This document shows positions 1 through 64,000 of a stretch of DNA of 64,000 nucleotides, piece after piece; positions within the stretch are counted from its first letter, which is position 1, and each line of letters opens with the position of its first letter. The notes below the pieces were generated by a model. The model saw only the letters and a program-made list of their open reading frames with translations. It searched no databases and had not been told where the DNA came from. This DNA is from a candidate division WOR-3 bacterium (lineage in GTDB: Bacteria; Hydrothermota; Hydrothermia; JBDRYB01): NCBI GenBank assembly GCA_039803205.1, contig JBDRYB010000001.1, forward strand, positions 23,998 through 87,997, given 5' to 3'. The translations under genes were made by a program, and so were the position numbers.

Positions 1-140
1 AAGGATGTGTGGTCTAGTTGCATAGTGCCCATATGGCCGTGGGCCAAAGAAAGAAATAAGGGGCAGAGCACGGGCAGAAAGGGCAGGATCCTGACCACCC
101 ACCAGCGCCTAGCCAAGGGAGCAAAATAGCGAATCCGGAA

Positions 141-2438
141 TCAGCCCCGGCCCTTCCAAACATACCCCTTCTTTCTCAGCCCTGTCATGTCCGCATCGGG
201 GCCAAAGCACTCCTCAAAAAGCTCGTGGAAGCTCCCCGAACCTATCTCGTGGACCAACCTTCTGCCCTCAACCGAAAGCCCCCGAACCTCGCTCAGGGGT
301 TCCAATCCCTCAGGGAGCTCATAGATTATCCCCACTATCTCGCCCCAGGCTGGCCTTCTGCCCTCCTCGCACGAGACCAGGCCAAACCCCTCAGGCAGGT
401 AATCTTCAAGCCTCTCCGAAAGCCCCTCATCCTCGCCTTCAATCTCAATGTAAAACATCTCCGCGTCCGAGGCCACCCCAAGAGGTGCTGGTGGGCCAGA
501 GCTCAGGCTCGGCCTCATCACATAGCCCTTCGTGTAGCACATGAAAAAGCCAGCCCTTGATATGGCTCTCGTGAGGACCCTCATGGTGTCGTTGCCGGAC
601 AAAAACCTCGCGGGGCCGTGCTTTGACAAATTTATTACGAAGCCCTTTTTCGGTCTCTCGCTCCCCGTCCCCCGTTTCCCGGTGGTGGATAAAACTGTGT
701 TCGGCTCCGGAAGCCCAAAGCAATACCTCCATCCCTGAGCTAGATATGGCCCGCAGTTGGCGCAAGAACCGCCCCGGCACGATGGGGTTACCTCAGCGCC
801 TATGGCTTTTGCTCTCTCCGAGAGGAGGAAATCCTCTTTTATGCCAGACTCAATTATATTATAAGGAAGAAATGAACCGGGCTCCTTCGGCTTCATGTAA
901 TCTTCAATCACCCTTCCAAATGATTCAAAGGCTCTGAGCCAGGCGCCAGGCCTCATTCCCTCGGTCCAATCATCAAAAAGCGCGCCCTCCCGATATGCCC
1001 CGAGGATCACCTCGCTCAGCTCCTCCCCTCCCCTGGCCAAAACACCTTCCAAAAGCGAGCCAAAGGGGTCCTTCATGGTGAGGCTCAGGTTCCTGGCCCT
1101 TGCTTCTGATTTAACTATACGGAAACGGGCTCTTGCCTCATCCGGGCCTATTTGGGGTTCCCACTGGAATGGGGTAAATGGCCTTGGGACGAATGTCGCG
1201 AACGAGGCCTTTATGTTGAGGGAAGGAAAAGCTCTCGCTATCTTGCGAAGGAAACGGCCTGTCTCCCTGAGATCCTCCTCGGTCTCTGTGGGGAGGCCTA
1301 TCATGAAATAGAGCTTGACATGCTTAACCCTGAAGCGGCTCGCGGCCTCAAGGCTCCTCAGGACCGACTCAGGGGGCACGGACTTGTTTATTACTCTAGC
1401 CAGCCTTTCGGATGCGGTCTCGGGCGCCAGGGTAAATGATGATGTTCTTGAGCCACCTATCAAGGGGAGGATCCTCTCAAGCGCGTCAGCGGGAAGGGAT
1501 GGGAGTGAGATCCTAACCCAGGGGAGATCCTCCCTTATCCGAGAAATAACCTCTTCAAGCCAGGGATACTCAGAGAGGGAAAAACCCGAAAGCCCTATCT
1601 CATCCCAACCTGTTGACATGAGTCCCTCTTTGGCCAGGGATGTCGCATCCTCCGGGTCCCTCAGCCTCAGGGGCCTTGAACAAAAACCCCCTTGACAGAA
1701 TCTGCATCCAGCTAGACAGCCGCGTGTCAGCTCAATCGTCAGCCTGTCGTGGGTTATGGCGATGTTGGGGACAACTGGCCTCCTAGGGAACCGGGGGAGC
1801 TCAGCGAACCTCCTGGCCGTTCCCCGATTGTATCCCGGAACATAAACCCCCCTGATCTTTGCGAGCTCCTTGAGAACCGCATCCCTATCCATATCCCTTC
1901 TGGCCCAAGCCAACAGGGGGCCCTCCATTTCCAGGATCACATCCTCCCCGTCGCCTATAACGAGAGCATCAAAAAACCGAGAGAGCGGGAGGGGATTCGC
2001 GGTGCAAGGGCCGCCGGCTATAACCAGAGGATGCTGGTTTCCCCTATGTTCTGATAAAATGGGTATCCCAGAGAGCTCAAGAACCTTGAGGGCGTTTGTG
2101 TATGTGAGCTCTGTCTGAAGGGTTATGCCCACGACATCAAAATCCAAAACCGGGCTCTTGGTCTCCAGGCTGAAGAGGGGAATCCGCTCAGCCTCCATCA
2201 ATCCAATGGCATCAACCCACGGAAGAAAAGCCCTCTCAGCGCACACCCCTGGCCTCGCGTTCAGCGCCTCGTAAAGGATGGCAAGGCCGAGATTGCTCAT
2301 GCCTATCTCATATGTGTCCGGATAAACGAGGCACCACCGGAGAAACGCTCCCTCTTTTATGGTTGAGTTGAACTCGCCGCCAGTGTAGCGGCCGGGCTTT
2401 TCTAGACGGAGGAGATGGGGATAAAGGGGGTGGATCAA
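141..2438 (-). CDS. radical SAM domain protein with long conserved C-terminal extension (TIGR03960/TIGR03936-like fusion)
   Basis: 765-aa ORF; CxxxCxxC motif (CLAGCRFC); lies downstream of rplQ on the same strand. Confidence 0.6.
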   Translation of the reverse strand: MIHPLYPHLLRLEKPGRYTGGEFNSTIKEGAFLRWCLVYPDTYEIGMSNLGLAILYEALNARPGVCAERAFLPWVDAIGLMEAERIPLFSLETKSPVLDFDVVGITLQTELTYTNALKVLELSGIPILSEHRGNQHPLVIAGGPCTANPLPLSRFFDALVIGDGEDVILEMEGPLLAWARRDMDRDAVLKELAKIRGVYVPGYNRGTARRFAELPRFPRRPVVPNIAITHDRLTIELTRGCLAGCRFCQGGFCSRPLRLRDPEDATSLAKEGLMSTGWDEIGLSGFSLSEYPWLEEVISRIREDLPWVRISLPSLPADALERILPLIGGSRTSSFTLAPETASERLARVINKSVPPESVLRSLEAASRFRVKHVKLYFMIGLPTETEEDLRETGRFLRKIARAFPSLNIKASFATFVPRPFTPFQWEPQIGPDEARARFRIVKSEARARNLSLTMKDPFGSLLEGVLARGGEELSEVILGAYREGALFDDWTEGMRPGAWLRAFESFGRVIEDYMKPKEPGSFLPYNIIESGIKEDFLLSERAKAIGAEVTPSCRGGSCANCGPYLAQGWRYCFGLPEPNTVLSTTGKRGTGSERPKKGFVINLSKHGPARFLSGNDTMRVLTRAISRAGFFMCYTKGYVMRPSLSSGPPAPLGVASDAEMFYIEIEGEDEGLSERLEDYLPEGFGLVSCEEGRRPAWGEIVGIIYELPEGLEPLSEVRGLSVEGRRLVHEIGSGSFHELFEECFGPDADMTGLRKKGYVWKGRG

Positions 2439-2551
2439 GTTAGAGAATAAAAAAGAACCTCTCTGTAGACAAGGGCAACACCTTTTGTCTCAAAAAGAAA
2501 AATGCACGCAAAATCTGGATTCGCGGGCCAGGTTTTTCAACCCAAGAGCAA

Positions 2552-2923
2552 TCATTTCTTCCCTTCCCCAAACTCAACCAGAGATAGAACCGCCATCTCA
2601 GCGCAGTCCCCGCGCCTGGGGCCCAGTTTGACTATCCGGGTGTAGCCTCCTGGCCTATCCCTGTAGAGAGGGGCTATATCAGTGAAGAGCTTGTTGGTCA
2701 AGACCCTGTCCACCAGAAAACGCCTTACCTCCCTCCTGTTGTGAACTGTGTCCTCTTTTGCCGTAGTTATCAAGCGCTCAGCGATCCGCCCGGCCGCCCG
2801 GGCCCTTGTCAGGGTTGTCTCCACCCTACCGCTCAGGAAAAGCCCCCTAACTATATTTCTCAGAATGGCCTTCCGGTGCTCCGGCTCCCTGTTGAGCTTA
2901 ATAACACGCTTGCGGTGCCTCAA
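2552..2923 (-). CDS. rplQ: 50S ribosomal protein L17
   Basis: 123-aa translation has the typical L17 N-terminus (MRHRKRVIKLNR...); position after rpoA. Confidence 0.95.
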   Translation of the reverse strand: MRHRKRVIKLNREPEHRKAILRNIVRGLFLSGRVETTLTRARAAGRIAERLITTAKEDTVHNRREVRRFLVDRVLTNKLFTDIAPLYRDRPGGYTRIVKLGPRRGDCAEMAVLSLVEFGEGKK

Positions 2924-3939
2924 AGCTCCTCCTCCTTCATAACCTCTGAGAGGTCCATGCCGAAATCGAGTCCAAACTTCTCAAGGACCTCCCTTATCTC
3001 CTTGAGGGACTTCTCGCCAAAGTTTTTCACCTTTAGCATCTCCTTAGCGGTTTTGGCAACAAGGTCCCCTATGGTGACGAAGCCCGCTTCCTTTAGGCAG
3101 GTAAGGGTTCTCTTCTGGAGCTCCAGGGATTCAATCGGCTCCGAGATGATGGCCCTGATGCGTTGGCGCTGTTCAAACCTGAGCCTCCGTTCCTCATATG
3201 AGGGCAGAGGCGGAGCCTCCAGTCTTATCTGTAATTTCTCGGCCAATTTTCCAAATATCTCCAAGGCCTCAGCGAGGACATCGTCCGGACGCCTCGTCCC
3301 ATCAGTCCATATCTCCAGGTTCAGCTTCTCTTTGTCCATCGCGGCCTTCACCCGAACATTCTCCACGGAGTAATTAACCCTCTTTACGGGATTGAAAAGC
3401 CCGTCAAGGAACAAGGTGCCGGCCGGGAAGCTCTCCCTGAGGGAGTCAGGATAGCCTTCAACGGGGACAAAACCGAGACCACGAATAGCCGTTAGCTCAG
3501 CGTATATCTCTTCATCCTTTAGCTGGCCCGTAATGGAAAAAAGGTATTCCTCTGGGTTGACTATCTTCACGCCCGGAGGAAGTTCTATGGCCTCTGCCCT
3601 GACCTCGCCCTTGCCCTTTGCTCTCAGATACAATTCCTGTCTATCATCCGCCTTGGGATCGAAAGCGAGCCGAACGCGCTTGAGGTTGAGAAGGATGATT
3701 GGAATCTCCTCCAAAACGCCTGGGATGGTTGAAAACTCGTGAAATACATCCTTTATCCGGACGGCAACTATAGCGGCTCCACTAATAGAGGAAAGAAGGA
3801 TGCGTCTCAGCGAATTGCCGACCGTATATCCATACCCCCTTTCTAGTGGGGATATGACAAACCTACCGTAACGGTCCTCAACCCTCTCCGCGTGAAAACC
3901 AACGGGCAGGACCAGCTCAAACATCTCTGTTTTTTTCAT
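2920..3939 (-). CDS. rpoA: DNA-directed RNA polymerase subunit alpha
   Basis: 339-aa translation with conserved alpha N-terminal domain and C-terminal domain; sits in the alpha operon. Confidence 0.95.
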   Translation of the reverse strand: MKKTEMFELVLPVGFHAERVEDRYGRFVISPLERGYGYTVGNSLRRILLSSISGAAIVAVRIKDVFHEFSTIPGVLEEIPIILLNLKRVRLAFDPKADDRQELYLRAKGKGEVRAEAIELPPGVKIVNPEEYLFSITGQLKDEEIYAELTAIRGLGFVPVEGYPDSLRESFPAGTLFLDGLFNPVKRVNYSVENVRVKAAMDKEKLNLEIWTDGTRRPDDVLAEALEIFGKLAEKLQIRLEAPPLPSYEERRLRFEQRQRIRAIISEPIESLELQKRTLTCLKEAGFVTIGDLVAKTAKEMLKVKNFGEKSLKEIREVLEKFGLDFGMDLSEVMKEEEL

Positions 3940-4565
3940 CGCGAGTAAAACTCCACTATGTGCCTTTCCGTTATTGGATGGGTAATATCTATCCTGGTGG
4001 GCAGATCTACGAGCGTTCCCGTAAAGGGCTCGGGTTTGCTGAGCCAGGAGGGCAAGGCTGATGATGATACCGAACTCACAGCTGATGCGACCTCCGGATT
4101 GGAAATGAAATCCTCATCAACCGAGACCCTATCCCCTTTCTTTAGGATTAAGGAGGGAATGTTAACCTTTCTGCCATTAACCCGTATGTGGCCGTGAGAA
4201 ACGAATTGCCTGGCCTGGACTCTTGACTTTGCAAAACCCAGACGGAAGACCACATTATCCAGACGCCTTTCAAGGAGAGAAAGAAAATTCTCGCCAGTGT
4301 TGCCTGGCAACCGGGAAGCAACAAGGTAATAGCGCCGGAATTGACGCTCTCCGACCCCATATATTCTCTTTACCTTCTGCTTTTCGCGCAGTTGGATTCC
4401 GTAGATGGACATCTTGCGGCCCTTTCTTCGGAAGCCATGCATTCCCGGTGGATAAGGCCTTTTTTCATACGGACACTTTCCGCCAATGCATTTTTCTCCT
4501 TTCAGAAAGAGCTTCTCTCCCTCTCGTCTGCACAACCTGCATTTTGGTCCAGTATAGCGTGCCAT
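3936..4565 (-). CDS. rpsD: 30S ribosomal protein S4
   Basis: 209 aa, MARYTGPKCRLCRREG N-terminus with zinc-ribbon cysteines. Confidence 0.95.
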   Translation of the reverse strand: MARYTGPKCRLCRREGEKLFLKGEKCIGGKCPYEKRPYPPGMHGFRRKGRKMSIYGIQLREKQKVKRIYGVGERQFRRYYLVASRLPGNTGENFLSLLERRLDNVVFRLGFAKSRVQARQFVSHGHIRVNGRKVNIPSLILKKGDRVSVDEDFISNPEVASAVSSVSSSALPSWLSKPEPFTGTLVDLPTRIDITHPITERHIVEFYSR

Positions 4566-4566
4566 C

Positions 4567-4968
4567 TTACATGCGTCTCCTCTTTGGGGGCCTACAACCG
4601 TTGTGGGGGATAGGTGTTACATCTTTTATGGCAAAAACAGTGAGTCCAGCGGCTCCCACAGCTCTCACTGCGGCTTCCCTTCCAGGCCCAGGGCCCTTAA
4701 CCCTTATCTCTACTTTTTCTATGCCGAGGTTTTTTGCTTCTCGGGCCGCTGATTCCGCGGCCCTGGAAGCGGCAAATGGGGTTCCCTTTCGGGTTCCGGT
4801 GAATCCAAGGGTTCCGGCCGATGACCAAGTTATGACATTTCCGTGGTTGTCGGTGACTGTGACTATGGTGTTGTTGAAGGTTGAGTGTATGTGGACAATA
4901 CCAACATTGTCAGCCCTTTTGGCCTTCCTCCTGTGCGCCGCAGAACGTGCTCTGTCTCTCCTTGCCAC
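4567..4968 (-). CDS. rpsK: 30S ribosomal protein S11
   Basis: 133 aa, conserved S11 core ([17 protein letters not shown]). Confidence 0.95.
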
Positions 4969-4970
4969 GG

Positions 4971-5342
4971 TTACCTCTTTTTGGTTTTCTTGAATATGTT
5001 ACCATGGGGGCCCTTGCGCGTCCGCGCGTTGGACCTCGTTCTCTGACCGCGAACGGGCAAGCCCTGCTTGTGCCTGAGGCCCCTGTAGCACTCAATGTCC
5101 GTCAAACGCTTGATGTTCTGACTGATCTCCGTTCGCAGAGCGCCCTCTATTTTATAAGCTTCTATGGCTCTTCTGAGCGCCTGAACTTCGTCATCCGTGA
5201 GGTCTTTCACCCTCTTGGCTGGGTCTATTCCTTCCCTTGCCAATAACATAAGGGCTCGGGAGCGACCTATTCCAAAGATGTGGGTCAAACCCACATCAAC
5301 TCTTTTGTTCTTCGGCAAATCAACGCCGCCTATCCTCGCCAT
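4971..5342 (-). CDS. rpsM: 30S ribosomal protein S13
   Basis: 123 aa, [11 protein letters not shown]-terminus. Confidence 0.95.
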
Positions 5343-5345
5343 AAG

Positions 5346-5459
5346 CTAACCCTGTCTTTGCTTGTGCTTGGGGTTATTGCAGATAACCCTAACCCTTCCC
5401 CGGCGCCTTATTATTCTGCACCGAGGACACATCTTCTTTACCGAAGCCCTTACCTTCAT
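5346..5459 (-). CDS. rpmJ: 50S ribosomal protein L36
   Basis: Not in the ORF track (below its size cut-off); manual minus-strand translation gives [37 protein letters not shown], a classic L36 zinc ribbon, immediately upstream of rpsM. Confidence 0.85.
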
Positions 5460-5628
5460 AAAATACTCCTATACCCTTTAACTGGGGCCGAAGATTATAA
5501 GGCAAACCCCAGGGAGGGATCAAGTTTTACAGCGCAATCCGTTCACGAGGTCTGGTTGCCCGGAGAAATAAATGGTTGGCCAGAATTGGTTGCCCCAGTT
5601 TGTCCTCCGGCCTTATCCTTTGTTACGC

Positions 5629-6198
5629 ATGAAAAGGATCGTCGTGATGGGTTCTGGAAATGGTAGCAATTTCCAAGCCATAGCGGAGTATATCAGGGAT
5701 AAAGGCCTCCCCATAGAAATATCCGCGATGATAACCGATAACCCCAAGGCATTCATAATAGAGAGGGCCAAAAACCTGGGGATTCAAGCGAAAGTGCTTG
5801 ACTACAAGTCCATAGGTGACAAGGCTCTCTACAACAGAATGCTCCTTGACCTCCTCCTGGAGCTTACGCCTGATCTCGTGGTCTTGGCTGGCTACATGCG
5901 TATCCTTCCACCTGAGATAGTAAAGGCTTTCAGGGGCAAGATCATCAACATACACCCCGCACTCTTGCCGTCTTTCCCTGGGCTTCACGCTATAGAACAG
6001 GCCTGGTCTCACGGGGTAAAGGTAACCGGCGTCACGGTCCACTATGTAGATGAGGGCGTTGACACGGGCCCAATAATAGACCAGGTTCCTGTCAGAATAG
6101 AGCCGGGAGATACCCTTGAGAGCCTTGAAGCAAAGATACACGAGGCAGAACATGAGCTATACCCAAAGGTCATCCAGAGAATCCTCCTGGGCGATTAG
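5629..6198 (+). CDS. purN: phosphoribosylglycinamide formyltransferase
   Basis: MKRIVVMGSGNGSNFQA N-terminus and formyltransferase core; start chosen at internal ATG 5629 rather than the track start. Confidence 0.85.
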   Translation: MKRIVVMGSGNGSNFQAIAEYIRDKGLPIEISAMITDNPKAFIIERAKNLGIQAKVLDYKSIGDKALYNRMLLDLLLELTPDLVVLAGYMRILPPEIVKAFRGKIINIHPALLPSFPGLHAIEQAWSHGVKVTGVTVHYVDEGVDTGPIIDQVPVRIEPGDTLESLEAKIHEAEHELYPKVIQRILLGD

Positions 6199-6676
6199 GG
6201 TCATATCAAGCTCCCCGGACAGAACCCGTGAAATAGGGGGATTGTTGACGGGTTTTGTGGTTCCAGGAACCTTTATTGCGCTCTTTGGCGCCCTGGGCAC
6301 CGGCAAGACGGAGCTCGTTAGGGGTTTTGTGGAGAGCTTGGGCCTTGCGGGAGTAAAAAGCCCTAGTTTCACCATCGCGAACATCTACGAAAAGAACGGG
6401 CTGAAGGTCTATCACTTTGACCTCTACAGGCTTCATGGCCCGGTTGACGCTGAGGAAACAGGGCTTCTGGACGCCCTGGCCCAGAAGGATGGCTTTATCT
6501 TCATGGAGTGGGCGGATAACGCTGATTGGCTCCCGCCTGAGCGGCTTGATGTTGCTCTAACCCACATGAGGGAACGGGAAAGGGCAATAGAGTTGATCAG
6601 CTACCTGGATTGGTTTGATGGGGAGGGCTTTACGGCCGCGCTGAACGAGCGCGGCTTCAGGTATGAGATTTATTGA
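6152..6676 (+). CDS. tsaE: tRNA threonylcarbamoyladenosine biosynthesis protein TsaE (P-loop ATPase)
   Basis: Walker A GALGTGKT, about 170 aa; start uncertain, overlaps the purN end. Confidence 0.75.
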   Translation: MSYTQRSSRESSWAIRVISSSPDRTREIGGLLTGFVVPGTFIALFGALGTGKTELVRGFVESLGLAGVKSPSFTIANIYEKNGLKVYHFDLYRLHGPVDAEETGLLDALAQKDGFIFMEWADNADWLPPERLDVALTHMRERERAIELISYLDWFDGEGFTAALNERGFRYEIY

Positions 6677-8411
6677 TCTGGGCCTCACGATCGTCCTGGG
6701 CCTCACGGGTTGCTTTCTGTCCGGCTCCCCCTCCTTTTCCTCAGCATTCCAGTCAGCTCTCTTCTTTCTTACGGTTCTCGCGGCGCTCAGCCTTGCAAGA
6801 AGCGCAATGAGGGTTCCCGGAAAGCCGAATCCCTTGGCATTGGCGCCCCTTCTGGTTTGGCCCCATCTTTTCGCGGCATCAGGGCATATGAACATCAGCT
6901 GGGCGGGGTTGCTCGCGATCGTGGGGTTTGGCCTAACGGTTTTCCTGGACAGCTCTCGTAGGGGATGGAAAAGGGCCTCCGCGGTTGCGGCTGTTTCATG
7001 CATCATGCCAGCCATTGGTTGGTTCATCTATCACGCGATCCCCCCGGCTGGCCCTAACCTCCTTTCCGACACGGCCGTATTCAGACTAGGGGCGATGGCC
7101 GCAGCGGCAACCATTCTGCTTTTGGTTCAAAAGGACCAAACCGCGTCCTTGTTTGATCCCAGGGGAATATCCCTCGCTGGGGCTGTGGTTCTCGGTTTCT
7201 CTTTGGGGTTCAGGTTCCTCTCCGGCATATACATATCTGTAAACTCGCTGGATTACCTCGCGCTCCTCGTTCCGCTCCTAGCCGCGATCTTCGCTGGGGT
7301 ATTCGCGAGGACGAGAAACCCTGCTCACCTCGCGCTTTCACTTGCTTGGGTTGGAATCATGGGCCCTCTTGGGTTCGCTCTGATGGCAGGGCCGGGCCTC
7401 GCTTTGATGCTCCTGGGAAGGGATAAAAGCGCTCCGGCGGCATTCGCCCTTGGAAGTGGGGCCCTCGTCTACCTGGGAGCGCTTCCTTGGGCAAAGGACG
7501 GGGTTATTGGATTCGTGCCCCCAGGCCTCGCGATCGGCCTCGCCACCTTGTTTTTCGCGGTGGCTTTCGCTAGGGCCCTGGATAACCGCTGGGCAAGAGC
7601 GATCACGAGCGCTCTCGGATACCTGATCCTCGCGGCCTTCATCCGGAGCCTACCCGCATTTACGCTCTCAGCGATCTTTGGGACCTCGGGCTTTCTCGTC
7701 GCGCTTCTCAGGCCCAGGTATATGTGGTGGCTTTTGGGTCTATTCACGCTACTACTCTCCGGACTAAGTTTCGTCTCGCCCTGGAGCCTCAGAGAGAGGC
7801 CGGAGGGCTTAGAAACAGCGCTCAGGGGCCGGGAGCTCTTCAGGGTCCGGGATTATTCGGGGGCGCTTGATGCGCTCTCGCGCTCCGCAATAGGGCCAAC
7901 AGACTGTTTAATGGCCGCAAAAGCCGCTTCTCTGTGCGGACATGACCCATCATTCCTTTATGAAAGCGGCATATCGCGCTTTCCACGGGATAAGGGTCTT
8001 TACCTCTCATACCTGAGGCATCTCTATGCCAAGGGCCACGAGGCAAGGCTGATCCTCTGGGCGAGAAAGGCGCTCACGACGGGAATAGTTGATCCCTTTG
8101 TTCTCAGGGCCCTGGGCAAAGGGCTCCTCATATCAGGGCAATACACCGAGGGAGCGCAGGCGTTCTTCAGTCAGTTCCTCCTGGGCGACCCGGACGGCCT
8201 GCTATATCTCGCTGACATATACCAGAAACCTGAGCTCTTCAAAGAAGCGGAGCTCCGGGGCGCTAACTTCGCTGAGGTCTACCGAGACCTGGTCCAGATA
8301 CACCTTATGAGGGGAGACGAGAATAGGGCTGTTTATTACCTGGATGCTTTGTTGGCCTCGTATCCGGAGGACACGGGGCTCAGATCCCTCAGAGAGAGGC
8401 TGAAGCGTTGA
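6663..8411 (+). CDS. polytopic membrane protein with C-terminal TPR-like region
   Basis: 582 aa; about 10 hydrophobic segments in the first 370 aa, then a helical repeat region; function unknown. Confidence 0.5.
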   Translation: MRFIDLGLTIVLGLTGCFLSGSPSFSSAFQSALFFLTVLAALSLARSAMRVPGKPNPLALAPLLVWPHLFAASGHMNISWAGLLAIVGFGLTVFLDSSRRGWKRASAVAAVSCIMPAIGWFIYHAIPPAGPNLLSDTAVFRLGAMAAAATILLLVQKDQTASLFDPRGISLAGAVVLGFSLGFRFLSGIYISVNSLDYLALLVPLLAAIFAGVFARTRNPAHLALSLAWVGIMGPLGFALMAGPGLALMLLGRDKSAPAAFALGSGALVYLGALPWAKDGVIGFVPPGLAIGLATLFFAVAFARALDNRWARAITSALGYLILAAFIRSLPAFTLSAIFGTSGFLVALLRPRYMWWLLGLFTLLLSGLSFVSPWSLRERPEGLETALRGRELFRVRDYSGALDALSRSAIGPTDCLMAAKAASLCGHDPSFLYESGISRFPRDKGLYLSYLRHLYAKGHEARLILWARKALTTGIVDPFVLRALGKGLLISGQYTEGAQAFFSQFLLGDPDGLLYLADIYQKPELFKEAELRGANFAEVYRDLVQIHLMRGDENRAVYYLDALLASYPEDTGLRSLRERLKR

Positions 8412-8483
8412 TCTGCCCGGAGAAGTTGTGGCGGCCTCTGACCAACCTGGAAAGCCTGTCCTGGGTTGCTTTATAATCTAGAT

Positions 8484-10283
8484 ATGAGAGCCCTCCTGTT
8501 GATCCCTTGGGGTTGTGGGCTTATCCTTGCCCAGGAGAAGATCCTGATCCCCATGGATGCCTCTCAAACAGACCATCTCAGAGCATATGGTGTTGCCTAC
8601 AGGACACTGGCAAGGGGGGTTAATGTTGAGTGGCTTTTGAACTGGGAAGGGGGGAGCTTCATGTGCGATCACAACAAGGCTACAGCGGCCGAGTGCGATT
8701 CCCTCGGGGTTTTATATAGGGTAATATCCCCGTCCGAGGCCTCATCCATACACGCGCGGATAGAGGAGGCGAACGCGAACGCGGTTCTTCTTGAAAAGGC
8801 ACCCAGGGTAGCGGTCTACATCCCGCCATACGAGGAACCATGGGACGATGCAGTTTCCCTTGCTCTTGAATACGCTGGAATACCCTATGACAGGATATGG
8901 GACAGGGAGGTTCTCTCGGGCCAGCTCAGGAAATACGACTGGCTTCACCTTCATCACGAGGACTTCACGGGCCAGTATGGCAAGTTCTATGGTTCATACC
9001 GAAACGCTCCGTGGTATCTTCAACAGGTTGAGATAAACGAGGCGATCGCGAAGGAGCTGGGATACCCCAATGTCCCTGAGGAAAAAAAGGCAGTCGCGAG
9101 GGCAATAAGGGAATATGTATCGGGGGGAGGGTTTCTGTTCGCGATGTGCTCGGGGCCCATTACCATGGACATAGCGCTTGCCGCGGAGGGCATTGACATC
9201 ACCGAGGAGGTGTATGACGGGGATCCGCCTGACCCGGATTTCCAATCAAGGCTTGATTTCAGCAAGGCCATGGCTCTCAAGGACGCGCGGCTCATAACCA
9301 GCCCATACATATACGAGCACTCAGATGTTGATGTAACACGGGAGGCGAGTCTGAGGGGCGAAAATACATATTTCAGCCTCTTTGAGTTCTCAGCGAAATT
9401 TGACCCCGTGCCCACCATGCTCACCCAGGACCACACTGGGGTTGTCAAGGAGTTCATGGGCCAGGATACGGGTTTCCGGAAGGACAAGCTTAAGCCAGAA
9501 GTGGTCGTAATGGGCCAGGTGGAGGGAACCGAGGAGGCAAAATACATATACGGGGCCTACGGAAAGGGCTTCTTCAGCTTTCTCGGAGGCCATGACCCTG
9601 AGGACTACCAGCACATGGTAGGCGACCCCCCGACGGACCTCAGACTCCACAGAAACAGCCCAGGCTACAGGCTCATACTCAACAATGTGCTTTTCCCAGC
9701 GGCCAAAAGGGAAAAATTAAAGACATCGGCGCCCGGATGGGGTTTTGCTCTGGTTGGTGGGCCGAGATACACGACCGCGGCTGGGCATGAATCGCCGGGC
9801 CTGTCCTGGGAAATAAGCGCGCTTGGACTCATGGGAATCTCCGCGGGACTAACGAGCGGCCTTGGTTTCGGATTATCATGGTTTGATAGCAGGTCAGGGG
9901 ATCTTCCGAATGGGGGCTGCGGCGAGGGTTACCTGGGGAAAGGTTTCAACGGAAGGCTCACTCTTATATGGGATCCCATGGCTGAAAGGATCTCGCAAAC
10001 CATCAGGCCACGGCTTACAGCAGAGGCTATCCTTTTCGGCATCCATTACCGCTATGAAGAAAGGGGTGCAGGTGGAACCCGTGTCTCTCCATGCACCTGG
10101 CGCGTTTTGCCTGTCATCCAGATGAGCGCTGGAGCGACCCTGGGGCCTCATCTGCAGATTGATCTTTCTGTTGCGACCGGGGCGGCCGCGCCAGGAGTCC
10201 ATCCCGGTGAAACAATCGGTTATCCGGCATACCCGTGGTCCTTTGCCCTTACCAGCAGGCTCTGGTCCCAAAAACGCGCATGA
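8484..10283 (+). CDS. secreted hypothetical protein (possible amidotransferase-like fold, possible C-terminal beta-rich domain)
   Basis: Signal-peptide-like N-terminus (MRALLLIPWGCGLILA); GGGFLFAMCSGP motif; stop overlaps the start of the next radical SAM gene. Confidence 0.5.
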   Translation: MRALLLIPWGCGLILAQEKILIPMDASQTDHLRAYGVAYRTLARGVNVEWLLNWEGGSFMCDHNKATAAECDSLGVLYRVISPSEASSIHARIEEANANAVLLEKAPRVAVYIPPYEEPWDDAVSLALEYAGIPYDRIWDREVLSGQLRKYDWLHLHHEDFTGQYGKFYGSYRNAPWYLQQVEINEAIAKELGYPNVPEEKKAVARAIREYVSGGGFLFAMCSGPITMDIALAAEGIDITEEVYDGDPPDPDFQSRLDFSKAMALKDARLITSPYIYEHSDVDVTREASLRGENTYFSLFEFSAKFDPVPTMLTQDHTGVVKEFMGQDTGFRKDKLKPEVVVMGQVEGTEEAKYIYGAYGKGFFSFLGGHDPEDYQHMVGDPPTDLRLHRNSPGYRLILNNVLFPAAKREKLKTSAPGWGFALVGGPRYTTAAGHESPGLSWEISALGLMGISAGLTSGLGFGLSWFDSRSGDLPNGGCGEGYLGKGFNGRLTLIWDPMAERISQTIRPRLTAEAILFGIHYRYEERGAGGTRVSPCTWRVLPVIQMSAGATLGPHLQIDLSVATGAAAPGVHPGETIGYPAYPWSFALTSRLWSQKRA

Positions 10284-11626
10284 TAATCGCAGAACCCCAG
10301 CTGATTGAACGCCTCGCTCTTTGGGCAATAAAGGAGCGAATTCCATTTCTGGGGCACTTTGGTCTCACGAGGCACTGCAACCTCATGTGCAGTTTCTGTC
10401 TGTGGGGGAAAAAACTGAAGCCTCGCGGTTTCATGTCACAGTTCCTTTTCAAAAAAGCCCTCTCGGAAATGAAGGAAATGGGCACCTTTGAGATAGAGCT
10501 GACGGGGGGCGATCCTCTTCTTCATCCGCATCTGCCTGATTTCATAAGGATAGCAACCGATCTCAGATTCGTGATAGCGATAACAACCAACGGCCTCAGG
10601 TTAACAGAAAGAAACCTGTCTGCGATAAAGGAGGGCCTGATCGCGCATGTTTCAGTGAGCATTCACGGAGCTAAGCCCGAAACCCACGACAGAATAGTGG
10701 GAAGACCAGGGGCCTGGAATATATCCCTCCGCAACATGGAGAAGCTTCTGGATAGTGGCGTAAGAACTATTGTTTGCTTCGTGATCACCAAGGAAAATCA
10801 CCAGGAAGTCAAAAATGCCAAAGCCCTCTTTGAGAGCATGGGAGCCAGGTTTCAGATGGTCCTGAAGTTGTATAATCCCTTCTGTCTTGAAGAAGTTGAG
10901 GCCTTGAAGCTCAGGGGCCATGCCCTCGCGGATCTGATGGGCCTCTTCCCTGATCCGCCGGTGTGCCCTCATCCTTGCGGCGCTTTCATGAACGCGGTAT
11001 ATATCAACCCCAACGGAGATGTTTGGCCCTGTATATCATTTCCCTTTAACCTGGGCAACATCGGTAAAACTAGCTTCAGGGAAATATGGGAAGGGATAAA
11101 CAAGGAGACCAGGGCGCTCCGGAGAAACCTTGTCCGCGCGAGAGAGAAGGGAGTCTACCGCGGAGTAGAGTATTTTTGCCCATCAATAAGTCGTGGATAT
11201 GACGGTTCTCTGGGAGGCCTTGAACCCCATGTAAAGGAGATAATAGACGCCTGGTTGAATGAGAGAAACGAATCGGCCAAGAGCAATTTTTCCCTGGATG
11301 AAGTAGTGTCCCCGGACAGACAAATCGCTATAAAGCTCGGGGAAAATCATGGATTCGTTCCCGAGGACGATGTTGCCTTCAGGTTACTGAGGGGAAGGGA
11401 AGAGACCTACCTTGTTCTTTGGAAGAGATCCACGAGGAGATATGCGGCTCTGGAGGGTCCCTGGGCGGAAGCGGTGAGCTGTATCCTCTCTGGCCAAAGG
11501 ATCAAGGATGCCCTAAAAATTTTGGAATCATCATTTAAGGGGTTCCGCATGAGCGAGGCCATAGTGGACATGGAAGCTCTTCTCAGCGAAATAGCCGGCA
11601 TGGGTTTCATCAAACTTGCCATTTGA
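10280..11626 (+). CDS. radical SAM/SPASM domain protein with C-terminal PqqD-like (RRE-like) extension
   Basis: CNLMCSFC radical SAM motif; cysteine-rich SPASM region (CPHPCGAF...WPCISFP, CPSIS); about 90-aa C-terminal tail resembling PqqD-type peptide-binding domains. Confidence 0.8.
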   Translation: MIIAEPQLIERLALWAIKERIPFLGHFGLTRHCNLMCSFCLWGKKLKPRGFMSQFLFKKALSEMKEMGTFEIELTGGDPLLHPHLPDFIRIATDLRFVIAITTNGLRLTERNLSAIKEGLIAHVSVSIHGAKPETHDRIVGRPGAWNISLRNMEKLLDSGVRTIVCFVITKENHQEVKNAKALFESMGARFQMVLKLYNPFCLEEVEALKLRGHALADLMGLFPDPPVCPHPCGAFMNAVYINPNGDVWPCISFPFNLGNIGKTSFREIWEGINKETRALRRNLVRAREKGVYRGVEYFCPSISRGYDGSLGGLEPHVKEIIDAWLNERNESAKSNFSLDEVVSPDRQIAIKLGENHGFVPEDDVAFRLLRGREETYLVLWKRSTRRYAALEGPWAEAVSCILSGQRIKDALKILESSFKGFRMSEAIVDMEALLSEIAGMGFIKLAI

Positions 11627-11664
11627 TCCGGATCACTTATCCGGATTCATGGCCCGGTTAAGCG

Positions 11665-11829
11665 CTATTCCTTTTTCGGAGGCGGCGGTGCTGCCTTAGC
11701 GACCCCTGTGAGGCTCAGGACATCAGCATTCCTTTCCGTGGCCAATATCCTCGGTTTCTCGTAAGGCTTTACCACACGGTCCTTTATCCTCGGGACCCTT
11801 CTTCCCTTATCCTCAGAAGATTTTGCCAT
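11665..11829 (-). CDS. candidate small basic protein (54 aa), unannotated
   Basis: Manual translation MAKSSEDKGRRVPRIKDRVVKPYEKPRILATERNADVLSLTGVAKAAPPPPKKE; AAGGA about 10 nt upstream of ATG; could be a chance ORF. Confidence 0.2.
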   Translation of the reverse strand: MAKSSEDKGRRVPRIKDRVVKPYEKPRILATERNADVLSLTGVAKAAPPPPKKE

Positions 11830-11843
11830 AATTATATCCTTCA

Positions 11844-12176
11844 TGGAGGCGGGGGGATTCGAACCCCCGTCCAGAGACCCAACCCGTAAAGCACCTACAC
11901 GCTTAGCTCGCCCTATTAACGCTCTGGAGGCTGGGCGAGCGAGCCCTTCCAGAGGTTTGCCCCTCTGTTTAACCGGACCCGCGGGGCACGAGCCCGGCGA
12001 CCCCGGATCTATGAGGCCCTTCTGGCGCGTCCGGGGAGCGCGGCCAGAGAACCTACGCCCTCAATTAGGCGTATGCGTATGCCTTTTCGGCAGTTATCTT
12101 TGCCGCTTTTTACGGGATGCGGCAACCCGACGTGCGCTTTATCGGGTCTATGGCCCTGTCAAGACCATTCGCCCCC
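11844..12176 (-). ncRNA. ssrA: transfer-messenger RNA (tmRNA, SsrA)
   Basis: 5' GGGGGCG pairs with 3' CGCCUCC acceptor stem including a G3:U70 pair, discriminator A, T-arm GGGGGUUCGAAUCCCCC; internal resume region GUAAAAAGCGGCAAAGAUAACU-GCC...UAA; CCA not encoded; the plus-strand ORF 11843..12184 is its antisense shadow. Confidence 0.85.
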
Positions 12177-12252
12177 AAAGCTAAGGCATATATAATAAAG
12201 GTTTTGCCGTGGAGGATCAAGTGCTTTTATGAGCGGGAATCTCTGGGACCCT

Positions 12253-12807
12253 CTAAATATCAATCAAAATCACCTTTATTGGCACGGCTGGAAAATGCCT
12301 CTTTAACCTCTCAATGTCCTCAATAAGCTGCTCTCCGTAGGAAACGCCGGATGACATTTCCTTGTGTAAGGCATAGGCAGGGACTATTTCTACGCCAGCA
12401 TCACAGTGGCCCTCGTTAAAGAAATACTGGAACTTAGCAAGATCGTAGAACATGAAAGCATACTTGCCCAGCTGAACTTCAACCAGAACCCTATCCTTCT
12501 GGAAATCTATCTGTTTAAACACCTTCACTGAATCAGAAACAAGTCTTTCGTCTTCGTATGGAAACCTCATATCATGATAGCTGCGGAGCTCCTTGAAGCC
12601 TCGCTTTGCAAACGCCCACCTGAACGCTCGGTTCATTTCCTTCGGATCGTAAAGGAGCTTACCTATCTTACCTTTCTCCTTGCTGATCTTGGTCTTCGTA
12701 GCTTGCACTTCTTCTATGATCTCGTCTATTTCGGACTCAATTACAGGGTATCTAACTCTCAATATCTCAAGCCCGCCCAAGTGCGAATACTCATAAACCT
12801 TTCTCAT
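12253..12807 (-). CDS. type II restriction endonuclease, BglII/BamHI-like fold (putative)
   Basis: 184 aa immediately downstream of and overlapping a DNA methyltransferase gene; D-x9-E-V-Q arrangement (IDFQKDRVLVEVQ) resembles the BglII active site; AT-richer than surroundings. Confidence 0.55.
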   Translation of the reverse strand: MRKVYEYSHLGGLEILRVRYPVIESEIDEIIEEVQATKTKISKEKGKIGKLLYDPKEMNRAFRWAFAKRGFKELRSYHDMRFPYEDERLVSDSVKVFKQIDFQKDRVLVEVQLGKYAFMFYDLAKFQYFFNEGHCDAGVEIVPAYALHKEMSSGVSYGEQLIEDIERLKRHFPAVPIKVILIDI

Positions 12808-13766
12808 AAGAGACTATCCTCCCAGGGTTGTTTTTTACCCGGCGGCTCATATATGGGCGTCCCCATCTCCCGAAGTCTAAGCTTGCCGCAGGAGAACAAA
12901 TTCAACCTTTCAAGCCCTATTTTGTAATATCTTTCATTTATCTCTGCTCCGACAAAGCGCCTTCTGTGCTTTATGGCCGCAATCGCGGATGAAGCCACGC
13001 CCATGAATGGATCGAAGACCCACTCGTCCTCGTTTGTTAATGAGAGGACAAGTCTCTCTATCAGCTCAACCGGAAACTGAGCTGGGTGCTCGGTCTTCTC
13101 CGGGTGATTACACTTGACATTCGGTATATCCCAGACATCTGTAGGGTTCTTGCCTAGGGGATTACAGGAAGGCTTACCTTTATTCGGCCCTTTGTGGAAC
13201 TTCTTGCCCGGATACCTCTGAGGAACCCGAACAGCATCAAGGTTAAAGACATAGGGCTCGCCCTTAGTGAACCACATTATAACCTCGTATCTACCAGAAA
13301 ATCTCTTGGACGCGTGAAGCCCGTGCCTGAAGTGCCATACTATCCGGTTGCGCATTACGAGGCCGAGATCCCTGAAAATAGGATAAAGCAGATAATCTAT
13401 TGGGATTATACTGCTGTTTTTAACCCAATTTCCGACCTGCCAGCATATAGAACCCCCGGTCTTTGTCACTCGTAAAGCCTCTTTTATTATCTCTCTGTGC
13501 CACCTTACATATTCATCAAGATCCATCTTTTGCTCGTATTCCTTGCCTATGTTGTATGGAGGAGAGGTTACTGTGAGCTGGACGCTTTCATCCGGTATGA
13601 AACGCACCAGATCAAAAGCTGAGCCCAGATAAAGGCAGGCCTGTGCAGAGCTATCATAGGTGTTCGTTATCCGTATTTCTCTCTGTTGGTGGGGAACATC
13701 CAACAGAACCGAAGCCTTGCCATTCAGAAGATCAGAAAGAATCCCCAAAGAATCTCGCTCTGCCAT
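12804..13766 (-). CDS. DNA methyltransferase, beta-class (N4-cytosine or N6-adenine)
   Basis: TSPPY motif IV near the N-terminus and DPFMGVASS motif I near the C-terminus (order IV then I). Confidence 0.85.
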   Translation of the reverse strand: MAERDSLGILSDLLNGKASVLLDVPHQQREIRITNTYDSSAQACLYLGSAFDLVRFIPDESVQLTVTSPPYNIGKEYEQKMDLDEYVRWHREIIKEALRVTKTGGSICWQVGNWVKNSSIIPIDYLLYPIFRDLGLVMRNRIVWHFRHGLHASKRFSGRYEVIMWFTKGEPYVFNLDAVRVPQRYPGKKFHKGPNKGKPSCNPLGKNPTDVWDIPNVKCNHPEKTEHPAQFPVELIERLVLSLTNEDEWVFDPFMGVASSAIAAIKHRRRFVGAEINERYYKIGLERLNLFSCGKLRLREMGTPIYEPPGKKQPWEDSLL

Positions 13767-13793
13767 GGAAACAAATTATAATCTTTTCGGCCC

Positions 13794-14822
13794 CTACGGT
13801 TCAAACACCCCAGGAACCCTCACTCCGCAATCCGGACACCTCCCCTCCTTTAACCTATTTTCAAGAAGGGAAAACCGCCACCTCCTTATGAGGGTTTTCC
13901 CGCAGGATGGGCAACGGGTATCCTCAAGCCCTCTCATTTCCCTGTTCCCGGGGTATACGAACAGTAAGCCCTCTTCACGGCCTATCTCCATGGCTTTCGT
14001 GATGGAGGAGACAGAAGTCGGGGGGATGCTGTGGACCTTGTAGGCAGGGTAAAAACCGGAGATGTGCCACGGGGTCTCAGGGCCAAGCTCCTGAGCTACG
14101 AACCTGGCCATTTCTCTGATCTCCCCCTCAGAATCGTTCACCCCTGGAACAAGGAGGGTGGTTACCTCAACCCACACCCCCATGCTCTTCATTATTTTCA
14201 ACGCATTCATCACTGGCCTAGGCCTCCCGCCGGTCCATTTCTGCATGGAGGACTTGTTCACAAACTTGAAATCAACATTGGCCGCGTCCAACAATCCCTT
14301 CAACTCACAAAGCGGTTTCGGGTTTATGAACCCATTCGTAACCCAATTGTTCTTTAGGCCTCGCTCCTTCGCCATTCTCATGGTGTCTAAAGCATATTCA
14401 TAGTATATCGTGGGTTCGGTGTATGTGTAGCTTATTGAGGGAACTCCAGCGCTCAGCGCGGCCCTGACTATCTCATTTGGCGGAACCTGTTTTCTCGCAA
14501 GGGCATCCATGGTCCTGGGCTCAAGAACCGGCAGTTGGCTTATCTCCCAGTTTTGGCACCAGAGGCAGGATAGATTACAGCCGGGCGCGGCAACCGAGAG
14601 GCTCGCGGTTCCTGGCAGAAAGTGATAGAGCGGCTTTTTTTCAATGGGGTCTATGTGCGCGGCAATGAGAACGCCGTAATTCAGGCTGATGAGCTCATGG
14701 CCCCGTCTCTCCCTAACCCCGCAGGTGCCGCGCTCGCCTTCTCTGAGCCTACAAGAATGGGGGCACAGGTTGCAGATGATCTCCTGATCCTTCTGGGTGA
14801 AAAAAAGCGCCTTTCTGCTCAT
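13794..14822 (-). CDS. AmmeMemoRadiSam-system radical SAM enzyme (AmrS-like)
   Basis: CNLCPHSC plus CNLSCLWCQNWEIS motifs and HIDPIEKKPLYHFLPG block typical of the AmrS / PFL-activase-like family. Confidence 0.75.
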   Translation of the reverse strand: MSRKALFFTQKDQEIICNLCPHSCRLREGERGTCGVRERRGHELISLNYGVLIAAHIDPIEKKPLYHFLPGTASLSVAAPGCNLSCLWCQNWEISQLPVLEPRTMDALARKQVPPNEIVRAALSAGVPSISYTYTEPTIYYEYALDTMRMAKERGLKNNWVTNGFINPKPLCELKGLLDAANVDFKFVNKSSMQKWTGGRPRPVMNALKIMKSMGVWVEVTTLLVPGVNDSEGEIREMARFVAQELGPETPWHISGFYPAYKVHSIPPTSVSSITKAMEIGREEGLLFVYPGNREMRGLEDTRCPSCGKTLIRRWRFSLLENRLKEGRCPDCGVRVPGVFEP

Positions 14823-14876
14823 CAAAACCCCCATAATAGCGGGAATATCACCTGGGCAACCATGGAGGGATTGCCC

Positions 14877-15998
14877 TTACTTCAGTTCAAAGATGTAATC
14901 AACCTCAAAAACCTCATCCTTCTCCGTGTAATACCTCCAGGACTTCACATTGCTAACAGCCGCGTTGTCCAGGGTCTGACTCCCTGAGCTCACCACAACC
15001 TCAACCCTATCAACCACGCCTTTCTTCTTGAGATATACCCTCAGAGTCGCTGTTCCGGCCTCCCAGTTTTCCTTCGCGGCTTTCGGATAGTCCAGGTTCG
15101 GCTTCTCCTTTATCTCAACCCCTGAGGGCTTCCTTATCTTCGTGGTGACCTGAGCAATGGCGGGGGTTTTTTTCGGTTTTCCGCTTATATCAAGCTCCGG
15201 AGTCGGGGTCTGGAGCCCTCCGGTGTATATTCCTCCAGCCGAGGGAAGCTGGGAACCTATCGTGAACTGGAACGAGATAAACCCCGTGTCAATAACCTCA
15301 GCCTTGGCAAAAACCCACCCCTTGGCGCACTCTATGGCCGCGTCGTCAAGGAGCTTTGAACCGGATGAGCTGTCAATCTTCGCTTGAGCAACAGTTCCTG
15401 ACTTTGAAACCACAACCTGAACCCTCACGGTTCCCTGAACCGACTTATCAAGCGCCTCCTTTGGGTATTCCGTGGAAGGGCTCTTGATCTTCTTCCGGAT
15501 CGCAACCGGGCCTTCTAGGGCTACTTTTACAAAGCCACTCTTCTTTACCCCTTCTGTTCCAAGAGAACCCGCGCCTATATCAATTACAGGGGACGGGGTC
15601 GTGCCAAGGCCGCCTACGCCCGTGGCGCCTATTTCCAGGAGGCCTGATCCCATGATAAACCTGAAAACAGCCACCCCGGTATCAGCCTTATCTCCCTTCG
15701 CGAAAACCCACCCTTTGACACAGTTCAGGGCAGCTGTGTCAAGGAGATTTGAGCCTGATGAGGAATCAACCCTTGACTTTGTCACCGTTCCAGCCTTTGA
15801 GACGACAAACCATATCCTCACTGTCCCCTGAATGGAATCGTCTAGAGCCTCCTGCGGATACTGGGGAGATGGGTTCTTGACCTTCTCCCTGAGAGCCACC
15901 GAGCCCTCCAGGGTAATCTTTACCGTGCCAGCCTTCTGCGCCTCAAGCTCAACTGAGAGCTGAGACAAAATACCCAATATCAAGAAATAAGGCATCAT
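14877..15998 (-). CDS. secreted protein with three tandem TonB C-terminal-like domains
   Basis: Three internal repeats of about 80 aa each with YP..A......G.V.....V...G.V.......SSGS..LD.AA...VK.W.F pattern; hydrophobic N-terminus. Confidence 0.7.
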   Translation of the reverse strand: MMPYFLILGILSQLSVELEAQKAGTVKITLEGSVALREKVKNPSPQYPQEALDDSIQGTVRIWFVVSKAGTVTKSRVDSSSGSNLLDTAALNCVKGWVFAKGDKADTGVAVFRFIMGSGLLEIGATGVGGLGTTPSPVIDIGAGSLGTEGVKKSGFVKVALEGPVAIRKKIKSPSTEYPKEALDKSVQGTVRVQVVVSKSGTVAQAKIDSSSGSKLLDDAAIECAKGWVFAKAEVIDTGFISFQFTIGSQLPSAGGIYTGGLQTPTPELDISGKPKKTPAIAQVTTKIRKPSGVEIKEKPNLDYPKAAKENWEAGTATLRVYLKKKGVVDRVEVVVSSGSQTLDNAAVSNVKSWRYYTEKDEVFEVDYIFELK

Positions 15999-16038
15999 GG
16001 CTTAATTATAAGGTCTAGCTGGGGTCTGAATTCAAGCT

Positions 16039-16947
16039 CTAGTACCCCACCATTTCCAGAAAGCAATAGCCCCTCTTGTTCCCTTTGGTTATCCGACAAG
16101 CGCCCTCCCATATGAGAGGCCCGCGCATCATCCTGAAGAACTGATCCCTCACAATAGCCTCTGTTGTTAATTCAATATCCGGATCCGGAACCGAGATGTG
16201 CCAGGAAAGGGGGCATCTTCCGGTGGAATCACCCGCGATCCAATAGTCTCCAAGGGGTTCGGCCTTGAATTTCTTTATTCGCGAGACCTCGCCATTTCTG
16301 TCAATGTATGTGCCAAAACTGCGATCCTCATCGCGAAACTGCCAAAGCATCATCTCGGTGGTGTCCTCAAAACGGAACGAGAACCAGGCATACCTGCCCC
16401 CGGTTTCGCCCCACTGGTGATCCATCCAAGCGTCTCCCCGGAGAAAGAGGGTCTCGGCTCCCACGATCATCCTGCCGGAGGAGGCCATCCTAGTATAGGA
16501 GTAATACCAAGAGGGTTCCTCTCCAATCAGAAACACAGAGCCCTCATTTCCGTGGCTCGCCGGGGGCTTGAGGGCCCGGACATCAAGGGATATGGAAAAA
16601 CCTGTGTCCATGAGTCCAAACGAGAAGGCATCTTCTCCAATAGCCTTGAGATAACCCTCTTCTGTTTTTATGTCCAGTGCAAGAGAAGGGTTTTCCGGAA
16701 CCAGCATGGGAAACGCTCTCGTTTTTCGGAAAACCGTCTCGCCTGTCCCCAGGTTCACCATGCTGAAAACATGAACTTCGGTCTGACTAGCCGGGAAATG
16801 AAAGATTATGAAGCAATACGAATATGAGTTTCCCTGGCTGTCCGTCAGGATCCCGCTGAAATACCACCATTCCTTGAGGACATCCTCATGGGGCGCGTGA
16901 TCCTGGGGAAAGATGAAGCCCGCGGCCATAAGAAGGGTGACTAGCAT
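16039..16947 (-). CDS. AttH/CrtC-like (hydroxyneurosporene synthase-like, lipocalin-like) secreted protein
   Basis: WWYFSG motif and overall AttH-like pattern; signal-like N-terminus. Confidence 0.6.
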   Translation of the reverse strand: MLVTLLMAAGFIFPQDHAPHEDVLKEWWYFSGILTDSQGNSYSYCFIIFHFPASQTEVHVFSMVNLGTGETVFRKTRAFPMLVPENPSLALDIKTEEGYLKAIGEDAFSFGLMDTGFSISLDVRALKPPASHGNEGSVFLIGEEPSWYYSYTRMASSGRMIVGAETLFLRGDAWMDHQWGETGGRYAWFSFRFEDTTEMMLWQFRDEDRSFGTYIDRNGEVSRIKKFKAEPLGDYWIAGDSTGRCPLSWHISVPDPDIELTTEAIVRDQFFRMMRGPLIWEGACRITKGNKRGYCFLEMVGY

Positions 16948-16950
16948 AGG

Positions 16951-18030
16951 CTATTTGCCAAGCTGACCCCACGACGAGACCACCTTCATCCGGAACCTGA
17001 GGCTGTCAGCCTTCGCCTCCTGACCCCTCTCCTCGTAGAGGTAGGCGGCGCGGCCCAATTCCTCACCCGCCTCAGCGTAGCGCTCGGTCTCCAGGTAAAG
17101 GAAAGCAATGAGCTCGTGGAGCCGAGGGTCATTCCTCATTTTCATGGCCTGCCTGTAGTGTTCCTCGGCCATCCCGAACAGGGTCTCGTCCCCCTTTTCC
17201 CTGGCCATGCTCCAAAGGAGGGATGCATATTCCTCGTGTGTTGTGGGGTTATAAGGGTCCTGTTGAAGGGAAAGTATGTAGCAGTTTTCAGCCTCCTTGT
17301 AGTTCCCCATAGCCCATGAACACCTCGCCATCTCCCTGAGCCCAGAGGGATCAAGCCTGTATGCCTCAAATGCCTGATCAAAGGAAACAGGGGCGTTATC
17401 TCGCGAACAAGCAATGAGCGCGCTTATTGGTTCTGGTTCAACCACATAAGCTACCCCGCTCCTTCCTGTGGCTGTTATCATTCCGACCACAACCCTCTGA
17501 GGACCGTATATGGGATCGCTGATGAGGGGCGAGCCGCTGTATCCGGGAACAGGCCCAGCTGAGATAACGAGGTTTCTCACCCCATCGCTCCAGGTCTCTT
17601 CCCTCAGAAAATCCAAACGCAGGGGCCTGAGGACAAATGAGCCCTGATTCCTGGCTCCCCAGGGATATGGAACGACCACCCCTGAGAGCCTGGCCTGATT
17701 ACTGGTCCCAATGGCAAGAAGGTTTCTCGTCGTATCCTTGACCGAGAGCAGACATATGTCGTTTTTTGGGTCCATTCCGAGAAGGCCCACTACTGGTATG
17801 CTATTTCCATCCCTTTTAAGGATGCGGATCTGCTTGATCCTGTCTTTTGGGCTCTGCGGGAACACTACATGACAACAAGTTGCTACCACGCCCCTGTCCA
17901 CGAAAAACCCGGTTCCGCGGCAGCTCCCGGATGCGAATTCTGCCTCTACGCCGACAACAGCCATGGTATCCACGCTTTCTAAATACCAAGGCACGCTCCC
18001 CACTAAGAGGACGGCGAGAAGCATGCTCAT
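16951..18030 (-). CDS. trypsin-like serine protease with C-terminal TPR repeats
   Basis: GTGFFV...CCHVV (His), DICLL (Asp), GYSGSPL (Ser) triad context; C-terminal helical TPR-like region. Confidence 0.7.
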   Translation of the reverse strand: MSMLLAVLLVGSVPWYLESVDTMAVVGVEAEFASGSCRGTGFFVDRGVVATCCHVVFPQSPKDRIKQIRILKRDGNSIPVVGLLGMDPKNDICLLSVKDTTRNLLAIGTSNQARLSGVVVPYPWGARNQGSFVLRPLRLDFLREETWSDGVRNLVISAGPVPGYSGSPLISDPIYGPQRVVVGMITATGRSGVAYVVEPEPISALIACSRDNAPVSFDQAFEAYRLDPSGLREMARCSWAMGNYKEAENCYILSLQQDPYNPTTHEEYASLLWSMAREKGDETLFGMAEEHYRQAMKMRNDPRLHELIAFLYLETERYAEAGEELGRAAYLYEERGQEAKADSLRFRMKVVSSWGQLGK

Positions 18031-18096
18031 ATTCTAAGGGAAACACTGTCCGCGATCAAGTTGGAATCCCCCTGGGTTCCGGGTTATAATCTCAGC

Positions 18097-18618
18097 ATGC
18101 CACTTATCCTGCCGTTCGAGGGAAAGTCTCCGAGGATCCGGGATGCCATATTCATAGCAGAGACAGCGGTTATCACCGGGGATGTTGAGCTCGGACCCGG
18201 AACATCCGTGTGGTATGGAGCGATCCTGAGGGGCGACACGAACAGCATAAGGATAGGGGAAAACACGAACATCCAGGACCTCTGCGTGCTCCACGGGGAT
18301 GCTGATTGGCCTGTTAAGGTAGGCAAGAGGGTGACGATAGGCCATGGCGCGATAGTCCACGGTTGCGAAATAGGGGATGACTGCCTTATCGGCATGGCCT
18401 CAGTGATAATGAACGGCTGTGTTGTCGGCCCTGAAAGCATAATAGCGGGCGGGACGGTTCTCACCCCAGGGAGCCAGATACCTCCGAGGAGCCTGGTTGC
18501 TGGGGTTCCCGGTAAAGTAAAACGAGAGCTCAGCCAGGAGGAGATTGACGGGCTCATCCGTCACTCCTGGGAGGTGTATGTGGAGCTGGCACACAGGAAC
18601 AGGAAGGGGAGTATTTGA
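18097..18618 (+). CDS. gamma-class carbonic anhydrase family protein (hexapeptide repeat)
   Basis: Left-handed beta-helix hexapeptide repeats; start at ATG 18097. Confidence 0.85.
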   Translation: MPLILPFEGKSPRIRDAIFIAETAVITGDVELGPGTSVWYGAILRGDTNSIRIGENTNIQDLCVLHGDADWPVKVGKRVTIGHGAIVHGCEIGDDCLIGMASVIMNGCVVGPESIIAGGTVLTPGSQIPPRSLVAGVPGKVKRELSQEEIDGLIRHSWEVYVELAHRNRKGSI

Positions 18619-19709
18619 GCGCTTTACTCGCTTTAGGGATCACAGCCGGGGGCGGAAGGATAACCCTCCCTCCTGTGATTGTCATGGTTCCATTATCAGG
18701 AGAGGTAGCCCCCTTAGGTGAGGAGTTCCTGAGGGGATGGAGAATGGCAGTGGGGGATGCCCTGAACTATGAGGTCGTTGACACATATGCATCCCCGGAC
18801 TCCGTGCTCAAGATCCTCAACATTTTGGCTGGTAGCGATGGAGCATCGCTGATCGTGGGGCCGTTGCTCTCGGTGACATCCCTGCCGGCCGCTGATTTCG
18901 CCATGCGCAACCGCATCCCCATACTCCTGCCCACGGCAACTGACCTCAGGTTGGGGACTTTCGGCAGTTATGTCTTTCCCTTCAATTACAATCTGTTCCT
19001 TGAAACCGCATACATAATGGAAGTGATGAGCGAACGCATGAGCAGGTCCGATTGGCTAATACTTTACACGGACATGGCCGAGGACAGGGCGATAACAGGA
19101 TGGTTCATCTCCCAATCAACGGAGTTCGGCATAGGCATCATGGATACCCTCGTGTATTCGGAAACCGAGATGGTGTATGATGGGCTTTCAAAGGCAGTGG
19201 TTGGGAAGAATCCAAAGGTAGTCTTCGCCCCTAGGGGCTCAAGGGCCTCCGCCCTGTTATTTCTTTCCCTGAGGAAGCGCGGCCTAAAGTGCCCTGTTGT
19301 GGGCCTTGATGGATGGCTTTCTCCGGATGTGGCGGAGATAGTTTCTGGCGCTATGGGAGGGCTTTATGTGGTTGGGCCAGAAAGGGGGGATTTCATGGCC
19401 AGGGCCCTTGCCCAGGCGCACAGGGAGGACTTTGAGGAAAGATACAGGGCTGAGTCTGGTTCGCCTCCCTCAGAGGTTGCGGGGAGGGGCTACGATGCTG
19501 GCTGTATAGCAAAGGAGGTCTGCTTTGACAATCCGGACAGGGAAACCGTGAAAAGGAGGCTTTTGCTCATGGGAGTCTACAAGGGGGTCACGGGGGACAT
19601 AATGCTCTCAAAGGACCCCAGGCTCCTGGCTGTATATACCCTGAAAAAGGGTGGATTCAAAAAGGAAGAAAGCTATGGCAAAGAAGAAGAAAAAAAAGGA
19701 AAGCCTTGA
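18615..19709 (+). CDS. periplasmic substrate-binding protein (type I PBP-like)
   Basis: 364 aa with PBP-like alternating pattern; weakly supported; start is TTG in the track. Confidence 0.5.
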   Translation: MSALLALGITAGGGRITLPPVIVMVPLSGEVAPLGEEFLRGWRMAVGDALNYEVVDTYASPDSVLKILNILAGSDGASLIVGPLLSVTSLPAADFAMRNRIPILLPTATDLRLGTFGSYVFPFNYNLFLETAYIMEVMSERMSRSDWLILYTDMAEDRAITGWFISQSTEFGIGIMDTLVYSETEMVYDGLSKAVVGKNPKVVFAPRGSRASALLFLSLRKRGLKCPVVGLDGWLSPDVAEIVSGAMGGLYVVGPERGDFMARALAQAHREDFEERYRAESGSPPSEVAGRGYDAGCIAKEVCFDNPDRETVKRRLLLMGVYKGVTGDIMLSKDPRLLAVYTLKKGGFKKEESYGKEEEKKGKP

Positions 19710-20097
19710 GGAGAGGCTGAGAAGGGCCGCGGCCAAGGAGAAGACCGAGGAACCAAAGCTAAAGGTGCCATCCAAGGTCGCTGAGGAAAGGGCCGCGATG
19801 GGCGGCGTGAAGCTCAGACGGCCAACGAGGTTATCCCAGGAACCCGTCGTGAAGACCGAGACGCCCTTTGGGCCCCTGAATTGGTGGCTCCTCGCCGGAG
19901 GCGTGATCCTGGCCGCTGTCGGGTTCGTGTTCCTGTATCTCGGTGATACCATAATCTCAACGACCCTGCTGGTCATGGGCTACTGCGTTGTTATACCCGT
20001 AGCGCTCTTAATCAGTCCCAATATACTCAAGAGGAAGCCGAAGGAAGAAGGCGAGACCGCCCAAGGGCCTGAGACACAAGAGGGGGACAAGGGCTAG
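19675..20097 (+). CDS. small membrane protein with lysine-rich N-terminus
   Basis: AAGGAAG RBS before ATG 19675; two predicted TM helices; overlaps the previous gene end across an A-rich tract. Confidence 0.4.
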   Translation: MAKKKKKKESLEERLRRAAAKEKTEEPKLKVPSKVAEERAAMGGVKLRRPTRLSQEPVVKTETPFGPLNWWLLAGGVILAAVGFVFLYLGDTIISTTLLVMGYCVVIPVALLISPNILKRKPKEEGETAQGPETQEGDKG

Positions 20098-20196
20098 CGC
20101 GAACCGGACGAGGCTGTTTGGGGTTTCTGGGTATTAACTATGGCCTAATCAACTGATGGCCTGGCTCTTGAAAGAGTGGCCGCGGGACTCGTAAAG

Positions 20197-21006
20197 TCAT
20201 TTCCTTATAAGCTTATTCAACAATTCTTCGCCTCTGGTAGTTCCAACCTCACGAAATACATCCAAAACAGCTTCGTAAGAACCTTCACCACCAATAAAAT
20301 CCCAGAATTCTTTGCCAATTAATATCTCATTATTCAGATCAAATAAAGAGAGGGTAAATCCCCACTTATAATTCACCTTTTCTTCGCCCCAGGGATTATA
20401 GGGGAAGCAAAATTTATAAACTCCATTCGGACCAATACCTGCTATAAAATAAAGGAACTTTTCTTTAGTTTGTGAACAAACATCCTTATTTGGCTCCGGA
20501 CTTTTTATCTCAAAAAAGTATTTTTTATCATTTTTATCCTCCAAATAAAGATCAGCTCTCAACAGAATCTCTTGACCTTCACTAGAAGAAGGCTCCAACC
20601 GAGGCAAGGGGGGTGGCGGATAGGGTCTCTCCTTCTTCCTTTTTACATTTTCTATAAAGGTAGCAATTGATTCCTTTATCCTATTATTTGTAGGAATTGC
20701 AAGGGTATAGTTTCGTTCCACCTTAACCCAAAAAGTATTATCGCTAGCTATAAGTTGTGCAATGTACTCAAATACCCCTTGCCCCAATGAAGTGTCAAAC
20801 GATCTGAAAAAGCTATGAAGTCTAAGAAAGTGGGGAGGAAGCAAAGCGGTGTGGAATGGCTTATATTTTCCTTTTTTAGGATCTAACCATACCTGTTTTA
20901 TAACAGCATTTTTCACAACATCCGGATCATACTTATTGACCAGACCTTGCAAAAATCCTTCTAGATATCCGATTATATTCTTTCGCGTAGTATCTTTTAG
21001 TTTCAT
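20197..21006 (-). CDS. putative type II restriction endonuclease
   Basis: 269-aa ORF directly downstream of and overlapping a DNA methyltransferase gene in a markedly AT-rich segment; assignment by context only. Confidence 0.4.
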   Translation of the reverse strand: MKLKDTTRKNIIGYLEGFLQGLVNKYDPDVVKNAVIKQVWLDPKKGKYKPFHTALLPPHFLRLHSFFRSFDTSLGQGVFEYIAQLIASDNTFWVKVERNYTLAIPTNNRIKESIATFIENVKRKKERPYPPPPLPRLEPSSSEGQEILLRADLYLEDKNDKKYFFEIKSPEPNKDVCSQTKEKFLYFIAGIGPNGVYKFCFPYNPWGEEKVNYKWGFTLSLFDLNNEILIGKEFWDFIGGEGSYEAVLDVFREVGTTRGEELLNKLIRK

Positions 21007-22373
21007 TCTTTGTATCCTTTCTGTAGAAATAAAACATATTCATATCTAAGTTTCGCAAACCCCCCCAGAATTGGCCTTCTCATAGCATAGACATCAGAAA
21101 AGCCTATTTCTGGAGCCCAGCTCTCTATCTTTTGACAAAAGTCGGTTCTTTTCCCGTCCACCACTACATCTCCCAATACTATGGCGGCCCATGCTCCTGG
21201 TTTCAGAACCCGGTGCATCTCTTCAACGCTTTTTCTAATGTCCTCCTCGTAGAACAATAATTTTTTATCTTTACCCCCCCTTAGACCCACCATTTGCTCT
21301 CTTAGCGGCGAGGTATCTATGCCCAAATAAGTAAGCAAGTGAAAGTCATTCTTCACATAGTCCAGGGCAATACTGTAAGGTGGGGAGGTTATTATTCCCG
21401 TTATGCTGTTGTCAGTGACCGGAAGGGCCATGGCCGAAGCAAGCTTTATCTCCGGTGCTTTAGGTTCCAGATTTAATTTCTTTAGAGTGAAATAGGTTCC
21501 CTTTATTGTCTGAAGGTATTCCGAAAGATTGATCAGGAAGAACTTTTCAAAAGACTTTTCTTTGGCTGTGCCCTTTAGATAAGTATAATCGGACAGGGCA
21601 TGTAGATATGCTAACAGCAGGAAATTCCTTATCTCAAAAGGTAGTTCTTTGATTTGAGAAGAGGGAAAACGAAATTCCCAGACATAATCAAGAATTTCTT
21701 TGGCATCAACCGGTTCGCTTTCGGGTAAGAATTTCTTGGTTTCAAGCTTTGCCGTCTTAAAGTATTCAAATATTCGTAACGGGGAACCTATCTGGTTTAT
21801 CGCGCTGTTCAGCTCATCATAGTTAATTCTCAGAGAATCTGTTTTTATTTGGGACACAATGCAAAGCGCAGGATTAATGTCTATCCCCAGTCCACCGGTT
21901 CTGAGGAGCGCTGTTTCCACAAGGGTGGTTCCTGATCCCAAAAACGGATCAAGGATGATATCCTCCTCGCCGGCGCCCATGAAGTTTATTATAGCCTTGA
22001 TCATCTGGCCGTGAAACTTGCCCTTGTAAGGGTAGAACCAGTGGGTCATGTATTGATTGCTATTTCCTATCTGACCCTTACCCCTTACTTTGGCTATTGA
22101 GGAGTGATAGCTGGGTTTCCCATCTACTATTTCAAAGTATGCTGACCTTTTCCGGAAGAGATCAAGGTCCTTCCCTAAGGTGGAGAACTCCATCCTTGCC
22201 AATTGAAGCTCATAAATCTGGCCAGCATCATCAAAGAGTTTGAAGCCGTTTCCGGGAAGGATGCCGCCAGTAGCCCAGGAAACAGGATCTATGGATTCTC
22301 CAAGAACACTCCGTAGAGAGACGGCATTCTCTTCTGTTTTTACTGGAAACAAGGCCTTTGCCTTCACCTTCAT
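21003..22373 (-). CDS. DNA methyltransferase (motif I DPFLGSGTT, motif IV TSPPY)
   Basis: Both MTase motifs present; start set at ATG 22373 preceded by GGAGG, just downstream of the purS stop. Confidence 0.8.
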   Translation of the reverse strand: MKVKAKALFPVKTEENAVSLRSVLGESIDPVSWATGGILPGNGFKLFDDAGQIYELQLARMEFSTLGKDLDLFRKRSAYFEIVDGKPSYHSSIAKVRGKGQIGNSNQYMTHWFYPYKGKFHGQMIKAIINFMGAGEEDIILDPFLGSGTTLVETALLRTGGLGIDINPALCIVSQIKTDSLRINYDELNSAINQIGSPLRIFEYFKTAKLETKKFLPESEPVDAKEILDYVWEFRFPSSQIKELPFEIRNFLLLAYLHALSDYTYLKGTAKEKSFEKFFLINLSEYLQTIKGTYFTLKKLNLEPKAPEIKLASAMALPVTDNSITGIITSPPYSIALDYVKNDFHLLTYLGIDTSPLREQMVGLRGGKDKKLLFYEEDIRKSVEEMHRVLKPGAWAAIVLGDVVVDGKRTDFCQKIESWAPEIGFSDVYAMRRPILGGFAKLRYEYVLFLQKGYKE

Positions 22374-22389
22374 ATTATACACCTCCCCT

Positions 22390-22641
22390 TCATTCCCTCT
22401 CCTCCATCTCATACCAGAACCTCTCTATTACCGGATTGGTGAGGAGTCTGCGGGACACATCCTCTATCTGAGCGCGCGCTGAGGCCTCGTCCGGAGCCTC
22501 AAGCGAAAACCGAACTATCTTTCCAACGCGCCCCTCTGAGACCGAAAGCCCAAGCCGCCTCATCGCGGCCTCAACAGCCATGCCCTGTGGATCTCTGAGA
22601 TCGTCGTGGGGCAGAATGAAGACATGAACCAGGTATCTCAT
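22390..22641 (-). CDS. purS: phosphoribosylformylglycinamidine synthase subunit PurS
   Basis: 83 aa with typical PurS sequence; adjacent to purC. Confidence 0.85.
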   Translation of the reverse strand: MRYLVHVFILPHDDLRDPQGMAVEAAMRRLGLSVSEGRVGKIVRFSLEAPDEASARAQIEDVSRRLLTNPVIERFWYEMEERE

Positions 22642-23330
22642 TCCAATCTCCTAGCGACCTCTCTGTAGGTCTCAAGCACATCCCCCTTGTCCTCCCTGAA
22701 GACATCCTTGTCCAGGCTCTCACCATCAGGCGTCCATAAGCGCATGGTATCAGGGCTTATCTCATCAGCAAGATAAAGCTTTCCATCATCGCCCACACCG
22801 AACTCAAACTTCATGTCCACGAGCTCAAGCCCTTTCTGAGCGAAAAGCCCCTTGAGGGCTATCCCTGCATCCAAGGCAATCTTCTGCATCTCCTGCACTT
22901 GCTCCTCGTCAGCGATGCCGAGAGCGAGAACGGTCATTGGGCATATCAGTGGGTCATGGAGGGAATCGTCCTTCAGGGTAAATTCCACGAGGGGGATCTC
23001 CAAGCGTCTCCCCCTTTCAATCCCATAACGCTTGCAGAGGGAGCCAGCGGCCCTGAAGCGAACCAGAACCTCAAGGGGTATTATCCTCACTCGGCGTGCC
23101 AGGAAGCTGGTGGCTGATAGTTGACCGAGGAAATGCGTCCTTATGCCCTTGCTCTCCAAGAACTGGAAGAGTTTGACGGATATTCCGCAATTCAAGGCTC
23201 CCTTTCCCTCAACGGTTGCCCTTTTCAGGGCGTCAAAAGCGGTTAAAGAATCCTTGAAATGGATTATAACCCTGCCTGGCTCATCAGCCTCGTATACCTG
23301 TTTTGCTTTGCCCTCGTGGAGGAGCTTCAT
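22638..23330 (-). CDS. purC: phosphoribosylaminoimidazole-succinocarboxamide synthase
   Basis: SAICAR synthetase pattern from MKLLHEGKAKQVYEAD; start trimmed to the internal ATG. Confidence 0.9.
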   Translation of the reverse strand: MKLLHEGKAKQVYEADEPGRVIIHFKDSLTAFDALKRATVEGKGALNCGISVKLFQFLESKGIRTHFLGQLSATSFLARRVRIIPLEVLVRFRAAGSLCKRYGIERGRRLEIPLVEFTLKDDSLHDPLICPMTVLALGIADEEQVQEMQKIALDAGIALKGLFAQKGLELVDMKFEFGVGDDGKLYLADEISPDTMRLWTPDGESLDKDVFREDKGDVLETYREVARRLE

Positions 23331-23344
23331 GCTGAGATTATAAC

Positions 23345-23372
23345 GGTTGCCGGTTGCCGGTTGCCAGTTGCC
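23345..23372. repeat. tandem heptamer repeat (GGTTGCC x3 plus AGTTGCC)
   Basis: Read directly: ggttgcc ggttgcc ggttgcc agttgcc, in the intergenic region between purC and the divergent PhaR-like gene. Confidence 0.9.
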
Positions 23373-23486
23373 GGTCAACTTGAAACAAGTAGGTATTGGC
23401 CGGCTCTTTAACTCAATCGGAGGTAAGGTTTTGGCGCGAAGGCGCGCGATTGATCCTTCTTTGACCCTTGCCTTATAATTTACGCA

Positions 23487-23822
23487 ATGCGTAAAAAAAT
23501 CAGGCTCATCCACAGGTATTCAAACAGGAAGATGTATGACACGGCAGGGAAAGCCTTCATAACCCTGGGACAGGTCCTGAGGATGATCGCCCAGGGCATA
23601 AGGGTCAAGGTCATAGACAAGGTCTCGGGGATTGATGTGACCAACCTAATAAGGATAAGGGCAATAGCCAATGAGGCAGAGCGTATCGCCAGAAGGATGT
23701 CATCGGCGGCCTCCAGGGACGCGATAAAGCTCCAGGAATTAGCCGTGGAGCTCGGAAACCTCATGAGAGAGATGGCGAGGCTCAGTAGAATAGTGAAAAA
23801 GGAGGCGCAGAATGGAAGTTAA
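23487..23822 (+). CDS. PhaR-like regulator (PHB/PHA accumulation regulator N-terminal DNA-binding domain)
   Basis: HRYSNRKMYDTAGKAFITLGQV matches the PHB_acc_N signature (KkYpNRRLYDT); C-terminal coiled coil. Confidence 0.6.
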   Translation: MRKKIRLIHRYSNRKMYDTAGKAFITLGQVLRMIAQGIRVKVIDKVSGIDVTNLIRIRAIANEAERIARRMSSAASRDAIKLQELAVELGNLMREMARLSRIVKKEAQNGS

Positions 23823-25290
23823 GGCACTATCCCCCAACATATCAAAGCTTCTCAAAGGCGCCAGCGGCCGAGAGATAATAACTAGGCTTTCGGCCCCTGC
23901 CTTCAAAAACAGGGCCGTGAGGAAGGGGCTTCTGCTATACATTAAGTCCCAGATAAACCGAGGGAACTACTCCGCGATCGTTGCGGGGAATAGGCCGCCC
24001 GGAGTCAAAAGGGATGTAGCGTGGGCCGCGTGGGCCTTGTTGAGATCACTAGATAGGGCCATAGAGGACAAAAGGCTCTCTCACAGGTTCGCGGGGAGGC
24101 TGGTTGAGGTTTTTCTGAACAACATGGTGGCAAGCTGGGCCGATAGGGGAGAAATAAGCGGGTTTTTCAAAAACAAGGGGGAGAAAGGCCCGCCCGGTTT
24201 CCTGGTCATCAGCCCCGCTAAGGCGTGCAACCTCAGGTGTCCGGATTGCTACGCGGCCTCAGGCGCAAACCCTGAGAAGCTCAGCGCGCGCGAGTTCCGG
24301 AGGATAATCACGGAGGCAAAGGAGCTCTGGGGGGTCCGTTTCTTCGTGATCTCCGGCGGAGAACCTTTTCTATGGAGGGACGGGGATACCCGGTTCCTTG
24401 ATGTGGTTGAGGAAAACCCCGATTGCTTTTTCATGGTTTATACGAACGGAACCCTGATAGAGGATGAGGTCGCTGACAGGCTCTCAGAGCTCGCTAATCT
24501 TACCCCGGCAATATCCCTGGAGGGCTTTGAGGAGGAGACGGACAGCAGAAGGGGAAAGGGCACATACGAGAAGGTCCTCGGCGCAATGGCAAGGCTCAGA
24601 AAGAGGGGTATACCCTTCGGAATATCCCTCACTGCTACCAAGAGAAATTACAGGCTTCTGCTTTCTGATGGGTTCCTCAGCGAGTTCTTTGAGCGTCAGG
24701 GCGCGACATACGGTTGGATATTCCAGTATATGCCCATAGGCAGGGATCTGGATCTCTCGCTGATGCCAAGCCCGGAAGAAAGGCTATGGATGTGGAGGCG
24801 CGGGTGGGATGTGATAAGGAAGAAGGGTTATTTCCTGATGGACTTCTGGAACCAGGGAACGGTCTCAGCCGGGTGCATATCTGGCGGAAGGCACACGGGA
24901 TACCTTTACATAGACTGGAACGCTAATGTGTATCCGTGCGTCTTTGTTCCCTATGCCGGCGCGAACCTCAGGGAGATATACGCCAGGGGAGGGACGATAA
25001 CCGAGGCTTACGATTCGCCGCTTTTCAGGGCAATAAGGCGATGGCACGACGCTTACGGGTATGGTAAAACAGAGCCCAATAAGCACAAGAACTGGCTCGC
25101 GCCGTGCCTCATAAGGGATCACTTCCGCGTGCTCAAGAGGCTTGTGGAAAGACACGGGGCAAGGCCGGCGGATACGGTGGCCGCTGAGCTCATAAAAAAC
25201 CCCGAACACGGGGCATTCATGGAGGAATACGATAGGGTTTTCTCTGAGCTCACTCAACCGATATGGAAAAAGGAATATCTAGGGCCGTAG
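23812..25290 (+). CDS. radical SAM protein with about 130-aa N-terminal extension and C-terminal auxiliary Cys cluster
   Basis: CNLRCPDC motif; GGEPF; downstream cysteines (GCISGG...YPCVFVP, APCLI) suggest an auxiliary Fe-S (SPASM/twitch-like) region. Confidence 0.75.
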   Translation: MEVKALSPNISKLLKGASGREIITRLSAPAFKNRAVRKGLLLYIKSQINRGNYSAIVAGNRPPGVKRDVAWAAWALLRSLDRAIEDKRLSHRFAGRLVEVFLNNMVASWADRGEISGFFKNKGEKGPPGFLVISPAKACNLRCPDCYAASGANPEKLSAREFRRIITEAKELWGVRFFVISGGEPFLWRDGDTRFLDVVEENPDCFFMVYTNGTLIEDEVADRLSELANLTPAISLEGFEEETDSRRGKGTYEKVLGAMARLRKRGIPFGISLTATKRNYRLLLSDGFLSEFFERQGATYGWIFQYMPIGRDLDLSLMPSPEERLWMWRRGWDVIRKKGYFLMDFWNQGTVSAGCISGGRHTGYLYIDWNANVYPCVFVPYAGANLREIYARGGTITEAYDSPLFRAIRRWHDAYGYGKTEPNKHKNWLAPCLIRDHFRVLKRLVERHGARPADTVAAELIKNPEHGAFMEEYDRVFSELTQPIWKKEYLGP

Positions 25291-25934
25291 GCCTCGGGGT
25301 CTTCGCAGTAGCAATGGCATACCTTGAGTCCGCCGTAGTTATTTATCTGAGAAGGCTTTATTACCCTGAGGGCTTCTCCTTCCCAATGAAGCTGGCAGAT
25401 CCGTTTGTTGCCGCGGTTGAGGTGGGTCGCGAGCTGGCTACCATAATCATGCTCGGGGCCCTTGGTTTTCTCTCAGAAAGAACTCACGCGAGGCGTTTTC
25501 TGGCGTTTCTCTTTGTTTTCGGAATATGGGATATGTTCTATTACCTATGGCTCAAGGTCTTTCTCGGTTGGCCATCTGGTTGGCTTGACTGGGATGTCCT
25601 CTTTCTCTTTCCGGTTCCATGGTTCGCTCCCTGGATAACACCGACCCTCGTTGCTCTCGTCCTCTCATTTGTATCTGGAACCCTGCTGTTGATGGCTCGG
25701 AACGGCCGGGAAATAAGGATCGGCCTCCCTGAAATCGCCCTTGGGGTCCTCGGGTCCCTCGCATGCCTGTTCTCCTTCACATTTGACGGGTTCAGGCTCG
25801 CTCTCCGCGGCGTTGATGCGATCAGGGCCTTCGTGCCGGTCAGGTTCCTGTGGGAGGCCTATTTGCCGGGGCTCACGCTCATCACGGTAGCTGGTGGGAT
25901 TGTCGTTGAGCGAAACCGGGGCTCTGGTGTATAA
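25263..25934 (+). CDS. integral membrane protein, function unknown
   Basis: 223 aa with 5-6 hydrophobic helices. Confidence 0.5.
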   Translation: MEKGISRAVGLGVFAVAMAYLESAVVIYLRRLYYPEGFSFPMKLADPFVAAVEVGRELATIIMLGALGFLSERTHARRFLAFLFVFGIWDMFYYLWLKVFLGWPSGWLDWDVLFLFPVPWFAPWITPTLVALVLSFVSGTLLLMARNGREIRIGLPEIALGVLGSLACLFSFTFDGFRLALRGVDAIRAFVPVRFLWEAYLPGLTLITVAGGIVVERNRGSGV

Positions 25935-25942
25935 TATGAGGT

Positions 25943-26476
25943 ATGGCCAAAATAAGACAAAATGTGCTTTCCGGAATAGGCAAGCTCTTTCTGAGAGCCG
26001 CGAAACGAGGCCTCATGCCAAAGAGGATCGCTTATACACTCGTCGGTCTCGCCACATCCCTTACAGGCGCGTCAAAAGGCCCCTGCGCTGTGATGTGCTA
26101 TGAGGTTCCACCAACAGAACCGTGGATCTCTAGGGTTCTGATCACCAAGAATCCGCTGAGGGGCAAATTCAGGCTAACAGCCACCATAAAAAGCAACGAG
26201 AGGCCTGTGGGCGGTGCTGATGTCAATTTTTGGGTATGGAAGGATGGCCAGGCAGAGGTGTTTCGCGTTGTCCCCATGAACCCGGCTGATGGGGCGTTTG
26301 ATTCTCTAACGGAGGAGGCATATGCCGATCTGGCCCTATGGGGATGGCCCCAAGGAACGAAGATGAACATTTCCGCTTACGACAAGGATGGGAATCACGG
26401 CACCCCACTCAGGATTGGCGTTGAGGTGATGTTCGGGATCCTTTCATTTGAATGCGAGGAGATAGTGGGCTATTGA
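25943..26476 (+). CDS. hypothetical protein
   Basis: 177-aa ORF whose end overlaps the start of the downstream radical SAM/SPASM gene. Confidence 0.35.
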   Translation: MAKIRQNVLSGIGKLFLRAAKRGLMPKRIAYTLVGLATSLTGASKGPCAVMCYEVPPTEPWISRVLITKNPLRGKFRLTATIKSNERPVGGADVNFWVWKDGQAEVFRVVPMNPADGAFDSLTEEAYADLALWGWPQGTKMNISAYDKDGNHGTPLRIGVEVMFGILSFECEEIVGY

Positions 26477-27498
26477 GCGACAAACCAGTTCTCGCGGCCG
26501 CTTTTGAGACAACTCCCAGGTGCAACGCCAACTGTTTGTATTGTTATAATGTCTGGAAGGCTCATCCGGACTATCCAAGGGGGGAACCGGACGCGGAGGG
26601 TCTCCTCCGGGTCCTTGATGCCATCCTTAAGAGCGAGCGGGTGACCATCGTGAGCCTAACCGGCGGAGAGCCACTGCTTCTGGGCGATCTCATCCTTGAG
26701 ATGGGCGCTATGGCGAGGCTTTCAGGAAAATCCGTGAACCTCGTCACCAACGGTTCTCTTATCAGCAAAGGCTTTGCCAAGAACCTCAAGAGGCTCAGCA
26801 TAAGGCCCGTAGAGATAACCCTCCTATCAGCAAGGGAGGAGTTGCACGATTCCTTGCAAAGAGCGAGGACATTCCGGAGCGCAGTTAGCGCCATAAGGAC
26901 AGTGGCTGATGTCGGCGGGGAAGCAATAGTTGGCATAGTCGGAACGAAAGCAAACATTCCCTTTCTCTCCGAGACCCTTGAATTCGCAAAGACCCTCGGA
27001 GCCAAGGGCGCCATGTTCACCAGGTTCAACCCCGGCGGCCAGGGGCTTAGGCACTGGCGGGAGCTCGGGCCTTCCAAGGAGGAACTCAGGTCAGCCATAA
27101 AAACCCTTATGAAATTTGCCGACGAAAACCCAAACCTGACTATAACCTGCGGCGTTCCTATTCCCCCATGCGTTCTAGGTTTCACTGACTACGGAAGGGT
27201 AAAGATGGGTTATTGCAACGCTGGGGGCGATCTCATAGCCATAGATTGGCTCGGAAACCTCCGTCCGTGCAACCATTCCTCCCTTATAGTGGGGAACATA
27301 CTCAAGGTGCCCCTTGATGAGCTTCTGGAATCAAAGCGGTTAAAGGATTTCATGCTCCCTGTGCCTAAGATGTGCGTCGGTTGCCAGTTCTACGATCTAT
27401 GCAAGGGGGGTTGCCGGGCCGCGGCATTTGAGATGGCTTGGTGGCTCAGGAAGGAAAGGTCTGCTGGGTCCATCCGGTTTTCCGGACACACCATCTAG
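26452..27498 (+). CDS. radical SAM/SPASM domain protein
   Basis: CNANCLYC radical SAM motif; SPASM cysteines (CNAGGD...LRPC, CVGCQFYDLCKGGC). Confidence 0.8.
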   Translation: MRGDSGLLSDKPVLAAAFETTPRCNANCLYCYNVWKAHPDYPRGEPDAEGLLRVLDAILKSERVTIVSLTGGEPLLLGDLILEMGAMARLSGKSVNLVTNGSLISKGFAKNLKRLSIRPVEITLLSAREELHDSLQRARTFRSAVSAIRTVADVGGEAIVGIVGTKANIPFLSETLEFAKTLGAKGAMFTRFNPGGQGLRHWRELGPSKEELRSAIKTLMKFADENPNLTITCGVPIPPCVLGFTDYGRVKMGYCNAGGDLIAIDWLGNLRPCNHSSLIVGNILKVPLDELLESKRLKDFMLPVPKMCVGCQFYDLCKGGCRAAAFEMAWWLRKERSAGSIRFSGHTI

Positions 27499-27559
27499 GG
27501 AAGCGTAAAGACCTCCGCTAACCACGAGAAAATGATTTCGGGGAGGGACCCATCTGAGT

Positions 27560-27565
27560 TATAAT
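27560..27565 (+). promoter_or_regulatory. candidate -10 box (TATAAT) for tRNA-Leu
   Basis: TATAAT 10 nt upstream of the mature tRNA 5' end; no clear -35 element. Confidence 0.3.
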
Positions 27566-27575
27566 TTGGGGCTAA

Positions 27576-27657
27576 GCGAGGGTGGCGGAAAGGCAGACGC
27601 GCCAGATTTAGGATCTGGTGGGCTAATCCCGTGCGGGTTCAAGTCCCGCCCCTCGCA
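27576..27657 (+). tRNA. tRNA-Leu (anticodon UAG), type II with long variable arm
   Basis: Manual fold: acceptor GCGAGGG/CCCUCGC, anticodon stem CCAGA/UCUGG with loop UUUAGGA, T-arm GCGGG-UUCAAGU-CCCGC, discriminator A; the track ORF 27566.. runs through it. Confidence 0.85.
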
Positions 27658-27694
27658 TATCCATTCCAGTTCAGAGAAACATTTTGGAATAAAA

Positions 27695-28651
27695 ATGAAG
27701 GTTGCTGTTGTCGGAGCGGCTGGCCTGGTTGGAAGGACCATGCTTCGCGTCCTTGAGAAGAGGGGCTTTCCGGTCTCGGAGCTGGCGGCTTATGACAAGC
27801 TATCGGGAGAAAGTCTGCTCTTCCGCGGCAATAAGCACCTGTGCATCAGGTTAACTCCAACATCCGTCAGGGGTTTTGACCTCGCGCTTTTTTCGGCAGG
27901 TGCGGATGTCTCCCTGAAATACGCGCCCCTGTTTGCCAAAAAGGGCGCGCTAGTGGTTGACAATTCCTCCGCCTGGCGCATGCATCCCAAGGTTCCACTT
28001 GTCGTCCCAGAGGTGAACCCAGAGGCGCTCATGGATATTCCAATGGGCATCGTGGCCAATCCAAATTGTTCAACGATCCAGATGGTCGTGGCTCTCAAGC
28101 CCCTGGTTCGCTTCGGCATAAAGGAGGTCTTCGTGGCGACATATCAGGCGGTCTCAGGGGCTGGAAAGGACGGGATTGACGCGCTCATATCGGAAGAGAA
28201 GGGCAAGAGGTCGTCAAATTCCCCTCACCTCGGCCCAATTCACAGGAATGTCTTGCCCGGAATAGGAAACTTTGAGGAGGGTTTCTACGAGGAGGAGACG
28301 AAGCTCATCCGTGAGACAAAGAAAATAATGGGCCTTGATGTTCCCGTTCATCCGACCGCGGTGAGGGTTCCTGTGATAGCTGGCCACTCCGAGGCCGTTG
28401 CGGTAAGGCTAAAGAAGAAGGTAAGCCTTGAGGAAATAAAAGCTTCTATGGGAGAGCAGGAGGGCCTCGTCCTCAGCGATGGTTTTGTCACCCCGAAGGA
28501 GGCCGAGGGCAAGGATGAGGTCTTTGTCTCCAGGCTCAGATTTTCGCCTGATGATCCGAGGGTTCTCCTGATGTGGGTTGTCTCAGATAACCTTCTGAAG
28601 GGAGCCGCTCTCAACGCGGTTCAAATAGCAGAGAGGGCCCTATTGCGGTGA
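27695..28651 (+). CDS. asd: aspartate-semialdehyde dehydrogenase
   Basis: MKVAVVGAAGLVGRTML Rossmann N-terminus and Asd core; start at internal ATG 27695. Confidence 0.9.
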   Translation: MKVAVVGAAGLVGRTMLRVLEKRGFPVSELAAYDKLSGESLLFRGNKHLCIRLTPTSVRGFDLALFSAGADVSLKYAPLFAKKGALVVDNSSAWRMHPKVPLVVPEVNPEALMDIPMGIVANPNCSTIQMVVALKPLVRFGIKEVFVATYQAVSGAGKDGIDALISEEKGKRSSNSPHLGPIHRNVLPGIGNFEEGFYEEETKLIRETKKIMGLDVPVHPTAVRVPVIAGHSEAVAVRLKKKVSLEEIKASMGEQEGLVLSDGFVTPKEAEGKDEVFVSRLRFSPDDPRVLLMWVVSDNLLKGAALNAVQIAERALLR

Positions 28652-30277
28652 AAGAGGAGCGTCCCCGAACAGCCTCTTCCTCAGCCTGTTATAGTATTGC
28701 CTGTATTCGTCAATGTGGCGGTCATAGGGGAATTCGGGAAGGAGCTCTCCTTTCGCCAGCTCGCGGGCCCGGGCGAGGAGTTCCTCTTTCTCGGCGGGAT
28801 CCCGGGTCGCGTCAGCGAGCCTCATCAGGTTCTCAAGCTCGCCAAGGTCTGTCCAGACATCCTCAAGCTGGTAATAATCCCCCTTTTTGATGAGGAGATC
28901 AGGCCTACCTAAGTTCCGTCTGGCGACCACCATAGCTGTGTAGAGCAACTCCCTGGATCTTTCGTTGTATTTTCTTCTCGGCCATATCAGATAAAAAAGG
29001 TGATCGTAGGGCAATCTGTGTTTTGGTGAAAGGAGCAGATAGACGAATGCTCTGGCTGATTTCTTGTTCCGCCACTCGCTCAAATGAACCTCTCTTCGGT
29101 CGACAAATATCCTCATCTCACCGATCAAATGTGCCCTTATACCGGATTGTCTCCTCTGATCAACCCCATAGGTAAGAAGGGGATAAATTGCCTCAAGAAA
29201 CGGGCCTAAAATGGGATCACGACTCATAGCCCGGTAAGAAGGGGCAAGGGGAACCAAGAATCTCATGGCCTCATGGAAGACCGTACCGCCGTGCTTCCAT
29301 GCCAAAAACGCGGAGGAGAGACCTGTCACGAAAGCCTCTACTGGTTGATAAGCGTTAAGATAATCTCTGGCGGCCTTCAAAAGCTCATGAGGAAGGTCCG
29401 CTTTGTCCTCAGATAATAGGGCCTCTATCTCTCTTAGGGCCGCGAGCTCACCCAGTCCACCTTTTTTAGCAAAGTCCATGCACCTATCCACCATTTCCCT
29501 TGGAGGAGGCTCCAGACCAGCAAATCTAGCGATTTCAAGGGCTTTCGCACAAGGAAACGCTGAGTATGCTGAGCCTATTTCCAGATATCCCAGGGCTGAC
29601 TTCGTGTATAACTTCACCGCTCCTCCTAGATCCCCTAGCATCCTGAGAGCAAAACCCTTGACCTCCAGCAAGGCAGAGAGATGGCGCTTATCCTTTTCCG
29701 TTTTGATCAAGGATCTGAGCATATCAAGAGCCCTTTCCGGCTTGCCAGTTATTATGCTCAGAAGGGCCAGCAGATACCTGGCTCTGGGACTCTTTGACGA
29801 GGTTAGCGTGGGAAGAACTCCTTTTATATCCATGTAAAGGGTGTCGTATTCGGCTCTGAAAAACTTCAGGGAAAGGAGGTTCACTTTGGCAAATGACCAC
29901 AACTCCCTATCCTCAGCGTGCTCAGCTATGTCCAGGGCCTTTAAATAACAGTTCTCAGCAACCTCCATCTCCCCTGTTTGTCTGTAAACTAGCCCAAGCA
30001 TGCCATATATCCTTCCGGTCATCTCCGGTTCGCCGCGAACACGAGCGAGAAGCCTTCTCCCCTTTTTGATGGCTTCTGGAGCACGGGAACCCAGAACTGC
30101 GGCGCAGAAGTCCAAGAACGCAAAACCCAAAGGGTCCTCAGATTTCAGCTTTTCGACATAATTAGCAAAGGCTCCGGGGGAGCCTGTCTTCAGGATCTCT
30201 AGCCCTCTTTCAACCCTTTCTAAGAGCTTCACCCCGATATGATAAAATTCAGAATGGAGCAAATTCAAGTCGCGCAA
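28640..30277 (-). CDS. transcriptional regulator: N-terminal TPR-like domain plus C-terminal SARP/OmpR-like winged helix and short BTAD-like tail
   Basis: C-terminal WRNKKSARAFVYLLLSPKHRLPYDHLFYLIWP resembles winged-helix DNA-binding domains; paralog of 33844..35442; start is TTG, uncertain. Confidence 0.6.
   Translation of the reverse strand: MRDLNLLHSEFYHIGVKLLERVERGLEILKTGSPGAFANYVEKLKSEDPLGFAFLDFCAAVLGSRAPEAIKKGRRLLARVRGEPEMTGRIYGMLGLVYRQTGEMEVAENCYLKALDIAEHAEDRELWSFAKVNLLSLKFFRAEYDTLYMDIKGVLPTLTSSKSPRARYLLALLSIITGKPERALDMLRSLIKTEKDKRHLSALLEVKGFALRMLGDLGGAVKLYTKSALGYLEIGSAYSAFPCAKALEIARFAGLEPPPREMVDRCMDFAKKGGLGELAALREIEALLSEDKADLPHELLKAARDYLNAYQPVEAFVTGLSSAFLAWKHGGTVFHEAMRFLVPLAPSYRAMSRDPILGPFLEAIYPLLTYGVDQRRQSGIRAHLIGEMRIFVDRREVHLSEWRNKKSARAFVYLLLSPKHRLPYDHLFYLIWPRRKYNERSRELLYTAMVVARRNLGRPDLLIKKGDYYQLEDVWTDLGELENLMRLADATRDPAEKEELLARARELAKGELLPEFPYDRHIDEYRQYYNRLRKRLFGDAPLSPQ
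28665..28873. repeat. about 209-bp near-identical duplicated segment (copy A), 3' end of the regulator gene
   Basis: Direct comparison with 33860..34068 shows a constant offset of 5195 and about 6 mismatches. Confidence 0.9.
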
Positions 30278-30295
30278 GATGATAATATCATTTTG

Positions 30296-30327
30296 TTTCG
30301 GAACTTTTTCGGAGGATCGCTTATAAT
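30296..30327 (+). promoter_or_regulatory. direct repeats TTTCGGA at 11-bp spacing followed by a TATAAT -10 box
   Basis: TTTCGGA at 30296-30302 and 30307-30313, TATAAT at 30322-30327; AAAGGAG RBS and ATG 30356 downstream; divergent from the regulator gene. Confidence 0.5.
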
Positions 30328-30355
30328 ATGGGCATGTTAAAAAGGAGTGAGCATC

Positions 30356-31882
30356 ATGACAGAAGCATACACGCTAATAGGCCTTTTGGTGTCCCAGGTC
30401 TCTTTTGCTAGATCCTATGGAGGGCCTGATACTGAGAGCGTTCGTGGAATAGTCCAAACAACCGATGGAGGCTTCATTGTTGCGGGAGAGACAAAGAGCT
30501 TTGGGGCAGGGAGCTATGATTTTATGGCCATGAGGCTTCTGAGCACGGGGGATCCCTTCTGGGTAAAGACTCTCGGAGGGACCGGTGACGACAGGGCCTT
30601 CTCAGTAGCTCTGGCTATTGACGGTGGATGCGTCATCGTAGGAGAAACAAAGAGCTATGGCGTAGGGGACTATGATGTTTTGGTTATGAAGCTTGGCCCT
30701 GCTGGGGGATTCCGGTGGGCAAAAACCTATGGAGGGTTATTGCGAGAAAGAGGCACCTGCATCAAGCCAACCAGCGATACGGGATACATCCTCGCGGGAT
30801 GGACGGTTAGCTCAGGCCAGGGGTCCGCGGATCTCCTCGTGATGAAAATGGATTCAGCGGGCAATCGCGTCTGGACCAGGACATTTGGAGGTGACACCTC
30901 TGATTACGCGCATCAAGTGATACAGACCCAGGATGGAGGCTTCTTGGTTGCGGGAACGAGTAGGAGCTTTGGGGCAGGCGACTTTGATTTTCTCGTGCTC
31001 AAGCTCAACAGCTCTGGCACGCTGAGCTGGGCCAGAGCAATTGGTGGCCCGGGCATAGAAGACGCCAGGATCCTGAGCCAGACTACGGATAATGGCTACA
31101 TAGTCGGTGGGTGGACGAACAGCTTTGGCAGTGGAGACTACGATGTTCTCCTTGTGAAGTTGAATTCATCCGGAGGTTTTCAGTGGGCAAAAACCTATGG
31201 GGGTGCCAGCCTTGATTGGGGGACATCCGGCATCCTCCTCCCGGACGGGGGTTTCCTCGTTGTAGGAGTCACTTTGACTTACGATCCCGAAGGCGATCTA
31301 TTTCTTCTCAGGCTGGACCCGGCAGGGAATCCTGATTGGCTTAAGGTTCTCAAGGAGGAGGGAGATGGGGTAAGTGGCGCGACTACTGTGATACAAACTG
31401 GAGATGGTGGTTTCGCGGTTGGAGGTTGGAAGGGTGACTCGTGGGATTTTCTGGTCATAAAGACCGACCAAGACGGAAACTATGACGAAGACTCCAATTG
31501 CATGAAGCCCGACATCCTTACAAGCCTGACCATTATGCCCAATCTTGAAACTCTGACGCTCGGGGCAAGCTGGGTTCCTCTAGTATCCAACCCAAACCCA
31601 TCCCAGAATACGCCCTCCTTGACGATGACAAACGTGACCTGTGAACCTGTTTATGAGGAAGTTGGGGAATCTCTGGTTGAGCCGAATGACATAGTCTGCT
31701 ATCCGATTCCAAGGGCCATTGCGTTTATTTCTTCCTGTGCCGCGGAGATAAGTATCTACTCATCTGACGGGTGCGTGGCCTATTCGGGCACTCTAGAGAA
31801 GGGCAAAAATATGATACCCATTGACCGAGGCATTTACTTTTGGCAGGCAGGAGCTTATAAAGGAAAAGCCGTTGTGAGGTAA
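30356..31882 (+). CDS. secreted beta-propeller repeat protein (SBBP-like repeats) with C-terminal sorting-domain-like tail
   Basis: Multiple repeats of about 50 aa (T.DGGF.VAG.T.SFG.G..D.L..KL...G...W.KTYGG); signal-like N-terminus; C-terminal beta-sandwich-like tail resembling T9SS-type CTDs. Confidence 0.6.
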   Translation: MTEAYTLIGLLVSQVSFARSYGGPDTESVRGIVQTTDGGFIVAGETKSFGAGSYDFMAMRLLSTGDPFWVKTLGGTGDDRAFSVALAIDGGCVIVGETKSYGVGDYDVLVMKLGPAGGFRWAKTYGGLLRERGTCIKPTSDTGYILAGWTVSSGQGSADLLVMKMDSAGNRVWTRTFGGDTSDYAHQVIQTQDGGFLVAGTSRSFGAGDFDFLVLKLNSSGTLSWARAIGGPGIEDARILSQTTDNGYIVGGWTNSFGSGDYDVLLVKLNSSGGFQWAKTYGGASLDWGTSGILLPDGGFLVVGVTLTYDPEGDLFLLRLDPAGNPDWLKVLKEEGDGVSGATTVIQTGDGGFAVGGWKGDSWDFLVIKTDQDGNYDEDSNCMKPDILTSLTIMPNLETLTLGASWVPLVSNPNPSQNTPSLTMTNVTCEPVYEEVGESLVEPNDIVCYPIPRAIAFISSCAAEISIYSSDGCVAYSGTLEKGKNMIPIDRGIYFWQAGAYKGKAVVR

Positions 31883-31900
31883 CCCACTTGTAGTCACTAG

Positions 31901-31948
31901 CCCCGGCCGGTAAAATCATTGCACCTCCCGTCCCGGCCGGGGGTTTTT
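31901..31948. terminator. hairpin terminator element, copy 1 (10-bp GC stem, 22-nt loop, T5)
   Basis: CCCCGGCCGG - taaaatcattgcacctcccgtc - CCGGCCGGGG g TTTTT between convergent genes. Confidence 0.65.
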
Positions 31949-31968
31949 ATTTCCCAGATGAGAAGCCC

Positions 31969-33804
31969 TTATTGCCTATCCCAACCCAAACCCCACATTC
32001 CCCTGGTCCAAGCCCTGCCGTTCCTGCAGGGGGTTCCTGCTGGATAGTTGTCCTTGCCTGATAGGTCAAGGAATATGCCAACGCCTCCAGCGTCCCGGGC
32101 CCTGTTCGCATCGCCGAGGCCTATGTCCTCCCTGGCGGAATATGTGTCATCCCCATCAGAATCCACGAAGATCCCAACGGAATTCGTCAAACCTATACCG
32201 AGGCCGCCGGAGACCTGGTAGTTGTCGTTGCCGCGCTTGTCAATTAGCCAGCCAACAGCGAGGTCGTGGCCCTCGCCCTGGGATGGGCCGTATCTTGAAT
32301 AATAGTGATCCGAGCCGGAGTAATCCCCGAGAAGTCCGACCGAGAGGTGGATTCCGGAGCCCTGCGCGTATTGCACAGCGGAATAGAAGTCGTCGCCAGA
32401 CAGATCGAGGAGAATGCCTGCCGAATACCAGTATGAACAGCCCTGCGCGTATACCTCGCCCTGATACAGGTCGTTGCCCTCGCGGTCCAAAAGAACTGAG
32501 ATCCCCCCAGAAGCGCGTGGTCTAATTCCGATTGAATAGCCTTGCGCGAACGCCCTGTAGTTGTGTTCAAGGAGGGGTTTGTGCAGGTATTCTCCTCCAG
32601 CGTAATAGACATCATCTCCCCCCACCTCGTCCAAGATAGCGCAGCCCTTGACCGATGAGAAGGCCTGAGCGCAAGAGAATGCCCTCATAACATCATCCCC
32701 TCCGCCCTCGTGCATGTAGGAGACCCCGAACATGGCCGCGGATTGTGCGAAAAAGCCGGAGTAATAGAGATCGTCTCCGGCCTTATCCGAGAGAAAACCC
32801 GCGCCGAAAAGCCCCATACCCATTGTGTAATGAGGGGCCCGATACAGGTCATCCCCTGAGAGGTCAACCAGGGCACCGTAGCCCATGAGGCCAGCGCCAA
32901 GGGAGACGAAATCTTCAGCCAGATAAGCGTCATTGCCGCAAAGATCAATCACGGCCGAGAGGGGCCTCCCCAGAAACCCAACCGATCCCCCAGGCCTCCC
33001 GTAGTAGGCGTCTGAGCCACCCTTGTCCAGTATAAGGTGATATAGGGCTGTGGTCTCGGCCGGATGAACATCATCCCCTTCTCCTTTGACCAAAACCCTC
33101 CACTGGCCAGCGGAATAGCTGCCCTCAGGAATTCCCTGTGAGAACATCGTGATCTCCTCTACCCCCATTGAGAACGCTAGGGCTCCGAGGGCTAGCTCAC
33201 GCCAATCAACCAGAGCCGCCAACTCCAGTATCCTTGAAGAGTCATCGCACCAGGCTGTGTCCACCGGAAACCCAAATTCCCTGAGCAGACAGCCCCGCAG
33301 AGTGTCCAGAAGGGTATCACCCTCGTCCGCCCAAAGGGAAAGGGAGTAGTAGAGGAGGGTATCAATCTGGGGCCTGCTCAGCCGCGAAAAGGCTTTTTGC
33401 CTGTGAGCATCAGCCTCGTCCCAGGAGGCTCTGAGGTATGCGAGGCCAGCTTCCCATCCCTTTTTGCCCGCCATGGCCTTTTCAAATCTCTTTCGCATCT
33501 CGTTCGTATCCTTGGGAGAGAGCCCGACATCGAGAAGGGAAAAGCCGAGGAACATGGTGGATGTCGGATTACCGGTTGATCTTGCTATTTCGGCCCTGCA
33601 GGAGTCAGCAAAATGAGGCACATCCATGGGCTTCGCCATCAATCTGTCAACCGTCTTGAGCCTGAATGAGTCGCGGTCGGCCCAGTCCTTGTTGTATGAG
33701 AGGTCCTCTGGGGCCAGATTAATGTAAGCTAGGGCCTGGATGATGGCACTTGTTTCGGCTGTATCAAGGAGAAACTGCGAGAGAAGCAAAAGCGTCATGT
33801 TCAA
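31969..33804 (-). CDS. secreted repeat protein (short G/D-rich repeats, possible beta-helix)
   Basis: Repeated pattern of about 22 aa (G.D.Y....Y.QG.G....G.L.D.SG.D.Y); hydrophobic N-terminus. Confidence 0.5.
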   Translation of the reverse strand: MNMTLLLLSQFLLDTAETSAIIQALAYINLAPEDLSYNKDWADRDSFRLKTVDRLMAKPMDVPHFADSCRAEIARSTGNPTSTMFLGFSLLDVGLSPKDTNEMRKRFEKAMAGKKGWEAGLAYLRASWDEADAHRQKAFSRLSRPQIDTLLYYSLSLWADEGDTLLDTLRGCLLREFGFPVDTAWCDDSSRILELAALVDWRELALGALAFSMGVEEITMFSQGIPEGSYSAGQWRVLVKGEGDDVHPAETTALYHLILDKGGSDAYYGRPGGSVGFLGRPLSAVIDLCGNDAYLAEDFVSLGAGLMGYGALVDLSGDDLYRAPHYTMGMGLFGAGFLSDKAGDDLYYSGFFAQSAAMFGVSYMHEGGGDDVMRAFSCAQAFSSVKGCAILDEVGGDDVYYAGGEYLHKPLLEHNYRAFAQGYSIGIRPRASGGISVLLDREGNDLYQGEVYAQGCSYWYSAGILLDLSGDDFYSAVQYAQGSGIHLSVGLLGDYSGSDHYYSRYGPSQGEGHDLAVGWLIDKRGNDNYQVSGGLGIGLTNSVGIFVDSDGDDTYSAREDIGLGDANRARDAGGVGIFLDLSGKDNYPAGTPCRNGRAWTRGMWGLGWDRQ

Positions 33805-33843
33805 AGGTTAAACCAGAAGGAGGCTGGAAGGCAAGGACGGCTT

Positions 33844-35442
33844 TCAGGTCTGATTATCTCCGAACAGCCTCTTCCTCAGCCTGTTATAGTATTGCCTGTA
33901 TTCGTCAATGTGGCTGTCATAGGGGAATTCGGGAAGGAGCTCGCCTTTCGCCAGCTCGCGGGCCCGGGCGAGGAGTTCCTCTTTCTCGGCGGGATCGCGG
34001 GTCGCGTCAGCGAGCCTCATGAGGTTCTCAATCTCTCCAAGGTCTGTCCAGACATCCTCAAGCTGGTAGAAGTCGCCTCGTTTGGTGAGCAATTGTGGTT
34101 TGCCCAGATTCCTGCGGATAGTGTAAATAGCAGTATAAAGCCACTTCCTCGTCCTGGCGTCGTATCTCCTCCTGGGCCACAGCAGATACGCAAGGTGATC
34201 CTGGGATATTCTGTGTTTAGGCGAGAGCAAGAGGTAGAGCAGAGCCATCAACGCCCTTGAGTTTCGCCACGCCCTAAGGGAAACCTCTTCCCCATCCACC
34301 TGGAGCATGAACTCACCAAGCAGGCTCGCCCTCACGCCCTGCACTGTCCTTTCGCCCTTCCCATATCTAAGCAGGGGTTCCACGCTGATCATGAATTCTC
34401 CTAGCAAAGGGTCGCGCCTGAACCCTGGGTGAAGAGGCAAGAGGGGCGCGAGTAACTTGAGGATCTTCGGGAAAACCGGGTGGTCGTCTTGCCATGCAAA
34501 AAGGGCTGCTGTGAGGCCTGTAAGGATGACCTCTATGTTCTGGTTGACCCTATAGTATCCGAGTGCGGCGTCAAAAAGGAGCTCGGTGGATCTTTTGGGG
34601 TCCTCACACAGGAGTGCTTCGATCTCCTGGGCCCCTGCCTTCTCTCCTGACGAACCCCTCCTGGCAAGTGCCAGACATCTCCTTACAAGCTTCTTGGGAG
34701 GAGGCTCCAGCCCAGCGAGTCGCGTGAGCTCAAGAGCCTTGGCACAAGGGAAGGTCGCGTAGGCAGAACCGAATTCAATGGCGATGTTCATGGACTCCAC
34801 ATATAGATCCCTCGCCTCCTGTAGTTTCCCCATCATCCTGCTGGCCAATCCCTTCATCTCTGTAGCACCCAAAAGGACTATACTGCCGCCCTCGCTGATG
34901 ATGGAATCCAAGAGTTTCAATGCCTTCTCTGGGTTTCCACGGATTATCTCAAGTGCGGCCACTAGGTACTTGGCACCCCCGGTGATCTCTGGACTCCTCA
35001 CCCGCGCGAGGAATCCCCTTGCTTCGTTGTAAAGCGGTTCGTATTCAGCTCTAAAGAATCTGTTGGTCAGAAGTCTCAATCTTGCAATGGAGGCCAGGGT
35101 CAGGTCTCCCGCCTGTCCGGCCATATCCTCTGCTCTAACAAAGTATCCATCGGCTGCATCCAGTTCTCCTATTAGTTCGTAAGCGGTGCCAAGGCAGTTG
35201 AAAAGAAAACTCGCAAGCCTGGGCTTGCCCGAAACTCTTGAAATGAGCCTGGTTCCTTTCCTTATGGCGCTAGAATTGTGATTGTAGACCGCCAGGCGAA
35301 CCTCCAGTAGTTCCGCGGCCAGAAGGTCTTCAAGCTTAAGGCAACGAATGTATCTCATTAAGTCATCCAACTGGCCTGACTTCATCATTGTTAGGCCGCG
35401 TTCAATCCTATCCAAAGTATCCACGTCTAGAGTATAAACCAA
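33844..35442 (-). CDS. transcriptional regulator paralog (TPR-like plus SARP/OmpR-like winged helix)
   Basis: Same architecture as 28640..30277; last 70 aa almost identical; start is TTG, uncertain. Confidence 0.6.
   Translation of the reverse strand: MVYTLDVDTLDRIERGLTMMKSGQLDDLMRYIRCLKLEDLLAAELLEVRLAVYNHNSSAIRKGTRLISRVSGKPRLASFLFNCLGTAYELIGELDAADGYFVRAEDMAGQAGDLTLASIARLRLLTNRFFRAEYEPLYNEARGFLARVRSPEITGGAKYLVAALEIIRGNPEKALKLLDSIISEGGSIVLLGATEMKGLASRMMGKLQEARDLYVESMNIAIEFGSAYATFPCAKALELTRLAGLEPPPKKLVRRCLALARRGSSGEKAGAQEIEALLCEDPKRSTELLFDAALGYYRVNQNIEVILTGLTAALFAWQDDHPVFPKILKLLAPLLPLHPGFRRDPLLGEFMISVEPLLRYGKGERTVQGVRASLLGEFMLQVDGEEVSLRAWRNSRALMALLYLLLSPKHRISQDHLAYLLWPRRRYDARTRKWLYTAIYTIRRNLGKPQLLTKRGDFYQLEDVWTDLGEIENLMRLADATRDPAEKEELLARARELAKGELLPEFPYDSHIDEYRQYYNRLRKRLFGDNQT
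33860..34068. repeat. about 209-bp near-identical duplicated segment (copy B)
   Basis: Matches 28665..28873. Confidence 0.9.
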
Positions 35443-35479
35443 TTGGGGAATCCACTGCTATATGCGCATTTGTCCTAAC

Positions 35480-35514
35480 TTGCTAGAGTTTTGCTAGAAA
35501 ACCCTACTTATAAT
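35480..35514 (+). promoter_or_regulatory. direct repeats TTGCTAGA at 11-bp spacing followed by a TATAAT -10 box
   Basis: TTGCTAGA at 35480-35487 and 35491-35498, TATAAT at 35509-35514, then GGAGG RBS and ATG 35551. Confidence 0.5.
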
Positions 35515-35550
35515 TTAGGGCCTTATGAAAAAGAGACACGGAGGTGTCAG

Positions 35551-37155
35551 ATGATAGGGATGATAGGAATCTTTATCGGTGCAACCACGGTCAACTGGCC
35601 CTGCTGGGGCGGAGACCCGGAGCGCCAGGGATTGCAGACCACTCCAGGAGCGTTCATAAGCGCTCCTTCAACAAAGTGGAAAGTCCAGACCTACCAACTC
35701 GTCAGGTGGGAATTCTCAGCGATAGCCGATGTTGACGGCGACGGCCAGATGGAGGTCCTCGTAGGATGCTACAACGGATACCCCGGCTTCTTTTGCATCA
35801 ATGGCTCCACGGGCACAGTTGAGTGGTCGGTTAACACATACCTAAGCGGAGTGCTTGCGGGTCCGGCCGTAGCTGATGTGGACAACGATGGCCAGAATGA
35901 GGTGATCTTCGCTAGCAGTGGTTCTGGTGCGGGAGACGATACGGTCTATTGTTACAGCGGAATGGGCTCTCGGAAGTGGGCCTTTTGTAATCCTTCTTCT
36001 GGGAGATACTGGTCCTCGCCGGCCATCGTTGATCTAGATGGAGACGGCAATATGGAGGTGTTAATAGGCAATTCTGACGGGGGGACAGACACTCTGAGCA
36101 GAAGAAGCCTCTATTGCCTGAATGGCTCTAATGGCACCCAGAAGTGGTCATACATTTCAGGCAACTCGGTGGACTGTGCATCCCCATCTGCGGCTGATGT
36201 TGATGGCGATGGCAAGCTAGAAGTGCTCTTCGTGAACTGGGCTAATAGGCTCTTCTGCATCAGCGATACCGTGGTGGCCGGCAACGACACATGCAGGGTG
36301 GAGTGGACATACCCATTCGGTGCTAGCGGTGGGATACAGTGCACCCCGGTTCTTCTCGATCTTGATGGCGACGGTAAGATGGAGATAGTTACTGCCAACG
36401 CGAATTTTAACTCTAATAACCTCTACTGCTTGAACACAGCCACCATCTCAGGCAACGATACAGCGGTTGTCAAGTGGACCTTCTCTGCTGGAAGATATAT
36501 ATACTCCTCTCTATCCGCCGCAGACGCTGACGGAAATGGTATCATAGATGTTTTCGTTGGTAGTTGGGACTCCCTATTATACTGCCTGGACGGAGCAACT
36601 GGCGCCAAGAAGTGGCAATTCGGAAAGGTGCCGGAGATACTCTATACACCTATATCAGTGATGGACGCGGACGGCGCTCATCCCAGCGGCGACCCTGGGC
36701 TTGAGGTTCTTCTTACAGCCAAGGACACCCTATACTGTGTGAACGCGGAGGATGGCTCTCTGCTTTGGAAAGCGAGGGTGGCGCCCCGTGTCAACACACC
36801 GTTCTCAGGGGACATAGACGGAGATGGGGCTTCTGAGATAATAGTCGGTGCAGACAGCGCGTTGTACGCGCTTGATACAGCAAGTCCGGTTTACGAGGGC
36901 ATAGGTGACAATAACAACAACGGAGACCTCGTCCTGTTCCGGTTCACAAACAACCGCTTTTATCTTTATCTGCCAGAAGAGGATGGGATCTCAATCGCTC
37001 TTTACGACGCTGGAGGGCGATTCGTTAAAAGTATCTTTGAAGGCCATCTGAGCTCTGGTAGCCACAACTTTGAGCTGAGTTCGGAGGCCAAGGGGGTCTA
37101 CATCGCTGTTCTCAGGCACAACGAGGGCATAAAGACCCTGAAGATAGCGAGGTAA
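35551..37155 (+). CDS. secreted FG-GAP/PQQ-like beta-propeller protein with C-terminal sorting-domain-like tail
   Basis: Repeated D(V/L)DGDG..E(V/I) and LYC(L/I)...G motifs; hydrophobic N-terminus; C-terminal tail similar to that of 37245..38753; start at ATG 35551 after GGAGG. Confidence 0.6.
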   Translation: MIGMIGIFIGATTVNWPCWGGDPERQGLQTTPGAFISAPSTKWKVQTYQLVRWEFSAIADVDGDGQMEVLVGCYNGYPGFFCINGSTGTVEWSVNTYLSGVLAGPAVADVDNDGQNEVIFASSGSGAGDDTVYCYSGMGSRKWAFCNPSSGRYWSSPAIVDLDGDGNMEVLIGNSDGGTDTLSRRSLYCLNGSNGTQKWSYISGNSVDCASPSAADVDGDGKLEVLFVNWANRLFCISDTVVAGNDTCRVEWTYPFGASGGIQCTPVLLDLDGDGKMEIVTANANFNSNNLYCLNTATISGNDTAVVKWTFSAGRYIYSSLSAADADGNGIIDVFVGSWDSLLYCLDGATGAKKWQFGKVPEILYTPISVMDADGAHPSGDPGLEVLLTAKDTLYCVNAEDGSLLWKARVAPRVNTPFSGDIDGDGASEIIVGADSALYALDTASPVYEGIGDNNNNGDLVLFRFTNNRFYLYLPEEDGISIALYDAGGRFVKSIFEGHLSSGSHNFELSSEAKGVYIAVLRHNEGIKTLKIAR

Positions 37156-37161
37156 AAACAT

Positions 37162-37224
37162 GACCGGCCGCGGAAACTTCGCACCCCCGGCACCTCCCGG
37201 ATGGACCGCGGCCGGTCCGGTTTT
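37162..37224 (+). terminator. hairpin terminator-like element (12-bp GC stem, 32-nt loop, T-rich tail)
   Basis: GACCGGCCGCGG ... CCGCGGCCGGTC perfect inverted repeat followed by cggTTTTg; loop contains gcacctcccgg as in the two other hairpin elements. Confidence 0.5.
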
Positions 37225-37244
37225 GTGAAAACAAGGAGATTACA

Positions 37245-38753
37245 ATGTCTGACATGTATATCATAGGAATGCTGGCCTCCCAAATCCTTGGGACCTGGCC
37301 TATGTGGGGCTATAACCCAGCACACTGGGCTGTCCAACCGGTGCCTGGCACTCATACAACTGCTCCGGTTATGAAGTGGAGTATCTCAACTGGTGATCAG
37401 GTTCAGTGGCTCTTTTCTGCCACAGGTGATGTTGATCGTGATGGCAGAAATGAGGTTCTGGCTGGCTCTTTTTCTGGAACTTTTTACTGCTTGGACGGAA
37501 CCACCGGGGCAACCAAATGGAGCTTTAACGTCGAATCCGAATCACCGATAGAAACCTGCCCGGCTCTTGCGGACATGGCTGGAAATGGTTCAGTAGAGGT
37601 AGTCTTCGCCACTTGGGGCGGAGAAGTCTATTGCCTTGATGGGACGGACGGGAGCGTAAAATGGCAATACGTAACCACCTACTACGATCAATACCACCAC
37701 GGCCCGGTTGTCGTTGATTGCGATGCTGATGGTGATCTGGATGTTGTTATCGGAAACATATATGGAAGTCTATACTGCTTCGATGGTGAGACGGGAACGC
37801 TGATCTGGAACGCTAACATGAGCTCCACAGAAAACTCTTCTCCTGCCGCCGGTGATATAGATGGAGATGGCAAGATAGAGATAGTTATAGGAGGCTCATC
37901 GGGGACCTATTCTTTGAACGGTTCAAACGGAGCCTTGGAGTGGTTGGCTTCAACGGGTATCTGTGCTAATTCATCTCCAGGAATAGCTGACTGCGATGGA
38001 GATGGTCTCGCTGAGGTGATTATAGGTTCTGAGGATTATAATATCTACTGTCTTGATGGTCAAACCGGAGCCGAGAAGTGGCGTTATTCTACCGGAAACA
38101 GGGTTTGGTCTTCTCCTGTGATCCTTGATGCTGACGGAGACGGGCTTCTTGAGATAATAATAGGGAGCTTTGACGGCTACGCTTACTGTCTGAGCGGGGA
38201 ATCCGGAACCCTCCAGTGGAGAACGCAGGTCGGCGACATCCGCGTGGGCATCCCTGCTGGGGATGTGGACGGCGATAACAGATATGAGGTGATCATAGGG
38301 AATACTAGTGGATACACATGCCTCAACGGTGAGGACGGCTCTGTTCTTTGGAGATCAGCACCATCTAGCGGCGGTAGGTCCGTTTACCTCGCGGATGTTG
38401 ACATGGACGGGTGTGTTGAAATTGTGGGTGGGTCAACCGGTTATGATATATATGTGCTTGATGATCCCGGAAACTCGTCGGGTTGTATGAGTATGGGAAA
38501 GGATGAAGAGGGGTATGGCCCAGATTCTCCTGAATTCAAGCCCATGGGTAAAAGTTTATATCTTTTTCTCCCCGAGGATGAGCAGGTTTCTCTGAGCCTA
38601 TACGATGCCTCAGGTAAGCTCGTTCAAAAGGTATATGATGGGGTCCTGAGGCAGGGAAGTCACACCTTCAGCCCCAACATAAACGCTAAAGGTATCTACT
38701 TCGCGGTTATGAGGTATCAGAAAGGGATGAAAACCCTGAAGATTGTGCGATAA
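37245..38753 (+). CDS. secreted FG-GAP/PQQ-like beta-propeller protein with C-terminal sorting-domain-like tail
   Basis: Paralog of 35551..37155; repeated D.DGDG and YCLDG motifs; C-terminal ...KGMKTLKIVR tail. Confidence 0.6.
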   Translation: MSDMYIIGMLASQILGTWPMWGYNPAHWAVQPVPGTHTTAPVMKWSISTGDQVQWLFSATGDVDRDGRNEVLAGSFSGTFYCLDGTTGATKWSFNVESESPIETCPALADMAGNGSVEVVFATWGGEVYCLDGTDGSVKWQYVTTYYDQYHHGPVVVDCDADGDLDVVIGNIYGSLYCFDGETGTLIWNANMSSTENSSPAAGDIDGDGKIEIVIGGSSGTYSLNGSNGALEWLASTGICANSSPGIADCDGDGLAEVIIGSEDYNIYCLDGQTGAEKWRYSTGNRVWSSPVILDADGDGLLEIIIGSFDGYAYCLSGESGTLQWRTQVGDIRVGIPAGDVDGDNRYEVIIGNTSGYTCLNGEDGSVLWRSAPSSGGRSVYLADVDMDGCVEIVGGSTGYDIYVLDDPGNSSGCMSMGKDEEGYGPDSPEFKPMGKSLYLFLPEDEQVSLSLYDASGKLVQKVYDGVLRQGSHTFSPNINAKGIYFAVMRYQKGMKTLKIVR

Positions 38754-38769
38754 TTCGCCAAATTAAAAA

Positions 38770-38816
38770 GCCCCGGCCGGTAAAATCATCGCACCTCCCG
38801 TTCCGGCCGGGGTTTT
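38770..38816. terminator. hairpin terminator element, copy 2 (near-identical to 31901..31948)
   Basis: CCCCGGCCGG - taaaatcatcgcacctcccgtt - CCGGCCGGGG TTTTT; 2 loop mismatches versus copy 1; between convergent genes. Confidence 0.65.
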
Positions 38817-39772
38817 TACACCTCCTCAGCCCAGGCCTCCCAGCACCAACTGTTCTCCGCGAACCAGGAAACGGTCTCCGAGAGCGCCTGATCAAAACTG
38901 AGCAAGGGCTCCCAGCCGAGCGCCTTTATCTTCCCCGAATCCATAAAATACCGGACATCGTGCCCAGGCCTATCCTCTACATGCTGAATGAGAGCATGGC
39001 TTTTCCCTAGGAGATCAAGTATCCTCTCCGCAACCGAGATGTTTTCTTCCTCGTGACCAGAGCCTATGTTGTAGACCTCGCCAGGGGATCCCTTCTCAAG
39101 AACAAGTAAAATAGCCCTCGCTATATCATCTGCCCAGAGCCACTCCCTCCGCTGTTTCCCCGTGCCGTAGACCGGCAGGGGTTTGTCCAGGATGGCCCTC
39201 AAGGTCATCCTCGGGATGAACTTCTCCGGATGCTGGAAGGGACCAAGGCCGTTGCACGGCCGGACGACTATTGCCTCGATGCCGTAAGTTTTCTGGTATG
39301 CCCTGACGAACGCCTCAGCCCCGACCTTGCTCGCTGAGTATGGCGAGGAGGGCAAAAGGGGCCAGTCCTCCCTTGCCGAGCCTTTCTCAACCGGGCCATA
39401 GACCTCATCCGTTGAGATGTGAAGGAAAAGCCCCTTCTTTTCCCACGCGAGCCTTGCGGCCTCCAAGAGGGTCTGGGTTCCTAGGACATTCGTCCTTATA
39501 AAGCCTCCGGGCCTCGCTATTGACTTATCAACATGGGTCTCAGCGGCAAAGTGCACGATAGCATCGTGATCAACGAGGAGGCCAACGGCAAGGTTTTGGT
39601 CCAGGATGTCGCCGTGGACGAAGTGAAAATGGACACCCTTGAGCCTCCTCATATCCCCAGCGTATGTGAGCTTGTCCAAGACGGTTATCTCCCAACCAGG
39701 TCGCTCGCGCGCGGCAAGTCGCACGAAAGCTGAACCGAGAAAACCAGCGCCGCCAGTGACTATAACGCGCAC
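38816..39772 (-). CDS. rfbB: dTDP-glucose 4,6-dehydratase
   Basis: MRVIVTGGAGFLGS Rossmann N-terminus, YSASK catalytic motif, RmlB-like length. Confidence 0.85.
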   Translation of the reverse strand: MRVIVTGGAGFLGSAFVRLAARERPGWEITVLDKLTYAGDMRRLKGVHFHFVHGDILDQNLAVGLLVDHDAIVHFAAETHVDKSIARPGGFIRTNVLGTQTLLEAARLAWEKKGLFLHISTDEVYGPVEKGSAREDWPLLPSSPYSASKVGAEAFVRAYQKTYGIEAIVVRPCNGLGPFQHPEKFIPRMTLRAILDKPLPVYGTGKQRREWLWADDIARAILLVLEKGSPGEVYNIGSGHEEENISVAERILDLLGKSHALIQHVEDRPGHDVRYFMDSGKIKALGWEPLLSFDQALSETVSWFAENSWCWEAWAEEV

Positions 39773-39817
39773 CCTGATATTATAATGTCTTCCGGATTAT
39801 CAGTGCTGGTTTTGGAG

Positions 39818-40240
39818 CTATCTTTTTCTAGGGGGTAGCCTCCTTGAGGCTCGGAGCTGGTTCTTTATGATCCGGCCTACCAGGAGTCCAACCCCAACCG
39901 GAAAACCCCTCCACCGGATTATCACTTGGCCATCCGGCCAGGGGAAATCCCCCTCTATGTTCTGGCCGTAAAGAAAGCCCTTGGCCTCGTTCTCCTCCAG
40001 ATCAAGGGCGCGCAGGGTCGCACTTTTCCCTATGGCCATCGCCCCCTCGGCGGTGAGCTTCCAGCCATCTGAGGTTCTCTGTGCTAGCTTTATCCCAGTT
40101 CTCAGGATAGGCCCTTTGATCTCGTGGGCTTCCGGCGTTGAAATCCAGGCCTCCTTGCCCTGGACCCTTATCGCCAATCCCTCCCAGAATCCCCCGGGAA
40201 TTCCGAATCTCTCTGAGAGGGGTCTCGTTATCTCTTTCAA
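39818..40240 (-). CDS. hypothetical protein
   Basis: 140-aa ORF with no recognised motif. Confidence 0.35.
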   Translation of the reverse strand: MKEITRPLSERFGIPGGFWEGLAIRVQGKEAWISTPEAHEIKGPILRTGIKLAQRTSDGWKLTAEGAMAIGKSATLRALDLEENEAKGFLYGQNIEGDFPWPDGQVIIRWRGFPVGVGLLVGRIIKNQLRASRRLPPRKR

Positions 40241-40509
40241 TATGCTACCGAACCACCGCTCTGCCTATAGGGCCGTATCCATCGGCTGTTACTTCCTCGG
40301 CTTGCAGGGAGAGTGAAGTTACCCTTTAGCACATATCTCGCATACTGGGCAAATGGGGTCGCGCGGACATCAGCCTCCTTATGATCGGTCCATCCGAGGC
40401 CAGTTTTCATTCCCGTGTCCGTAAGAGGGATCAGAGCAAAAAGATATACCATCAAAAACCTCCCGTCTGTCCAAGGGTAATTAATTATGGAGCTTTGGAA
40501 ATAGGCCAC
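40237..40509 (-). CDS. hypothetical small protein
   Basis: 90-aa ORF with a 4-nt overlap to the downstream ORF; could be spurious. Confidence 0.2.
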   Translation of the reverse strand: MAYFQSSIINYPWTDGRFLMVYLFALIPLTDTGMKTGLGWTDHKEADVRATPFAQYARYVLKGNFTLPASRGSNSRWIRPYRQSGGSVAY

Positions 40510-40680
40510 GCAAATTGTTGTATCCCGTAAGGAAGGGTTTCGGATTCACGAAGGACCCAAACAGCCGTGGGGCCGGGAACAAATTCTGGAAACCGGAGTC
40601 AAATGGAGAAAGGGGTTGATCCTTGACAGAGGATATACTTTATACTTTGGGTCTAAACCTAAACCGAAAGGAGGAACAGG

Positions 40681-42468
40681 ATGTTGTATAACATAGCTTT
40701 GGCCGTGGCCGTGGCTTACCCATCGGCTTTCGGGCCATCAGGATACTACGATGTGATATCGCCCTCAGTGATGGAAAGGTTTGAGAACCGGGCCTCTCTG
40801 ACGGTCGGCGGCTACTTCGGGTACATAGGAGGAACCTTCTGGGAGTATGAGAACTACGGAGGCGCTTCTGAGGAAGAGGTCATTTACCTCGGGAGGGCTG
40901 GCGTCTGCTACACTCCGTCGGACTGGTTTGAGATATTCTCCTTGCTCAGAGCTATTGAGTGGTATCCTGGCGCTGGATCGGATGGCATAGGAGGCTTCTC
41001 CGACGCGGATCTCGGAATGAAGATAAGGCTCTTCAAGGCAGGCATGCTCACGACCGGAATAATGGGCGTTCTCACCTTGCCCACGGGCGAAACCCAGACA
41101 TCTCCAATAGTTGTAGGCGGGAACAACCTCGGGACCTTCGTGATAACCGACAACGAACTGATATACGGTGGTTCTGTCTTGGCTGAGTTGGATTTCGGCA
41201 AGATCCACGATCTCACTGCTTTCCGCATAGCCCTGAACGCTGGATATTACACCGGAGGCGGATATGTCCCTGCTGGTGGAAAAGATACCATGGCTGATCC
41301 CCTGAGGCTCGGGGGGGCATTCATCCTCTCATCTCGCTACTTGGACTACATCGTGGAGGCCAAGTATTACGGAAGAACGAGCATGAAGGATAAGGCCTTC
41401 GTGACGCCAGCGCTCAGACTCAGGCCTTTTGAGGGAATTGGGCTTTCAGTCCTGGGCGGCGTCAACCTCAACACCACATACTATGTGCCCGAGAATCACT
41501 ACGAGTGGAACTACGATGTGGTAATGGGCATAGGCCTCATCACCCCTCTCTTCAAGACAGAGGAGCTGGCGCCTGGCGGCGGCGTGATGGGCAAGGTGTT
41601 TGATTCAAGGACAAAGGAACCCCTGAAAGCCAAGGTAAAGGTCGTTGAGGCAAACATGACCCTGGAGTCCGACACCAACGGCATCGTCCGGATAAAGCAC
41701 CTGCCTGAGGGCGTCTACACCCTCGTGGCTGAGAAGGATGGATACCGCAAGACCTACTCCCTGGTCAACATCAAGCGCAGGTCCCAGAACATGGTTGAGC
41801 TTCCCATGGACCCCGCGGCCGTCCTGGTTAAGGGAATAGTGATAGACTCCCTGACATCCGGAGTGGTTGAGGGAGCGAAGGTGGCTTTTGCTGGACCGGA
41901 GTCCAAGGAGGTGACATCCGGTGCCGCGGAGTTTGAGGTCTCGCTCAAGCCCGGAGCCTATTGGGTCTCTGCTTCAAAGGAGGGCTACTTCACGAAATAC
42001 ATGGATGTTGCCCTTTACGAGCCGAAGTTCGTGAAGATAGTCATTGGAAGGCCCATGATCCGCGAGCCAAAGCTCATAGAGACCGTCAACTTCGCGACCG
42101 CCTCCGCGGTCCTCTCGTCCAGCGACAAGGCCAAGCTGGACAAGGTTGGCAAGATGCTTCAGGAGGACCCAGCGGCCATAATCGTGATAACGGGCCACAC
42201 GGACAGGCACGGCTCAGTGTTCTACAACGAGCTCCTCTCAGAGAAGCGCGCCAAGGCTGTCAAGGATTACCTGGCTTCAAAGTATGACATACCTGATGAA
42301 AGGATGAGGATTGACTGGTATTCCGAGTTCCAAAAGGCCGGGAGCTCTGACTCCGGAAACCGCAGGGTTGAGATATACCTGCTCAAGCCCATAGAGGCTG
42401 AAAAGGCCAAACCCGAGGAGAAACCAAAAGAGGGCGGCAAGGAGCAACCCAAGGAAGGCGGCAAGTAG
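40681..42468 (+). CDS. OmpA family outer-membrane protein (N-terminal beta-rich domain, carboxypeptidase-regulatory-like middle, C-terminal OmpA-like domain)
   Basis: C-terminal peptidoglycan-binding OmpA-like block (NFATASAVL...ITGHTDRHGSVFYNELLSEKRAKAV); GGAGG RBS; Lys/Glu-rich tail. Confidence 0.75.
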   Translation: MLYNIALAVAVAYPSAFGPSGYYDVISPSVMERFENRASLTVGGYFGYIGGTFWEYENYGGASEEEVIYLGRAGVCYTPSDWFEIFSLLRAIEWYPGAGSDGIGGFSDADLGMKIRLFKAGMLTTGIMGVLTLPTGETQTSPIVVGGNNLGTFVITDNELIYGGSVLAELDFGKIHDLTAFRIALNAGYYTGGGYVPAGGKDTMADPLRLGGAFILSSRYLDYIVEAKYYGRTSMKDKAFVTPALRLRPFEGIGLSVLGGVNLNTTYYVPENHYEWNYDVVMGIGLITPLFKTEELAPGGGVMGKVFDSRTKEPLKAKVKVVEANMTLESDTNGIVRIKHLPEGVYTLVAEKDGYRKTYSLVNIKRRSQNMVELPMDPAAVLVKGIVIDSLTSGVVEGAKVAFAGPESKEVTSGAAEFEVSLKPGAYWVSASKEGYFTKYMDVALYEPKFVKIVIGRPMIREPKLIETVNFATASAVLSSSDKAKLDKVGKMLQEDPAAIIVITGHTDRHGSVFYNELLSEKRAKAVKDYLASKYDIPDERMRIDWYSEFQKAGSSDSGNRRVEIYLLKPIEAEKAKPEEKPKEGGKEQPKEGGK

Positions 42469-42490
42469 CTGAAAACATTTTGAAAAATAG

Positions 42491-42515
42491 GGCCGGCCGA
42501 AAGGTCGGCCTTTTT
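42491..42515 (+). terminator. Rho-independent terminator
   Basis: GGCCGA-aagg-TCGGCC hairpin followed by TTTTT, 22 nt after the OmpA-family stop. Confidence 0.6.
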
Positions 42516-42583
42516 ATTATACCCGGAAGTATCCCTCGCTGACGCGGGGTTGAACCGGGTTTCCTCTCCGGTTTACCATTTCG

Positions 42584-43693
42584 GTGTTGCGCATTCTGGT
42601 TGTCTCCATGGCCTACGGGTCTGGCCACACGATGGCCGCGCGAGCAATAGCCGACGCGCTTGAGGAAATGGACCCCGGGCTTGAAGTCATCCAGTTTGAT
42701 GGGATACTTGAGAGCAGTTCACGCATTGAAAGGTTTCCCCCTTCGTTCTACATATTCACCAACAAACACGCTCATTGGCTCTGGCACGCCTTCTACTACT
42801 GGCCGATATTTCGGACCCGGCTCTCCGAACAGCTCACCGAATACCTGTTCTCTCGCGGGATCATTGAGAAGATAAGGAATTTTGGCCCGGACGCGGTGAT
42901 CTCAACCCACCTCTCCGCAACCAGGGCCTCTGTGAGGCTTGGTATCCCGACATTCGTGGTTATAACCGACTATGTGTTTCACCCGTTCGTTTTTTCCGAC
43001 AAAGCGCGGGCATATTTTATTGCTTCCGAGGAGATAGAAAACGCTCTTATAGCCCGCGGTTTCCCCAGGGAAAGGATACACCTGACAGGCATCCCCATAA
43101 GGAGGATGTTTTGGAAAATGCCATCTCAGACGGCATCAAGGGCGAAGTTTGGGCTTCCGGCTGAGGACAAGATCGTTCTCCTCATGTCGGGCAATCAGGG
43201 CGTCACCCCTGTGGGTAGGATAGCTCGTGCGCTCAGGGATTCGGGCGCGTTCCTCCTCGTTGTAACTGGGAAAAACGAGCGCATGAGGAGGAGGATGAAA
43301 GCCCTTTTTGAGAAAAAGAAGATCAGAGGAAAGGCTATTGGCCATGTTGAGGACATGGCCAGCCTGTTGTCTGCTTGCGATGTGATCGTGACGAAGGGCG
43401 GCGGAATAATAAGCTCCGAGTGCTTGGCCGCGGGCCTACCCATGGTTTTCTATGACTGCATACCAGGCCAAGAAGAGGGGAACGCCAGGGTCATCTCTGA
43501 GTGGGGGGCTGGGGCGAGAGCCAGGAGCGCGGCAGAGGCCGCGGCGCTCATTAGGGAGATGATCACCGATCAGGCCAAGCTGGATCGGATAAAGGAGGCC
43601 GCAAGAGCCAGAGCAAAACCCCACGCGGCCCTGGATGTAGCGAAACGGGTTTTGGAATACTTGGGCTACCCCAAAACCCAGAATCAACCCTGA
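42584..43693 (+). CDS. glycosyltransferase family 28 (MGDG synthase / UgtP-like)
   Basis: N-terminal GSGH motif and C-terminal GT-B fold pattern similar to monoglycosyldiacylglycerol synthases; GTG start. Confidence 0.6.
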   Translation: MLRILVVSMAYGSGHTMAARAIADALEEMDPGLEVIQFDGILESSSRIERFPPSFYIFTNKHAHWLWHAFYYWPIFRTRLSEQLTEYLFSRGIIEKIRNFGPDAVISTHLSATRASVRLGIPTFVVITDYVFHPFVFSDKARAYFIASEEIENALIARGFPRERIHLTGIPIRRMFWKMPSQTASRAKFGLPAEDKIVLLMSGNQGVTPVGRIARALRDSGAFLLVVTGKNERMRRRMKALFEKKKIRGKAIGHVEDMASLLSACDVIVTKGGGIISSECLAAGLPMVFYDCIPGQEEGNARVISEWGAGARARSAAEAAALIREMITDQAKLDRIKEAARARAKPHAALDVAKRVLEYLGYPKTQNQP

Positions 43694-43709
43694 GCTATCG
43701 TATGATAGC

Positions 43710-44246
43710 CTACTTCACGATATTGAACCTCATCCCTCCGCGGAAGAATACGGTTATATAGGTATCCGAACCACCATCCGAACCCGATATGGAGAAGCCG
43801 TCAATCAACGCGCCTCCCTCCCCGAAAAACCTCATGGGAGATTTCTTCCCAAGGGGGAAGGATGCCCCTGCGCCTGCCTTGAGGCCATAGTTAAGGTCTC
43901 CGGCTAGGCTAATGAAATAGAGGCCTCCGAGCACATAAGGACTCATCTTGTATTTACCGGTCTTCTGCTTCGTGAAGTAATATAGGGCATCGCAGGACGC
44001 GCCTTCGAATCCGCTAACCCCTGAGCCAAAGCCTATACGGTTAGGTCCATCTTTGTCCCTAATGAAATAAAGTATGCCCATTCTCATGTAGAGCTGATCC
44101 TGCATGAGGTGCGCGAGGAACTTGGCCTCCGCGCCGTAGTATTTGGGCTGAGGGTCCTCAAGACCCATGTAGAAAACAGGGCCTACCTCTATGTCCATGG
44201 GCGTCGCAACGCCCGCTATCAGTGCTATAAGTATTTCTGACATCAT
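43710..44246 (-). CDS. hypothetical outer-membrane beta-barrel-like protein
   Basis: Signal-like N-terminus; alternating G/aromatic-rich pattern. Confidence 0.4.
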   Translation of the reverse strand: MMSEILIALIAGVATPMDIEVGPVFYMGLEDPQPKYYGAEAKFLAHLMQDQLYMRMGILYFIRDKDGPNRIGFGSGVSGFEGASCDALYYFTKQKTGKYKMSPYVLGGLYFISLAGDLNYGLKAGAGASFPLGKKSPMRFFGEGGALIDGFSISGSDGGSDTYITVFFRGGMRFNIVK

Positions 44247-44321
44247 AACCTCCAAAAAGGTTTGTAGCTCGCTCATTGATTAGACACCACGGGCCTGAAA
44301 ATTGTTTCCAGGCTCCCTTAT

Positions 44322-45431
44322 TCATCCTTCCTCCAAGATGCCCCTTAGCCATCTCTCGGTCTCCTCCGCGGCTCTTTCCCAGGAGAACTGAGATGCCCAG
44401 GCCCTCGCCTCAGAGGACATCCGGGCCCGAAGGTCTTGGTCCAGGAGCAAGTCCCGGAGGGCTTTCGCCAGGCCATTGAGGTCTCCAAAGGGAACGAGGA
44501 ACCCTGTTTTTCCAGGGGCAAGGGATTCCCTTATTCCCGGCACATCAAAAGCAACGACAGGGGTTCCGGAGGCCTGGGCCTCCGTGTTGACCAGGCCCCA
44601 ACCCTCCTTCACCGATGTGTTTATCAGCACCCACGCGCCGGAAAGGAGCTTGGACTTATCTTCCTGGGGTATGAACCCGTGGAATGTGGTGTATGCACTC
44701 ATCCCTCTCCTTCTGGCAAAGGCCTCAAGCGCTGGCCTGTATTCCCCATCGCCTATTATGTGAAATCTCAGGGGAACGCTCTCAGCAACCCGAGCAACCG
44801 CCTCCATTGACAGCTCTATCTTCTTGTATTTCTTCAGCCTGCCCACATATACAACGGTTGGCTCCGGAAACTTCTCTGTTGGCCTATACCTTTCGGTGTC
44901 CACCCCTGAATATATTATCTTTATATCATCCCTCCGAAATCCCCATCTCACCAGGTCCTCCCTCGTGCTCTCGGAGATCACGGCGAAAGGCAAGCCCTTG
45001 TAGCAATATCTAATGCTTATCTCGTAAAGATAAACATAGAGCGCTAAGGGGAAGGGCAGCTCCTGGAATATGGTTTTGCCGAAGAAATGCATGGCCATGC
45101 AGGCTATCTTCGGCCCTCTGACGAACCTCCTCGCGTAGAACGGCAGTTTGTTGAGGTCCTCAATTACCAGATCGAAGCCCTCGCGGGCGAATTCCTTCTT
45201 GTAAATGCCGGGGAGCTGATAGTTAAAGATGTTCCGGGAGCCGCGCCTGTGAACCATTATCCCATCCATCTCCTCGTCCCCAGGGAGACCCGGCACCCCG
45301 CATACTACGAGGTGGACATCGTGCCCCTTCCTGGCGATCCTGCCAAATACCTCGTGGAGATAAACCTCAGCCCCCCCTCCAAAGGGATTTTTTATGTCCT
45401 GCCAGTTTATAACCAGAACCTTCAAGCACAA
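44322..45431 (-). CDS. glycosyltransferase family 4 (GT-B, retaining)
   Basis: C-terminal EGWGLVNTEAQASGTPVVA signature of GT4 enzymes. Confidence 0.8.
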   Translation of the reverse strand: MCLKVLVINWQDIKNPFGGGAEVYLHEVFGRIARKGHDVHLVVCGVPGLPGDEEMDGIMVHRRGSRNIFNYQLPGIYKKEFAREGFDLVIEDLNKLPFYARRFVRGPKIACMAMHFFGKTIFQELPFPLALYVYLYEISIRYCYKGLPFAVISESTREDLVRWGFRRDDIKIIYSGVDTERYRPTEKFPEPTVVYVGRLKKYKKIELSMEAVARVAESVPLRFHIIGDGEYRPALEAFARRRGMSAYTTFHGFIPQEDKSKLLSGAWVLINTSVKEGWGLVNTEAQASGTPVVAFDVPGIRESLAPGKTGFLVPFGDLNGLAKALRDLLLDQDLRARMSSEARAWASQFSWERAAEETERWLRGILEEG

Positions 45432-45466
45432 AGCATATCGCAGGGAAGCGTCCTAAAACAAGCTGG

Positions 45467-46108
45467 TTATTGATACCGTCCGCCCTTCTTCTCAGCCTTC
45501 GCCTTCAGTAGTTTGAGCCTGAATGTATCCTCCCTCCCCCTGTCCTCAAGAACCTGCCTTATGAAGGCGATCTCACCATCAAGGTCCGGAATTATCTTCT
45601 GTTCAAGAGCGTTGACGCGCCGGGTCGTCTTCTTTATCTCCAGGCCCATCTTCTTGAGCTTGATCTCCGTTGGGACCAGGGCCAAAACAGCCTCAAGTAG
45701 CCTCTCAAACTCCTCTGCTGTCCAATCTATCCTGCTCGTTATGGAAAATGGGGAGTATCCCCTGGCGAGAAGCCCCTTGGTCGCGGCGCCCGGCTCAAGG
45801 GATGGAAGATGAACCCCCCAGACCTTCCTATCCTTGATTTCAACGGATAGATCCGCGCCAGAAGCCATGCCTGCCGAGGCGAGAGCCTCCGGACCATCAA
45901 TGCCCATGGCCACAGCCAGGGCCGAAAGGGCCTTTCTGGTTCTCTCGCTCAGGTCCCTCCGCTGAGCGAGAAGCGGTTTTATCAGGGCCATGAACTCCGC
46001 CAGAAGTGCCTCGCGTTTGTTCCTCAGGAGGCTCGCGCCATCTGTCGCGAGCTTGCGCTGGCGTTTTTTAGCCAGGAGGACCATCCTCGTTGGGGTTATC
46101 CTTGCCAC
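45467..46108 (-). CDS. V-type (A/V) ATP synthase subunit D homolog
   Basis: MARITPTRMVLLAKKRQRKLA N-terminus and TRRVNALE block characteristic of V/A-ATPase subunit D; no other V-ATPase subunits in the window. Confidence 0.75.
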   Translation of the reverse strand: MARITPTRMVLLAKKRQRKLATDGASLLRNKREALLAEFMALIKPLLAQRRDLSERTRKALSALAVAMGIDGPEALASAGMASGADLSVEIKDRKVWGVHLPSLEPGAATKGLLARGYSPFSITSRIDWTAEEFERLLEAVLALVPTEIKLKKMGLEIKKTTRRVNALEQKIIPDLDGEIAFIRQVLEDRGREDTFRLKLLKAKAEKKGGRYQ

Positions 46109-46161
46109 AGGCCGAAAAATCTAATGCAAGGTGGCAATAAGTTGCAAGGCCGGGGTTATAA

Positions 46162-47457
<1,296 letters not shown>

Positions 47458-47796
47458 TTGGCGAGAAAGGGAAGGACAAGGGCGGTTCTCAGGTGGTTTC
47501 TCATCCTGGGCGGGTTTATCTTTGTTTACTACATTGGAACAACCCTCTATGGCCTCATCCGGGTGAAGATTGAACACGCCAAAACCCAAAAAGAATTGCT
47601 TCACCTCAGGGCAAGGACCCTTGCTCTTGAAGCACGAAGGGAGGCCCTAAAGGACCCTGAAGTAATAAAAATGATAGCTGAGAGAAGGCTCGGGATGAGG
47701 CTCAGAAACCCCGTGAACCCAGTGGACAGCCTGAGGGGTGATAGCGCGGCTGGACATGGCCCGGATTCGGAGAAATCTCCAGCGCCAAAGCCGTGA
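47458..47796 (+). CDS. septum formation initiator (FtsB/DivIC-like)
   Basis: Single N-terminal TM helix followed by a coiled coil; position after eno; TTG start. Confidence 0.5.
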   Translation: MARKGRTRAVLRWFLILGGFIFVYYIGTTLYGLIRVKIEHAKTQKELLHLRARTLALEARREALKDPEVIKMIAERRLGMRLRNPVNPVDSLRGDSAAGHGPDSEKSPAPKP

Positions 47797-47797
47797 A

Positions 47798-48487
47798 CTA
47801 CTGAGCCAATCTCAGGCCCCAGGCCGCTATCTCAGTATCACCAGCTAGGATCGCGCCCAAAACCCCATCTTGGCCCTTTATAGCCTCCATGGCCTCGCGA
47901 ACAGGAACCCCGGGGCCCAGCTCGTTTCCGAGCCTCGTTGCCCACGCATCTGCCAGAGCACCTGATTCCGCGACAACGGTAGCGGCCCAGGCATTGCCCA
48001 GGCTGAGAGAGGGGCCTAATCTGCCTGAGGATGTCGCTATTCCCCACCTCCCTGGGGGGATAACGAGCCTCAGGCTGGGGAGCTTCGGGTTGCCGATGAA
48101 TGCCTCAGCGACCCTTTCCTCTCCTGTCCTAATGAAGACATCTCCACCGTTTTCTATGGCCATATCGCCTTCGTAGGCCTGGCATATCTCCTCAGCAAAG
48201 GCCCCAGCGACCCCTGCCATTGGGCCGACCCCAGCGGCTTCAGCCGCGCTACACATCTTTGCCACTATATCAGGAACAGGTGGAGATGGATCAACCGGCT
48301 CAAGGCTCATCTTGAATATGGGATGCCTAGCGATATACCCCTCTAGCTCAGACCAGAGCTCCTTCAATCTCTCGCAAGCTGGTCCAGAGGGGATGGGCTC
48401 CTCCGATAAAAGGAGGATATCGGAGTGTCTGTAGACTATCCTGATGGCATGCCGCCAACCGGAGACCCTTCCCCTGTATGGTTTCAT
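47798..48487 (-). CDS. UPF0280 (ApbE-like) family protein
   Basis: Sequence pattern typical of archaeal-type UPF0280 proteins; third gene of the DUF39 / NIL-ferredoxin operon. Confidence 0.55.
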   Translation of the reverse strand: MKPYRGRVSGWRHAIRIVYRHSDILLLSEEPIPSGPACERLKELWSELEGYIARHPIFKMSLEPVDPSPPVPDIVAKMCSAAEAAGVGPMAGVAGAFAEEICQAYEGDMAIENGGDVFIRTGEERVAEAFIGNPKLPSLRLVIPPGRWGIATSSGRLGPSLSLGNAWAATVVAESGALADAWATRLGNELGPGVPVREAMEAIKGQDGVLGAILAGDTEIAAWGLRLAQ

Positions 48488-48867
48488 TCAAGCGCCTCAA
48501 GAGCCTGAGTGGGGCAGGAATCTATGCAGAATAGGCAAAAAAAGCAGGCATCCGGGTCAAATTGAAGCGCGTCGTTCTTCATGTGGAGGGCACCAGATAG
48601 GCAAACACCAACGCAACTCCCGCAGTCAACGCATCGCTCCTCATGCCGAACTATCTTTTCAGCCAGGGGGATAACCGAGACCCCCGCGGCCTCCAGCCAC
48701 TCAATTGCTGGGCCCGCGTCCTCAGGTATATCTACTACCATCTCACCGATCTCCCGAGGGCTAACGCTCGCCCGCAGGATGTTTATCTCAACGCCCTTCT
48801 CCCTTATCAGGGCTGAGATTATTGGCTTGTCCAAAAGCTGGCTTGGAAACCTGAGAAATAGTTTCAT
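48484..48867 (-). CDS. NIL domain / 4Fe-4S ferredoxin protein
   Basis: N-terminal NIL-like segment and two CxxCxxCxxxCP ferredoxin motifs (CVDCGSCVGVC, CFFCLFCIDSCP); start set at Met-11. Confidence 0.75.
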   Translation of the reverse strand: MKLFLRFPSQLLDKPIISALIREKGVEINILRASVSPREIGEMVVDIPEDAGPAIEWLEAAGVSVIPLAEKIVRHEERCVDCGSCVGVCLSGALHMKNDALQFDPDACFFCLFCIDSCPTQALEALE

Positions 48868-48868
48868 T

Positions 48869-50014
48869 TCACGCCTCCAGGTTCCTGATCTGGCCATCCA
48901 CCGGAAGGGGAGCTGTTCGCTCGGATAGCCTGAACACGCCTCTCCTGATCCACTCCCTGAGGGTTTCCGCGACCTTCCTTGAGAGCCTCATGCTCGTCCG
49001 AGAGCCTGTTTTTACCGGTTTTCCCATTATCTCAACATAGCCGGATCTGAGCTCTCGGTATGAGACGAGTTTTACCCGGGGCCTTGCCCTTCTCGGGATT
49101 CCGTAGTCAAGAATGGCTGTCTTGATGAGGCTATCGGGCCTTGAGGCGGACTCAGCTATATCCTCGTCAAGTATGGGTATTGCGGTTCCTATGCCAAGAA
49201 AAAGGCTAATTCCGTATCCCGGGATGTAGGCGGCCCTCAGGAACTCAGCGCTCATCTCCTTCAGATTGCCAACAAGGGCAAGGGTCGCGCCGGGTGTGAG
49301 TGGCAGGCCGGACTCGTCCCTCATGGGGGATGCGTTGAACTGGGTTCCCTCCCAGGCAACATAGCCTATTGCTCCCCCGAGGAACACTCGCGTCCCTATG
49401 CCTATGGTCCTCAGATCAGGGTCCTTCAGGAGGGGTGAGAGCTCCCCTGATGTGGCATACATGACATTCCCGTAGCCGGGGAGGAGTTTCCCCATGTATG
49501 TGTATAGAACCCTCTCAGAGGAATTTGTGGCCGCTGGATAGTTCTGATACAGGTTTCTCGGGTTAAAGAGGAACGCCTGATTGATATCCTTCAGGGTTAT
49601 CTCCGCCTCAACATGCTCCCTTGGATAGCAATCCGTGCGGGCCCCTCTTGCTGAGAGCCTAACCCTCTCGCCCCTCAAAAGGGCCTCTATCACATGCGCG
49701 CCGCCATACCGAGGGTCGCTCTCAGAGGCCTGGGTTGCTCCCATGTAAAGGTCAACCGCGGCAAGGCCGCCGTGCGCCTCAACCCCGTTCAGGAAAACCC
49801 TCTGGAGCTTAGCTGGAGGGTCGGTGTGGCCAGTGTTCAGGAAAAGGCCAGAACTGCACATCATTCCAAAAGTCCCTGTTGTCACAACATCAACCCTTTG
49901 GGCTATTGCCTTTGTCCCCTCTGATTCTCGGAGCCTCGCGGCCTCCTCGGCCGTGAGAACGACAACATCGCCTCTTGCTATTTTTTCGTTTATCTGCTCT
50001 ATGGTTCTTCGCAT
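48869..50014 (-). CDS. DUF39 homocysteine biosynthesis protein (COG1900-like, aspartate-semialdehyde sulfurtransferase-type)
   Basis: 381-aa protein with DUF39-like conserved blocks, followed by NIL-ferredoxin as in the methanogen-type homocysteine locus. Confidence 0.7.
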   Translation of the reverse strand: MRRTIEQINEKIARGDVVVLTAEEAARLRESEGTKAIAQRVDVVTTGTFGMMCSSGLFLNTGHTDPPAKLQRVFLNGVEAHGGLAAVDLYMGATQASESDPRYGGAHVIEALLRGERVRLSARGARTDCYPREHVEAEITLKDINQAFLFNPRNLYQNYPAATNSSERVLYTYMGKLLPGYGNVMYATSGELSPLLKDPDLRTIGIGTRVFLGGAIGYVAWEGTQFNASPMRDESGLPLTPGATLALVGNLKEMSAEFLRAAYIPGYGISLFLGIGTAIPILDEDIAESASRPDSLIKTAILDYGIPRRARPRVKLVSYRELRSGYVEIMGKPVKTGSRTSMRLSRKVAETLREWIRRGVFRLSERTAPLPVDGQIRNLEA

Positions 50015-50257
50015 AAAAACATCTCCTTTTGTCTTGGGTTTCTCAGGGGAGAGCGCAGTGTAGCTCGCGCCAGATCACGCGCCTGTCTGCGAAGCAGACC
50101 CATGCCCCCGGCCCGGGGGCCGGAGAATGGCGCGCATGTCATAGGATCTCATTCGGTTGGGAGCAAATTATGGATCAAGCGGAGGGAGAGATTCAACCTG
50201 AAGCAACAAGCTTTCTCTACTGGCAAAATGAGGACTCCAACCATTATAATATTCAGG

Positions 50258-50605
50258 ATGACTTCCCTTGATGTGCTTTGGGTGGCGGTAGCTTTCTCAG
50301 TGATCCTTATTGCCGTTGGCCTTTTTATTGCCCTCTTGGAACTACGGAACCTACTCAGGGACGCCAGGAACACAGTTAGAATAACCAACGCGGAGCTTCC
50401 CGACATTCTGAAAAGCCTGTCGGGAGCTGTGGAAGAAATAAGGGGGGCCGCGTCAAACCTAAACCTTATCACGGGCGGACTGGCCTCGGTCTCCGGGGCC
50501 ATATCTTCGGTATCAGAGAAATTGAAGGGTGGTTGGTTCGGGACAGGCTTGGCCGCAGGCATAGACCTCATTAGAAACCTATTCAGAAGGAGGAAAGAGA
50601 AATGA
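50258..50605 (+). CDS. DUF948-like membrane-anchored protein
   Basis: N-terminal TM helix then coiled coil; paired with a YtxH-like gene; start uncertain. Confidence 0.45.
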   Translation: MTSLDVLWVAVAFSVILIAVGLFIALLELRNLLRDARNTVRITNAELPDILKSLSGAVEEIRGAASNLNLITGGLASVSGAISSVSEKLKGGWFGTGLAAGIDLIRNLFRRRKEK

Positions 50606-50817
50606 GCGATAGAGGCAGTTCAACCGGATGGGCCCTGGCGGGTTTTGCCCTGGGGGTCATAGTTGGGGCCGCTATAGGCGTGCTTCTAGCCCCGGCCTCC
50701 GGAGAAGAAACCAGGGAACGCCTGAAGGAGACCCTTGAAAAAGCAAAGGAGAAAGGCAAAGAGCTCGTTGAGAAGGCCAGGGAAAAGCTCTTTGAACAAG
50801 AAGAGGAAGAGGTATAG
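50602..50817 (+). CDS. YtxH-like small protein
   Basis: Gly-zipper hydrophobic N-terminus then charged helix; 4-nt overlap with the upstream gene. Confidence 0.45.
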   Translation: MSDRGSSTGWALAGFALGVIVGAAIGVLLAPASGEETRERLKETLEKAKEKGKELVEKAREKLFEQEEEEV

Positions 50818-50863
50818 GCCACGGAGGCAGGCCATCGCTTTGTCTCCATAAGGAGAGTCTACC

Positions 50864-51853
50864 ATGCTCATAGGTATAAATGGTTTCGGCCGGGTTGGCC
50901 GGCAGGTGTTTAAGATAGCCCTAGAGAGAGGGCACAAGGTCGTTGGCATAAACGACCTTTTTGACGCAAGCGTGCTCGCGCATCTTCTCAAGTATGACTC
51001 GGTCTACGGCAAATATGAGAAGAGGGTTGAGGCCGGAGAGGGCTTCATAGCCGTGGATGGCCTCAGGATCCCTGTCACCGCGCACAAGGACCCGAAGGAT
51101 ATACCGTGGGGAGACTGGAAGGCTGAGATCGTAATTGAGGCATCCGGAGCCTTCAGGTCAAAGGACAAGGCCTCCGCGCACCTAAGGGATACGGTTAAGA
51201 AGGTCATAATAACCGCACCGGCCAAAGGCGAGATAGACGCGACCTTCGTTATGGGCTGTAATGAGAACACATACGATCCCCAGAAGCACCATATCGTGTC
51301 CAACGCTTCCTGCACGACCAACGCCTTCGCGCACATGGTTCGGGTGATAAAGGAACGCTTCGGGATAAAGAGGGGCCTAATGACCACGGTCCACGCCTAC
51401 ACAAACGATCAACGCATACTTGACTCGCCCCACAAGGACCTGAGAAGGGCCAGGTCCGCTGGCATATCCATAATCCCCACATCAACCGGAGCGGCAAAGG
51501 CGATAACCATAATATACCCAGAGCTCAAAGGAAAGCTTGACGCTGTCGCCCTGAGGGTCCCAACCCAGGACGCTTCCCTCGTTGATTTCGCGGTTGAGGT
51601 TGAGAGGCCAACCACACCTGAGGAGGTCAATGAGGCATTCCGGGCCTACGCAGATGCAAATCCAAAATACATGGGGATAGCCGAGGACGAGCTCGTCTCC
51701 ATAGACATAGTTGGGGAGCGCAGGTCCGTAATATTTGACCCGTTCCTCACCCAGGTGGTTGACGGAACGCTCGTGAAGGTATTCGGCTGGTATGACAACG
51801 AGTGGGGCTATTCCGAGAGGGTCGTTGATCTGGCCGAGCACATGCTGAAATAA
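50864..51853 (+). CDS. gap: glyceraldehyde-3-phosphate dehydrogenase (type I)
   Basis: INGFGRVGR N-terminus, catalytic SNASCTTN motif. Confidence 0.95.
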   Translation: MLIGINGFGRVGRQVFKIALERGHKVVGINDLFDASVLAHLLKYDSVYGKYEKRVEAGEGFIAVDGLRIPVTAHKDPKDIPWGDWKAEIVIEASGAFRSKDKASAHLRDTVKKVIITAPAKGEIDATFVMGCNENTYDPQKHHIVSNASCTTNAFAHMVRVIKERFGIKRGLMTTVHAYTNDQRILDSPHKDLRRARSAGISIIPTSTGAAKAITIIYPELKGKLDAVALRVPTQDASLVDFAVEVERPTTPEEVNEAFRAYADANPKYMGIAEDELVSIDIVGERRSVIFDPFLTQVVDGTLVKVFGWYDNEWGYSERVVDLAEHMLK

Positions 51854-51855
51854 CC

Positions 51856-53202
51856 TTGATAGCTTCTTGGAAACCAGGGAGGGATGTTCGTTATCATCCC
51901 TCCCTTTCTCACGCCTTGGGGTCTGGAGCACCCCTCATACTTTCCCTGGACGGAGGCGCTTCCCTCTTCAAGGGTTCGCTTGACCGATTTCTCGTTGAGC
52001 TTCAGAAGCCAGGCGTCTCACTCGCTTACTCCTCATACGAAACGGATTCCGGCGCGGTTGAGGCAATGCCCTTTAATCGCGACATAACCGAGCGCTTCCC
52101 ATTTGGGCCGGTAAGGGCTTACCTCTCGGAAAAACTCATGGGAACCGGGGCAGAGGGGTTCACATATGCGTGGGAATACCACGCGAGGCTGGTTCTTGAG
52201 GAGCGAGGGCTTTTGCCATCAGCGATCCCGGAGCCCCTCTACTTTTACGAGCCGGATCTGAGACCGAGGCCGGACCTCAGGGAGTATTGGGACAAGGGTG
52301 AAAGGGGTTCTCATGACCTCTGGGAACCCTTCTCTTACCTGAATTATCCCCCGGAGGCGGACTCGGAGATCCGCGAAGTCTTCTACGCTATGCTCAGGAG
52401 GCGAGAGGCCTTCCTTGAGGATTTTGAGCCTGAGAGAAGATTTCCGCCCGGCAAAGGGGACTACAAACTCATGGCTTCTGTGGTGATCCCCGTCAGAAAC
52501 AGGGAGCAGTTTATTGGCCGAGCAATTGAATCCGCTCTCGCTCAGGACTTCTCAGACTACGAGGTTATCGTTGTTGACAACGCATCGGAGGACAAAACAA
52601 GGGATGTCGTGAGGAATTTTGACGATCCCAGGCTCCGGTTGATAGAGAACCCAAATGGCTCAATTGCTTTTGCTCTGAACACTGGCCTCAGGGCCGCGAG
52701 GGGAAAATACATTCTGCAGCTTGACTCGGATGACGCGTATGCCCCGGAGACCGTGCGCATCATGGTTGGTTTCATGGAGGCGCACCCGGAGTGCGGCCTT
52801 GCCATATCCTATTATCAGATAACCGACGAAAACCTAAATCCCCTGCCGGGCGGCATAGTTAGGCATCTGGAATACGACAGGAACAACATACTGAGGTGCG
52901 AGGGCGCTGGTGCTGTTCGCTGTTGGAGAAAGGAAGTATTGCTTGAGATAGGTGGTTTTGACGAGGAGTTCGGGATGTATGGTGAGGATTACGATGCTGT
53001 CATAAAGGTCTCTGAGAGATACGATGTCTGCCGCGTTCACGAGGTCCTTTACTTCTACAGGAGACACAAGGGCTCTCAGGATGTTGTCCAGTCCAGGTCC
53101 CATAGGCTTGATGCTAAGACCAGAATAAGGTTAAGAGCCATAGAAAGAAGAAGGGCGCTGGTCAAGAGCCGTGAAGCTAGAGGATATTCCAAAGATACTT
53201 GA
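51856..53202 (+). CDS. glycosyltransferase family 2 with N-terminal extension
   Basis: GT2 signature in the C-terminal half (VVIPVRNREQFIGRAIESALAQDF...VIVVDNASEDKT); start uncertain. Confidence 0.7.
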   Translation: MIASWKPGRDVRYHPSLSHALGSGAPLILSLDGGASLFKGSLDRFLVELQKPGVSLAYSSYETDSGAVEAMPFNRDITERFPFGPVRAYLSEKLMGTGAEGFTYAWEYHARLVLEERGLLPSAIPEPLYFYEPDLRPRPDLREYWDKGERGSHDLWEPFSYLNYPPEADSEIREVFYAMLRRREAFLEDFEPERRFPPGKGDYKLMASVVIPVRNREQFIGRAIESALAQDFSDYEVIVVDNASEDKTRDVVRNFDDPRLRLIENPNGSIAFALNTGLRAARGKYILQLDSDDAYAPETVRIMVGFMEAHPECGLAISYYQITDENLNPLPGGIVRHLEYDRNNILRCEGAGAVRCWRKEVLLEIGGFDEEFGMYGEDYDAVIKVSERYDVCRVHEVLYFYRRHKGSQDVVQSRSHRLDAKTRIRLRAIERRRALVKSREARGYSKDT

Positions 53203-53824
53203 GGCCAGATACGGAAGGCCTAAGAGAAAGCCAAAGCCCCTCCTTGATTGTCTGGTGAGGACCATACTTTCTCAGAACACAAACGATAAGCTCAGGGATG
53301 AGGCGTATTCCCAGCTCCTCAAGAGGTTCGGCTCCTGGAAAGAGGCGCGCGAGGCCACGGTTTCGGAAATAGCGCGCGCCATAAGGGTAGCAGGACTACA
53401 CAAACAAAAGGCCAGGGCCATAAAGGCTCTCATTGAACTGGCCTCAGCCTACGGATACGATCTCTCTTTCGTGAGCGAAATGGATCCGGACCAAGCTTAT
53501 GCCTTCCTCAGAAAGATCAGGGGTATAGGTGACAAGACCGCGAAGGTTTGCCTTCTTTTCTCTTTCGGAATGCCATTTTTCCCCGTTGATACGCACATAA
53601 ACCGCGTCGCTAAAAGGATAGGCTTGGCCCATAAAAACTGGACGAGGGAAAGGGTTTCCGAACGCCTTGAGAGGCTCTTTGAGCCGAGAGATTACTATTC
53701 TCTGCATCTAAACCTGATAGAACTGGGGCGCGATCTCTGCAAGCCGCGCGAGCCGAGGTGCGGGGAGTGCCCGATTAGGGCGGTCTGCTCTTTTGGGAAA
53801 CGCTCTTCAGGGTCCCCAGTTTGA
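53171..53824 (+). CDS. nth: endonuclease III family DNA glycosylase (HhH-GPD, 4Fe-4S)
   Basis: HhH motif, GIGDKTA, C-terminal C-x6-C-x2-C-x5-C cluster. Confidence 0.85.
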   Translation: MKLEDIPKILEARYGRPKRKPKPLLDCLVRTILSQNTNDKLRDEAYSQLLKRFGSWKEAREATVSEIARAIRVAGLHKQKARAIKALIELASAYGYDLSFVSEMDPDQAYAFLRKIRGIGDKTAKVCLLFSFGMPFFPVDTHINRVAKRIGLAHKNWTRERVSERLERLFEPRDYYSLHLNLIELGRDLCKPREPRCGECPIRAVCSFGKRSSGSPV

Positions 53825-53832
53825 GGGCCCGG

Positions 53833-54810
53833 TTAATGTCCCGCAAAATGGTCATAACCCGAGGATGCTAGGCTCTTCTCAGTCCCGTTAACTATTATTC
53901 TGGAGTCCGGCCTCCCCTCCCTCGCTGAACCCACCACAGTCGCGGGGAAATTCAGCTTTGAGAGCCAGGCCTCGTCCTTCGGGCTTATGGCAAGAAGAAC
54001 CTCGTATTCCTCCCCAGACTCTAAGGCGAGCTCCCACGGAGGCTTCTTCGCCCTCTCGGCTATAACCTTCACGGAATCATCTATGGGAAGACGATTGATG
54101 TCTATGACAACCTCAACCTCTGAGGCAATAGCGAGCCTCCAGGAATCAACTCCGAGGCCATCGGATATATCTATTGCCGCGTGGAGCTCCACATCCATGG
54201 CAAGGCGCTGTATCTGCCTTATGGCTGGCCATGGACGGGCAAACTTCTCCCGAAGGCGCCTGAGCCACGGTTCGTATCCTCGCGTTACTCCCATCTCCTC
54301 AGCAAGGAGCCAACCCCTAACCCTTCCTATGTCCCCCGTGATGACCAGGAGGTCTCCGGGCTGGACGCCTCTCCTGGTTATTGCCTTGCCTTTCGCTATC
54401 TCGCCTATGACCACAACGGAGAGCCCAAGCTTCTCCCCCCTAGAGAGATTTCCGCCGCACGGCGAGATGCAGAACGCTGACATCAACTCCTCCATTCCCT
54501 CGTATATCTCGGATGCCCTGCCCGCGAGCCTCTTCGGAAGCTGGATGTCAACCAGGAATGTGATGGGTTCCGCGCCCACTGCCGCGAGGTCGCTGAGAGC
54601 ACCAGCCAGGGCCCTGTGTCCTATCTCCCTGAGGGTCAGGACATCAAGGGTAAAGTGCACATCCTCATGCGATGAATCAACGGAAACAGCCAGCTCCTTG
54701 CCCGGTATTTCAAGGATAATGGCGGTGTCGTCTCCTGGCCCCAGGGAAACCCTCGGATGCTCCCTGAAGAATGTTGCGAGACTGGTTACTATCTCATCTT
54801 CTCTGATCAT
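53833..54810 (-). CDS. thiL: thiamine-monophosphate kinase
   Basis: PurM-like fold with ThiL N-terminal pattern (GPGDDTAI). Confidence 0.8.
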   Translation of the reverse strand: MIREDEIVTSLATFFREHPRVSLGPGDDTAIILEIPGKELAVSVDSSHEDVHFTLDVLTLREIGHRALAGALSDLAAVGAEPITFLVDIQLPKRLAGRASEIYEGMEELMSAFCISPCGGNLSRGEKLGLSVVVIGEIAKGKAITRRGVQPGDLLVITGDIGRVRGWLLAEEMGVTRGYEPWLRRLREKFARPWPAIRQIQRLAMDVELHAAIDISDGLGVDSWRLAIASEVEVVIDINRLPIDDSVKVIAERAKKPPWELALESGEEYEVLLAISPKDEAWLSKLNFPATVVGSAREGRPDSRIIVNGTEKSLASSGYDHFAGH

Positions 54811-55634
54811 AGCTCTTTCAAGGCCTTATCTAGCTGTTCCTTACTTGGTGCTATCCCGTGCCAGCTGGGGTCGTCCTCCATGAATGAGACACCCTTGCCC
54901 TTTACGGTCCTAGCCCTTACGAACACGGGCCCAAGACCGTAATCCCTCGCCCAGGCCAGCGTTTCTATGAGCTCGCGAAGGTCGTGCCCATCAACAGAAC
55001 GGGTCTCCCAGCCGAATGCCCTGAACTTCTCCTCTATTGGCTCCATGCAAAGCACATCCGAACACCTTCCCTCTATCTGAAGCCCATTATGGTCAAGTAT
55101 GGCGATGATGTTCCCTAGGCGGTAATGAGAGGCCGAGGCCGCTGCCTCCCAGACCTGGCCCTCGCCCAGCTCCCCATCTCCCAAAAGCACGAAAACCTTA
55201 GCCGGATTTCTGTCCAGGCGCAATGCCAGCGCCATCCCGACCGCGAAAGAGAAGCCCTGGCCCAGAGACCCTGTGGATGCCTCCACCCCCGGAACCGACC
55301 GGAAGTGCGGATGGCCCTGCAATAGGGAACCGGGTTTCCTCAGAGTCGCCAGGAGCTCGCGAGGGAAATAGCCACACCTCGCCAAGACCGCGTATAACCC
55401 GGGAACAGCGTGGCCCTTTGAGAGGATGAACCTGTCCCTCTCCGACCACCAGGGTTCATGAGGCCTGTGGTTCATGACGGCCCTGTAGAGAGCGAGGAGT
55501 ATCTCAACCTCAGAGAGCGAGCCACCCGGATGGCCAGAACCAGCCTCAGCGAGCATAACGAGGATGTCCCGGCGTATGAGCCTCGCCTCCTCCTGGAGCT
55601 CTTCAATGGATGGCGAGAGGTTTCCCTTTTTCAC
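54807..55634 (-). CDS. transketolase, N-terminal subunit (split type)
   Basis: SGHPGGSLS TPP-binding motif and GDGELGEG block; 275 aa as in split transketolase N-subunits. Confidence 0.8.
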   Translation of the reverse strand: MKKGNLSPSIEELQEEARLIRRDILVMLAEAGSGHPGGSLSEVEILLALYRAVMNHRPHEPWWSERDRFILSKGHAVPGLYAVLARCGYFPRELLATLRKPGSLLQGHPHFRSVPGVEASTGSLGQGFSFAVGMALALRLDRNPAKVFVLLGDGELGEGQVWEAAASASHYRLGNIIAILDHNGLQIEGRCSDVLCMEPIEEKFRAFGWETRSVDGHDLRELIETLAWARDYGLGPVFVRARTVKGKGVSFMEDDPSWHGIAPSKEQLDKALKEL

Positions 55635-55651
55635 GAGCGGATGGCGAGCAC

Positions 55652-57019
55652 TTAGAACTCCGTGGAGCTTGTGAACCTGAATCTCCTGAGCTTCACCGAA
55701 GGGAGGGTGTCCCCTGAGGGGAAGTGAAGATCATACCAGGATGTTCCACCAACTAGGACCTGATCAGAGCCCGGCTCCGCGTCCGAGAGGGCCTCAAGCA
55801 TGTTCTGGGTGAAGCGCATGTTCCTGAGCGCCTTCGTTATCTTGCCGTCTTCTATGAGGAAAAGCCCATCCCTCGTCATCCCCGTTAGGGTAAAGCTCAT
55901 GGGTTCAGCGACATTCACATACCACAGCTTTGTTATCAGTATTCCCCTCTCGGTCTCGGATATGAGCTCATCCCTGGTTTTGGTTCCGGGTTTCACAACG
56001 ATGTTCATGGCATACGGGTAGTTTCCAAAAGGAATAACGCCGTTTCCGGTTGATTCCTTGCCCTCTGCGGCCGCGCACTTGAGGTCATAAAGTAGGTTAA
56101 CGGGAACGCCCCTCTCAACGAGAGGGAATGGTTTTCTGGCAACCCCTTCCATGTCAAATGGGTATGGGAATCCCTGGGTTGGGTCCTCCCATATCTCTAT
56201 ATGCTCCGAGAATATACGCTTCCCCATCTTGTCCTTGAGGAAGCTCCTTCCTTCCTGAAAGGCCCTCGCAGAGAAACCCATCCAATTGGCGAATGCGATG
56301 ATCTCCGAGACGGCCAAGGGCTCCAGCACAACCTCATACTCGCCCGGGGAGATGTCCTCAGGGTTCTCGGTCATCTCAGCCCTCATCCTGGCTTTTTCAG
56401 CAACCCTCCTCGGTTCAACATCCCGGATCCTCACCGAAGATTCCTGACCCCAGGAGGATGCGAGACCCCTCATTGGGTTTATTGAGAAGTGAGCATCAGT
56501 CATCCTGTGATAAAGCCGAAGCCCTCTGGAATTGGCGATAACTATCTCCACCGAGCCCTTTGAGAATGAGCCGTATCCCTCGTATGGGCCGAGCACCCTA
56601 ACGGCATCTGAGACCTTCTGGCCCATGTATTCAGGGGGAGTCTCAGCGGTTTCCTCGTCAAACGCCCAAGGAACCCGATCCGGCTCCGAATGGCTAAGCG
56701 GCTCCGGAAGGTCCTGCTCAGGGCTATGGGACGCCACATCTCTTGCGCTAGAGATGAGCCTACTCAGAGCCTCATGCTCATCCGAGTTTATCCAAGCGAC
56801 CCCTACCCGTTTTCCGTATCTCACTCTGAGACCAATGCTCAGGTTCCTGATGGCGACATTCTGGTGAACCCTGGAACCCGAAAACCTCGTCAGGATGCTA
56901 TCCTCGCTCAGGATAACGATCTCAGAGGTATCCGCATCCGAAAGCCTAAGAACAGCATCAGCCAGCCCAAACAGCCTGTCAGGCCCGTAAAGACTGTTCA
57001 AAACCCTTTTCATTTCCAT
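55652..57019 (-). CDS. TldD/PmbA family metalloprotease
   Basis: 455 aa with PmbA/TldD-like conserved C-terminal region. Confidence 0.75.
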   Translation of the reverse strand: MEMKRVLNSLYGPDRLFGLADAVLRLSDADTSEIVILSEDSILTRFSGSRVHQNVAIRNLSIGLRVRYGKRVGVAWINSDEHEALSRLISSARDVASHSPEQDLPEPLSHSEPDRVPWAFDEETAETPPEYMGQKVSDAVRVLGPYEGYGSFSKGSVEIVIANSRGLRLYHRMTDAHFSINPMRGLASSWGQESSVRIRDVEPRRVAEKARMRAEMTENPEDISPGEYEVVLEPLAVSEIIAFANWMGFSARAFQEGRSFLKDKMGKRIFSEHIEIWEDPTQGFPYPFDMEGVARKPFPLVERGVPVNLLYDLKCAAAEGKESTGNGVIPFGNYPYAMNIVVKPGTKTRDELISETERGILITKLWYVNVAEPMSFTLTGMTRDGLFLIEDGKITKALRNMRFTQNMLEALSDAEPGSDQVLVGGTSWYDLHFPSGDTLPSVKLRRFRFTSSTEF

Positions 57020-58262
57020 CTATCCATACCCTCTTTGGTTTTGCTTTAAGCGTTTTCCCCAAAAACGGGGTGTTCCTTGAACGGGAAGCGAGATCCCTCA
57101 CCTCCCACTCCTCGTTCAGATCCCACGCTACGAGATCAGCCAGCGCGCCCTCTCTGATGTGCCCGATATCCTCAATGCCGAGAACCCTTGCCGGGCCAAC
57201 CGTGAGCGCCTCAACGAGGCGCTCCAGGGTTATGCGTCCTGGTATAACGAGGTCAGTATAAAGCGCGGAAAAGGCCAGCTCAAGCCAGATCATCCCCGGA
57301 GCCGCGAGTGGAAACTCATATTCCTTGTCCAAGGGGGAATGCGGCGCGTGATCCGTTGCGATGGCGTCTAGGGTCCCATCGCAAAGCGCTTCTATGAGCG
57401 CGGAGCGGTCCCGCTCCTCCCTGAGGGGCGGGTTCACCTTATAGACGGTATCATATGTTTCCAAAAGCTCGTATGTGAAGAGGAGATGGTGGGGCGTAAC
57501 CTCAGCGGAAACAGGAAGCCCCACATCCTTTGCCCTCCTTACGAGCTCAACTGACCCAACGGATGATATGTGTTGCAAGTGAAGCCTCGCACCAGTGAGC
57601 CCGCAGAGAAAGAGATCCCTTGAGACCGCTATGTCCTCGGCCTCCCGAGGAGCTGTCTCAAAACCGAGCTTCAGGGTAATGGGTCCCTCGTGCGCGCAAG
57701 CGTCCCCCGAGAGGGTTTTGTCCTCAGGGTGGGATGCTATTACCCCCCCGATACCCGAGGCGTATTCAAGGGCTCTTCGCATCACGGAGGAGGACGAAAC
57801 CCAGCTCCCGTCGTCAGTGAACATTAGGGCCCCCTCCATGGCCATGAGGCCCATCTCCGCCAGCTCCTTCCCTTCCCTGGCCTTGGTTATTGCGCCTGCT
57901 GGGAGAACCCTCGCTAGATCAGCCTCCCTTGCTCTCTTGATTATGAACTTTACCCCCTCAGGGCCGTCAATTGGCGGCTGGGTGTTTGGCATTGAAACTA
58001 TTGTTGTGTAACCTCCGCGAACAGCAGACAAGGCTCCTGTCTCTATGGTCTCCTTGTATTCTTCTCCCGGCTCCCTCAGGTGCGCGTGCAGGTCAACGAA
58101 ACCAGGCATTAGGGTCAGGCCAGAGAGATCAACGACCTCGTGGCCTCCAGGGTTAATCTCCCCTATCTGAGATATCCTCCCGTTCTCCACGAGGACATCG
58201 CCCTTCCGGTCAACTCCATCGCCCGGAGAAAAAAGCCTCGCTCCTTTAAGCAGAAGACCCAT
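56979..58262 (-). CDS. pyrC: dihydroorotase
   Basis: DLHAHLREPG metal-binding motif, amidohydrolase fold, adjacent to pyrB; start set at Met-9 (track start 58286). Confidence 0.85.
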   Translation of the reverse strand: MGLLLKGARLFSPGDGVDRKGDVLVENGRISQIGEINPGGHEVVDLSGLTLMPGFVDLHAHLREPGEEYKETIETGALSAVRGGYTTIVSMPNTQPPIDGPEGVKFIIKRAREADLARVLPAGAITKAREGKELAEMGLMAMEGALMFTDDGSWVSSSSVMRRALEYASGIGGVIASHPEDKTLSGDACAHEGPITLKLGFETAPREAEDIAVSRDLFLCGLTGARLHLQHISSVGSVELVRRAKDVGLPVSAEVTPHHLLFTYELLETYDTVYKVNPPLREERDRSALIEALCDGTLDAIATDHAPHSPLDKEYEFPLAAPGMIWLELAFSALYTDLVIPGRITLERLVEALTVGPARVLGIEDIGHIREGALADLVAWDLNEEWEVRDLASRSRNTPFLGKTLKAKPKRVWIDGNEKGFEQSLRA

Positions 58263-59196
58263 TTGATTCCTCCTTTGAACCTGCAAGAAGAAGGTAAAGA
58301 ATTGCCATTCTTATCGCTACCCCGTTTGTTACCTGGTCAAGTATGACGGTCTTAACCATCTCCGGAACCCTTGGATCAAGCTCAACCTCCCAATTAACCG
58401 GCCCTGGATGCATGAGTATCACGCCCTCTTTTGCTCTCGCTATCCTTTCCGCGGTTATCCCGAAAAGCCTCCTGTATTCCCGGACCGAGGGGAAGAAGCT
58501 CGCAGAGAGCCTTTCTCGTTGTATCCTCAAGGCCATTATCACATCGGCTTTAGGTATCTCAGCATCTATGTCCCACGAGACCTCAGCGCCCAAACCCCTG
58601 AACTCCTCAGGAACCAGGGGCCTCGGCCCGCAGAGGACGACATTCGCTCCCCAAGCCCTCATCCCAAAAATGTTGCTCCTGGCAACCCGGGAATGGAGTA
58701 TATCGCCCACAATGAGGACCCTCTTGCCGGAGAAATCGCCCATCTCCCTCATCAGGGTGAACATATCAAGGAGGGCTTGGGTTGGGTGCTCGTGAAGCCC
58801 ATCTCCGGCGTTTATCACGGATGCCTGGGTGTGCCTCGCGAGGAAGTGAGGAGCGCCCGGCGCGGAGTGTCTTATCACCACAGCGTCTATCTTCATCGCG
58901 TCTATGTTTCTCAGCGTATCAAGGAGGGTTTCGCCCTTCTCAACGGATGAGCCCTTTTTTGAGACAGAAACCGTGTCAGCTGAGAGCCTTTTTGCCGCGA
59001 GGTCAAAAGAGGCCTGGGTTCTCGTTGATGCCTCAAAGAACATGTTCAATATGGTCTTTCCCCTCAGGGTCGGGAGTTTTCTGATTGGCCTATCGAGGAA
59101 CTCCCTGAAGGTCTCAGCGGTTGAGAAGATGAGCTCCAGCTCTGGTTTCGTTATTCCTTCCAGTCCAACTAGGTCCTTGGAAAAGAGGGTCTCCAT
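58246..59196 (-). CDS. pyrB: aspartate carbamoyltransferase catalytic subunit
   Basis: STRTQ carbamoyl-phosphate binding motif, HPTQ and HPGP motifs; start set at Met-14. Confidence 0.9.
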   Translation of the reverse strand: METLFSKDLVGLEGITKPELELIFSTAETFREFLDRPIRKLPTLRGKTILNMFFEASTRTQASFDLAAKRLSADTVSVSKKGSSVEKGETLLDTLRNIDAMKIDAVVIRHSAPGAPHFLARHTQASVINAGDGLHEHPTQALLDMFTLMREMGDFSGKRVLIVGDILHSRVARSNIFGMRAWGANVVLCGPRPLVPEEFRGLGAEVSWDIDAEIPKADVIMALRIQRERLSASFFPSVREYRRLFGITAERIARAKEGVILMHPGPVNWEVELDPRVPEMVKTVILDQVTNGVAIRMAILYLLLAGSKEESNGSSA

Positions 59197-59270
59197 CAAA
59201 AGCAAATGATAACCCAGACGCAGGCGGCCGTTCAAGTTTATTGCGCCAGAGCCTGCCGAGGGATTAGAAT

Positions 59271-61691
59271 ATGGCGCGGATGGATTGGCTTTTGCCCCTC
59301 CTATACATACTCATTCTGATCGCGGTTCCTTGGGTCCTTCTCGCCGGCAAAAGGGAGCGCATATATCACCTTGTTGCGACGCTCTACATTCTCGTCGGGA
59401 TATTCCTGTTAATAAGCCTCATCTCATACAGGCCGTCTGCCCAGCCCTATCAGAACTGGGGAGGGTTTGTTGGCCACTACTCAGGCGCCGCACTCTACGG
59501 TTCGGTCGGGCTTATAACTGGCCTCGCCCTCGTGTGCCTCTCGTTCGTCGTTGGCGGCCTCCATTTTGCGAAGAGGCTCAGCCTGGGAAACCTTCTGAGA
59601 GGTTTCGGGGTGCTCGCGGCCTTCATATGCATAACATCCATGTTTCCTTCAACCGGCGGAACCGTCCAAAAGGGGTTATCGGGGTGGTTGGCTGGGCTTT
59701 TGGGCTGGGGAAGGTTCCTCCTACTTGGTTTCCTTTTCTTCGCTTTTCTATGGCCATTCTGGTGGCTAGTGAGGCCGGTCAAGGAGGGAATGGCAAGATT
59801 ATTCAGCCGGATCAGGTGGCCGAATACCAGAAATAGAAGGGGATCAACCACAGAGATTTTTGAGATCAAGCCAAGGCCATCCGATAGGATAGAGAGCAGA
59901 ATAGTGAAGGCCGAAAAGCCCGCGGATGCCCCTCAAAACGAACCGGAGGAGGAAACCGAAACCATTCTCGGGACAGTCTGGGATGCACCGCCAGAGGAAA
60001 AGCCTGAGCAGACAGAACCCTCTTATTACTCAGGCCAGAATCTAGACCCAATAACCCTTCTCTCCCTTTTCAACGAGCCTCCGGCCGTAAAAGAGATGGA
60101 CGACTCAGAGGCCAAAAGGATAGCAGGCCTGATAACCGAGCGCCTGAAGGAGTTCGGGGTTGAGGGGAAGATCGTTGATTACAAGAAGGGCCCGGTCGTA
60201 ACCAGATACGAGTATGAGCCAGCCCCAGGGATAAAGCTCTCAAGGGTCGTTGGGCTCGCGGATGACCTCGCTCTGAGGATAAAGGCGCTCTCCGTGAGGA
60301 TGGTCGCCCCTTTGCCCGGAAAGGGGCTTATCGGCATAGAGGTCCCGAACCCAAAGAGGAGGGTTGTTTATTTTAGGGAGCTAGCTGAGAGGGAGGAGTT
60401 TCTCAGGGCATCAGATCCCCTGACATTCGCTCTCGGGGTTGACCCAGGGGGAGAGCCCAAATACGAATCCCTCTCAAGGATGCCCCACCTACTCATAGCC
60501 GGGACAACTGGTTCAGGCAAGTCCGTCTGCATAAACACCATACTCTCCTGCTTCCTCATGGCTTACAGGCACAGGGATATGAGGCTTATACTCGTTGACC
60601 CGAAGAGGGTTGAGCTCTCCTTCTACGAAGGGGTCCCGCACCTCCTCATGCCAGTGATAAAGGACAGAAAGCAGGCAGGAGAAGCCCTGAAAAAGGCCGT
60701 GGCCTGGATGGAGATAAGATACAGGCACTTTGCCAGGGAAGGGGTAAGGGACATAGAGAGCCACAACAGGACAGCCCCATCAAGGGGGGACGACCCTATC
60801 CCATACATAGTCATAGTCATAGACGAGTTCTCCGACCTCATGCTCACGATGGGGAAGGAGGTTGAGGAACCGCTTGCCAGGCTCGCGCAGATGGCAAGGG
60901 CTGTTGGGATCCACCTAGTTGTAGCTACCCAGCGCCCATCAGTTGATGTGATAACAGGAATAATAAAGGCGAACTTTCCCGTCAGAATAGCGTTCAAGGT
61001 CCCATCAAGGGTTGACTCAAGGACAATACTTGATGAGATGGGCGCTGAGAAACTGCTGGGCAAAGGGGACATGCTGTTTATTCCTCCTGGATCAGCAGAA
61101 CCAACGAGACTCCACGGCCCATTTGTCTCCGAAGAGGAAACCACCCGTCTCGCGTCAGCTCTCACCCTTGACTACCTTAACCACAGGCTCGGCGAGGCAT
61201 TCGGAAAGATCAGCGAGGTCTACGATTGGGCCGCCTGGATAGTGAACGAGGGGCTTACGCCGGCTCTGACGAGGGAGGATGAGCCCGGAGCAGAGGACAG
61301 GCTCTCTATGATCGCGGAACGCGGGGCCAGGGTTTTGGGCAAGAATCAGGAGGATATAACCGAAGAGCTCCTCAACATAAGAAACACATATTACATGCCC
61401 ATAGAGGAGATGGAGGAGGCGCCAATAGAGACCCTCTCTGAGGAAGGCGTCACCATCTCGGGCGAGCTAGATCCTCTATTGCCGGAAGCGGCTCGTCTCA
61501 TTGTCTCCAGGGGCCAGGGGAGCGCGACAATGCTCCAGAGGAAAATAAAGGTGGGTTTCGCGAGGGCCGCGCGCATAATGGATCAGCTGGAGGAGCTCGG
61601 GATAGTTGAGCCGGGCGAGGGAACCAAGTCCCGAAGGCCCATCATCTCCCTGGAGGAATTAGAGGCAAAGCTCAGGAGCTTGGGCCTATAG
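59271..61691 (+). CDS. ftsK: DNA translocase FtsK/SpoIIIE
   Basis: N-terminal TM helices, linker, motor domain with Walker A (GTTGSGKS) and C-terminal gamma domain. Confidence 0.9.
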   Translation: MARMDWLLPLLYILILIAVPWVLLAGKRERIYHLVATLYILVGIFLLISLISYRPSAQPYQNWGGFVGHYSGAALYGSVGLITGLALVCLSFVVGGLHFAKRLSLGNLLRGFGVLAAFICITSMFPSTGGTVQKGLSGWLAGLLGWGRFLLLGFLFFAFLWPFWWLVRPVKEGMARLFSRIRWPNTRNRRGSTTEIFEIKPRPSDRIESRIVKAEKPADAPQNEPEEETETILGTVWDAPPEEKPEQTEPSYYSGQNLDPITLLSLFNEPPAVKEMDDSEAKRIAGLITERLKEFGVEGKIVDYKKGPVVTRYEYEPAPGIKLSRVVGLADDLALRIKALSVRMVAPLPGKGLIGIEVPNPKRRVVYFRELAEREEFLRASDPLTFALGVDPGGEPKYESLSRMPHLLIAGTTGSGKSVCINTILSCFLMAYRHRDMRLILVDPKRVELSFYEGVPHLLMPVIKDRKQAGEALKKAVAWMEIRYRHFAREGVRDIESHNRTAPSRGDDPIPYIVIVIDEFSDLMLTMGKEVEEPLARLAQMARAVGIHLVVATQRPSVDVITGIIKANFPVRIAFKVPSRVDSRTILDEMGAEKLLGKGDMLFIPPGSAEPTRLHGPFVSEEETTRLASALTLDYLNHRLGEAFGKISEVYDWAAWIVNEGLTPALTREDEPGAEDRLSMIAERGARVLGKNQEDITEELLNIRNTYYMPIEEMEEAPIETLSEEGVTISGELDPLLPEAARLIVSRGQGSATMLQRKIKVGFARAARIMDQLEELGIVEPGEGTKSRRPIISLEELEAKLRSLGL

Positions 61692-61755
61692 GGTGCATCT
61701 CACGAAAGGTTGGGGAGCTTGATCCGCGCCGGCGTCCGGGCTATAATTATGGCCT

Positions 61756-62493
61756 ATGAGAAGGTTTTTGTTTGCTTTGTCCGCTTTTTTGCTCTCTTGC
61801 TCCCCAAAAGAGGAACCGCCTGAGCCCCAGAGGTATTTCAACCTCACGAAGGGAAACTGGTGGGAGTATGAGACAGCGAAGGGTTTTAAACTGGACACAT
61901 CGTCATGGACCCTGGACTCGGTCACCGAGACCTACCACGAGACCCTTACGATAACAGACGAGGCAGATGGGGTCTATACCTGGGTGATAACCTACTCCTC
62001 AGATACCTTTGCTGATACCATGCAGGCCTTCATCTCCGGGGATACCCTCATGCTCTCAGTGGTAAAAACATTCGCCAACCCTCTGGATCCCACAGATACG
62101 ATAACTGTCTCGGACACGGTTCCCTACGCTCCTTGTCCTCTCGTGGTTGGCATGGCGTGGGGCTCCGAGGAGAAATTCGTCCTCGCCATGGACCTAGATG
62201 GGGACCTCTTGGAAGATTCAGTCTTCTATCACCTAGAGGCAAGGGTTGAGACACAAGCCGATGTCTCTGTTCCAAAGGGCACCTTCAACGCCTTCAGAAC
62301 CCTATACATTCACAAGTTCAGGATAAAATCCACATCCATGGGCCCACTGACCATTGATCTCATCCAGAGGATATGGTGGGTGGAGAGCGTTGGGCCTGTT
62401 CGCTGGATTGACAGGGACTACAGGGAGAACCCAAGCCCTCTTGACGCGCCCTGGCTGGTCAAGAACCTCTATGACATGGGAGGAGGCCAATGA
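61756..62493 (+). CDS. hypothetical lipoprotein
   Basis: Signal peptide with lipobox (LLSC). Confidence 0.5.
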   Translation: MRRFLFALSAFLLSCSPKEEPPEPQRYFNLTKGNWWEYETAKGFKLDTSSWTLDSVTETYHETLTITDEADGVYTWVITYSSDTFADTMQAFISGDTLMLSVVKTFANPLDPTDTITVSDTVPYAPCPLVVGMAWGSEEKFVLAMDLDGDLLEDSVFYHLEARVETQADVSVPKGTFNAFRTLYIHKFRIKSTSMGPLTIDLIQRIWWVESVGPVRWIDRDYRENPSPLDAPWLVKNLYDMGGGQ

Positions 62494-63260
62494 GAGGGAT
62501 TGTTCGTTTCCTGGGATTTGCCGGGGCCACAGCCGTTTCCCTGATCTCGTCCTGCGATTGCGACAAAGAAAAGGCTTTCAGCTATGAGTTCTACCCGTCT
62601 GTAGGAGACACCTGGTATTACAGAGAGGTTGAGGATGAGGCCGCTTCTTATTACCTTGATACCGTTATATGCGTTGGAACAACTGAATATCACGGGATTC
62701 CCGCTTGGCTACTGTTTTCAACCCACAAGAAGGACTCCTCTCAGCACGAGACGACCGTCGTCTTTTTCAGGCAAGACACATTCTACCATTACTCAAGGAC
62801 CACGGGTTTCTTCCCGGAGAGCATAACATACCAGGGAGAAAGGTATGTCTGCACATTCGATCATCCGTTCATAGAGATAGCCTGGCTTCCACGGTATATT
62901 GATATGGGGGATCAGTGGGAGGTCGCTACGGATGAGGGCAAGATAAAGAGGCTCTCTGATGGGCGCACATACGAGCTTACCGCGACCGTGACAGCTGTCT
63001 TTGACTCGGTGCAGAACCTTTCCTTCACGGATACCATATACGACACCCTATTCGGGTCCGATCCCCACACATACAACGAGTGCATCAGGGTGGTTTATAC
63101 GGGGAAATTGGAGTTTGAGGGCATACCCATAGAGCTCATCATAGGCAAAACCTGGTGGATGTCCGGCCCCGGCATGGTAAAGCAATACGCTTACGCTACG
63201 GATAGCTCGGGGAATTACGATCCCCTGGACATGTATCTCCTATATTACTCAGGGGATTAA
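62490..63260 (+). CDS. hypothetical lipoprotein
   Basis: Signal peptide with lipobox (ISSC); 4-nt overlap with the upstream lipoprotein gene. Confidence 0.5.
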   Translation: MRGIVRFLGFAGATAVSLISSCDCDKEKAFSYEFYPSVGDTWYYREVEDEAASYYLDTVICVGTTEYHGIPAWLLFSTHKKDSSQHETTVVFFRQDTFYHYSRTTGFFPESITYQGERYVCTFDHPFIEIAWLPRYIDMGDQWEVATDEGKIKRLSDGRTYELTATVTAVFDSVQNLSFTDTIYDTLFGSDPHTYNECIRVVYTGKLEFEGIPIELIIGKTWWMSGPGMVKQYAYATDSSGNYDPLDMYLLYYSGD

Positions 63261-63269
63261 TAAAGGGCT

Positions 63270-63689
63270 TTGAAGACCCTCTGGCCTCACAGAGGAACGA
63301 TATACTCGGTCGGTCATTCCAACCGGAAAATTGATGAATTCATCGCTATTCTCGTGAAAAACGGGGTGGAGCTGGTCGCTGATGTGAGGCGGTTTCCAGG
63401 CTCAAGAAAGCACCCATGGTTCTGCCGTGAGAACCTTGAGGCCTTTCTGAAAGAGCATGGGATCCGATACATCTGGCTTGGGGAATCGCTTGGCGGGTTC
63501 CGGAAAGGAGGATACGAGAAATACGCTAAGACGGAGGAATTTGAGAAGGGCTTGAAAGATCTTGAGAACCTAGCGGAGGAACACCGGGTCGCGTTCATGT
63601 GCGCGGAGGCTTTTGAGGGCAAATGCCACAGAAAGCACATAGCGCGCGAGCTGGAGGCCAGGGGATGGGAGGTTATACGAATAGGCTGA
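63270..63689 (+). CDS. DUF488 family protein
   Basis: IYSVGHSNR N-terminus and conserved pattern of DUF488. Confidence 0.5.
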   Translation: MKTLWPHRGTIYSVGHSNRKIDEFIAILVKNGVELVADVRRFPGSRKHPWFCRENLEAFLKEHGIRYIWLGESLGGFRKGGYEKYAKTEEFEKGLKDLENLAEEHRVAFMCAEAFEGKCHRKHIARELEARGWEVIRIG

Positions 63690-63730
63690 TGTTGTTGAAG
63701 CCATATCCCAGCATAATTTATAATTAGAAC

Positions 63731-64000
63731 ATGCTCTTCTGGAGGAAGAAGAAAAAGCCCCTGGAGGCCAAGAAGACGGAAGCCCCTGAGGATGCTTGGG
63801 TAAAGTGCTCGTGCGGAGAGGTTCACTACAGGGCCCAGCTTGACAGGAACTGGTGGGTTTGCCCAAAATGCGGCGCTCACATGCGCATTCCCGCTAGGAA
63901 GTTCGTTGAATACCTCCTGGATGGCGGAGGGTTCAGCGCGGAGATAGCGCCGAACCTGGTTCCAACCGATCCACTTGATTTCCCCGAATACAAGGAAAAG
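63731..64000 (+). CDS. accD: acetyl-CoA carboxylase carboxyltransferase subunit beta, N-terminal part (truncated by window end)
   Basis: Manual translation MLFWRKKKKP...CSCGEVHY...WVCPKCGAHMRIPARKFVEYLLDGG with the AccD zinc-finger. Confidence 0.8.
   Translation, partial: MLFWRKKKKPLEAKKTEAPEDAWVKCSCGEVHYRAQLDRNWWVCPKCGAHMRIPARKFVEYLLDGGGFSAEIAPNLVPTDPLDFPEYKEK

What the first reader, a model, noticed from the sequence alone, without database searches (positions are those of the whole stretch)
12253..13766. AT-richer restriction-modification pair beside the tmRNA gene
A beta-class DNA methyltransferase (SPPY motif first, FxGxG motif last) overlaps a 184-aa ORF with a BglII-like D-x9-E-x-Q catalytic arrangement. 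The pair is visibly lower in GC than the flanking genes and begins about 80 bp from the 5' end of ssrA. It looks horizontally acquired, though it lies on the 5' side of ssrA rather than at the classical 3' integration site, and no integrase is present.
Basis: partly seen in the sequence, partly recalled or inferred. Interest (0 to 1): 0.5.

Follow-up and report, generated by a model that had tools for sequence, protein, structure and literature searches.

The report
BstYI-type restriction-modification pair beside ssrA
This is an ordinary, apparently working two-gene restriction-modification defence system of the well-known BstYI/BglII type in an uncultured WOR-3 bacterium. It is an old resident that has moved or decayed in related lineages, and it sits next to the tmRNA gene by accident rather than as a tmRNA-targeted island.

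Summary
On the minus strand, a 320-aa beta-class DNA methyltransferase (13766..12804) overlaps by 4 nt (ATGA) a 184-aa endonuclease (12807..12253). The endonuclease gene ends 76 nt before ssrA.

The endonuclease is BstYI-like (45.6% identity; PDB E=1.7e-34; model TM 0.87) rather than BglII-like (E=0.009). Three details need correcting:
- The catalytic motif is D101-x8-E110-x-Q112, not x9.
- Methyltransferase motif I is FxGxA, not FxGxG.
- The pair has 46.4% GC against 53.5% for the window, but GC3 is only 1.1-1.3 SD low.

The "recent island at ssrA" reading is not supported:
- A related lineage carries a decayed remnant of the same M-R pair at the same place, just after the orthologous radical-SAM gene.
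- Other relatives carry the intact pair at a different locus.
- The 5' neighbour of ssrA differs in every lineage, whereas its promoter and 3' side are conserved.
- dN/dS is 0.06-0.09 and dS exceeds 1.

So this is an old, selected and occasionally relocated Type IIP R-M system. It probably makes m4C at RGATCY. A strong AGATCT-only depletion leaves its exact specificity open. It is a new member of a known kind and of low interest.

The parts
12804..13766 (-). M gene: 320-aa beta-class amino-DNA-methyltransferase. Motif IV is SPPY at residue 68 and motif I is DPFMGVAS at 252. Probably N4-cytosine-specific.
   Evidence: PF01555 1.7e-54. PADLOC MTase_II 2.6e-80. PDB beta-class MTases down to 5e-34. 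SPPY is present in 118 of the 120 closest homologues. dN/dS 0.09.
12253..12807 (-). R gene: 184-aa BstYI-type Type IIP restriction endonuclease with catalytic D101, E110 and Q112.
   Evidence: PF09195 1.5e-19. PADLOC REase_II 1.5e-37. BstYI 1sdo E=1.7e-34 against BglII 0.0088. 45.6% identity to BstYI, and D/E/Q, K115 and the M-S-S/T-G motif are conserved in 122 sequences. AlphaFold model pLDDT 83, best PDB match the BstYI-DNA complex at TM 0.87. dN/dS 0.06.
12804..12807 (-). ATGA overlap of the M stop and the R start. It suggests translational coupling, M first. GGGAGG lies at 12823..12818.
   Evidence: Read directly from the sequence. The coupling itself is inferred.
13775..13804 (-). Promoter-like site for the M-R operon: TTGAAC-18-TATAAT, 10 of 12 matches. 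The -35 overlaps the end of the radical-SAM gene, and the -10 ends 8 nt before the M ATG. No Shine-Dalgarno is present, so the mRNA may be leaderless.
   Evidence: Consensus scan and sequence. It is a consensus match only and has not been shown to function.
12221..12252 (-). Junction between the R-M block and the conserved ssrA unit. Homology with the cassette copies L006 and L004 ends at 12249-12250. Homology with the ssrA loci of relatives begins at about 12226.
   Evidence: blastn and alignment A1. No terminator-like site lies on this strand. No flanking direct or inverted repeats exceed chance.
12192..12220 (-). ssrA's own promoter, TTGATC-17-TATTAT, conserved in all four related ssrA loci. 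It is context, not part of the R-M system.
11841..12176 (-). ssrA (tmRNA), tag AEKAYAYA*. It is the neighbour, not part of the system.
   Evidence: ARAGORN. Rfam RF00023 153.3 bits.
13794..14834 (-). AmmeMemoRadiSam-type radical-SAM gene. It is the conserved upstream anchor, with the TonB-like gene at 14877-15998. The cassette, or its remnant in L023/L024, follows this gene's stop codon.
   Evidence: Pfam. A source's name for homologue P0241. Synteny.

Best explanation
This is a functional, chromosomally resident Type IIP restriction-modification system of the BstYI family in a candidate-division WOR-3 bacterium.

How it most likely works:
- The two genes form one operon, M then R, joined by an ATGA overlap. 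Methylase is therefore made with or before nuclease (inferred).
- M is a beta-class amino-methyltransferase with the SPPY catalytic motif. It most likely makes N4-methylcytosine in the GATC-centred hexamer on both strands (inferred from the motif and from what is known of M.BamHI, M.BglII and M.BstYI).
- R is a small PD-(D/E)xK-type enzyme, presumably a homodimer. It uses D101, E110 and Q112 with Mg2+ to cut unmethylated R^GATCY (or a subset, AGATCT), leaving 5'-GATC overhangs. This destroys incoming phage or plasmid DNA.

History:
- The pair is not a recent arrival. It sat directly downstream of the TonB/radical-SAM gene pair before the window's lineage and the L023 lineage diverged.
- In L023 it has since been deleted down to a remnant of about 90 nt.
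- Other relatives hold it intact at a second locus, between an ATP-synthase-like ATPase gene and a peptidase M1 gene.
- Its position 76 nt from ssrA results from a lineage-specific rearrangement. That rearrangement joined the [TonB-rSAM-M-R] block to the conserved [ssrA promoter-ssrA-59aa-SPASM] block.
For: Identity of the genes:
- Family and structure matches for both proteins.
- BstYI recognises R/GATCY (PMC2731914, PMC3413111).
- Beta-class motif IV is DPPY or SPPY. M.BamHI and M.BglII are N4mC enzymes, and M.BstYI possibly is too (PMC2890505).

Functionality:
- Intact ORFs are found in at least four lineages.
- All catalytic and DNA-contact positions that align with BstYI are invariant.
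- dN/dS is 0.06-0.09 with dS above 0.9.
- AGATCT occurs 2 times against 15-24 expected in the window. It is the most depleted 6-bp palindrome among those with an adequate expected count.

Age and locus:
- L023 and L024 come from two different metagenomes. Both carry M codons 104-118 (38 of 45 nt; score 55 against a null maximum of 31) followed by R codons about 167-180 (p about 0.001). The fragments are colinear and start 13 nt after the radical-SAM stop codon.
- The intact pair at 76-88% amino-acid identity lies between the ATPase and peptidase M1 genes in L004, L005, L006 and L030.
- L006 and L025 belong to the same MAG. Its radical-SAM locus has no significant trace of the cassette.
- DNA homology between copies stops at the ORF ends.

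ssrA:
- The four related ssrA loci share the promoter and the 3' side with the window but have different 5' neighbours.
Against: - No biochemical or methylome data exist. Specificity and the methylated base are inferred.
- Motif I carries G->A at the second glycine, which could weaken AdoMet binding. An intact R gene under purifying selection argues that M still protects.
- Site avoidance does not fit RGATCY neatly. AGATCT has O/E about 0.1 and GGATCC 0.5-0.7, but AGATCC/GGATCT is not depleted (0.8-1.2).
- The remnant in L023 could in principle come from an independent insertion at the same spot rather than from shared ancestry.
- The promoter assignment is a consensus match only.
Confidence: 0.85

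Rival explanations
1. One reading: a recently acquired genomic islet whose insertion is connected with the tmRNA gene.
For: - Raw GC is 7 points below the window mean, z = -2.56.
- The pair lies 76 nt from ssrA.
- The family is widely transferred and is found on plasmids, phages and an integrase-bearing element.
Against: - It lies on the 5' side of ssrA.
- No integrase lies within about 10 kb, and there are no flanking repeats above chance.
- The 3' side of ssrA is syntenic in four relatives, so nothing is integrated there.
- ssrA's 5' neighbour differs in each lineage.
- A remnant of the pair lies at the radical-SAM locus, with no ssrA nearby, in L023/L024.
- dS between copies is saturated, like that of the neighbouring host gene.
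- GC3 is only 1.1-1.3 SD low, and the cassette is about 5-6 GC points below its host contig in all three lineages. Low GC is therefore a stable property of these genes.
Confidence: 0.07
2. The system is a BstYI-scaffold enzyme pair whose true specificity is narrower, AGATCT only (as in BglII), rather than RGATCY.
For: - In the window AGATCT is 7- to 12-fold under-represented under Markov orders 1-4 (2 observed against 15-24 expected; Poisson p 2e-6 to 3e-5). AGATCC/GGATCT is at expectation.
- Contigs of relatives with an intact pair, pooled with the window, also show few AGATCT sites (5 observed against about 27 expected). The lineage with the decayed pair, plus L021, shows none of this (12 against about 9).
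- R lacks about 19 residues of the BstYI region 80-110.
Against: - The residues aligned to BstYI K133 and S172 are identical in the window protein. That these are the base-contacting residues is recalled from the BstYI-DNA structure paper; I could not retrieve it to check.
- GGATCC is also depleted, in lineages both with and without the pair.
- Palindromes are generally under-represented here (median O/E 0.82).
- Another AGATCT-specific system elsewhere in the genome cannot be excluded.
- Only 64 kb plus about 50 kb of sequence was available.
- It is unknown whether the 'decayed' lineages have another copy elsewhere.
Confidence: 0.15
3. The pair is a decaying or inactive relic, for example a dead methylase with FxGxA in motif I, kept only by chance.
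For: - The G->A change in motif I is absent from most homologues.
- The same pair has demonstrably decayed in the L023 lineage.
Against: - Both ORFs are full length in the window and in three 99%-identical contigs.
- dN/dS is 0.06-0.09 across lineages that all carry the G->A or similar change.
- Catalytic residues are invariant.
- An active R with a dead M would be lethal, and a dead R would not be kept under such constraint.
Confidence: 0.05

Closest known systems
BstYI restriction-modification system (Geobacillus stearothermophilus Y406; R.BstYI structures 1SDO, 1VRR, 2P0J; recognises R^GATCY)
   Same: - R aligns full length at 45.6% identity, E=1.7e-34.
- D119/E128/Q130 correspond to D101/E110/Q112.
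- The G-K-Y motif (K133) and the M-S-S-G motif (S172) are conserved.
- The predicted fold matches the BstYI-DNA complex at TM 0.87.
- It is paired with an amino-methyltransferase of the kind thought to make N4mC (PMC2890505).
   Different: - R is 19 residues shorter (184 aa against 203), with deletions in BstYI region 80-110.
- The host is an uncultured WOR-3 bacterium.
- The genomic avoidance pattern favours AGATCT over the mixed RGATCY sites.
- Specificity has not been measured.
BglII restriction-modification system (AGATCT; R.BglII structures 1D2I, 1DFM, 1ES8)
   Same: - Same Pfam family (PF09195).
- Same D-x8-E-x-Q active-site arrangement.
- M.BglII is an N4mC enzyme (PMC2890505).
- AGATCT is the site most avoided in this window.
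   Different: - Sequence similarity is only marginal (E=0.0088, partial alignment).
- BglII has a controller (C) gene, and its R gene precedes M (from my memory of the BglII cloning paper, not checked here).
- Here there is no room for a C gene: 27 nt separate the radical-SAM stop from the M start. The order is M then R, overlapping.
BamHI / OkrAI (GGATCC)
   Same: More distant structural relatives of the same alpha/beta nuclease core (Foldseek E about 1e-5, TM 0.55-0.64). The recognition site is GATC-centred, and M.BamHI is N4mC.
   Different: Sequence identity is 11-14%. The catalytic motif differs (E-x-E rather than E-x-Q; established knowledge).
Mobile R-M units and R-M-linked rearrangements (Furuta, Abe & Kobayashi 2010, PMC2853133)
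   Same: - The same two-gene unit is found at different chromosomal loci in related genomes.
- It sits at a synteny breakpoint.
- It is decayed in one lineage.
   Different: No integrase, transposase, target duplication or flanking inverted or direct repeats could be detected at any of the three copies examined. The mechanism of movement is not visible.

Membership tests
BglII/BstYI family Type II restriction endonuclease (Pfam PF09195) | Profile match above the curated threshold | tested here: met
   70.8 bits against a cut-off of 26, covering 4-162 of 163 profile positions. NCBI names the 99%-identical protein 'BglII/BstYI family type II restriction endonuclease'.
BglII/BstYI family Type II restriction endonuclease (Pfam PF09195) | Catalytic D ... 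E-x-Q aligned with BstYI D119/E128/Q130 | tested here: met
   D101, E110 and Q112 are invariant in 122 aligned family members.
BglII/BstYI family Type II restriction endonuclease (Pfam PF09195) | BstYI/BglII-type alpha/beta nuclease fold | tested here: met
   AlphaFold2 model pLDDT 83, pTM 0.80. The best PDB match is 1vrr_A (BstYI-DNA), E=4e-16, TMq 0.87. This is a predicted structure, not a solved one.
BglII/BstYI family Type II restriction endonuclease (Pfam PF09195) | Mg2+-dependent cleavage at a GATC-centred hexamer (R^GATCY or A^GATCT) | not testable with these tools
   There is only indirect evidence. AGATCT is about 8-fold and GGATCC about 1.5- to 2-fold under-represented, and the mixed sites are not under-represented.
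Beta-class N4/N6 amino-DNA-methyltransferase (Pfam PF01555) | Profile match and permuted motif order (IV before I) | tested here: met
   185.5 bits against a cut-off of 26.7. SPPY at residue 68 and DPFMGVAS at 252.
Beta-class N4/N6 amino-DNA-methyltransferase (Pfam PF01555) | Canonical AdoMet motif I, FxGxG | tested here: not met
   The motif is F-M-G-V-A. Most of the 120 closest homologues have FxGxG, and only the closest relatives have A or M at this position. This is a conservative variant and does not argue against membership of the family.
N4-cytosine-specific methyltransferase | Product is N4-methylcytosine; motif IV is SPPY/SPPF rather than DPPY | tested here: inconclusive
   SPPY is present here and in 118 of 120 homologues. 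[quoted passage not shown] However, the best PDB and NCBIfam matches are adenine enzymes. The methylated base itself cannot be determined here.
ssrA/tRNA-targeted genomic island | Integrase (tyrosine or serine recombinase) within the element | tested here: not met
   The gene calls of L001 show no recombinase or transposase domain for about 10 kb on either side.
ssrA/tRNA-targeted genomic island | Insertion at the 3' end of the RNA gene, bounded by a direct repeat of that end | tested here: not met
   The pair lies 5' of ssrA. The 3' side is syntenic in four relatives. No repeat of ssrA sequence was found in 9000-16000.
C-protein-controlled Type II R-M (BglII, PvuII, BamHI type) | Small HTH controller gene upstream of R | tested here: not met
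   Only 27 nt lie between the radical-SAM stop and the M start, and M overlaps R. No additional ORF is present.
Repeat-flanked mobile R-M unit (Furuta et al. 2010) | Flanking direct or inverted repeats, or a target duplication | tested here: not met
   The longest shared words at the borders of the window, L006 and L004 copies are 6-7 nt, no better than shuffled sequence.

The most novel reading that the evidence does not exclude
The WOR-3 enzyme may be a natural BstYI-scaffold nuclease, with a shortened region 80-110, whose specificity has narrowed to AGATCT. That is the conversion directed evolution of BstYI achieved only partially (PMC2731914). The AGATCT-only depletion in genomes that carry the intact pair would be its footprint.
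Probability: 0.13. Interest if true: 0.4.

Novelty: new member of a known kind. Interest (0 to 1): 0.15.

Why it matters
It matters little beyond annotation. It adds a BstYI-family R-M system, already named as such by NCBI's pipeline, to an uncultured WOR-3 lineage. Two modest points are of interest:
- The clade gives a clean small example of the life cycle of an R-M cassette: ancestral locus, internal deletion to a roughly 90-nt scar in one lineage, and an intact copy at another locus in others. None of this comes with any visible mobility gene.
- The site-avoidance pattern hints that specificity may differ from BstYI's. If confirmed, that would interest restriction-enzyme engineers.

It also warns against reading "low GC next to ssrA" as an integration event.

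Tried and rejected
- **Genome-contig scan with the radical-SAM protein.** It returned only distant homologues (34-51%) in other phyla and no WOR-3 relatives, so it was useless for synteny. I replaced it with a homologue search plus contig look-ups.
- **Remnants of the cassette after the radical-SAM gene in L025, L021 and L022.** The best local alignments score 21, no better than shuffles (p about 0.25-0.30). The tempting 'GLEILRSKPPA' match in L025 is therefore not claimed.
- **Flanking direct or inverted repeats and target duplications at three cassette copies.** None exceeded chance.
- **An ssrA copy near the radical-SAM loci or locus-B copies of relatives.** None was found.
- **An RGATCY avoidance test.** Dinucleotide shuffles suggested strong depletion (68 against 122). 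Higher-order Markov models show this is mostly AGATCT plus GGATCC, not the whole degenerate set. A family-level test on a 65%-identical homologue's loci was underpowered.
- **Retrieval of the BstYI-DNA structure paper (PMID 15893669) to confirm the roles of K133 and S172.** The paper is not held, so those roles are cited from memory only.
- **NCBIfam.** It gave only sub-threshold matches to adenine-methyltransferase models and none for R.
Full report
**1. What is at the coordinates**

On the minus strand the order is as follows:
- a radical-SAM gene (14834..13794);
- 27 nt of spacer;
- a 320-aa ORF (13766..12804);
- a 184-aa ORF (12807..12253) that overlaps the previous one by ATGA;
- 76 nt of spacer;
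- ssrA (12176..11841; Rfam 153 bits; tag AEKAYAYA*).

The 320-aa protein is a PF01555 N6/N4 DNA methylase (1.7e-54). SPPY lies at residue 68 and the AdoMet motif DPFMGVAS at 252, which is the beta-class permutation. The 184-aa protein matches PF09195 Endonuc-BglII (1.5e-19) and a PADLOC Type II REase model (1.5e-37).

Three details need amending:
- The catalytic spacing is D101-x8-E110-x-Q112.
- Motif I is FxGxA, not FxGxG.
- The enzyme is BstYI-like rather than BglII-like.

**2. The nuclease is a BstYI homologue**

- Against all PDB sequences the best hit is BstYI (1sdo/1vrr/2p0j): E=1.7e-34, full length. BglII reaches only E=0.0088 over a partial stretch.
- In a MAFFT alignment with 120 homologues the window protein is 45.6% identical to BstYI.
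- BstYI D119, E128 and Q130 align with D101, E110 and Q112, and these are invariant in all 122 sequences. So are the G-K-Y motif (BstYI K133 = K115) and M-S-(S/T)-G (BstYI S172 = S153).
- An AlphaFold2 model (pLDDT 83, pTM 0.80) finds the BstYI-DNA complex as its best structural match (TM 0.87, E=4e-16). BamHI and OkrAI follow at TM about 0.55-0.64.
- BstYI cuts R/GATCY (PMC2731914, PMC3413111).
- The window protein is 19 residues shorter than BstYI (184 aa against 203). The deletions fall in BstYI residues about 80-110.

**3. The methyltransferase**

- SPPY occurs in 118 of the 120 closest homologues. Motif I is normally DPFxGVG(S/T), and only the closest relatives have A (or M) in place of the last glycine.
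- According to PMC2890505, beta-class enzymes have DPPY or SPPY. M.BamHI and M.BglII are N4mC enzymes, and M.BstYI possibly is too.
- From general knowledge, BstYI, BglII and BamHI are not blocked by Dam (G6mATC) methylation. That fits protection through the cytosine.
- I therefore infer N4-cytosine methylation. This is not shown, and the closest solved structures and NCBIfam models are adenine enzymes.

**4. Composition**

- The pair has 46.4% GC against a window mean of 53.5% (SD 2.75% for windows of equal length), z = -2.56. Only 2.8% of windows are as low. All the others lie over a second R-M pair at about 20.2-22.4 kb.
- At third codon positions the deviation is modest: 0.525 and 0.538 against 0.608 +/- 0.065. 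R's low GC is largely a GC2 (amino-acid) effect, z = -3.7.
- The homologous cassettes in L006 and L004 are also 5-6 points below their host contigs. Low GC is thus a persistent property of these genes, not a timestamp.

**5. Organism and relatives**

NCBI assigns the 99%-identical R protein to a candidate division WOR-3 bacterium. Three MAG contigs (L001-L003) have the identical arrangement, and L001 is 99.35% identical to the window over 3.4 kb. No recombinase or transposase domain lies within about 10 kb on either side.

**6. The same cassette elsewhere in the clade**

- R proteins of 81-88% identity (M 78-81%) lie in a different context in L004, L005, L006 and L030. There the pair is squeezed between an ATP-synthase-alpha/beta-family ATPase gene and a convergent peptidase M1 gene, with no ssrA nearby.
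- Nucleotide homology between the window and these copies runs from inside M (13637 by blastn, 13748 by tblastx) to 12249-12250. That is 3-4 nt past the R stop codon, so only the two ORFs are shared.
- A further M homologue (81%) follows another methylase and has no R in the next 193 nt (L031).
- No flanking repeats exceed chance at any copy.

**7. The radical-SAM locus in relatives: a scar**

- Radical-SAM orthologues of 71-76% identity were traced to contigs L021-L025. TonB-like plus radical-SAM is the only block these contigs share with the 64-kb window.
- None of them has an R-M pair after the radical-SAM gene.
- In L023 and L024 (two different JGI metagenomes) the 103-nt spacer after the stop codon contains two fragments. 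The first is GYICWQVGNWVKNG, matching M residues 105-118 (38 of 45 nt; local score 55 against a null mean of 18.6 and maximum of 31). The second is LRRHFPADPIKV, matching R residues 168-179 (score 29; 1 of 1000 shuffles reaches it). The fragments are in the right order and orientation.
- This is what internal deletions of an M-R pair sitting exactly where the window has it would leave.
- The four radical-SAM lineages are roughly equidistant, with the window slightly the most distant (71-76% against 76-80%). The simplest reading is that the pair was at this locus in their common ancestor. It was then lost in L023 and lost without detectable trace in L021 and L025 (no significant remnant).
- The MAG that contains L025 holds its intact copy at the second locus (L006).

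**8. The ssrA locus in relatives**

- A scan for the degenerate tag-coding pattern found four related ssrA loci, L026-L029. Their tmRNA is 82-83% identical to the window's.
- All four share with the window the 3' side: a conserved 59-aa ORF, the radical-SAM/SPASM gene and the 605-aa gene. They also share a promoter-like element, TTGATC-17-TATTAT, that ends 16 nt before the tmRNA 5' end.
- Homology stops at about window position 12226.
- Upstream, L029 and L026 have a divergent ABC-transporter permease. L027 has a lysine/glutamate-rich 211-aa ORF. The window has the R-M pair.
- ssrA adjacency is therefore specific to the window's lineage. The junction (12221-12252) is a synteny breakpoint, not an attachment site.

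**9. Is the system alive?**

- Between the window and the L006 and L004 copies, dN/dS is 0.06 for R and 0.09 for M. dS is 0.9 to more than 1.7, similar to the radical-SAM host gene between the same genomes (dS 1.7-2.7, dN/dS 0.07-0.11).
- Both genes have therefore been under purifying selection for a long time. The cassette is about as diverged as the host genes.
- A promoter-like TTGAAC-18-TATAAT ends 8 nt before the M start, and there is no Shine-Dalgarno, so a leaderless mRNA is possible. R has GGGAGG 10 nt upstream of its start.
- No terminator-like site separates R from ssrA on this strand, so read-through into ssrA is possible but not shown.

**10. Site avoidance and specificity**

- RGATCY occurs 68 times against 122 +/- 10 in dinucleotide shuffles. 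Markov models of order 1-4 resolve this as follows:
  - AGATCT: 2 observed against 15-24 expected, O/E 0.08-0.13.
  - GGATCC: 18 against 27-37, O/E 0.5-0.7.
  - AGATCC/GGATCT: 48 against 40-60, O/E 0.8-1.2.
- AGATCT is the most depleted 6-bp palindrome with a usable expectation (p 2e-6 to 3e-5).
- Pooled contigs with an intact pair show 5 AGATCT against about 27 expected (order 3). Contigs of the lineage with the scar, plus L021, show 12 against about 9. GGATCC and the mixed sites do not differ between the two groups.
- This hints at AGATCT specificity. The samples are small, and another system could be responsible. It is also unknown whether the 'scar' lineage has another copy elsewhere.
- By sequence, RGATCY remains the default prediction.

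**11. Comparison with known systems**

This is a member of the BglII/BstYI endonuclease family paired with a beta-class SPPY methyltransferase. It has no controller protein and the order M then R.

It is not an ssrA-targeted island: there is no integrase, it is on the wrong side of the gene, and there is no att repeat. The family is plainly mobile at large:
- Homologues of 63-70% identity occur across bacterial and archaeal phyla.
- It is found on small plasmids and in Burkholderia phages.
- It lies beside an integrase/TraG/relaxase/IS605 element.
- R-M pairs at rearrangement junctions and at varying loci are a described phenomenon (PMC2853133).

**Verdict**

This is a new member of a known kind and of low interest.

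Noticed in passing
window 20197-22412 (-): A second R-M pair: a 269-aa PF09520 (RE_TdeIII/HinfI-type) endonuclease (1.9e-51) and a 469-aa N6_N4 methyltransferase. It is the lowest-GC stretch of the window (minimum 39%), with GC3 of 0.33 and 0.47. Compositionally it is much more foreign than the BstYI-like pair.
   Followed up: partly
whole window 1-64000: Several short palindromes are extremely avoided. ACGT occurs 6 times against about 100 expected, GTAC 6 against about 87, TCGA 18 against about 167, and GCWGC 14 against about 72. GATC itself is near expectation (0.87). This implies several more R-M specificities acting on this genome.
   Followed up: partly
window 11665-11844 (-): A 59-aa ORF whose ATG overlaps the CCA end of ssrA. 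It is conserved at 70% amino-acid identity directly downstream of ssrA in L026, L027 and L029 and has no Pfam match. It lies next to a convergent radical-SAM/SPASM gene (10235-11626, +). It could be a small conserved peptide or a RiPP-type precursor.
   Followed up: partly
window 12192-12226 (-); L026-L029: A highly conserved ssrA promoter block, ACTTGATCYTCCACGGCAAAAMCWTTATTATATAKGCCTT, is shared by all five lineages up to a sharp homology boundary.
   Followed up: yes
L023 9078-9169; L024 1623-1714: A scar of about 90 nt from the M-R pair (M codons 104-118 fused near R codons 167-180), between the radical-SAM stop codon and a convergent 206-aa gene. It is present in two independent metagenomes.
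   Followed up: yes
L021 1-641, L023 1-1071, L025 1-362: Relatives carry an N6_Mtase/Eco57I-type (Type IIG-like) gene about 7 kb upstream of the radical-SAM gene. The neighbourhood is rich in R-M genes in several lineages.
   Followed up: no
L031 290-2088: An M homologue (81% identical) directly follows another N6_N4 methyltransferase gene, with no R gene in the remaining 193 nt of the contig. It may be an orphan copy or a differently organised one.
   Followed up: no
L032-L041 (e.g. L033 7404-12480): A 65%-identical M-R pair (M 297 aa, same 4-nt overlap) sits between a tyrosine integrase and IS605 TnpA/TnpB. It lies beside TraG/T4SS-coupling and relaxase genes, a likely vehicle for this family.
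   Followed up: no

Follow-up and report, generated by a model that had tools for sequence, protein, structure and literature searches.

An AT-Rich, Probably Acquired Type II Restriction-Modification Pair behind purC–purS in a Candidate Division WOR-3 Bacterium

A strongly AT-rich segment between purS and a membrane-protein gene of this candidate division WOR-3 bacterium raises the question of what its two overlapping genes encode, and of how they came to stand in this position. We consider it very probable that they form an intact type IIP restriction-modification pair acquired by horizontal transfer, in which the gene for an alpha-class amino-methyltransferase is followed by that for an endonuclease of the TdeIII family. 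The window referred to below is the whole stretch of DNA that was analyzed, 64 kb in length. Assembly of SRR27730023 yields the contig as well.

Layout and Composition of the Locus

Both genes are encoded on the minus strand, as an ORF of 456 aa starting from the ATG at 22373 (methyltransferase; 21003..22373) and an ORF of 269 aa (endonuclease; 20197..21006). The sequence reads ATGA at 21003..21006 (minus strand), where the TGA stop of the methyltransferase gene overlaps the ATG of the endonuclease gene; adjacent, separate genes for the two enzymes are the layout of a type II (IIP) system. Directly upstream on the same strand lie purC (22638-23330; Pfam SAICAR_synt) and purS (22390-22641; Pfam PurS), and between the purS stop codon (TGA, 22390-22392) and the methyltransferase ATG there are 16 nt, which contain a strong Shine-Dalgarno sequence (AGGGGAGGTG TATAAT ATG; GGAGGTG at 22380..22386, minus strand, 6 nt upstream of the ATG). 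The overlap of the two ORFs is thus as described in the initial annotation, and the spacing to purS, given there as 17 bp, is corrected to 16 nt. The NCBI record starts the methyltransferase at the ATG at 22412 (469 aa), a start that we dropped in favor of 22373 because it has no Shine-Dalgarno sequence and would overlap purS by 23 nt. At the other end, a 99-bp spacer of host-like composition (20098..20196, no strand assigned) separates the endonuclease stop from a convergent gene on the plus strand (19651-20097), which encodes a small membrane protein with two hydrophobic segments.

A search for sigma-70-like promoters between purS and the methyltransferase gene gave none, the 99-bp spacer holds no convincing terminator (fold z-score of -0.97; no terminator-like site), and neither promoters nor terminators were detected above shuffle expectation. 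With no promoter in evidence for the pair itself, and with a Shine-Dalgarno sequence in the 16 nt that separate it from the purS stop, transcription would probably come by read-through from purC–purS, to judge from the spacing only. On the same grounds, the endonuclease would probably be translated by coupling to the methyltransferase via the ATGA; with the methyltransferase first, such coupling would favor methylation before restriction.

The GC content of 20197-22373 is 41.2%, compared with 53.5% for the window, and this is the minimum among all windows of 2177 bp within the 64 kb, approximately 4.9 SD under the mean; the segment is indeed markedly richer in AT than its neighbors, as had been noted at the outset. 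The endonuclease gene (36.9% GC; third-codon-position GC of 0.33) departs further from the host than the methyltransferase gene (43.8%; 0.47), the third-position values of six neighboring host genes being 0.62-0.72.

The Encoded Proteins

In the 456-aa protein, DPFLGSGTT (residues 142-150) constitutes motif I and TSPPY (residues 329-333) motif IV, which bears out the two motifs of the initial annotation. They lie approximately 190 residues apart, with a helical target-recognition insert between them (approximately residues 170-300), and this order of motif I, target-recognition domain and motif IV is that of the alpha class. The protein reaches 48.8 bits for Pfam PF01555 (cutoff 26.7), the match being split into two permuted stretches, and also matches PF01170 and the MTase_II models of PADLOC (best 2e-32). 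By sequence, it is best matched in the PDB by the cytosine-N4 methyltransferases 8s9n and 8s9m, although these matches are local only and in swapped alignment order; the PF01555 and PDB alignments are both permuted relative to the beta-class enzymes. The AlphaFold2 model has a pLDDT of 86. SPPY in motif IV marks N4-cytosine methyltransferases (EC 2.1.1.113), and the UniRef entry for the Thermococcus barophilus orthologue is a site-specific DNA-methyltransferase with a specificity label starting “(cyt”. By its sequence, the protein is an alpha-class amino-methyltransferase, probably specific for N4-cytosine.

The 269-aa protein scores 175.4 bits for PF09520 (RE_TdeIII; gathering threshold 27.2), covering profile positions 5-242 of 242. 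Its PD-(D/E)XK nuclease core has the predicted catalytic residues D152, E166, and K168, and the D...(E/D)xK pattern is invariant among its homologues. A PDB search with the endonuclease sequence gave no match; fold comparison of the structural model, which has a restriction-enzyme fold, gave EcoO109I (PDB 1wtd) as the best structural match. We therefore identify the ORF from its sequence as a full-length type II restriction endonuclease of the TdeIII family, with a predicted PD-(D/E)XK core. That it would be the cognate endonuclease of the methyltransferase had been proposed beforehand, with a lack of any nuclease fold or homology named as what would speak against it; both a nuclease fold and TdeIII homology were found, and the proposal is borne out by the family score, the predicted fold and the linkage to the methyltransferase. 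Both ORFs are full length and without frameshift, and all residues invariant across 36 endonuclease and 33 methyltransferase homologues, motifs I and IV included, are present in the WOR-3 pair. NCBI already names the proteins “TdeIII family type II restriction endonuclease” and “DNA methyltransferase.”

Relatives, Insertion Site, and Origin

A scan of the genome collection with PurC identified two WOR-3 relatives (PurC 86-87% identical), with which only purC–purS is held in common as a block, at 79-83% nucleotide identity and ending at 22394. A metagenome relative, obtained by a scan with a periplasmic binding protein, shares only the left block, which there is followed by rnpA–yidD–yidC. Between the relatives and the window, homology does not extend past the purS stop codon on the purine side, and at the opposite boundary it is lost inside the final 50 bp of the membrane-protein gene; none of the three relatives has the methyltransferase–endonuclease pair. 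The pair thus lies at a synteny breakpoint, with gene order differing between relatives. Neither scan returned a relative in which both flanks are contiguous, so there is no clean empty site, and insertion in a single event is inferred. The synteny comparison suggested in the initial annotation accordingly gave closest relatives without the pair; the insertion it described is tight, but the conserved purine-biosynthesis neighborhood amounts to purC–purS, as neither purQ nor purL is adjacent.

The combination of atypical composition and absence from close relatives supports a foreign origin of the pair. The segment had also been called an island, and of this the foreign, AT-rich pair stands; it consists of two bare genes, with no integrase, transposase or recombinase adjoining them, housekeeping genes as neighbors, no direct or inverted repeats flanking the segment, and no tRNA or tmRNA within 5 kb, and is thus neither a genomic island nor a mobile element in the strict sense.

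The same pair, methyltransferase gene first, occurs in many thermophilic archaea and in some bacteria. Homologues of both proteins share a contig in at least 15 cases, and the order is conserved in 5/5 homologous loci that were looked up, in unrelated contexts. The nearest homologues are 50-56% identical for the endonuclease and 62-66% for the methyltransferase, and in three homologous pairs a gap of approximately 10 nt, with a Shine-Dalgarno sequence of its own for the second gene, takes the place of the overlap. In the neighbor-joining tree the WOR-3 endonuclease forms a long sister branch, placed deeply, with thermophilic archaea as the named members and no close donor known. Because the tree does not nest it within an archaeal clade, we do not claim transfer from archaea to bacteria. 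Viral contigs and phage and plasmid records contained relatives at 26-34% identity only, and no vector could thus be identified.

The pairs of T. barophilus and T. gorgonarius (methyltransferase 54-55% and endonuclease 49-52% identical) have the same gene order and, like the WOR-3 pair, lie tightly (gaps of 6-55 nt) and on the same strand within a housekeeping operon; a near-identical Shine-Dalgarno sequence (GGGAGGTGT...ATG) precedes the T. barophilus pair. They differ in their archaeal hosts, in their position between PolD DP1 and DP2 instead of after purS, and in a short gap between the two genes where the WOR-3 genes overlap. We tentatively raise the possibility that this family of pairs is a promoterless “operon hitch-hiker” that inserts on the coding strand of essential housekeeping operons, either within them or a few nucleotides past their end (purC–purS here; cdc6–PolD DP1/DP2 in the two Thermococcus species), brings no more than a ribosome-binding site and relies on the transcription of its host, the WOR-3 copy representing the spread of a mostly archaeal lineage into bacteria. 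If so, the pair could hardly be silenced or deleted without damage to the host.

Recognition Site, Alternative Readings, and Known Systems

By analogy with named family members, we infer a GGNCC-like recognition site. TdeIII recognizes GGNCC according to its Pfam and REBASE descriptions; among the papers searched, none connects Treponema denticola with GGNCC. A deposited plasmid record contains a split TdeIII-family gene, the adjacent fragments of which are labeled “MjaII restriction endonuclease” and “type II restriction endonuclease TdeIII,” and in phage YS162 a TdeIII-family member is accompanied by a C5-methyltransferase and an enzyme of the SinI family. Across the family, TdeIII-type endonucleases are associated with two unrelated types of methyltransferase: C5 in Firmicutes plasmids and phage, and alpha-class SPPY in the thermophile-associated clade. 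The window contains 400 GGNCC sites (observed/expected 0.85), a depletion far weaker than that of ACGT, GTAC, TCGA, and AGATCT, and we rejected so weak an avoidance as evidence on specificity either way.

The pair might instead be a functional type II system for another site, be it GANTC as in HinfI, a longer site of the RGGNCCY type or a novel one, which we regard as possible but rather unlikely. HinfI cuts GANTC, and PF09520 carries the precomputed label “HinfI” in the protein collection, so that enzymes of more than one specificity may belong to the family; with the nearest homologues as distant as noted above, and identity to any named family member not exceeding 56%, specificity could also have drifted. 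The slight depletion of GGNCC and the 7-bp site read by EcoO109I, the best structural match, would fit this reading as well, but GANTC is undepleted in the window (observed/expected 0.99), the SPPY motif and the local similarity to cytosine-N4 enzymes in the PDB favor cytosine over adenine as the target, and the names TdeIII and MjaII and the SinI neighbor all indicate GG(N/W)CC. The weak avoidance of GGNCC would likewise suit a decaying remnant with an inactive endonuclease and a methyltransferase surviving as an orphan or epigenetic methylase, as would the more GC-ameliorated third positions of the methyltransferase gene; the unbroken ORFs, the complete set of invariant residues and the coverage of the whole Pfam profile by the endonuclease make such decay improbable.

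Nor do we think it at all likely that the genes are long-resident and native, with a low GC content intrinsic to the gene family. Homologous pairs are richer in AT than their flanks in every host examined (three other hosts), and the WOR-3 pair shares the strong avoidance of ACGT, GTAC, and TCGA seen in its host (1 site against approximately 10 expected), so that low GC is no proof of recent arrival; the long endonuclease branch without a close donor agrees with prolonged residence too. Against this stand the two nearest WOR-3 genomes and the metagenome relative, which lack the pair at either flank, and the scattered distribution of the family over archaea and bacteria in unrelated contexts. 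The reading of the 456-aa protein as a Trm11-like RNA (tRNA m2G) methyltransferase, and not a DNA methyltransferase, draws on its best Foldseek matches (archaeal Trm11, E about 4e-8), the PF01170 match and one homologue labeled “TRM11 family” by NCBI. The resemblance in fold is confined to the Rossmann core, the scores for TIGR01177 (39.8 bits against an NCBIfam cutoff of 316.55) and Trm14 (23.5 against 280) are far too low, a search of Pfam profiles found no THUMP domain, Trm11 is missing the helical insert between motifs I and IV, and the methyltransferase is consistently linked to a restriction endonuclease; this reading is very improbable indeed.

On the preferred reading, that of an intact and acquired restriction-modification pair, the methyltransferase would modify a short palindromic site wherever it occurs in the host DNA, most likely producing N4-methylcytosine in a GGNCC-type sequence, and the endonuclease would cut unmethylated copies on incoming DNA, probably with a G^GNCC-like cut leaving 5′ overhangs in the manner of EcoO109I. 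The pair adds a new and divergent representative to a known type of system and will not surprise specialists in restriction-modification. As a second active-looking system of this kind in an uncultured WOR-3 bacterium, its main value is a tidy annotation; of modest general interest are the two methyltransferase types partnered with this endonuclease family, the tight placement in a housekeeping operon and the synteny breakpoint. The predicted N4-methylcytosine mark, probably at GGNCC, could be searched for in methylome data, and would matter for genetic manipulation or virus-host matching.

Among known systems, that of TdeIII in T. denticola (endonuclease TDE0911, methyltransferase TDE0909) is likewise a two-gene type II system, its likeness to the WOR-3 pair being via the PF09520 profile, and TdeIII has been proven to act as a restriction barrier in T. 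denticola (PMC12878829). EcoO109I (type IIP, RG^GNCCY) shares 11-12% sequence identity with the WOR-3 endonuclease and belongs to a different Pfam family, and its flanking R/Y specificity need not hold here. For MjaII of Methanocaldococcus jannaschii (MJ1449; GGNCC), enzyme activity is established (PMC2615612), and M.MjaII, also assigned to GGNCC, is reported as an m5C methyltransferase (PMC11033074), whereas the partner in WOR-3 is an SPPY amino-methyltransferase; endonucleases of one family thus have nonhomologous partners, as is also seen for the TdeIII-type enzymes of Clostridium plasmids and phage YS162. M.TpsD3V of Thioflexothrix psekupsii is a type II alpha methyltransferase for which m4C at GGNCC was seen by SMRT sequencing (PMC5578853); its class, methylation type and site are those predicted for the WOR-3 methyltransferase from motif order and SPPY, a likeness by description only.

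Gene pair behind purC-purS

The segment 20197-22373, described in the initial annotation as a restriction-modification-like island between a membrane-protein gene and purS, carries two genes on the minus strand, read as open reading frames for a methyltransferase of 456 aa (21003..22373) and an endonuclease of 269 aa (20197..21006). The proposed overlap of the two is present, with the methyltransferase stop and the endonuclease start sharing an ATGA at 21003-21006. Between the purS stop codon TGA (22390-22392) and the methyltransferase ATG at 22373 lies AGGGGAGGTGTATAAT; the tight spacing behind purS is thereby upheld, with a gap of 16 nt in place of the 17 bp originally given, and this gap contains a strong Shine-Dalgarno sequence. 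We rejected the 469-aa methyltransferase of the NCBI record (ATG 22412), whose start lacks a ribosome-binding site and would make the gene overlap purS; it is the 456-aa start that is preceded by the Shine-Dalgarno sequence, and gene calling on a second assembly independently gave 456 aa. The pair has no accompanying controller (C) protein gene. The longest open reading frame for purC spans 291 aa (GTG 23513); the probable start is ATG 23330, the one chosen in the gene call on a Logan contig, which gives 230 aa.

Checked for nuclease homology, the 269-aa protein was found to cover the whole Pfam profile RE_TdeIII (PF09520; E=1.9e-51, 175 bits vs. a cutoff of 27), and it is also matched by PADLOC type II restriction-enzyme models. 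Across 36 aligned homologues, D152 and K168 never vary, position 166 is occupied only by E or D, and E80 is nearly invariant; as judged from this alignment, the D152...166-K168 pattern represents the classical PD...(D/E)xK nuclease signature. The full-length profile match, these residues and the linkage of homologues to the same methyltransferase support the earlier suggestion of a likely cognate endonuclease.

The motifs DPFLGSGTT and TSPPY, as initially reported, were found in the 456-aa protein at residues 142 and 329, and none of 33 homologues departs from motif I (D142-P-F-x-G-S-G-T) or from motif IV (T329-S-P-P-Y). PF01555 (N6/N4 DNA methylase) matches in two stretches, their order swapped relative to the profile, and PF01170 matches as well; the swapped order recurs in alignments to the solved cytosine-N4 methyltransferases 8s9n/8s9m. 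In the AlphaFold2 model (pLDDT 86) the stretch between motifs I and IV is an insert of about 130-190 residues, largely helical. Amino-methyltransferases of the alpha class are defined by having motif I first, the recognition domain next and motif IV last, and N4-cytosine enzymes typically have motif IV in the form SPPY; on these features the protein is predicted to be an alpha-class amino-methyltransferase. Its Rossmann core resembles archaeal Trm11, and a reading as an RNA methyltransferase of this kind was considered; we rejected it because the scores for tRNA-methyltransferase families are far below their cut-offs (39.8 bits vs. 316), no THUMP domain was found in the protein, and the gene consistently occurs in linkage with that of a restriction enzyme.

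Homologous pairs and their surroundings

The window belongs to a metagenome-assembled genome of a candidate division WOR-3 bacterium, and the two proteins of the pair already carry the NCBI names "TdeIII family type II restriction endonuclease" and "DNA methyltransferase." The next-best homologues are 50-56% identical for the endonuclease and 62-66% for the methyltransferase, and all organism-named homologues with at least 49% identity are archaeal (Thermococcus, Methanocaldococcus, Methermicoccus, Methanosarcinales, and Thermoplasmata). Homologues of both genes share a contig in at least 15 pairs, and the order methyltransferase to endonuclease was observed in all five loci inspected, in unrelated surroundings. 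One pair, on an archaeal contig, is flanked by genes for an AP endonuclease and a metallo-beta-lactamase-fold protein, another adjoins an IS605 OrfB fragment and feoAB, and one from a more distant branch has a methyltransferase of 392 aa. In Thermococcus barophilus (CP013050, L086 3695-5789) and T. gorgonarius (CP014855, L090 2698-4795) the pair lies between the PolD DP1 (small) and DP2 (large) genes beside cdc6, on the same strand as its neighbours and with gaps of 6-55 nt to the flanking genes; two Thermococcus species thus carry a restriction-modification pair inside a replication-origin operon.

In a neighbour-joining tree, the window endonuclease forms a long sister branch to a clade in which every named member is archaeal; because it is not nested within this clade, we claim no direction of transfer. 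Distant members of the TdeIII family (about 30% identity), encoded on Clostridium plasmids (L087 and L089) and in Streptococcus phage YS162, have C5-cytosine methyltransferase partners, and in the phage (L088 2923-6268) one C5-methyltransferase is flanked by TdeIII-family and SinI-family endonucleases. Two unrelated kinds of methyltransferase thus occur across the family, so that one endonuclease family has been combined with both.

Composition and synteny of the segment

The segment is, as first described, more AT-rich than its neighbours: its GC content of 41.2% (vs. 53.5% for the window) is the minimum among all 2177-bp windows, about 4.9 SD under their mean, and third-codon-position GC is 0.33 in the downstream endonuclease gene and 0.47 in the upstream methyltransferase gene, against 0.62-0.72 in six neighbouring genes. 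Caution is needed in reading this as recent arrival, because in each of the three further hosts inspected the homologous pair is AT-richer than its own flanks, and because the segment shares the extreme host avoidance of ACGT, GTAC, and TCGA (1 site, where its own composition predicts about 10). Over the whole window (1-64000) these occur 6, 6, and 18 times, with 104, 87, and 167 expected; no restriction-modification genes matching them were seen within the window.

A PurC scan over one genome per species recovered two closely related WOR-3 genomes, L002 and L003, whose PurC is 86-87% identical. Both have only purC-purS in common with the window (22394-23343, 79-83% nucleotide identity), and homology ends at the purS stop codon, which is TGA in the window and TAA and TAG in the relatives. 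Behind purS, L002 has a MiaB-like radical-SAM gene and no restriction-modification genes, and the L003 sequence ends 93 bp past purS. The left block (16951-20051; protease/TPR, hexapeptide transferase, periplasmic binding protein, and membrane protein genes) is also present, at 74% nucleotide identity, on the metagenome contig L082, where the membrane-protein gene is followed by rnpA-yidD-yidC-jag (L082 9928-12658), with neither restriction-modification genes nor purS. This cluster is normally found near the replication origin; as the left block runs into it in L082, the window junction with purS is a rearrangement point. The pair is absent from these nearest relatives on either flank and the two flanks are not adjacent in any of them, which places the pair at a synteny breakpoint; none of these relatives offers a clean empty site. 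Of the proposed tight insertion into a conserved purine-biosynthesis neighbourhood, the tightness stands, and the neighbourhood shrinks to purC-purS. The term island is likewise not sustained: no bounding repeats around 20197-22373, tRNA near the pair or recombinase gene with it were found, and viral contigs, phages, and plasmids yielded only distant relatives. Without mobility genes, repeats, or a tRNA target, it is a bare two-gene pair and not a mobile genomic island.

Another restriction-modification island (11844-13766) encodes, on the minus strand, a BglII-family endonuclease (12253-12807) and a PF01555 methyltransferase (12804-13766). It lies 77 nt from a tmRNA gene on the same strand (11844-12176), a kind of gene that classically serves islands as an integration target. 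The BglII site AGATCT shows strong depletion, with 2 copies in the window where 15 are expected. Radical-SAM/SPASM genes are unusually dense around both loci (10235-11626, 13794-14834, 23812-25290, and 26452-27498).

Proposed working and recognition site

Both proteins retain their catalytic motifs intact. We infer that the methyltransferase would N4-methylate cytosine in a short palindrome, protecting host DNA, and that the endonuclease, putatively a homodimer of the EcoRI-like branch, would cut unmethylated sites on incoming DNA and leave 5' overhangs. Transcription probably reads through from purC-purS, since only 16 nt follow purS and no promoter-like site was found in them; the ATGA overlap probably couples endonuclease translation to that of the methyltransferase, which would favour protection before restriction. 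The pair is very probably an active type II system.

For its recognition site we lean towards GGNCC or a similar sequence. The endonuclease family names TdeIII and MjaII point to it, TdeIII being presumably specific for GGNCC, as do the SinI-family neighbour in phage YS162, the fold match of the 269-aa protein, EcoO109I, which reads RGGNCCY, and SPPY, which points to cytosine. MjaII is an active enzyme whose methyltransferase is assigned to GGNCC (PMC2615612, PMC11033074), and the documented alpha-class N4-methylcytosine methyltransferase acting at GGNCC (PMC5578853) also argues for such a site. That GGNCC is no more than mildly depleted in the window (observed/expected 0.85) counts against it, as does the precomputed label of the endonuclease family, "HinfI," which hints at other specificities within the family.

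By its sequence, the pair is predicted to work like a type IIP restriction-modification system, composed of a TdeIII-family endonuclease and an alpha-class amino-methyltransferase. It is a divergent and ordinary system, already recognised by automated annotation, and only mildly unusual in two respects: such pairs stand tightly behind or within housekeeping operons, and methyltransferase partners have been swapped within the TdeIII family, whose members on Clostridium plasmids and in phage YS162 have C5 partners, whereas the window endonuclease is paired with an amino-methyltransferase.

Follow-up and report, generated by a model that had tools for sequence, protein, structure and literature searches.

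A three-gene operon with a putative lipid-directed radical SAM enzyme and a PhaR-like DNA-binding protein in a candidate division WOR-3 bacterium

Introduction

Branched and membrane-spanning tetraether lipids are the basis of palaeotemperature and pH proxies in wide use, and it has long been asked which bacteria produce them and with which enzymes. The bacterial membrane-spanning lipid synthase Mss is represented by Tmari_0825 of Thermotoga maritima and WP_129545148.1 of Thermoanaerobacter ethanolicus (Sahonero-Canavesi et al. 2022, PMC13159169). Mss is described to couple lipids tail to tail under anoxic conditions, yielding long-chain alpha,omega-diacids, and homologs are recognized by published thresholds of E <= 1e-50 and identity >= 30%. 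The reported distribution of Mss extends over Armatimonadota, Chloroflexota, Latescibacteria, Thermotogae, delta-proteobacteria and candidate phyla, with Black Sea Chloroflexota rarely being Mss-positive (25 of 558 MAGs). The archaeal tetraether synthase Tes, or GDGT-MAS (PDB 7TOL, 7TOM), binds iron at one more site besides its three [4Fe-4S] clusters. The GMGT synthase Gms (Hbs) is a radical SAM enzyme similar to AhbD whose N-terminal extension binds lipid (PMC11214058); in WOR-3 and further candidate phyla, its bacterial genes (gms/hbs) are reported to lie in clusters with mss (10.1101/2023.10.20.563219).

The locus described here was found in a 64-kb stretch of WOR-3 DNA that was analysed as a whole (the window), and it represents a compact form, of three genes with an evident promoter and a candidate operator, of the loci that encode the family of a 492-aa radical SAM enzyme. 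When compared by published description alone, this family resembles Mss in that it is a radical SAM family outside the Tes family with a similar phyletic spread. The clustering with Gms/Hbs that is reported for mss in WOR-3 is likewise seen for the 492-aa family, at two loci outside the window (L035 and L080). The family is abundant in uncultured anaerobic phyla that are suspected as sources of the lipids (Chloroflexota, Armatimonadota and others). We propose that the three genes, hereafter called the trio, form a self-repressed operon for a lipid-tail radical SAM enzyme and its membrane partner, followed by a separate unit of a 177-aa and a 348-aa protein, and we estimate the chance that this account is correct to be about even. 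If true, a PhaR-type DNA-binding domain would here be seen for the first time in control of a radical SAM lipid operon.

Gene organization

The five same-strand open reading frames that were listed in a preliminary description are all present (Table 1). Their successive junctions over positions 23487-27498 are an 11-nt overlap between the regulator and 492-aa enzyme genes and a 28-nt overlap between the enzyme and membrane protein genes, both in agreement with the short overlaps described, followed by an 8-nt gap and a 25-nt overlap.

Table 1 Features of the trio, the adjacent unit and their flanks (window positions)
Feature	Position	Strand	Remarks
Sigma-70-type promoter, TTGATC-18 nt-TATAAT	23450..23479	+	10/12 matches
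17-bp palindrome, TTTACGCAATGCGTAAA	23479..23495	.	inverted repeat, 8-nt arms, 100% complementary
PHB_acc_N protein, 111 aa	23487-23822	+	PF07879, E 4e-16
Radical SAM enzyme, 492 aa	23812-25290	+	Radical_SAM at residues 134-268
Six-helix membrane protein, 223 aa	25263-25934	+	helices predicted
Promoter-like site, TTGAGC-18 nt-TATAAT	25906..25935	+	10/12 matches; 7 nt before ATG of 177-aa gene
177-aa protein	25943-26476	+	without family match; adjacent unit
Radical SAM/SPASM enzyme, 348 aa	26452-27498	+	Radical_SAM plus SPASM; adjacent unit
tRNA-Leu, anticodon TAG	27576..27657	+	closes region

The common strand and the tight packing are in favor of a single pathway encoded by all five genes and employing two cooperating radical SAM enzymes, as the preliminary description had it, read-through from the first promoter is possible, and no convincing terminator was found after the membrane protein gene. 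Comparative context largely refutes such a five-gene pathway, which we regard as very improbable. Neighbourhood conservation across relatives was found for the trio (23487-25934), which occurs in about six WOR-3 lineages with differing flanks and with protein identities of 62-79%, and not for the 177-aa and 348-aa genes, neither of which lies within 4-8 kb of the trio in any relative examined. Since the relatives retain only the first three genes, the five are not one cluster. Three different contexts were found downstream of the trio, namely alaS (L001-3), a series of DUF948, YtxH, gap, GT2 and HhH-GPD genes (L087), and the 177-aa gene in the window. Among five metagenomic relatives of the regulator (L099-L103, 64-75% identity), the enzyme gene is located 3' of the regulator gene in all five, and the membrane protein gene comes next in the four that have a long enough contig. 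Furthermore, an 81%-identical ortholog of the 348-aa enzyme is present elsewhere in a related genome, on a separate contig of the same metagenome and beside neither the 177-aa gene nor the trio, and the gene contexts in which the 348-aa family occurs vary and have no relation to those of the 492-aa family. The 177-aa gene is also preceded by its own promoter-like site, which marks the start of a unit separate from the trio. The conserved unit is thus a three-gene operon, probably leaderless, and the 177-aa and 348-aa genes are a separate two-gene unit that was recently juxtaposed to it.

The 492-aa radical SAM enzyme

The 492-aa enzyme is composed of a six-helix N-terminal domain (residues 1-120) that is specific to the family, a core in which the CxxxCxxC cysteines (C139/C143/C146) are invariant throughout the family, and a C-terminal part that is twitch-like. 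Its gene is preceded by a Shine-Dalgarno sequence, AAGGAGG. The N-terminal extension of about 130 aa that had been noticed earlier agrees with the start of the Radical_SAM domain at residue 134. The extra C-terminal cysteine clusters, on the other hand, were overstated: three cysteines (C355, C376 and C432) are the only ones conserved in the family beyond CxxxCxxC, and the enzyme would have one reduced (twitch-like) auxiliary cluster site. More than 5000 matches cover 87-100% of the query, including the N-terminal domain, at 44-52% identity across phyla, and at least 549 loci of the family were found among GTDB species representatives.

Neither of the two radical SAM enzymes reaches a curated family cut-off, including those of anSME, PqqE, MftC, AhbD and NirJ, and neither was assigned to a characterised housekeeping family. 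Comparison with tetraether synthase, as had been suggested, indicated that the 492-aa enzyme is not Tes: the profile matches 84 residues of the generic core (E 0.0036), and the family differs from GDGT-MAS in its three conserved extra cysteines. With Gms, it shares a 100-130-aa N-terminal extension before a SPASM/twitch-class core as well as a YxPxGR...PTPEQR motif, but the AhbD model gives 68 bits over model positions 8-185 only, while the L035 and L080 proteins discussed below reach 227-246 bits, and a full SPASM motif is absent from the 492-aa enzyme, by which an assignment as Gms/Hbs was rejected. Assignments as anSME (33.9 bits versus a cut-off of 349) and HpnH (below about 34 bits, since it is absent among the 25 best families) were also rejected, both scores being below the NCBIfam cut-offs.

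The best sequence and fold matches of the enzyme are SkfB, SuiB, anSME and MftC, which would suit a peptide or protein maturase of the RiPP or anSME type, with the membrane protein exporting or processing the product under control of the small regulator. These matches are, however, far under the family cut-offs, the best RiPP-type score being that of MftC (84 bits versus 265). In the predicted structure (pLDDT 88), the N-terminal domain is all-helical and devoid of beta strands, and therefore it is not a peptide-recognition (RRE) fold with its beta sheet. Moreover, there are three conserved auxiliary cysteines instead of the seven of a SPASM motif, and no conserved small precursor ORF occurs beside the trio or beside the enzyme family elsewhere, where the neighbours are lipid genes. 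We consider a maturase role quite unlikely.

Genomic context and proposed function

The genes around members of the enzyme family were counted across phyla at 80 GTDB loci (L007-L086), up to a distance of about 5 kb from the enzyme gene (10 kb with the phasin HMM). Of these loci, 53 are from Chloroflexota, where much of the synteny is inherited and not independent. Patatin is encoded at 36 of the loci (Chloroflexota and five or six other lineages), a phasin-like protein detected by HMM at 28 (Chloroflexota and four or five other lineages), DegV also at 28, a UppS-family protein at 24, an ABC1 kinase at 13 and an MGDG-synthase-like glycosyltransferase at 11. PlsY is found near the enzyme gene in a Thermotogae MAG (L074). 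The family also stands alongside two further types of lipid gene: three further lineages have a B12 radical SAM protein with HpnR as its best match (328 bits), and in L035 (WOR-3) and L080 family members are adjoined by AhbD-like enzymes that match the full AhbD model, and that we call Gms-like because their 120-135-aa N-terminal extension matches published Gms features.

Since the neighbours of the family thus comprise a phospholipase, the fatty-acid-binding DegV, PlsY, an isoprenyl transferase, a glycolipid glycosyltransferase, an ABC1 kinase, a phasin-like protein, an HpnR-like B12 C-methylase and, twice, a Gms-like enzyme, they suggest chemistry on lipid chains. The lipid-directed role that the preliminary description had offered as speculation fits these neighbourhoods in several phyla. 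In the window itself, none of patatin, DegV, phasin, Ger and PlsA adjoins the trio or was detected by a Pfam scan of the 54 larger ORFs, and the neighbour with the widest phylogenetic spread, a NadE-like gene, is left unexplained by the lipid model. We favour a lipid-tail radical enzyme that probably resembles Mss as the identity of the 492-aa enzyme. It would abstract hydrogen at an unactivated carbon in the chain of a membrane lipid, and the likeliest reaction would be the formation of a C-C bond that joins two lipid tails to give membrane-spanning lipids, as Mss does.

Instead of such tail-to-tail coupling, the trio could direct an intramolecular cross-link, a cyclisation or desaturation of the chain, or a modification of polyprenyl or quinone-type isoprenoids. 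The presence of UbiA-family, UppS-family, GT2 and ABC1/UbiB genes in arrays of Chloroflexota and Verrucomicrobiota is in line with this, as is the fact that the AhbD/Gms-like clade, of which the family is a distant relative (25% core identity), performs different reactions. However, DegV, patatin and PlsY speak for an acyl lipid and not for an isoprenoid substrate, and the Gms-like neighbour is best understood if the membrane-spanning substrate bridged by Gms-type enzymes is a product of the family. Non-coupling lipid chemistry is for us a rather unlikely option.

In the parts of the Mss papers that were searched, a PhaR-like regulator, a phasin-like neighbour and a six-helix membrane partner were not found. 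Because Mss is reported to be rare among the Black Sea Chloroflexota, whereas the 492-aa family is very common in Anaerolineae, the latter may be distinct from Mss. The stronger claim, that it is neither Tes nor Mss and represents a third independent and very widespread family of radical SAM enzymes forming C-C bonds in lipids, with PHA-type lipid-surface proteins (phasin-like or mini-PhaR) as its regulators or companions, carries in our opinion a low probability. If true, Chloroflexota, Armatimonadota, WOR-3 and further uncultured anaerobes could have in this third family their missing route to lipids of the membrane-spanning or branched tetraether type; if the family is identical to Mss, the gain would be smaller, namely a new variant in regulation and membrane partner.

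Promoter, candidate operator and regulator

Between the -10 box of the trio promoter and the ATG of the 111-aa gene there are 7 nt and no Shine-Dalgarno sequence, for which reason the trio mRNA is probably leaderless. Identical -35 and -10 boxes with equal spacing were found in L001, L007, L087 and L099-L103, while the DNA farther upstream in these relatives is unrelated to that of the window. The palindrome, of which there is just one perfect copy in the 64 kb, spans the edge of the -10 box, the likely transcription start and the ATG, and it recurs as TTTACGC[A/G]ATGCGTAAA in all nine relatives with DNA available there. The conservation of a promoter and a palindrome across the start codon suggests a leaderless, self-repressed operon.

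PhaR is known for autoregulation, its operator overlapping its own promoter. The 111-aa protein carries the PHB_acc_N DNA-binding domain at residues 7-65 (59.2 bits versus a PF07879 domain threshold of 25), followed by a C-terminal coiled coil (about 57-110), and the C-terminal half gave matches to coiled coils only. It is 68-71% identical to three aligned relatives. The earlier designation as a PhaR-type regulator holds for the N-terminal domain and fails for the rest of the protein, the TIGR01848 model of PhaR giving 48.5 bits with a cut-off of 109.45 and matching over positions 1-63 of 107. With this score and without a PHB_acc C-terminal domain, the protein was rejected as a full PhaR. It has PF07879 in common with PhaR, but it is about half as long and would control a radical SAM operon; a candidate operator lies over its own promoter.

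Judging from the domain and the palindrome, the latter is a candidate operator of the 111-aa protein. Dimerising via its coiled coil, the protein would bind the 17-bp palindrome and repress its own operon, similar to PhaR; by analogy, one may speculate that a hydrophobic lipid surface could be the signal that lifts repression. An argument from PhaR to lipid or PHA regulation, as made earlier, is weak as homology since the DNA-binding domain alone is common to both, yet it retains value as a functional parallel, with phasin-like genes flanking the enzyme family in other phyla. In the window, no PHA synthase or phasin gene was found in the ORFs that were scanned, and the phasin HMM gave no match.

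The membrane protein

The third protein of the trio is polytopic, as was described, with six predicted helices and a beta-hairpin. It has no Pfam family and no match to a solved fold, and its charged residues E22, R30, E53, R56, E57, D90 and D111 are invariant. Members of its family are mostly encoded alone in other phyla, for example in Ignavibacteria, with no radical SAM neighbour. The protein, translationally coupled to the enzyme and carrying invariant intramembrane acidic and basic residues, may be a partner specific to the lineage by which lipid substrate or product is handled within the membrane.

The adjacent gene pair

The 177-aa protein is hypothetical, as it had been called, and both domains expected of a radical SAM/SPASM enzyme were matched in the 348-aa protein. 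The former has an N-terminal hydrophobic anchor followed by CAVMCYEVPP, and one copy of a beta-rich domain that giant proteins carry repeated: a search of 1.8 billion representatives gave only 48 relatives, of which many are 700-4100 aa long and match in 2-8 stretches. The 348-aa enzyme has an AhbD score of 87 bits, is shorter than 400 aa and, unlike Gms, lacks any N-terminal extension, and it was rejected as Gms/Hbs. A start at the TTG at 26473 is implied by 341-aa NCBI models of near-identical proteins; the enzyme then has 341 aa, and its gene overlaps the 177-aa gene by 4 nt, not 25. The 348-aa gene is translationally coupled to the 177-aa gene.

The pair could be a small protein-maturation unit, in which the SPASM enzyme modifies secreted proteins, either the anchored surface protein whose gene lies just upstream or others, a possible but somewhat doubtful reading. 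It agrees with the stop/start overlap TTGA at 26473-26476 with GAGGAG upstream, with the anchor and the CAVMCYEVPP segment, and with the observation that unannotated proteins without a Pfam match are usually encoded beside distant homologs of the 348-aa enzyme, the upstream partners in L093 and L094 having N-terminal hydrophobic segments. These partner proteins are not homologous to each other, however, the closest ortholog of the 348-aa enzyme is without a 177-aa gene, a 177-aa homolog is absent from the gap upstream of the ortholog in L091, and no curated maturase family was matched.

Beyond the pair, a listed asd ORF of 361 aa overruns the tRNA-Leu gene; matches to the asd family start at residue 43-45 of this ORF, and the real asd start is at about 27695.

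Conserved three-gene unit

The core of the region is a compact operon of three genes, apparently self-regulated, whose central enzyme belongs to a lipid-associated radical SAM family. All five same-strand open reading frames of the preliminary description were confirmed at their coordinates and lie between the housekeeping genes purC and asd, but the five cannot be regarded as one unit, since relatives conserve only the 111-aa, 492-aa and 223-aa genes. Where the enzymes are 71–79% identical, these three genes recur with order and overlaps unchanged. They are followed 3' by alaS in three relatives (L001–L003) and by DUF948, YtxH, gap, GT2 and HhH-GPD genes in a fourth (L087). The gap-GT2-HhH-GPD block directly follows the trio in L087 (5906–8875) and is found 25 kb downstream in the window, which shows a rearrangement between the two lineages and implies that the trio moved as a unit. 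A regulator-side scan of metagenome contigs yielded five relatives of 64–75% identity (L099–L103), in all of which the enzyme gene comes next, followed by the membrane protein gene wherever the contig continues; the 177-aa and 348-aa genes were found in none of these five. An 81% identical ortholog of the 348-aa enzyme is encoded on a separate contig from the same metagenome as L002, among unrelated neighbours and with no 177-aa gene in the 450-bp gap upstream. More distant WOR-3 members of the enzyme family (46% identity; L035, L053) instead have an ArsR-type gene upstream, without the six-helix protein. Near-identical proteins originate from candidate division WOR-3 MAGs.

The asd gene had been listed as a 361-aa reading frame, but its actual start lies further downstream because a tRNA-Leu gene, itself preceded by a TATAAT box, occupies the 5' end of the listed frame.

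Coordinates of features in the window (nt)
Feature	Position	Strand	Remarks
765-aa protein	141–2438		Radical_SAM_N2 + DUF2344
463-aa SPASM enzyme and 605-aa ORF	8466–11626		overlapping; the 605-aa ORF, without family match, lies upstream
tmRNA	11841–12176		tag peptide AEKAYAYA
BglII-like endonuclease, N6/N4 DNA methylase	12253–13766
346-aa radical SAM enzyme	13794–14834
CrtC/AttH-type double-lipocalin protein	16039–16947	minus	7 kb from trio
TdeIII-type endonuclease, 469-aa methylase	20197–22412
purC	start 23330	minus	flank
purC TATAAT–ATG	23328–23342	minus	6 nt before ATG
(GGTTGCC)x4 tandem repeat	23344–23371		between purC and regulator gene
TTGATC–18 nt–TATAAT	ends 23479		promoter-like
Palindrome	23479–23495
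111-aa PhaR-like protein	23487–23822
492-aa radical SAM enzyme	23812–25290
223-aa membrane protein	25263–25934
Promoter-like site of 177-aa gene	25906–25935
177-aa protein	25943–26476
348-aa radical SAM/SPASM enzyme	26452–27498
tRNA-Leu (anticodon TAG)	27576–27657		within 5' end of listed asd frame
asd	start ~27695 (MKVAVVGA)		listed as 27566–28651
MGDG-synthase-like glycosyltransferase	42584–43693		17 kb from trio
gap-GT2-HhH-GPD block	50864–53824

Regulator and promoter

The assignment of the 111-aa protein as a PhaR-type regulator stands for its DNA-binding domain (PF07879, E 4e-16) and fails for the full protein, which scores 48.5 bits against a PhaR equivalog cut-off of 109.45. Its C-terminal half shows coiled-coil resemblance only, which would suit a dimer on a palindrome. 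Such a site is present at the start of the gene: the promoter-like element ends 7 nt ahead of the ATG, no Shine-Dalgarno sequence is found at this start, and the perfect palindrome TTTACGCAATGCGTAAA covers the edge of the -10 box, the position where transcription is expected to begin, and the start codon. From this observed geometry we infer binding of the 111-aa protein to the palindrome, by which it would repress its own, leaderless operon. In nine of nine relatives with available DNA, TTATAATTTACGC[A/G]ATGCGTAAA and the -35 box are kept, and the DNA upstream of this conserved promoter differs from that of the window. The perfect palindrome occurs once in the window; further copies marking regulon members were considered and rejected, the one weak match, with three mismatches, being within chance expectation.

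A TATAAT box 6–7 nt before an ATG also precedes purC and the 177-aa gene, so that leaderless starts look common in this genome, as judged from sequence. Just upstream of the -35 box, a CTGACAC-N4-CTGACAC direct repeat is found in relatives (L001, 7590–7620; L087, 2690–2720; L099–L103). The window does not carry it and has the GGTTGCC repeat in its place; the direct repeat may be a second regulatory site that was lost or replaced after rearrangement.

The 492-aa enzyme family

Both radical SAM enzymes score under the cut-offs of all curated families (highest: MftC, 84/265 bits; GeoRSP, 92/400 bits). The family of the 492-aa enzyme has thousands of members, the listed matches spanning 87–100% of the query, and at least 549 loci among GTDB species representatives. 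These are mostly Anaerolineae, with others in Armatimonadota, WOR-3, Latescibacteria, Sumerlaeota, Krumholzibacteriota, Acidobacteriota, Verrucomicrobiota, Bipolaricaulota, Desulfobacterales, Thermodesulfobacteriota and one Thermotogae MAG. The Radical_SAM domain comprises residues 134–268. Beyond the CxxxCxxC motif only C355, C376 and C432 are conserved cysteines, and the N-terminal domain is kept across the family, with P62 and D68 invariant. In a confident AlphaFold model (pLDDT 88, pTM 0.89) residues 1–120 fold into six helices and no beta strand, which rules out an RRE. Identity with the archaeal tetraether synthase Tes was likewise rejected, since the family profile matches GDGT-MAS only with E 0.0036 over 84 residues. 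Stand-alone radical SAM genes, 34–38% identical to the 492-aa enzyme over 66–76% of its length, adjoin IS66 elements and a 191-aa hypothetical protein on two enterobacterial IncF plasmids (E. albertii pEA5_1, L095, 2254–3633; a K. pneumoniae plasmid, L096, 6767–8068).

For a neighbour census, genes within ~5 kb of the enzyme gene at 80 GTDB loci were clustered and the cluster representatives scanned.

Neighbours of the 492-aa enzyme family at 80 loci; 53 are Chloroflexota, so that many counts are not independent
Neighbour	Loci	Remarks
Patatin-like phospholipase	36/80	Chloroflexota and 5–6 other lineages
DegV	28/80
Phasin-like protein (PF05597)	28/80	by HMM, 10 kb range; often directly adjoining enzyme gene
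236-aa HTH protein	27/80
UppS-family prenyltransferase	24/80
NadE-like protein	17/80	eight lineages
ABC1/UbiB kinase	13/80
MGDG-synthase-like glycosyltransferase	11/80
UbiA family	6/80
B12 radical SAM protein	3/80	Armatimonadota, Sumerlaeota, a proteobacterium; top match hopanoid C-methylase HpnR, 328 bits
PlsY	1/80	Thermotogae MAG L074

In a WOR-3 and a Thermodesulfobacteriota locus (L035, L080), the adjoining gene encodes an AhbD-like enzyme that matches the full model with 227–246 bits and has an N-terminal extension of 120–135 aa. Both features are hallmarks of Gms, the GMGT synthase, which cross-links two chains of membrane-spanning lipids (PMC11214058). Based on the lipid-gene neighbours outside Chloroflexota and this Gms-like adjacency, a lipid chain is the best-supported substrate of the 492-aa enzyme, and tail-to-tail coupling, as carried out by the bacterial membrane-spanning lipid synthase Mss, is the most likely chemistry by analogy.

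In favour of homology with Mss, the taxa overlap with those reported for it, and the family clusters with Gms-like genes, as mss does with gms/hbs in WOR-3 and other candidate phyla (preprint 10.1101/2023.10.20.563219). On the other hand, only 25 of 558 Black Sea Chloroflexota MAGs are reported as Mss-positive, whereas the 492-aa family is very common in Anaerolineae. A minority reading takes it as a third family of lipid-coupling enzymes, which, if true, would be of high interest; we rather consider it a very large, lipid-associated radical SAM family that is uncharacterised or Mss-like.

The lipid model does not explain the NadE-like neighbour, a divergent PP-loop protein present in more lineages (eight) than any other neighbour (among others at L008, L009, L013, L015, L024, L034, L057, L058, L069 and L074), which carries an insertion and scores 220 bits against an NAD synthase cut-off of 255. 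For the PhaR-like protein, homology to the phasin-like proteins that adjoin the enzyme family in other phyla was ruled out (hhalign probability 0.7%); the parallel is functional only, with a PHA-granule-type protein beside one enzyme family in different phyla.

The window itself encodes an MGDG-synthase-like glycolipid glycosyltransferase, of the kind whose gene comes after that of the enzyme in Anaerolineae. Its CrtC/AttH-type gene could be another lipid-modifying gene, since an AttH hydratase mediates hydroxy-GDGT biosynthesis according to the title of a 2025 preprint (10.1101/2025.10.20.683597).

The membrane protein and the adjacent gene pair

The 223-aa and 177-aa proteins have no Pfam or NCBIfam family match. 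The family of the former counts at least 1874 proteins of ~220 aa, all of them lacking Pfam domains. Its invariant residues include E22, R30, E53, R56, E57, D90 and D111 as well as Trp and Pro motifs, and the charges kept invariant within the membrane suggest a role in catalysis or in transport. The gene stands alone in Ignavibacteria and in one other large genome; only in this WOR-3 subclade is it linked to the enzyme.

The 177-aa and 348-aa genes, which overlap at stop and start, probably have their own promoter in the TATAAT–ATG arrangement. With 48 relatives among 1.8 billion representatives, the 177-aa protein is a rare one; over residues 55–160 it matches a domain that occurs repeatedly in proteins as long as 4100 aa. 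The 348-aa enzyme (Radical_SAM plus SPASM) belongs to a widespread SPASM family, with 37–43% identity in Planctomycetota, Verrucomicrobiota and others, and varying, mostly unannotated neighbours. Maturation of the 177-aa protein by this enzyme is possible but weakly supported. A conserved partner of this enzyme was sought and rejected: the proteins encoded upstream of its distant homologs at two loci, L093 and L094, are related neither to the 177-aa protein nor to one another. In L093 (6001–9600) the distant homolog precedes genes for a B12-binding radical SAM protein and a type III polyketide synthase, in what may be an alkylresorcinol- or lipid-type cluster.

Other features of the window

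Five radical SAM genes are present, three besides the 492-aa and 348-aa genes. An Rfam scan of the window detected only tmRNA and tRNA. The tmRNA gene directly adjoins a restriction-modification pair, which may be an island inserted there. A second such pair lies where the window is poorest in GC (41.6% vs ~54%), which suggests horizontal acquisition.

Follow-up and report, generated by a model that had tools for sequence, protein, structure and literature searches.

SARPs of the AfsR, EmbR and ActII-ORF4/DnrI type consist of an OmpR-type DNA-binding domain followed by a BTAD. [quoted passage not shown] Interlocus gene conversion, in turn, is known in bacterial paralogues such as rRNA operons and the antigen families of M. 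tuberculosis (PMC6002687, PMC13061034). Here we describe two regulator genes of a candidate division WOR-3 bacterium, A and B, that are predicted to encode SARP-like modules and that share a nearly identical 3' end. The window, meaning the whole stretch of DNA analysed, comprises 64,000 nucleotides of contig JBDRYB010000001.1 (assembly GCA_039803205.1).

A and B are tandem paralogues in the same orientation, spaced 5.2 kb apart (Table 1). The product of A has 545 amino acids as listed, or 530 with the NCBI start at 30232, and that of B has 532, or 526 with the NCBI start. The 3'-terminal six codons of A run into the antisense of the 3' end of asd, and homology between A and B ends 13 nt from the asd stop codon. 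In two other WOR-3 genomes the 609-aa gene lies between a regulator of the same family and asd.

Table 1. Features of the A/B locus (window coordinates)
Feature	Position	Strand	Remarks
asd (aspartate-semialdehyde dehydrogenase)	27695..28651	+	convergent with A, 12-nt overlap
Gene A (ABIM74_04210)	28640..30277	-	regulator: TPR solenoid, wHTH and truncated BTAD (predicted)
Shared block, A copy	28665..28873	-	codons 469-538: last wing strands and three terminal helices
Three tail helices of A (predicted)	28667..28849	-	residues 477-537; truncated BTAD
OmpR-type winged helix of A (predicted)	28850..29146	-	residues 378-476; B equivalent 34045-34341
Recognition helix alpha3 of A (predicted)	28910..28963	-	residues 439-456; hypervariable in the family; B equivalent 34105-34158
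Candidate A box	30296..30313	+	direct repeat TTTCGGA-N4-TTTCGGA, 11-nt period
Divergent partner of A	30356..31882	+	secreted DUF5122/SBBP-type beta-propeller protein
609-aa gene, downstream of B	31969..33798	-	family search without match
Gene B (ABIM74_04225 = P0003)	33844..35442	-	paralogue of A
Shared block, B copy	33860..34068	-	constant offset of 5195 from the A copy
Candidate B box	35480..35498	+	direct repeat TTGCTAGA-N3-TTGCTAGA, 11-nt period
Divergent partner of B	35551..37155	+	FG-GAP beta-propeller, T9SS-type C-terminal sorting domain

According to structure prediction combined with fold searches, a TPR solenoid is followed in these proteins by an OmpR-type winged helix and then by three helices corresponding to the start of a BTAD; the C-terminal module was modelled separately, because TPR proteins dominated the Foldseek results for the full-length model. 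In A, the predicted fold includes an OmpR/PhoB-type winged-helix DNA-binding domain, and the SARP-like module spans residues 378-537 of 545 behind a 375-aa TPR solenoid, and is thus C-terminal rather than N-terminal. Only three tail helices (477-490, 494-507 and 520-537) precede the stop codon of A, short of the seven of a complete BTAD; they superpose on the start of the EmbR/AfsR BTAD (155-174 aligned columns), and the tail aligns with roughly the first 60 positions of the 146-position Pfam BTAD profile. Sequence searches were less revealing: Pfam and NCBIfam yielded only TPR matches for A and B, with Trans_reg_C below threshold and BTAD absent, and searches of the PDB with A, a full-family profile or a C-terminal profile returned TPR proteins only or nothing significant. 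Response_reg, the profile for a receiver (REC) domain, matched neither protein, and the N-terminus is an all-alpha, TPR-like solenoid. The preliminary description had called the tail BTAD-like, which the predicted fold upholds for the first three helices and the Pfam search does not. The motif that it took for the recognition helix is instead helix alpha2, which is conserved; alpha3, the true recognition helix, is hypervariable. As modelled, A and B end in a SARP-like module whose BTAD is truncated.

Every close homologue of these regulators is encoded in a candidate division WOR-3 MAG or in a metagenome. In each of the 60 homologues, conservation peaks in the tail (52-91% at the amino acid level vs 33-48% in the bodies), and family members each face a secreted beta-propeller gene with a paralogue-specific repeat in its promoter. 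Judging from their sequences and gene neighbourhoods, they constitute an undescribed, expanded family of putative SARP-like activators in which every member has a secreted propeller gene of its own as partner.

The promoter repeats point to candidate binding sites. The candidate A box is located 8 nt upstream of a TATAAT (30322-30327) in the promoter of the divergent propeller gene and the candidate B box 10 nt upstream of another (35509-35514); across the window, such an 11-nt-spaced repeat followed by TATAAT occurs only at these two promoters. In 52 unique upstream regions of the family, perfect direct repeats of at least 7 nt with 11-nt spacing gave 35 matches (2.04/kb), as compared to 0.06/kb in coding sequence and at most 0.35/kb at other spacings, and the second repeat starts 14-20 nt before the -10 element. 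[quoted passage not shown] The box co-varies with alpha3 (identity 0.81 in same-box pairs vs 0.38 in different-box pairs), a relation confounded by phylogeny; only 7 same-box pairs have a TPR identity below 0.55. A promoter and terminator scan was uninformative.

Over the final 209 bp, A and B differ at exactly six positions (28720, 28748, 28802, 28826, 28837 and 28841), much as the preliminary description had proposed, and dense mismatches start directly outside both edges of the block. By contrast, 638 of 1371 aligned nucleotides differ in the bodies (46.5%), where identity is about 53% for nucleotides and about 44% for amino acids; at this rate, the probability of at most six mismatches in 209 nt is 7e-47. 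Third-position identity is 0.2-0.5 along the body vs 0.90-0.97 in the tail. Pairwise comparison therefore confirms that identity along the pair is far from uniform and that the tail greatly exceeds the rest of the gene. No third copy of the block was found in the window, and the other three paralogues in the species have tails with an identity of 0.63-0.82. Among 2331 non-orthologous family pairs, mean tail nucleotide identity is 0.66 with a 99th percentile of 0.85, as compared to 0.97 for A and B, while the A and B bodies, unlike their tails, are no closer to each other than to other paralogues. From these alignments we conclude that the last 209 bp of A and B were homogenised by non-reciprocal homologous exchange, and that this took place long after the paralogues had arisen.

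Other accounts of the shared tail differ in how well they survive. The tail might be an anchor for cassette swapping, in which bodies and partner propellers are replaced with one junction at the tail 5' edge; we regard this as doubtful, and a by-product of such replacement between strains or paralogues is likewise an improbable source of the A/B identity. Several observations speak for swapping: L021 and L025 are ~100% identical in the tail, the downstream flank and ~1 kb of the gene's 5' part, whereas identity is 55-88% over the wHTH region and 45-78% over the partner gene; the pairs L020/L021 and L023/L027 are 97-100% alike in tail and downstream sequence while their bodies are different; and, when compared with L002 and L012, the A-propeller unit looks like an insertion separating the 609-aa gene from asd. 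However, a search of 80 loci gave no donor for the divergent L021/L025 patches (the best reached about 80%), and the mosaic contigs derive from short-read metagenome assemblies, which may switch paths at this very repeat. Moreover, A and B do not represent a same-locus replacement, since the flanks downstream of their tails in the window are unrelated.

It is very improbable that the tails have stayed alike with no recombination, through purifying selection on a critical protein surface together with codon bias. The family-wide conservation of the tail protein favours such selection, and for that reason the true anomaly lies at synonymous sites, which protein constraint does not fix. Identical residues in the A and B tails use the same codon in 61 of 66 cases (0.92; 26.8 expected; P = 9e-19), whereas the fraction expected from codon usage is 0.41 and that observed in the wHTH and body of A and B is 0.39-0.40. 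The contrast of 92% with about 40% supports the recent gene conversion or recombination suggested at the outset. Furthermore, other same-species paralogues whose tail proteins are 81-87% identical are only 79-82% identical in nucleotides, and the left block edge is abrupt although neighbouring residues are conserved, with the identity step falling inside the conserved peptide GD[YF]YQLED. Tail synonymous identity is nonetheless mildly raised in many pairs, even between genomes (up to 0.81-0.82), so that part of the A/B signal could be codon constraint. No close orthologue of A or B with an unconverted tail was found.

We also considered concerted evolution of all tails within a genome. Family-wide, mean tail identity within genomes (0.71) is not above that between genomes (0.69), which rejects this idea and indicates that conversion is sporadic rather than systematic.

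A metagenome assembler could in principle have collapsed the two tails or copied one onto the other paralogue, given that a near-identical 209-bp repeat is of the type that confuses short-read assemblers and that contigs at other family loci often end within the regulator genes; we find such an artefact scarcely credible. Three independent assemblies concur on the block. Independent Logan contigs (SRR27730023, k = 31) match the window at 100% and end at 28694, 28844 and 33889, exactly 30 nt (k-1) inside the block edges, as for a true two-copy repeat whose flanks differ, and on this ground we dismiss the artefact. In addition, the copies retain six fixed differences, which lie at most 56 nt apart and can therefore be phased by ordinary reads, and a second, independent MAG from a different sample (GCA_039803125.1) carries the identical A body-tail-asd join and three of the six A-specific bases. 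The B tail sequence comes from one strain only; no B locus was recovered from the sister strain. The A tail of the sister strain carries three B-type bases. These were considered as a sign of ongoing exchange, an explanation rejected as unnecessary because 3 SNPs in 209 nt (1.4%) approximate the background divergence between the strains (107 in 9440 nt, 1.1%).

Equally hard to credit is a conserved nucleotide-level element within the coding sequence (a structured RNA, an antisense transcript or ORF, or a protein-binding site), for although ORFs of 80 and 90 aa on the opposite strand overlap both tails and some between-genome tails have unexpectedly high synonymous identity, an Rfam search of the block gave no match, its folding energy is unremarkable whichever strand is folded (z -0.45 and -0.20), the antisense ORF ends differ between A and B, and most family tails differ by 15-35% in nucleotides, so that a common element is not preserved.

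Together, these studies make it likely that A and B are tandem SARP-like one-component activators whose tails have been exchanged, with the tail as an output surface and each regulator activating from its own box. The event would be an interlocus gene conversion between A and B. A junction at 28873/28874 that joins the tail of one gene to the body of the other would be equivalent in sequence; such a chimera could have arisen when the A-propeller cassette arrived beside asd. Under the conversion reading, selection at the protein level would hold the tail near-constant across paralogues as a common output surface. By analogy with AfsR alpha4-alpha6, this surface may pack against the DNA-binding domain and mediate contact between the protomers of a head-to-tail dimer, and it might also contact RNAP. 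The longest exact shared runs measure 11-17 nt for bodies and 15-35 nt for tails that were not converted; because of its conservation, the tail is the only segment with exact runs long enough for seeding. RecA-type recombination would thus be seeded in the tail, where exchanges would start and stay, and the sensor and recognition helix would remain paralogue-specific. Each regulator would then bind, as a tandem dimer, its own 11-nt-period direct repeat abutting the -10 element and activate the divergent secreted beta-propeller gene.

The A/B tract offers a well-bounded case of a conserved domain-coding segment that can serve as the sole recombination-competent patch between old paralogues. Of greater use is the family itself: putative SARP-like activators outside actinomycetes, with a C-terminal module whose BTAD stops after the first three helices. 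The family has expanded in an uncultivated phylum, and it lends itself to direct tests of alpha3-vs-box specificity predictions. Its truncated tail is also a natural experiment on which BTAD helices are the least that activation requires. We put forward with little confidence the broader idea that cassettes of a regulator and a secreted propeller, of which WOR-3 genomes have at least 5-11 each, diversify T9SS-type surface proteins by means of a tail that is both output surface and recombination anchor. If so, bodies and partner surface-protein genes would be exchangeable between loci and strains, with each surface protein keeping a private SARP-like activator and box.

Comparison with described SARPs reveals several differences: firstly, the module is C-terminal in the WOR-3 family and N-terminal in SARPs; secondly, the predicted WOR-3 BTAD ends after three helices, covering about 60 of the 146 profile positions, and lacks the sigma R4-contacting helices of AfsR (alpha9-alpha10 linker); thirdly, the family has no NB-ARC/ATPase domain; and fourthly, its hosts are WOR-3 bacteria rather than actinomycetes and its neighbours secreted propeller genes rather than antibiotic clusters. 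Unlike OmpR/PhoB response regulators, A and B lack an N-terminal REC domain. The N-terminal solenoid superposes on MalT domain III (1hz4, TMt 0.56) and on the Rap/RRNPP TPR sensors (Rap 8rsv, TMt 0.65), a likeness of fold only (10-14% identity), with a different output domain and no ligand or peptide gene identified. The closest relatives outside the family are unnamed proteins of 586-811 aa with the same domain order, TPR, wHTH and BTAD (P0087, P0089, P0092, P0094 and P0106; phmmer E 5e-17 to 2e-8 over the C-terminal 170 aa); their BTAD is complete (Pfam positions 1 to about 135 of 146), and they are 60-280 aa longer than family members.

As in known interlocus conversion, A and B present a short near-identical tract, silent sites included, in diverged paralogues that lie close together in the same orientation, with a sharp identity step, two real copies and a tract incongruent with the rest of the gene. 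Unlike known cases, the tract is limited to one small domain-coding segment, and other family members are not homogenised. The homogenisation of the A and B tails is therefore ordinary recombination biology; what is new is the regulator family in which it occurred.

The paralogous regulator genes A and B, and a direct repeat at an offset of 5195, were found by an ORF listing and a repeat search. Base-by-base comparison showed 209 bp with exactly six mismatches, in agreement with the block coordinates and mismatch count of the preliminary description; beyond either edge, mismatches become dense at once. Codon-aware alignment revealed that the first ~455 residues share ~44% amino acid identity and ~53% nucleotide identity (638 mismatches in 1371 aligned nucleotides), whereas the last ~70 codons are 97% identical in amino acids and 96–98% identical in nucleotides. 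Third-position identity is 0.2–0.5 in the body as compared to 0.90–0.97 in the last ~70 codons, and a 209-nt stretch that differed at the body rate would show at most six mismatches with a probability of 7e-47. As originally claimed, the tail is far more conserved than the rest of either gene, and per-window identity is not uniform, with a step at the tail. No third copy of the block was found within the 64-kb window.

Selection on the protein might be thought to explain this likeness. A search of 5.8 billion proteins returned 60 homologues (those with an organism name all from candidate division WOR-3, several per MAG), and in every one the tail is the best-conserved segment, with 52–91% identity to A as compared to 33–48% in the body; high tail protein identity between A and B is therefore expected and alone is no evidence of recombination. 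The excess of A/B identity, however, lies at silent sites: the same codon is used at 61 of the 66 identical tail residues, where codon usage predicts 26.8 (0.41; P = 9e-19), and outside the tail identical residues share a codon about as often as expected (a fraction of 0.39 for the winged helix and 0.40 for the body as a whole). The identity step sits within a conserved peptide, GD[Y/F]YQLED, between GD[Y/F]Y and QLED, and identical residues upstream of it differ in codon. Protein-level selection alone is thus not enough, and silent-site identity in the tail supports, with corrections, the gene conversion or recombination first proposed.

An assembly artefact producing the tail identity is unlikely. 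The window matches the ABIM74 MAG (A, ABIM74_04210; B, ABIM74_04225). GCA_039803125.1, an independent MAG that comes from a different sample and is about 99% identical, has the same join of A body, tail and asd (aspartate-semialdehyde dehydrogenase gene). Of the six variant sites in its A tail, three carry the A-type and three the B-type base; since SNPs between the strains are as dense in the tail (3/209 nt) as in the background (107/9440 nt), mutation after exchange suffices for the three B-type bases. Moreover, two Logan contigs assembled from run SRR27730023 align to the window with 100% identity (17695–28694 and 28844–33889) and end exactly 30 nt into the block (28665–28694, 28844–28873 and 33860–33889), which equals k-1 if the Logan k is 31. 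Such ends are what a genuine repeat in two copies leaves, with boundaries as measured. Finally, an element encoded at the nucleotide level finds no support, with no Rfam match over 28000–36000, ordinary folding energy of the block for either strand (z -0.45 and -0.20), antisense ORFs over the tails that terminate differently in A and B, and 15–35% nucleotide difference among most family tails.

Across 16 loci from two GTDB genomes, 59 metagenome loci and other same-species paralogues, tail nucleotide identity over 2331 non-orthologous pairs has a mean of 0.66 and a 99th percentile of 0.85, as compared to 0.97 for A and B. Tails of the same-species paralogues P0004, P0056 and P0041 are only 0.63–0.82 identical to A, B and one another, so the A/B likeness is pair-specific. 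General concerted evolution of the tails was ruled out, because mean identity in a first sample of 18 tails from four genomes is the same within genomes (0.71) as between them (0.69). These comparisons point to homogenisation of two adjacent paralogues in the same orientation as a pair-specific, relatively recent event.

RecA-dependent recombination needs roughly 20–30 nt of identity. The longest exact shared run is 55 nt for the A and B tails, as compared to 15–35 nt for unconverted tails and 11–17 nt for gene bodies. The tail would be the sole segment able to seed A/B exchange, and the tract is confined to it because only there are exact runs long enough; the event is ordinary interlocus recombination. 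The right block edge (28664) is the end of A/B homology. A is without the family's usual stop codon, takes six extra codons (APLSPQ) from asd antisense and overlaps convergent asd by 12 nt (28640–28651). This loss of the stop and reading of antisense codons suggests that A and its propeller gene were inserted as a unit at the asd junction. At family loci L002 and L012 the gene order is regulator, 609–611-aa gene, asd, which makes B the positional orthologue and the A-propeller unit the apparent insertion. The 609–611-aa gene is always downstream of a family regulator in three WOR-3 genomes and abuts asd except in the window. Its conserved product (also L002:1534-3369 and L012:3038-4870) abounds in G-[DN]-D-x-Y-type repeats and has no match in Pfam or NCBIfam.

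Some metagenome loci are mosaics with the junction at the 5' edge of the tail. L021:4820-8134 and L025:236-3544 are about 100% identical in the tail, downstream flank and a 1-kb stretch of the 5' gene part but 55–88% identical in the winged-helix region; L020/L021 and L023/L027 are similar, with tail and downstream flank 97–100% identical. In mosaic loci the winged-helix region and partner propeller gene are only 45–88% identical, and a donor search for the patches found none. Genuine cassette exchange may have produced the mosaics, but so may path-switching by the assembler at the tail repeat, which makes them a lead. One MAG, QZM1.Bin.61 (L002, L010, L011, L015, L016, L017), carries 11 or more family loci, and many of its contigs break off within family genes; the family thus fragments short-read assemblies. 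The L015 tail is interrupted by a stop codon in frame (YIDE*RQYY), which points to a possible pseudogene or to an error. Elsewhere in the window, the restriction-modification pair is shared with the sister strain and the Logan contig, and the radical-SAM set may be a peptide-maturation cluster.

Features of the A/B region and its surroundings (window coordinates; residues of A where stated)
Feature	Position	Details
Regulators A; B	28640–30277 (-); 33844–35442 (-)	
Shared block	28665–28873; 33860–34068	A and B copies
A/B mismatch sites	28720, 28748, 28802, 28826, 28837, 28841	
asd	27695–28651 (+)	
609–611-aa gene	31969–33798 (-)	
Propeller partners of A; B	30356–31882 (+); 35551–37155 (+)	
Second propeller	37245–38753 (+)	FG-GAP/PQQ-like, T9SS sorting domain
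A box	30296, 30307	TTTCGGA x2; 8-nt gap to TATAAT; span through TATAAT 30296–30327
B box	35480, 35491	TTGCTAGA x2; 10-nt gap to TATAAT; span through TATAAT 35480–35514
Restriction-modification pair	20197–22412 (-)	N6/N4 DNA methylase, HinfI-like endonuclease
Radical-SAM set	23812–27498 (+)	two enzymes, second with SPASM domain; two small unannotated ORFs (223, 177 aa) between
TPR-like solenoid	residues 1–375	all-alpha; AlphaFold2 model
OmpR-type winged helix	residues 378–476	AlphaFold2 model; sheet 380–397; alpha1 405–416; alpha2 424–431; alpha3 439–456; hairpin 462–476
Tail	residues 477–490, 494–507, 520–537	three terminal helices; AlphaFold2 model

The AlphaFold2 model of A (50-sequence alignment, pLDDT 92) gave fold matches only to TPR proteins (LGN, MalT domain III, Rap receptors); the C-terminal 170 aa were modelled separately (pLDDT 93). 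An exhaustive phmmer scan of 1.84 billion representatives returned 24 clusters at E <= 1e-30, most ~525 aa with the module at about 360–525, and more distant matches that carry Pfam BTAD. These relatives comprise classical large SARPs (DBD, BTAD, NB-ARC and TPR), small SARPs, and proteins of 586–811 aa in the domain order of A and B (TPR, winged helix, BTAD) but with the BTAD complete; from a form like these last (P0087, P0089, P0092, P0094, P0106) the truncated WOR-3 family may have descended. Because distant homologues contain Pfam BTAD, the 'BTAD-like tail' of the preliminary description is probably a BTAD truncated to the first ~60 of 146 positions. The motif taken there for the recognition helix, RLPYDHLFYLIWP, is instead a strand plus alpha2, the most conserved winged-helix element (mean entropy 0.67 bits); the true recognition helix, alpha3, is as variable (1.83 bits) as the TPR region (1.94).

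A faces a divergent secreted beta-propeller gene of DUF5122/SBBP type, and B one with FG-GAP and a T9SS sorting domain; the second propeller, directly downstream of B's partner, may share its transcription unit. Of the 41 other loci whose partner gene could be recovered, most show this pairing (called from N-/C-terminal sequence motifs, a sample confirmed with Pfam). Both promoters hold a perfect direct repeat with 11-nt spacing directly upstream of TATAAT; the window contains five such repeats, only these two with TATAAT downstream, and each box sequence occurs once in it. Spacing 11 gave 35 matches in 52 unique family upstream regions (2.04/kb), as compared to 0.06/kb in control coding DNA and <=0.35/kb at other spacings. 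In family upstream regions repeat 2 starts 14–20 nt before the -10, and at 35 of the 52 unique loci (from the window and L005–L077) the repeats of the divergent promoter lie 7–10 nt upstream of the TATAAT(AT) -10. Box sequence is paralogue-specific and co-varies with alpha3, whose identity is 0.81 in same-box and 0.38 in different-box pairs (0.70, from 7 pairs only, and 0.38 where TPR identity is <0.55).

The literature searched contained no paper mentioning WOR-3 together with SARP, and the A/B family is a new variant among SARP-like regulators. The BTAD of AfsR comprises seven helices; alpha5 and alpha6 form interfaces between protomers, and the linker from alpha9 to alpha10 makes contact with sigma R4 (PMC11301090). 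SARP boxes consist of direct repeats placed 8 nt before the -10 (PMC11301090), a geometry that the candidate A and B boxes share as sequence patterns.
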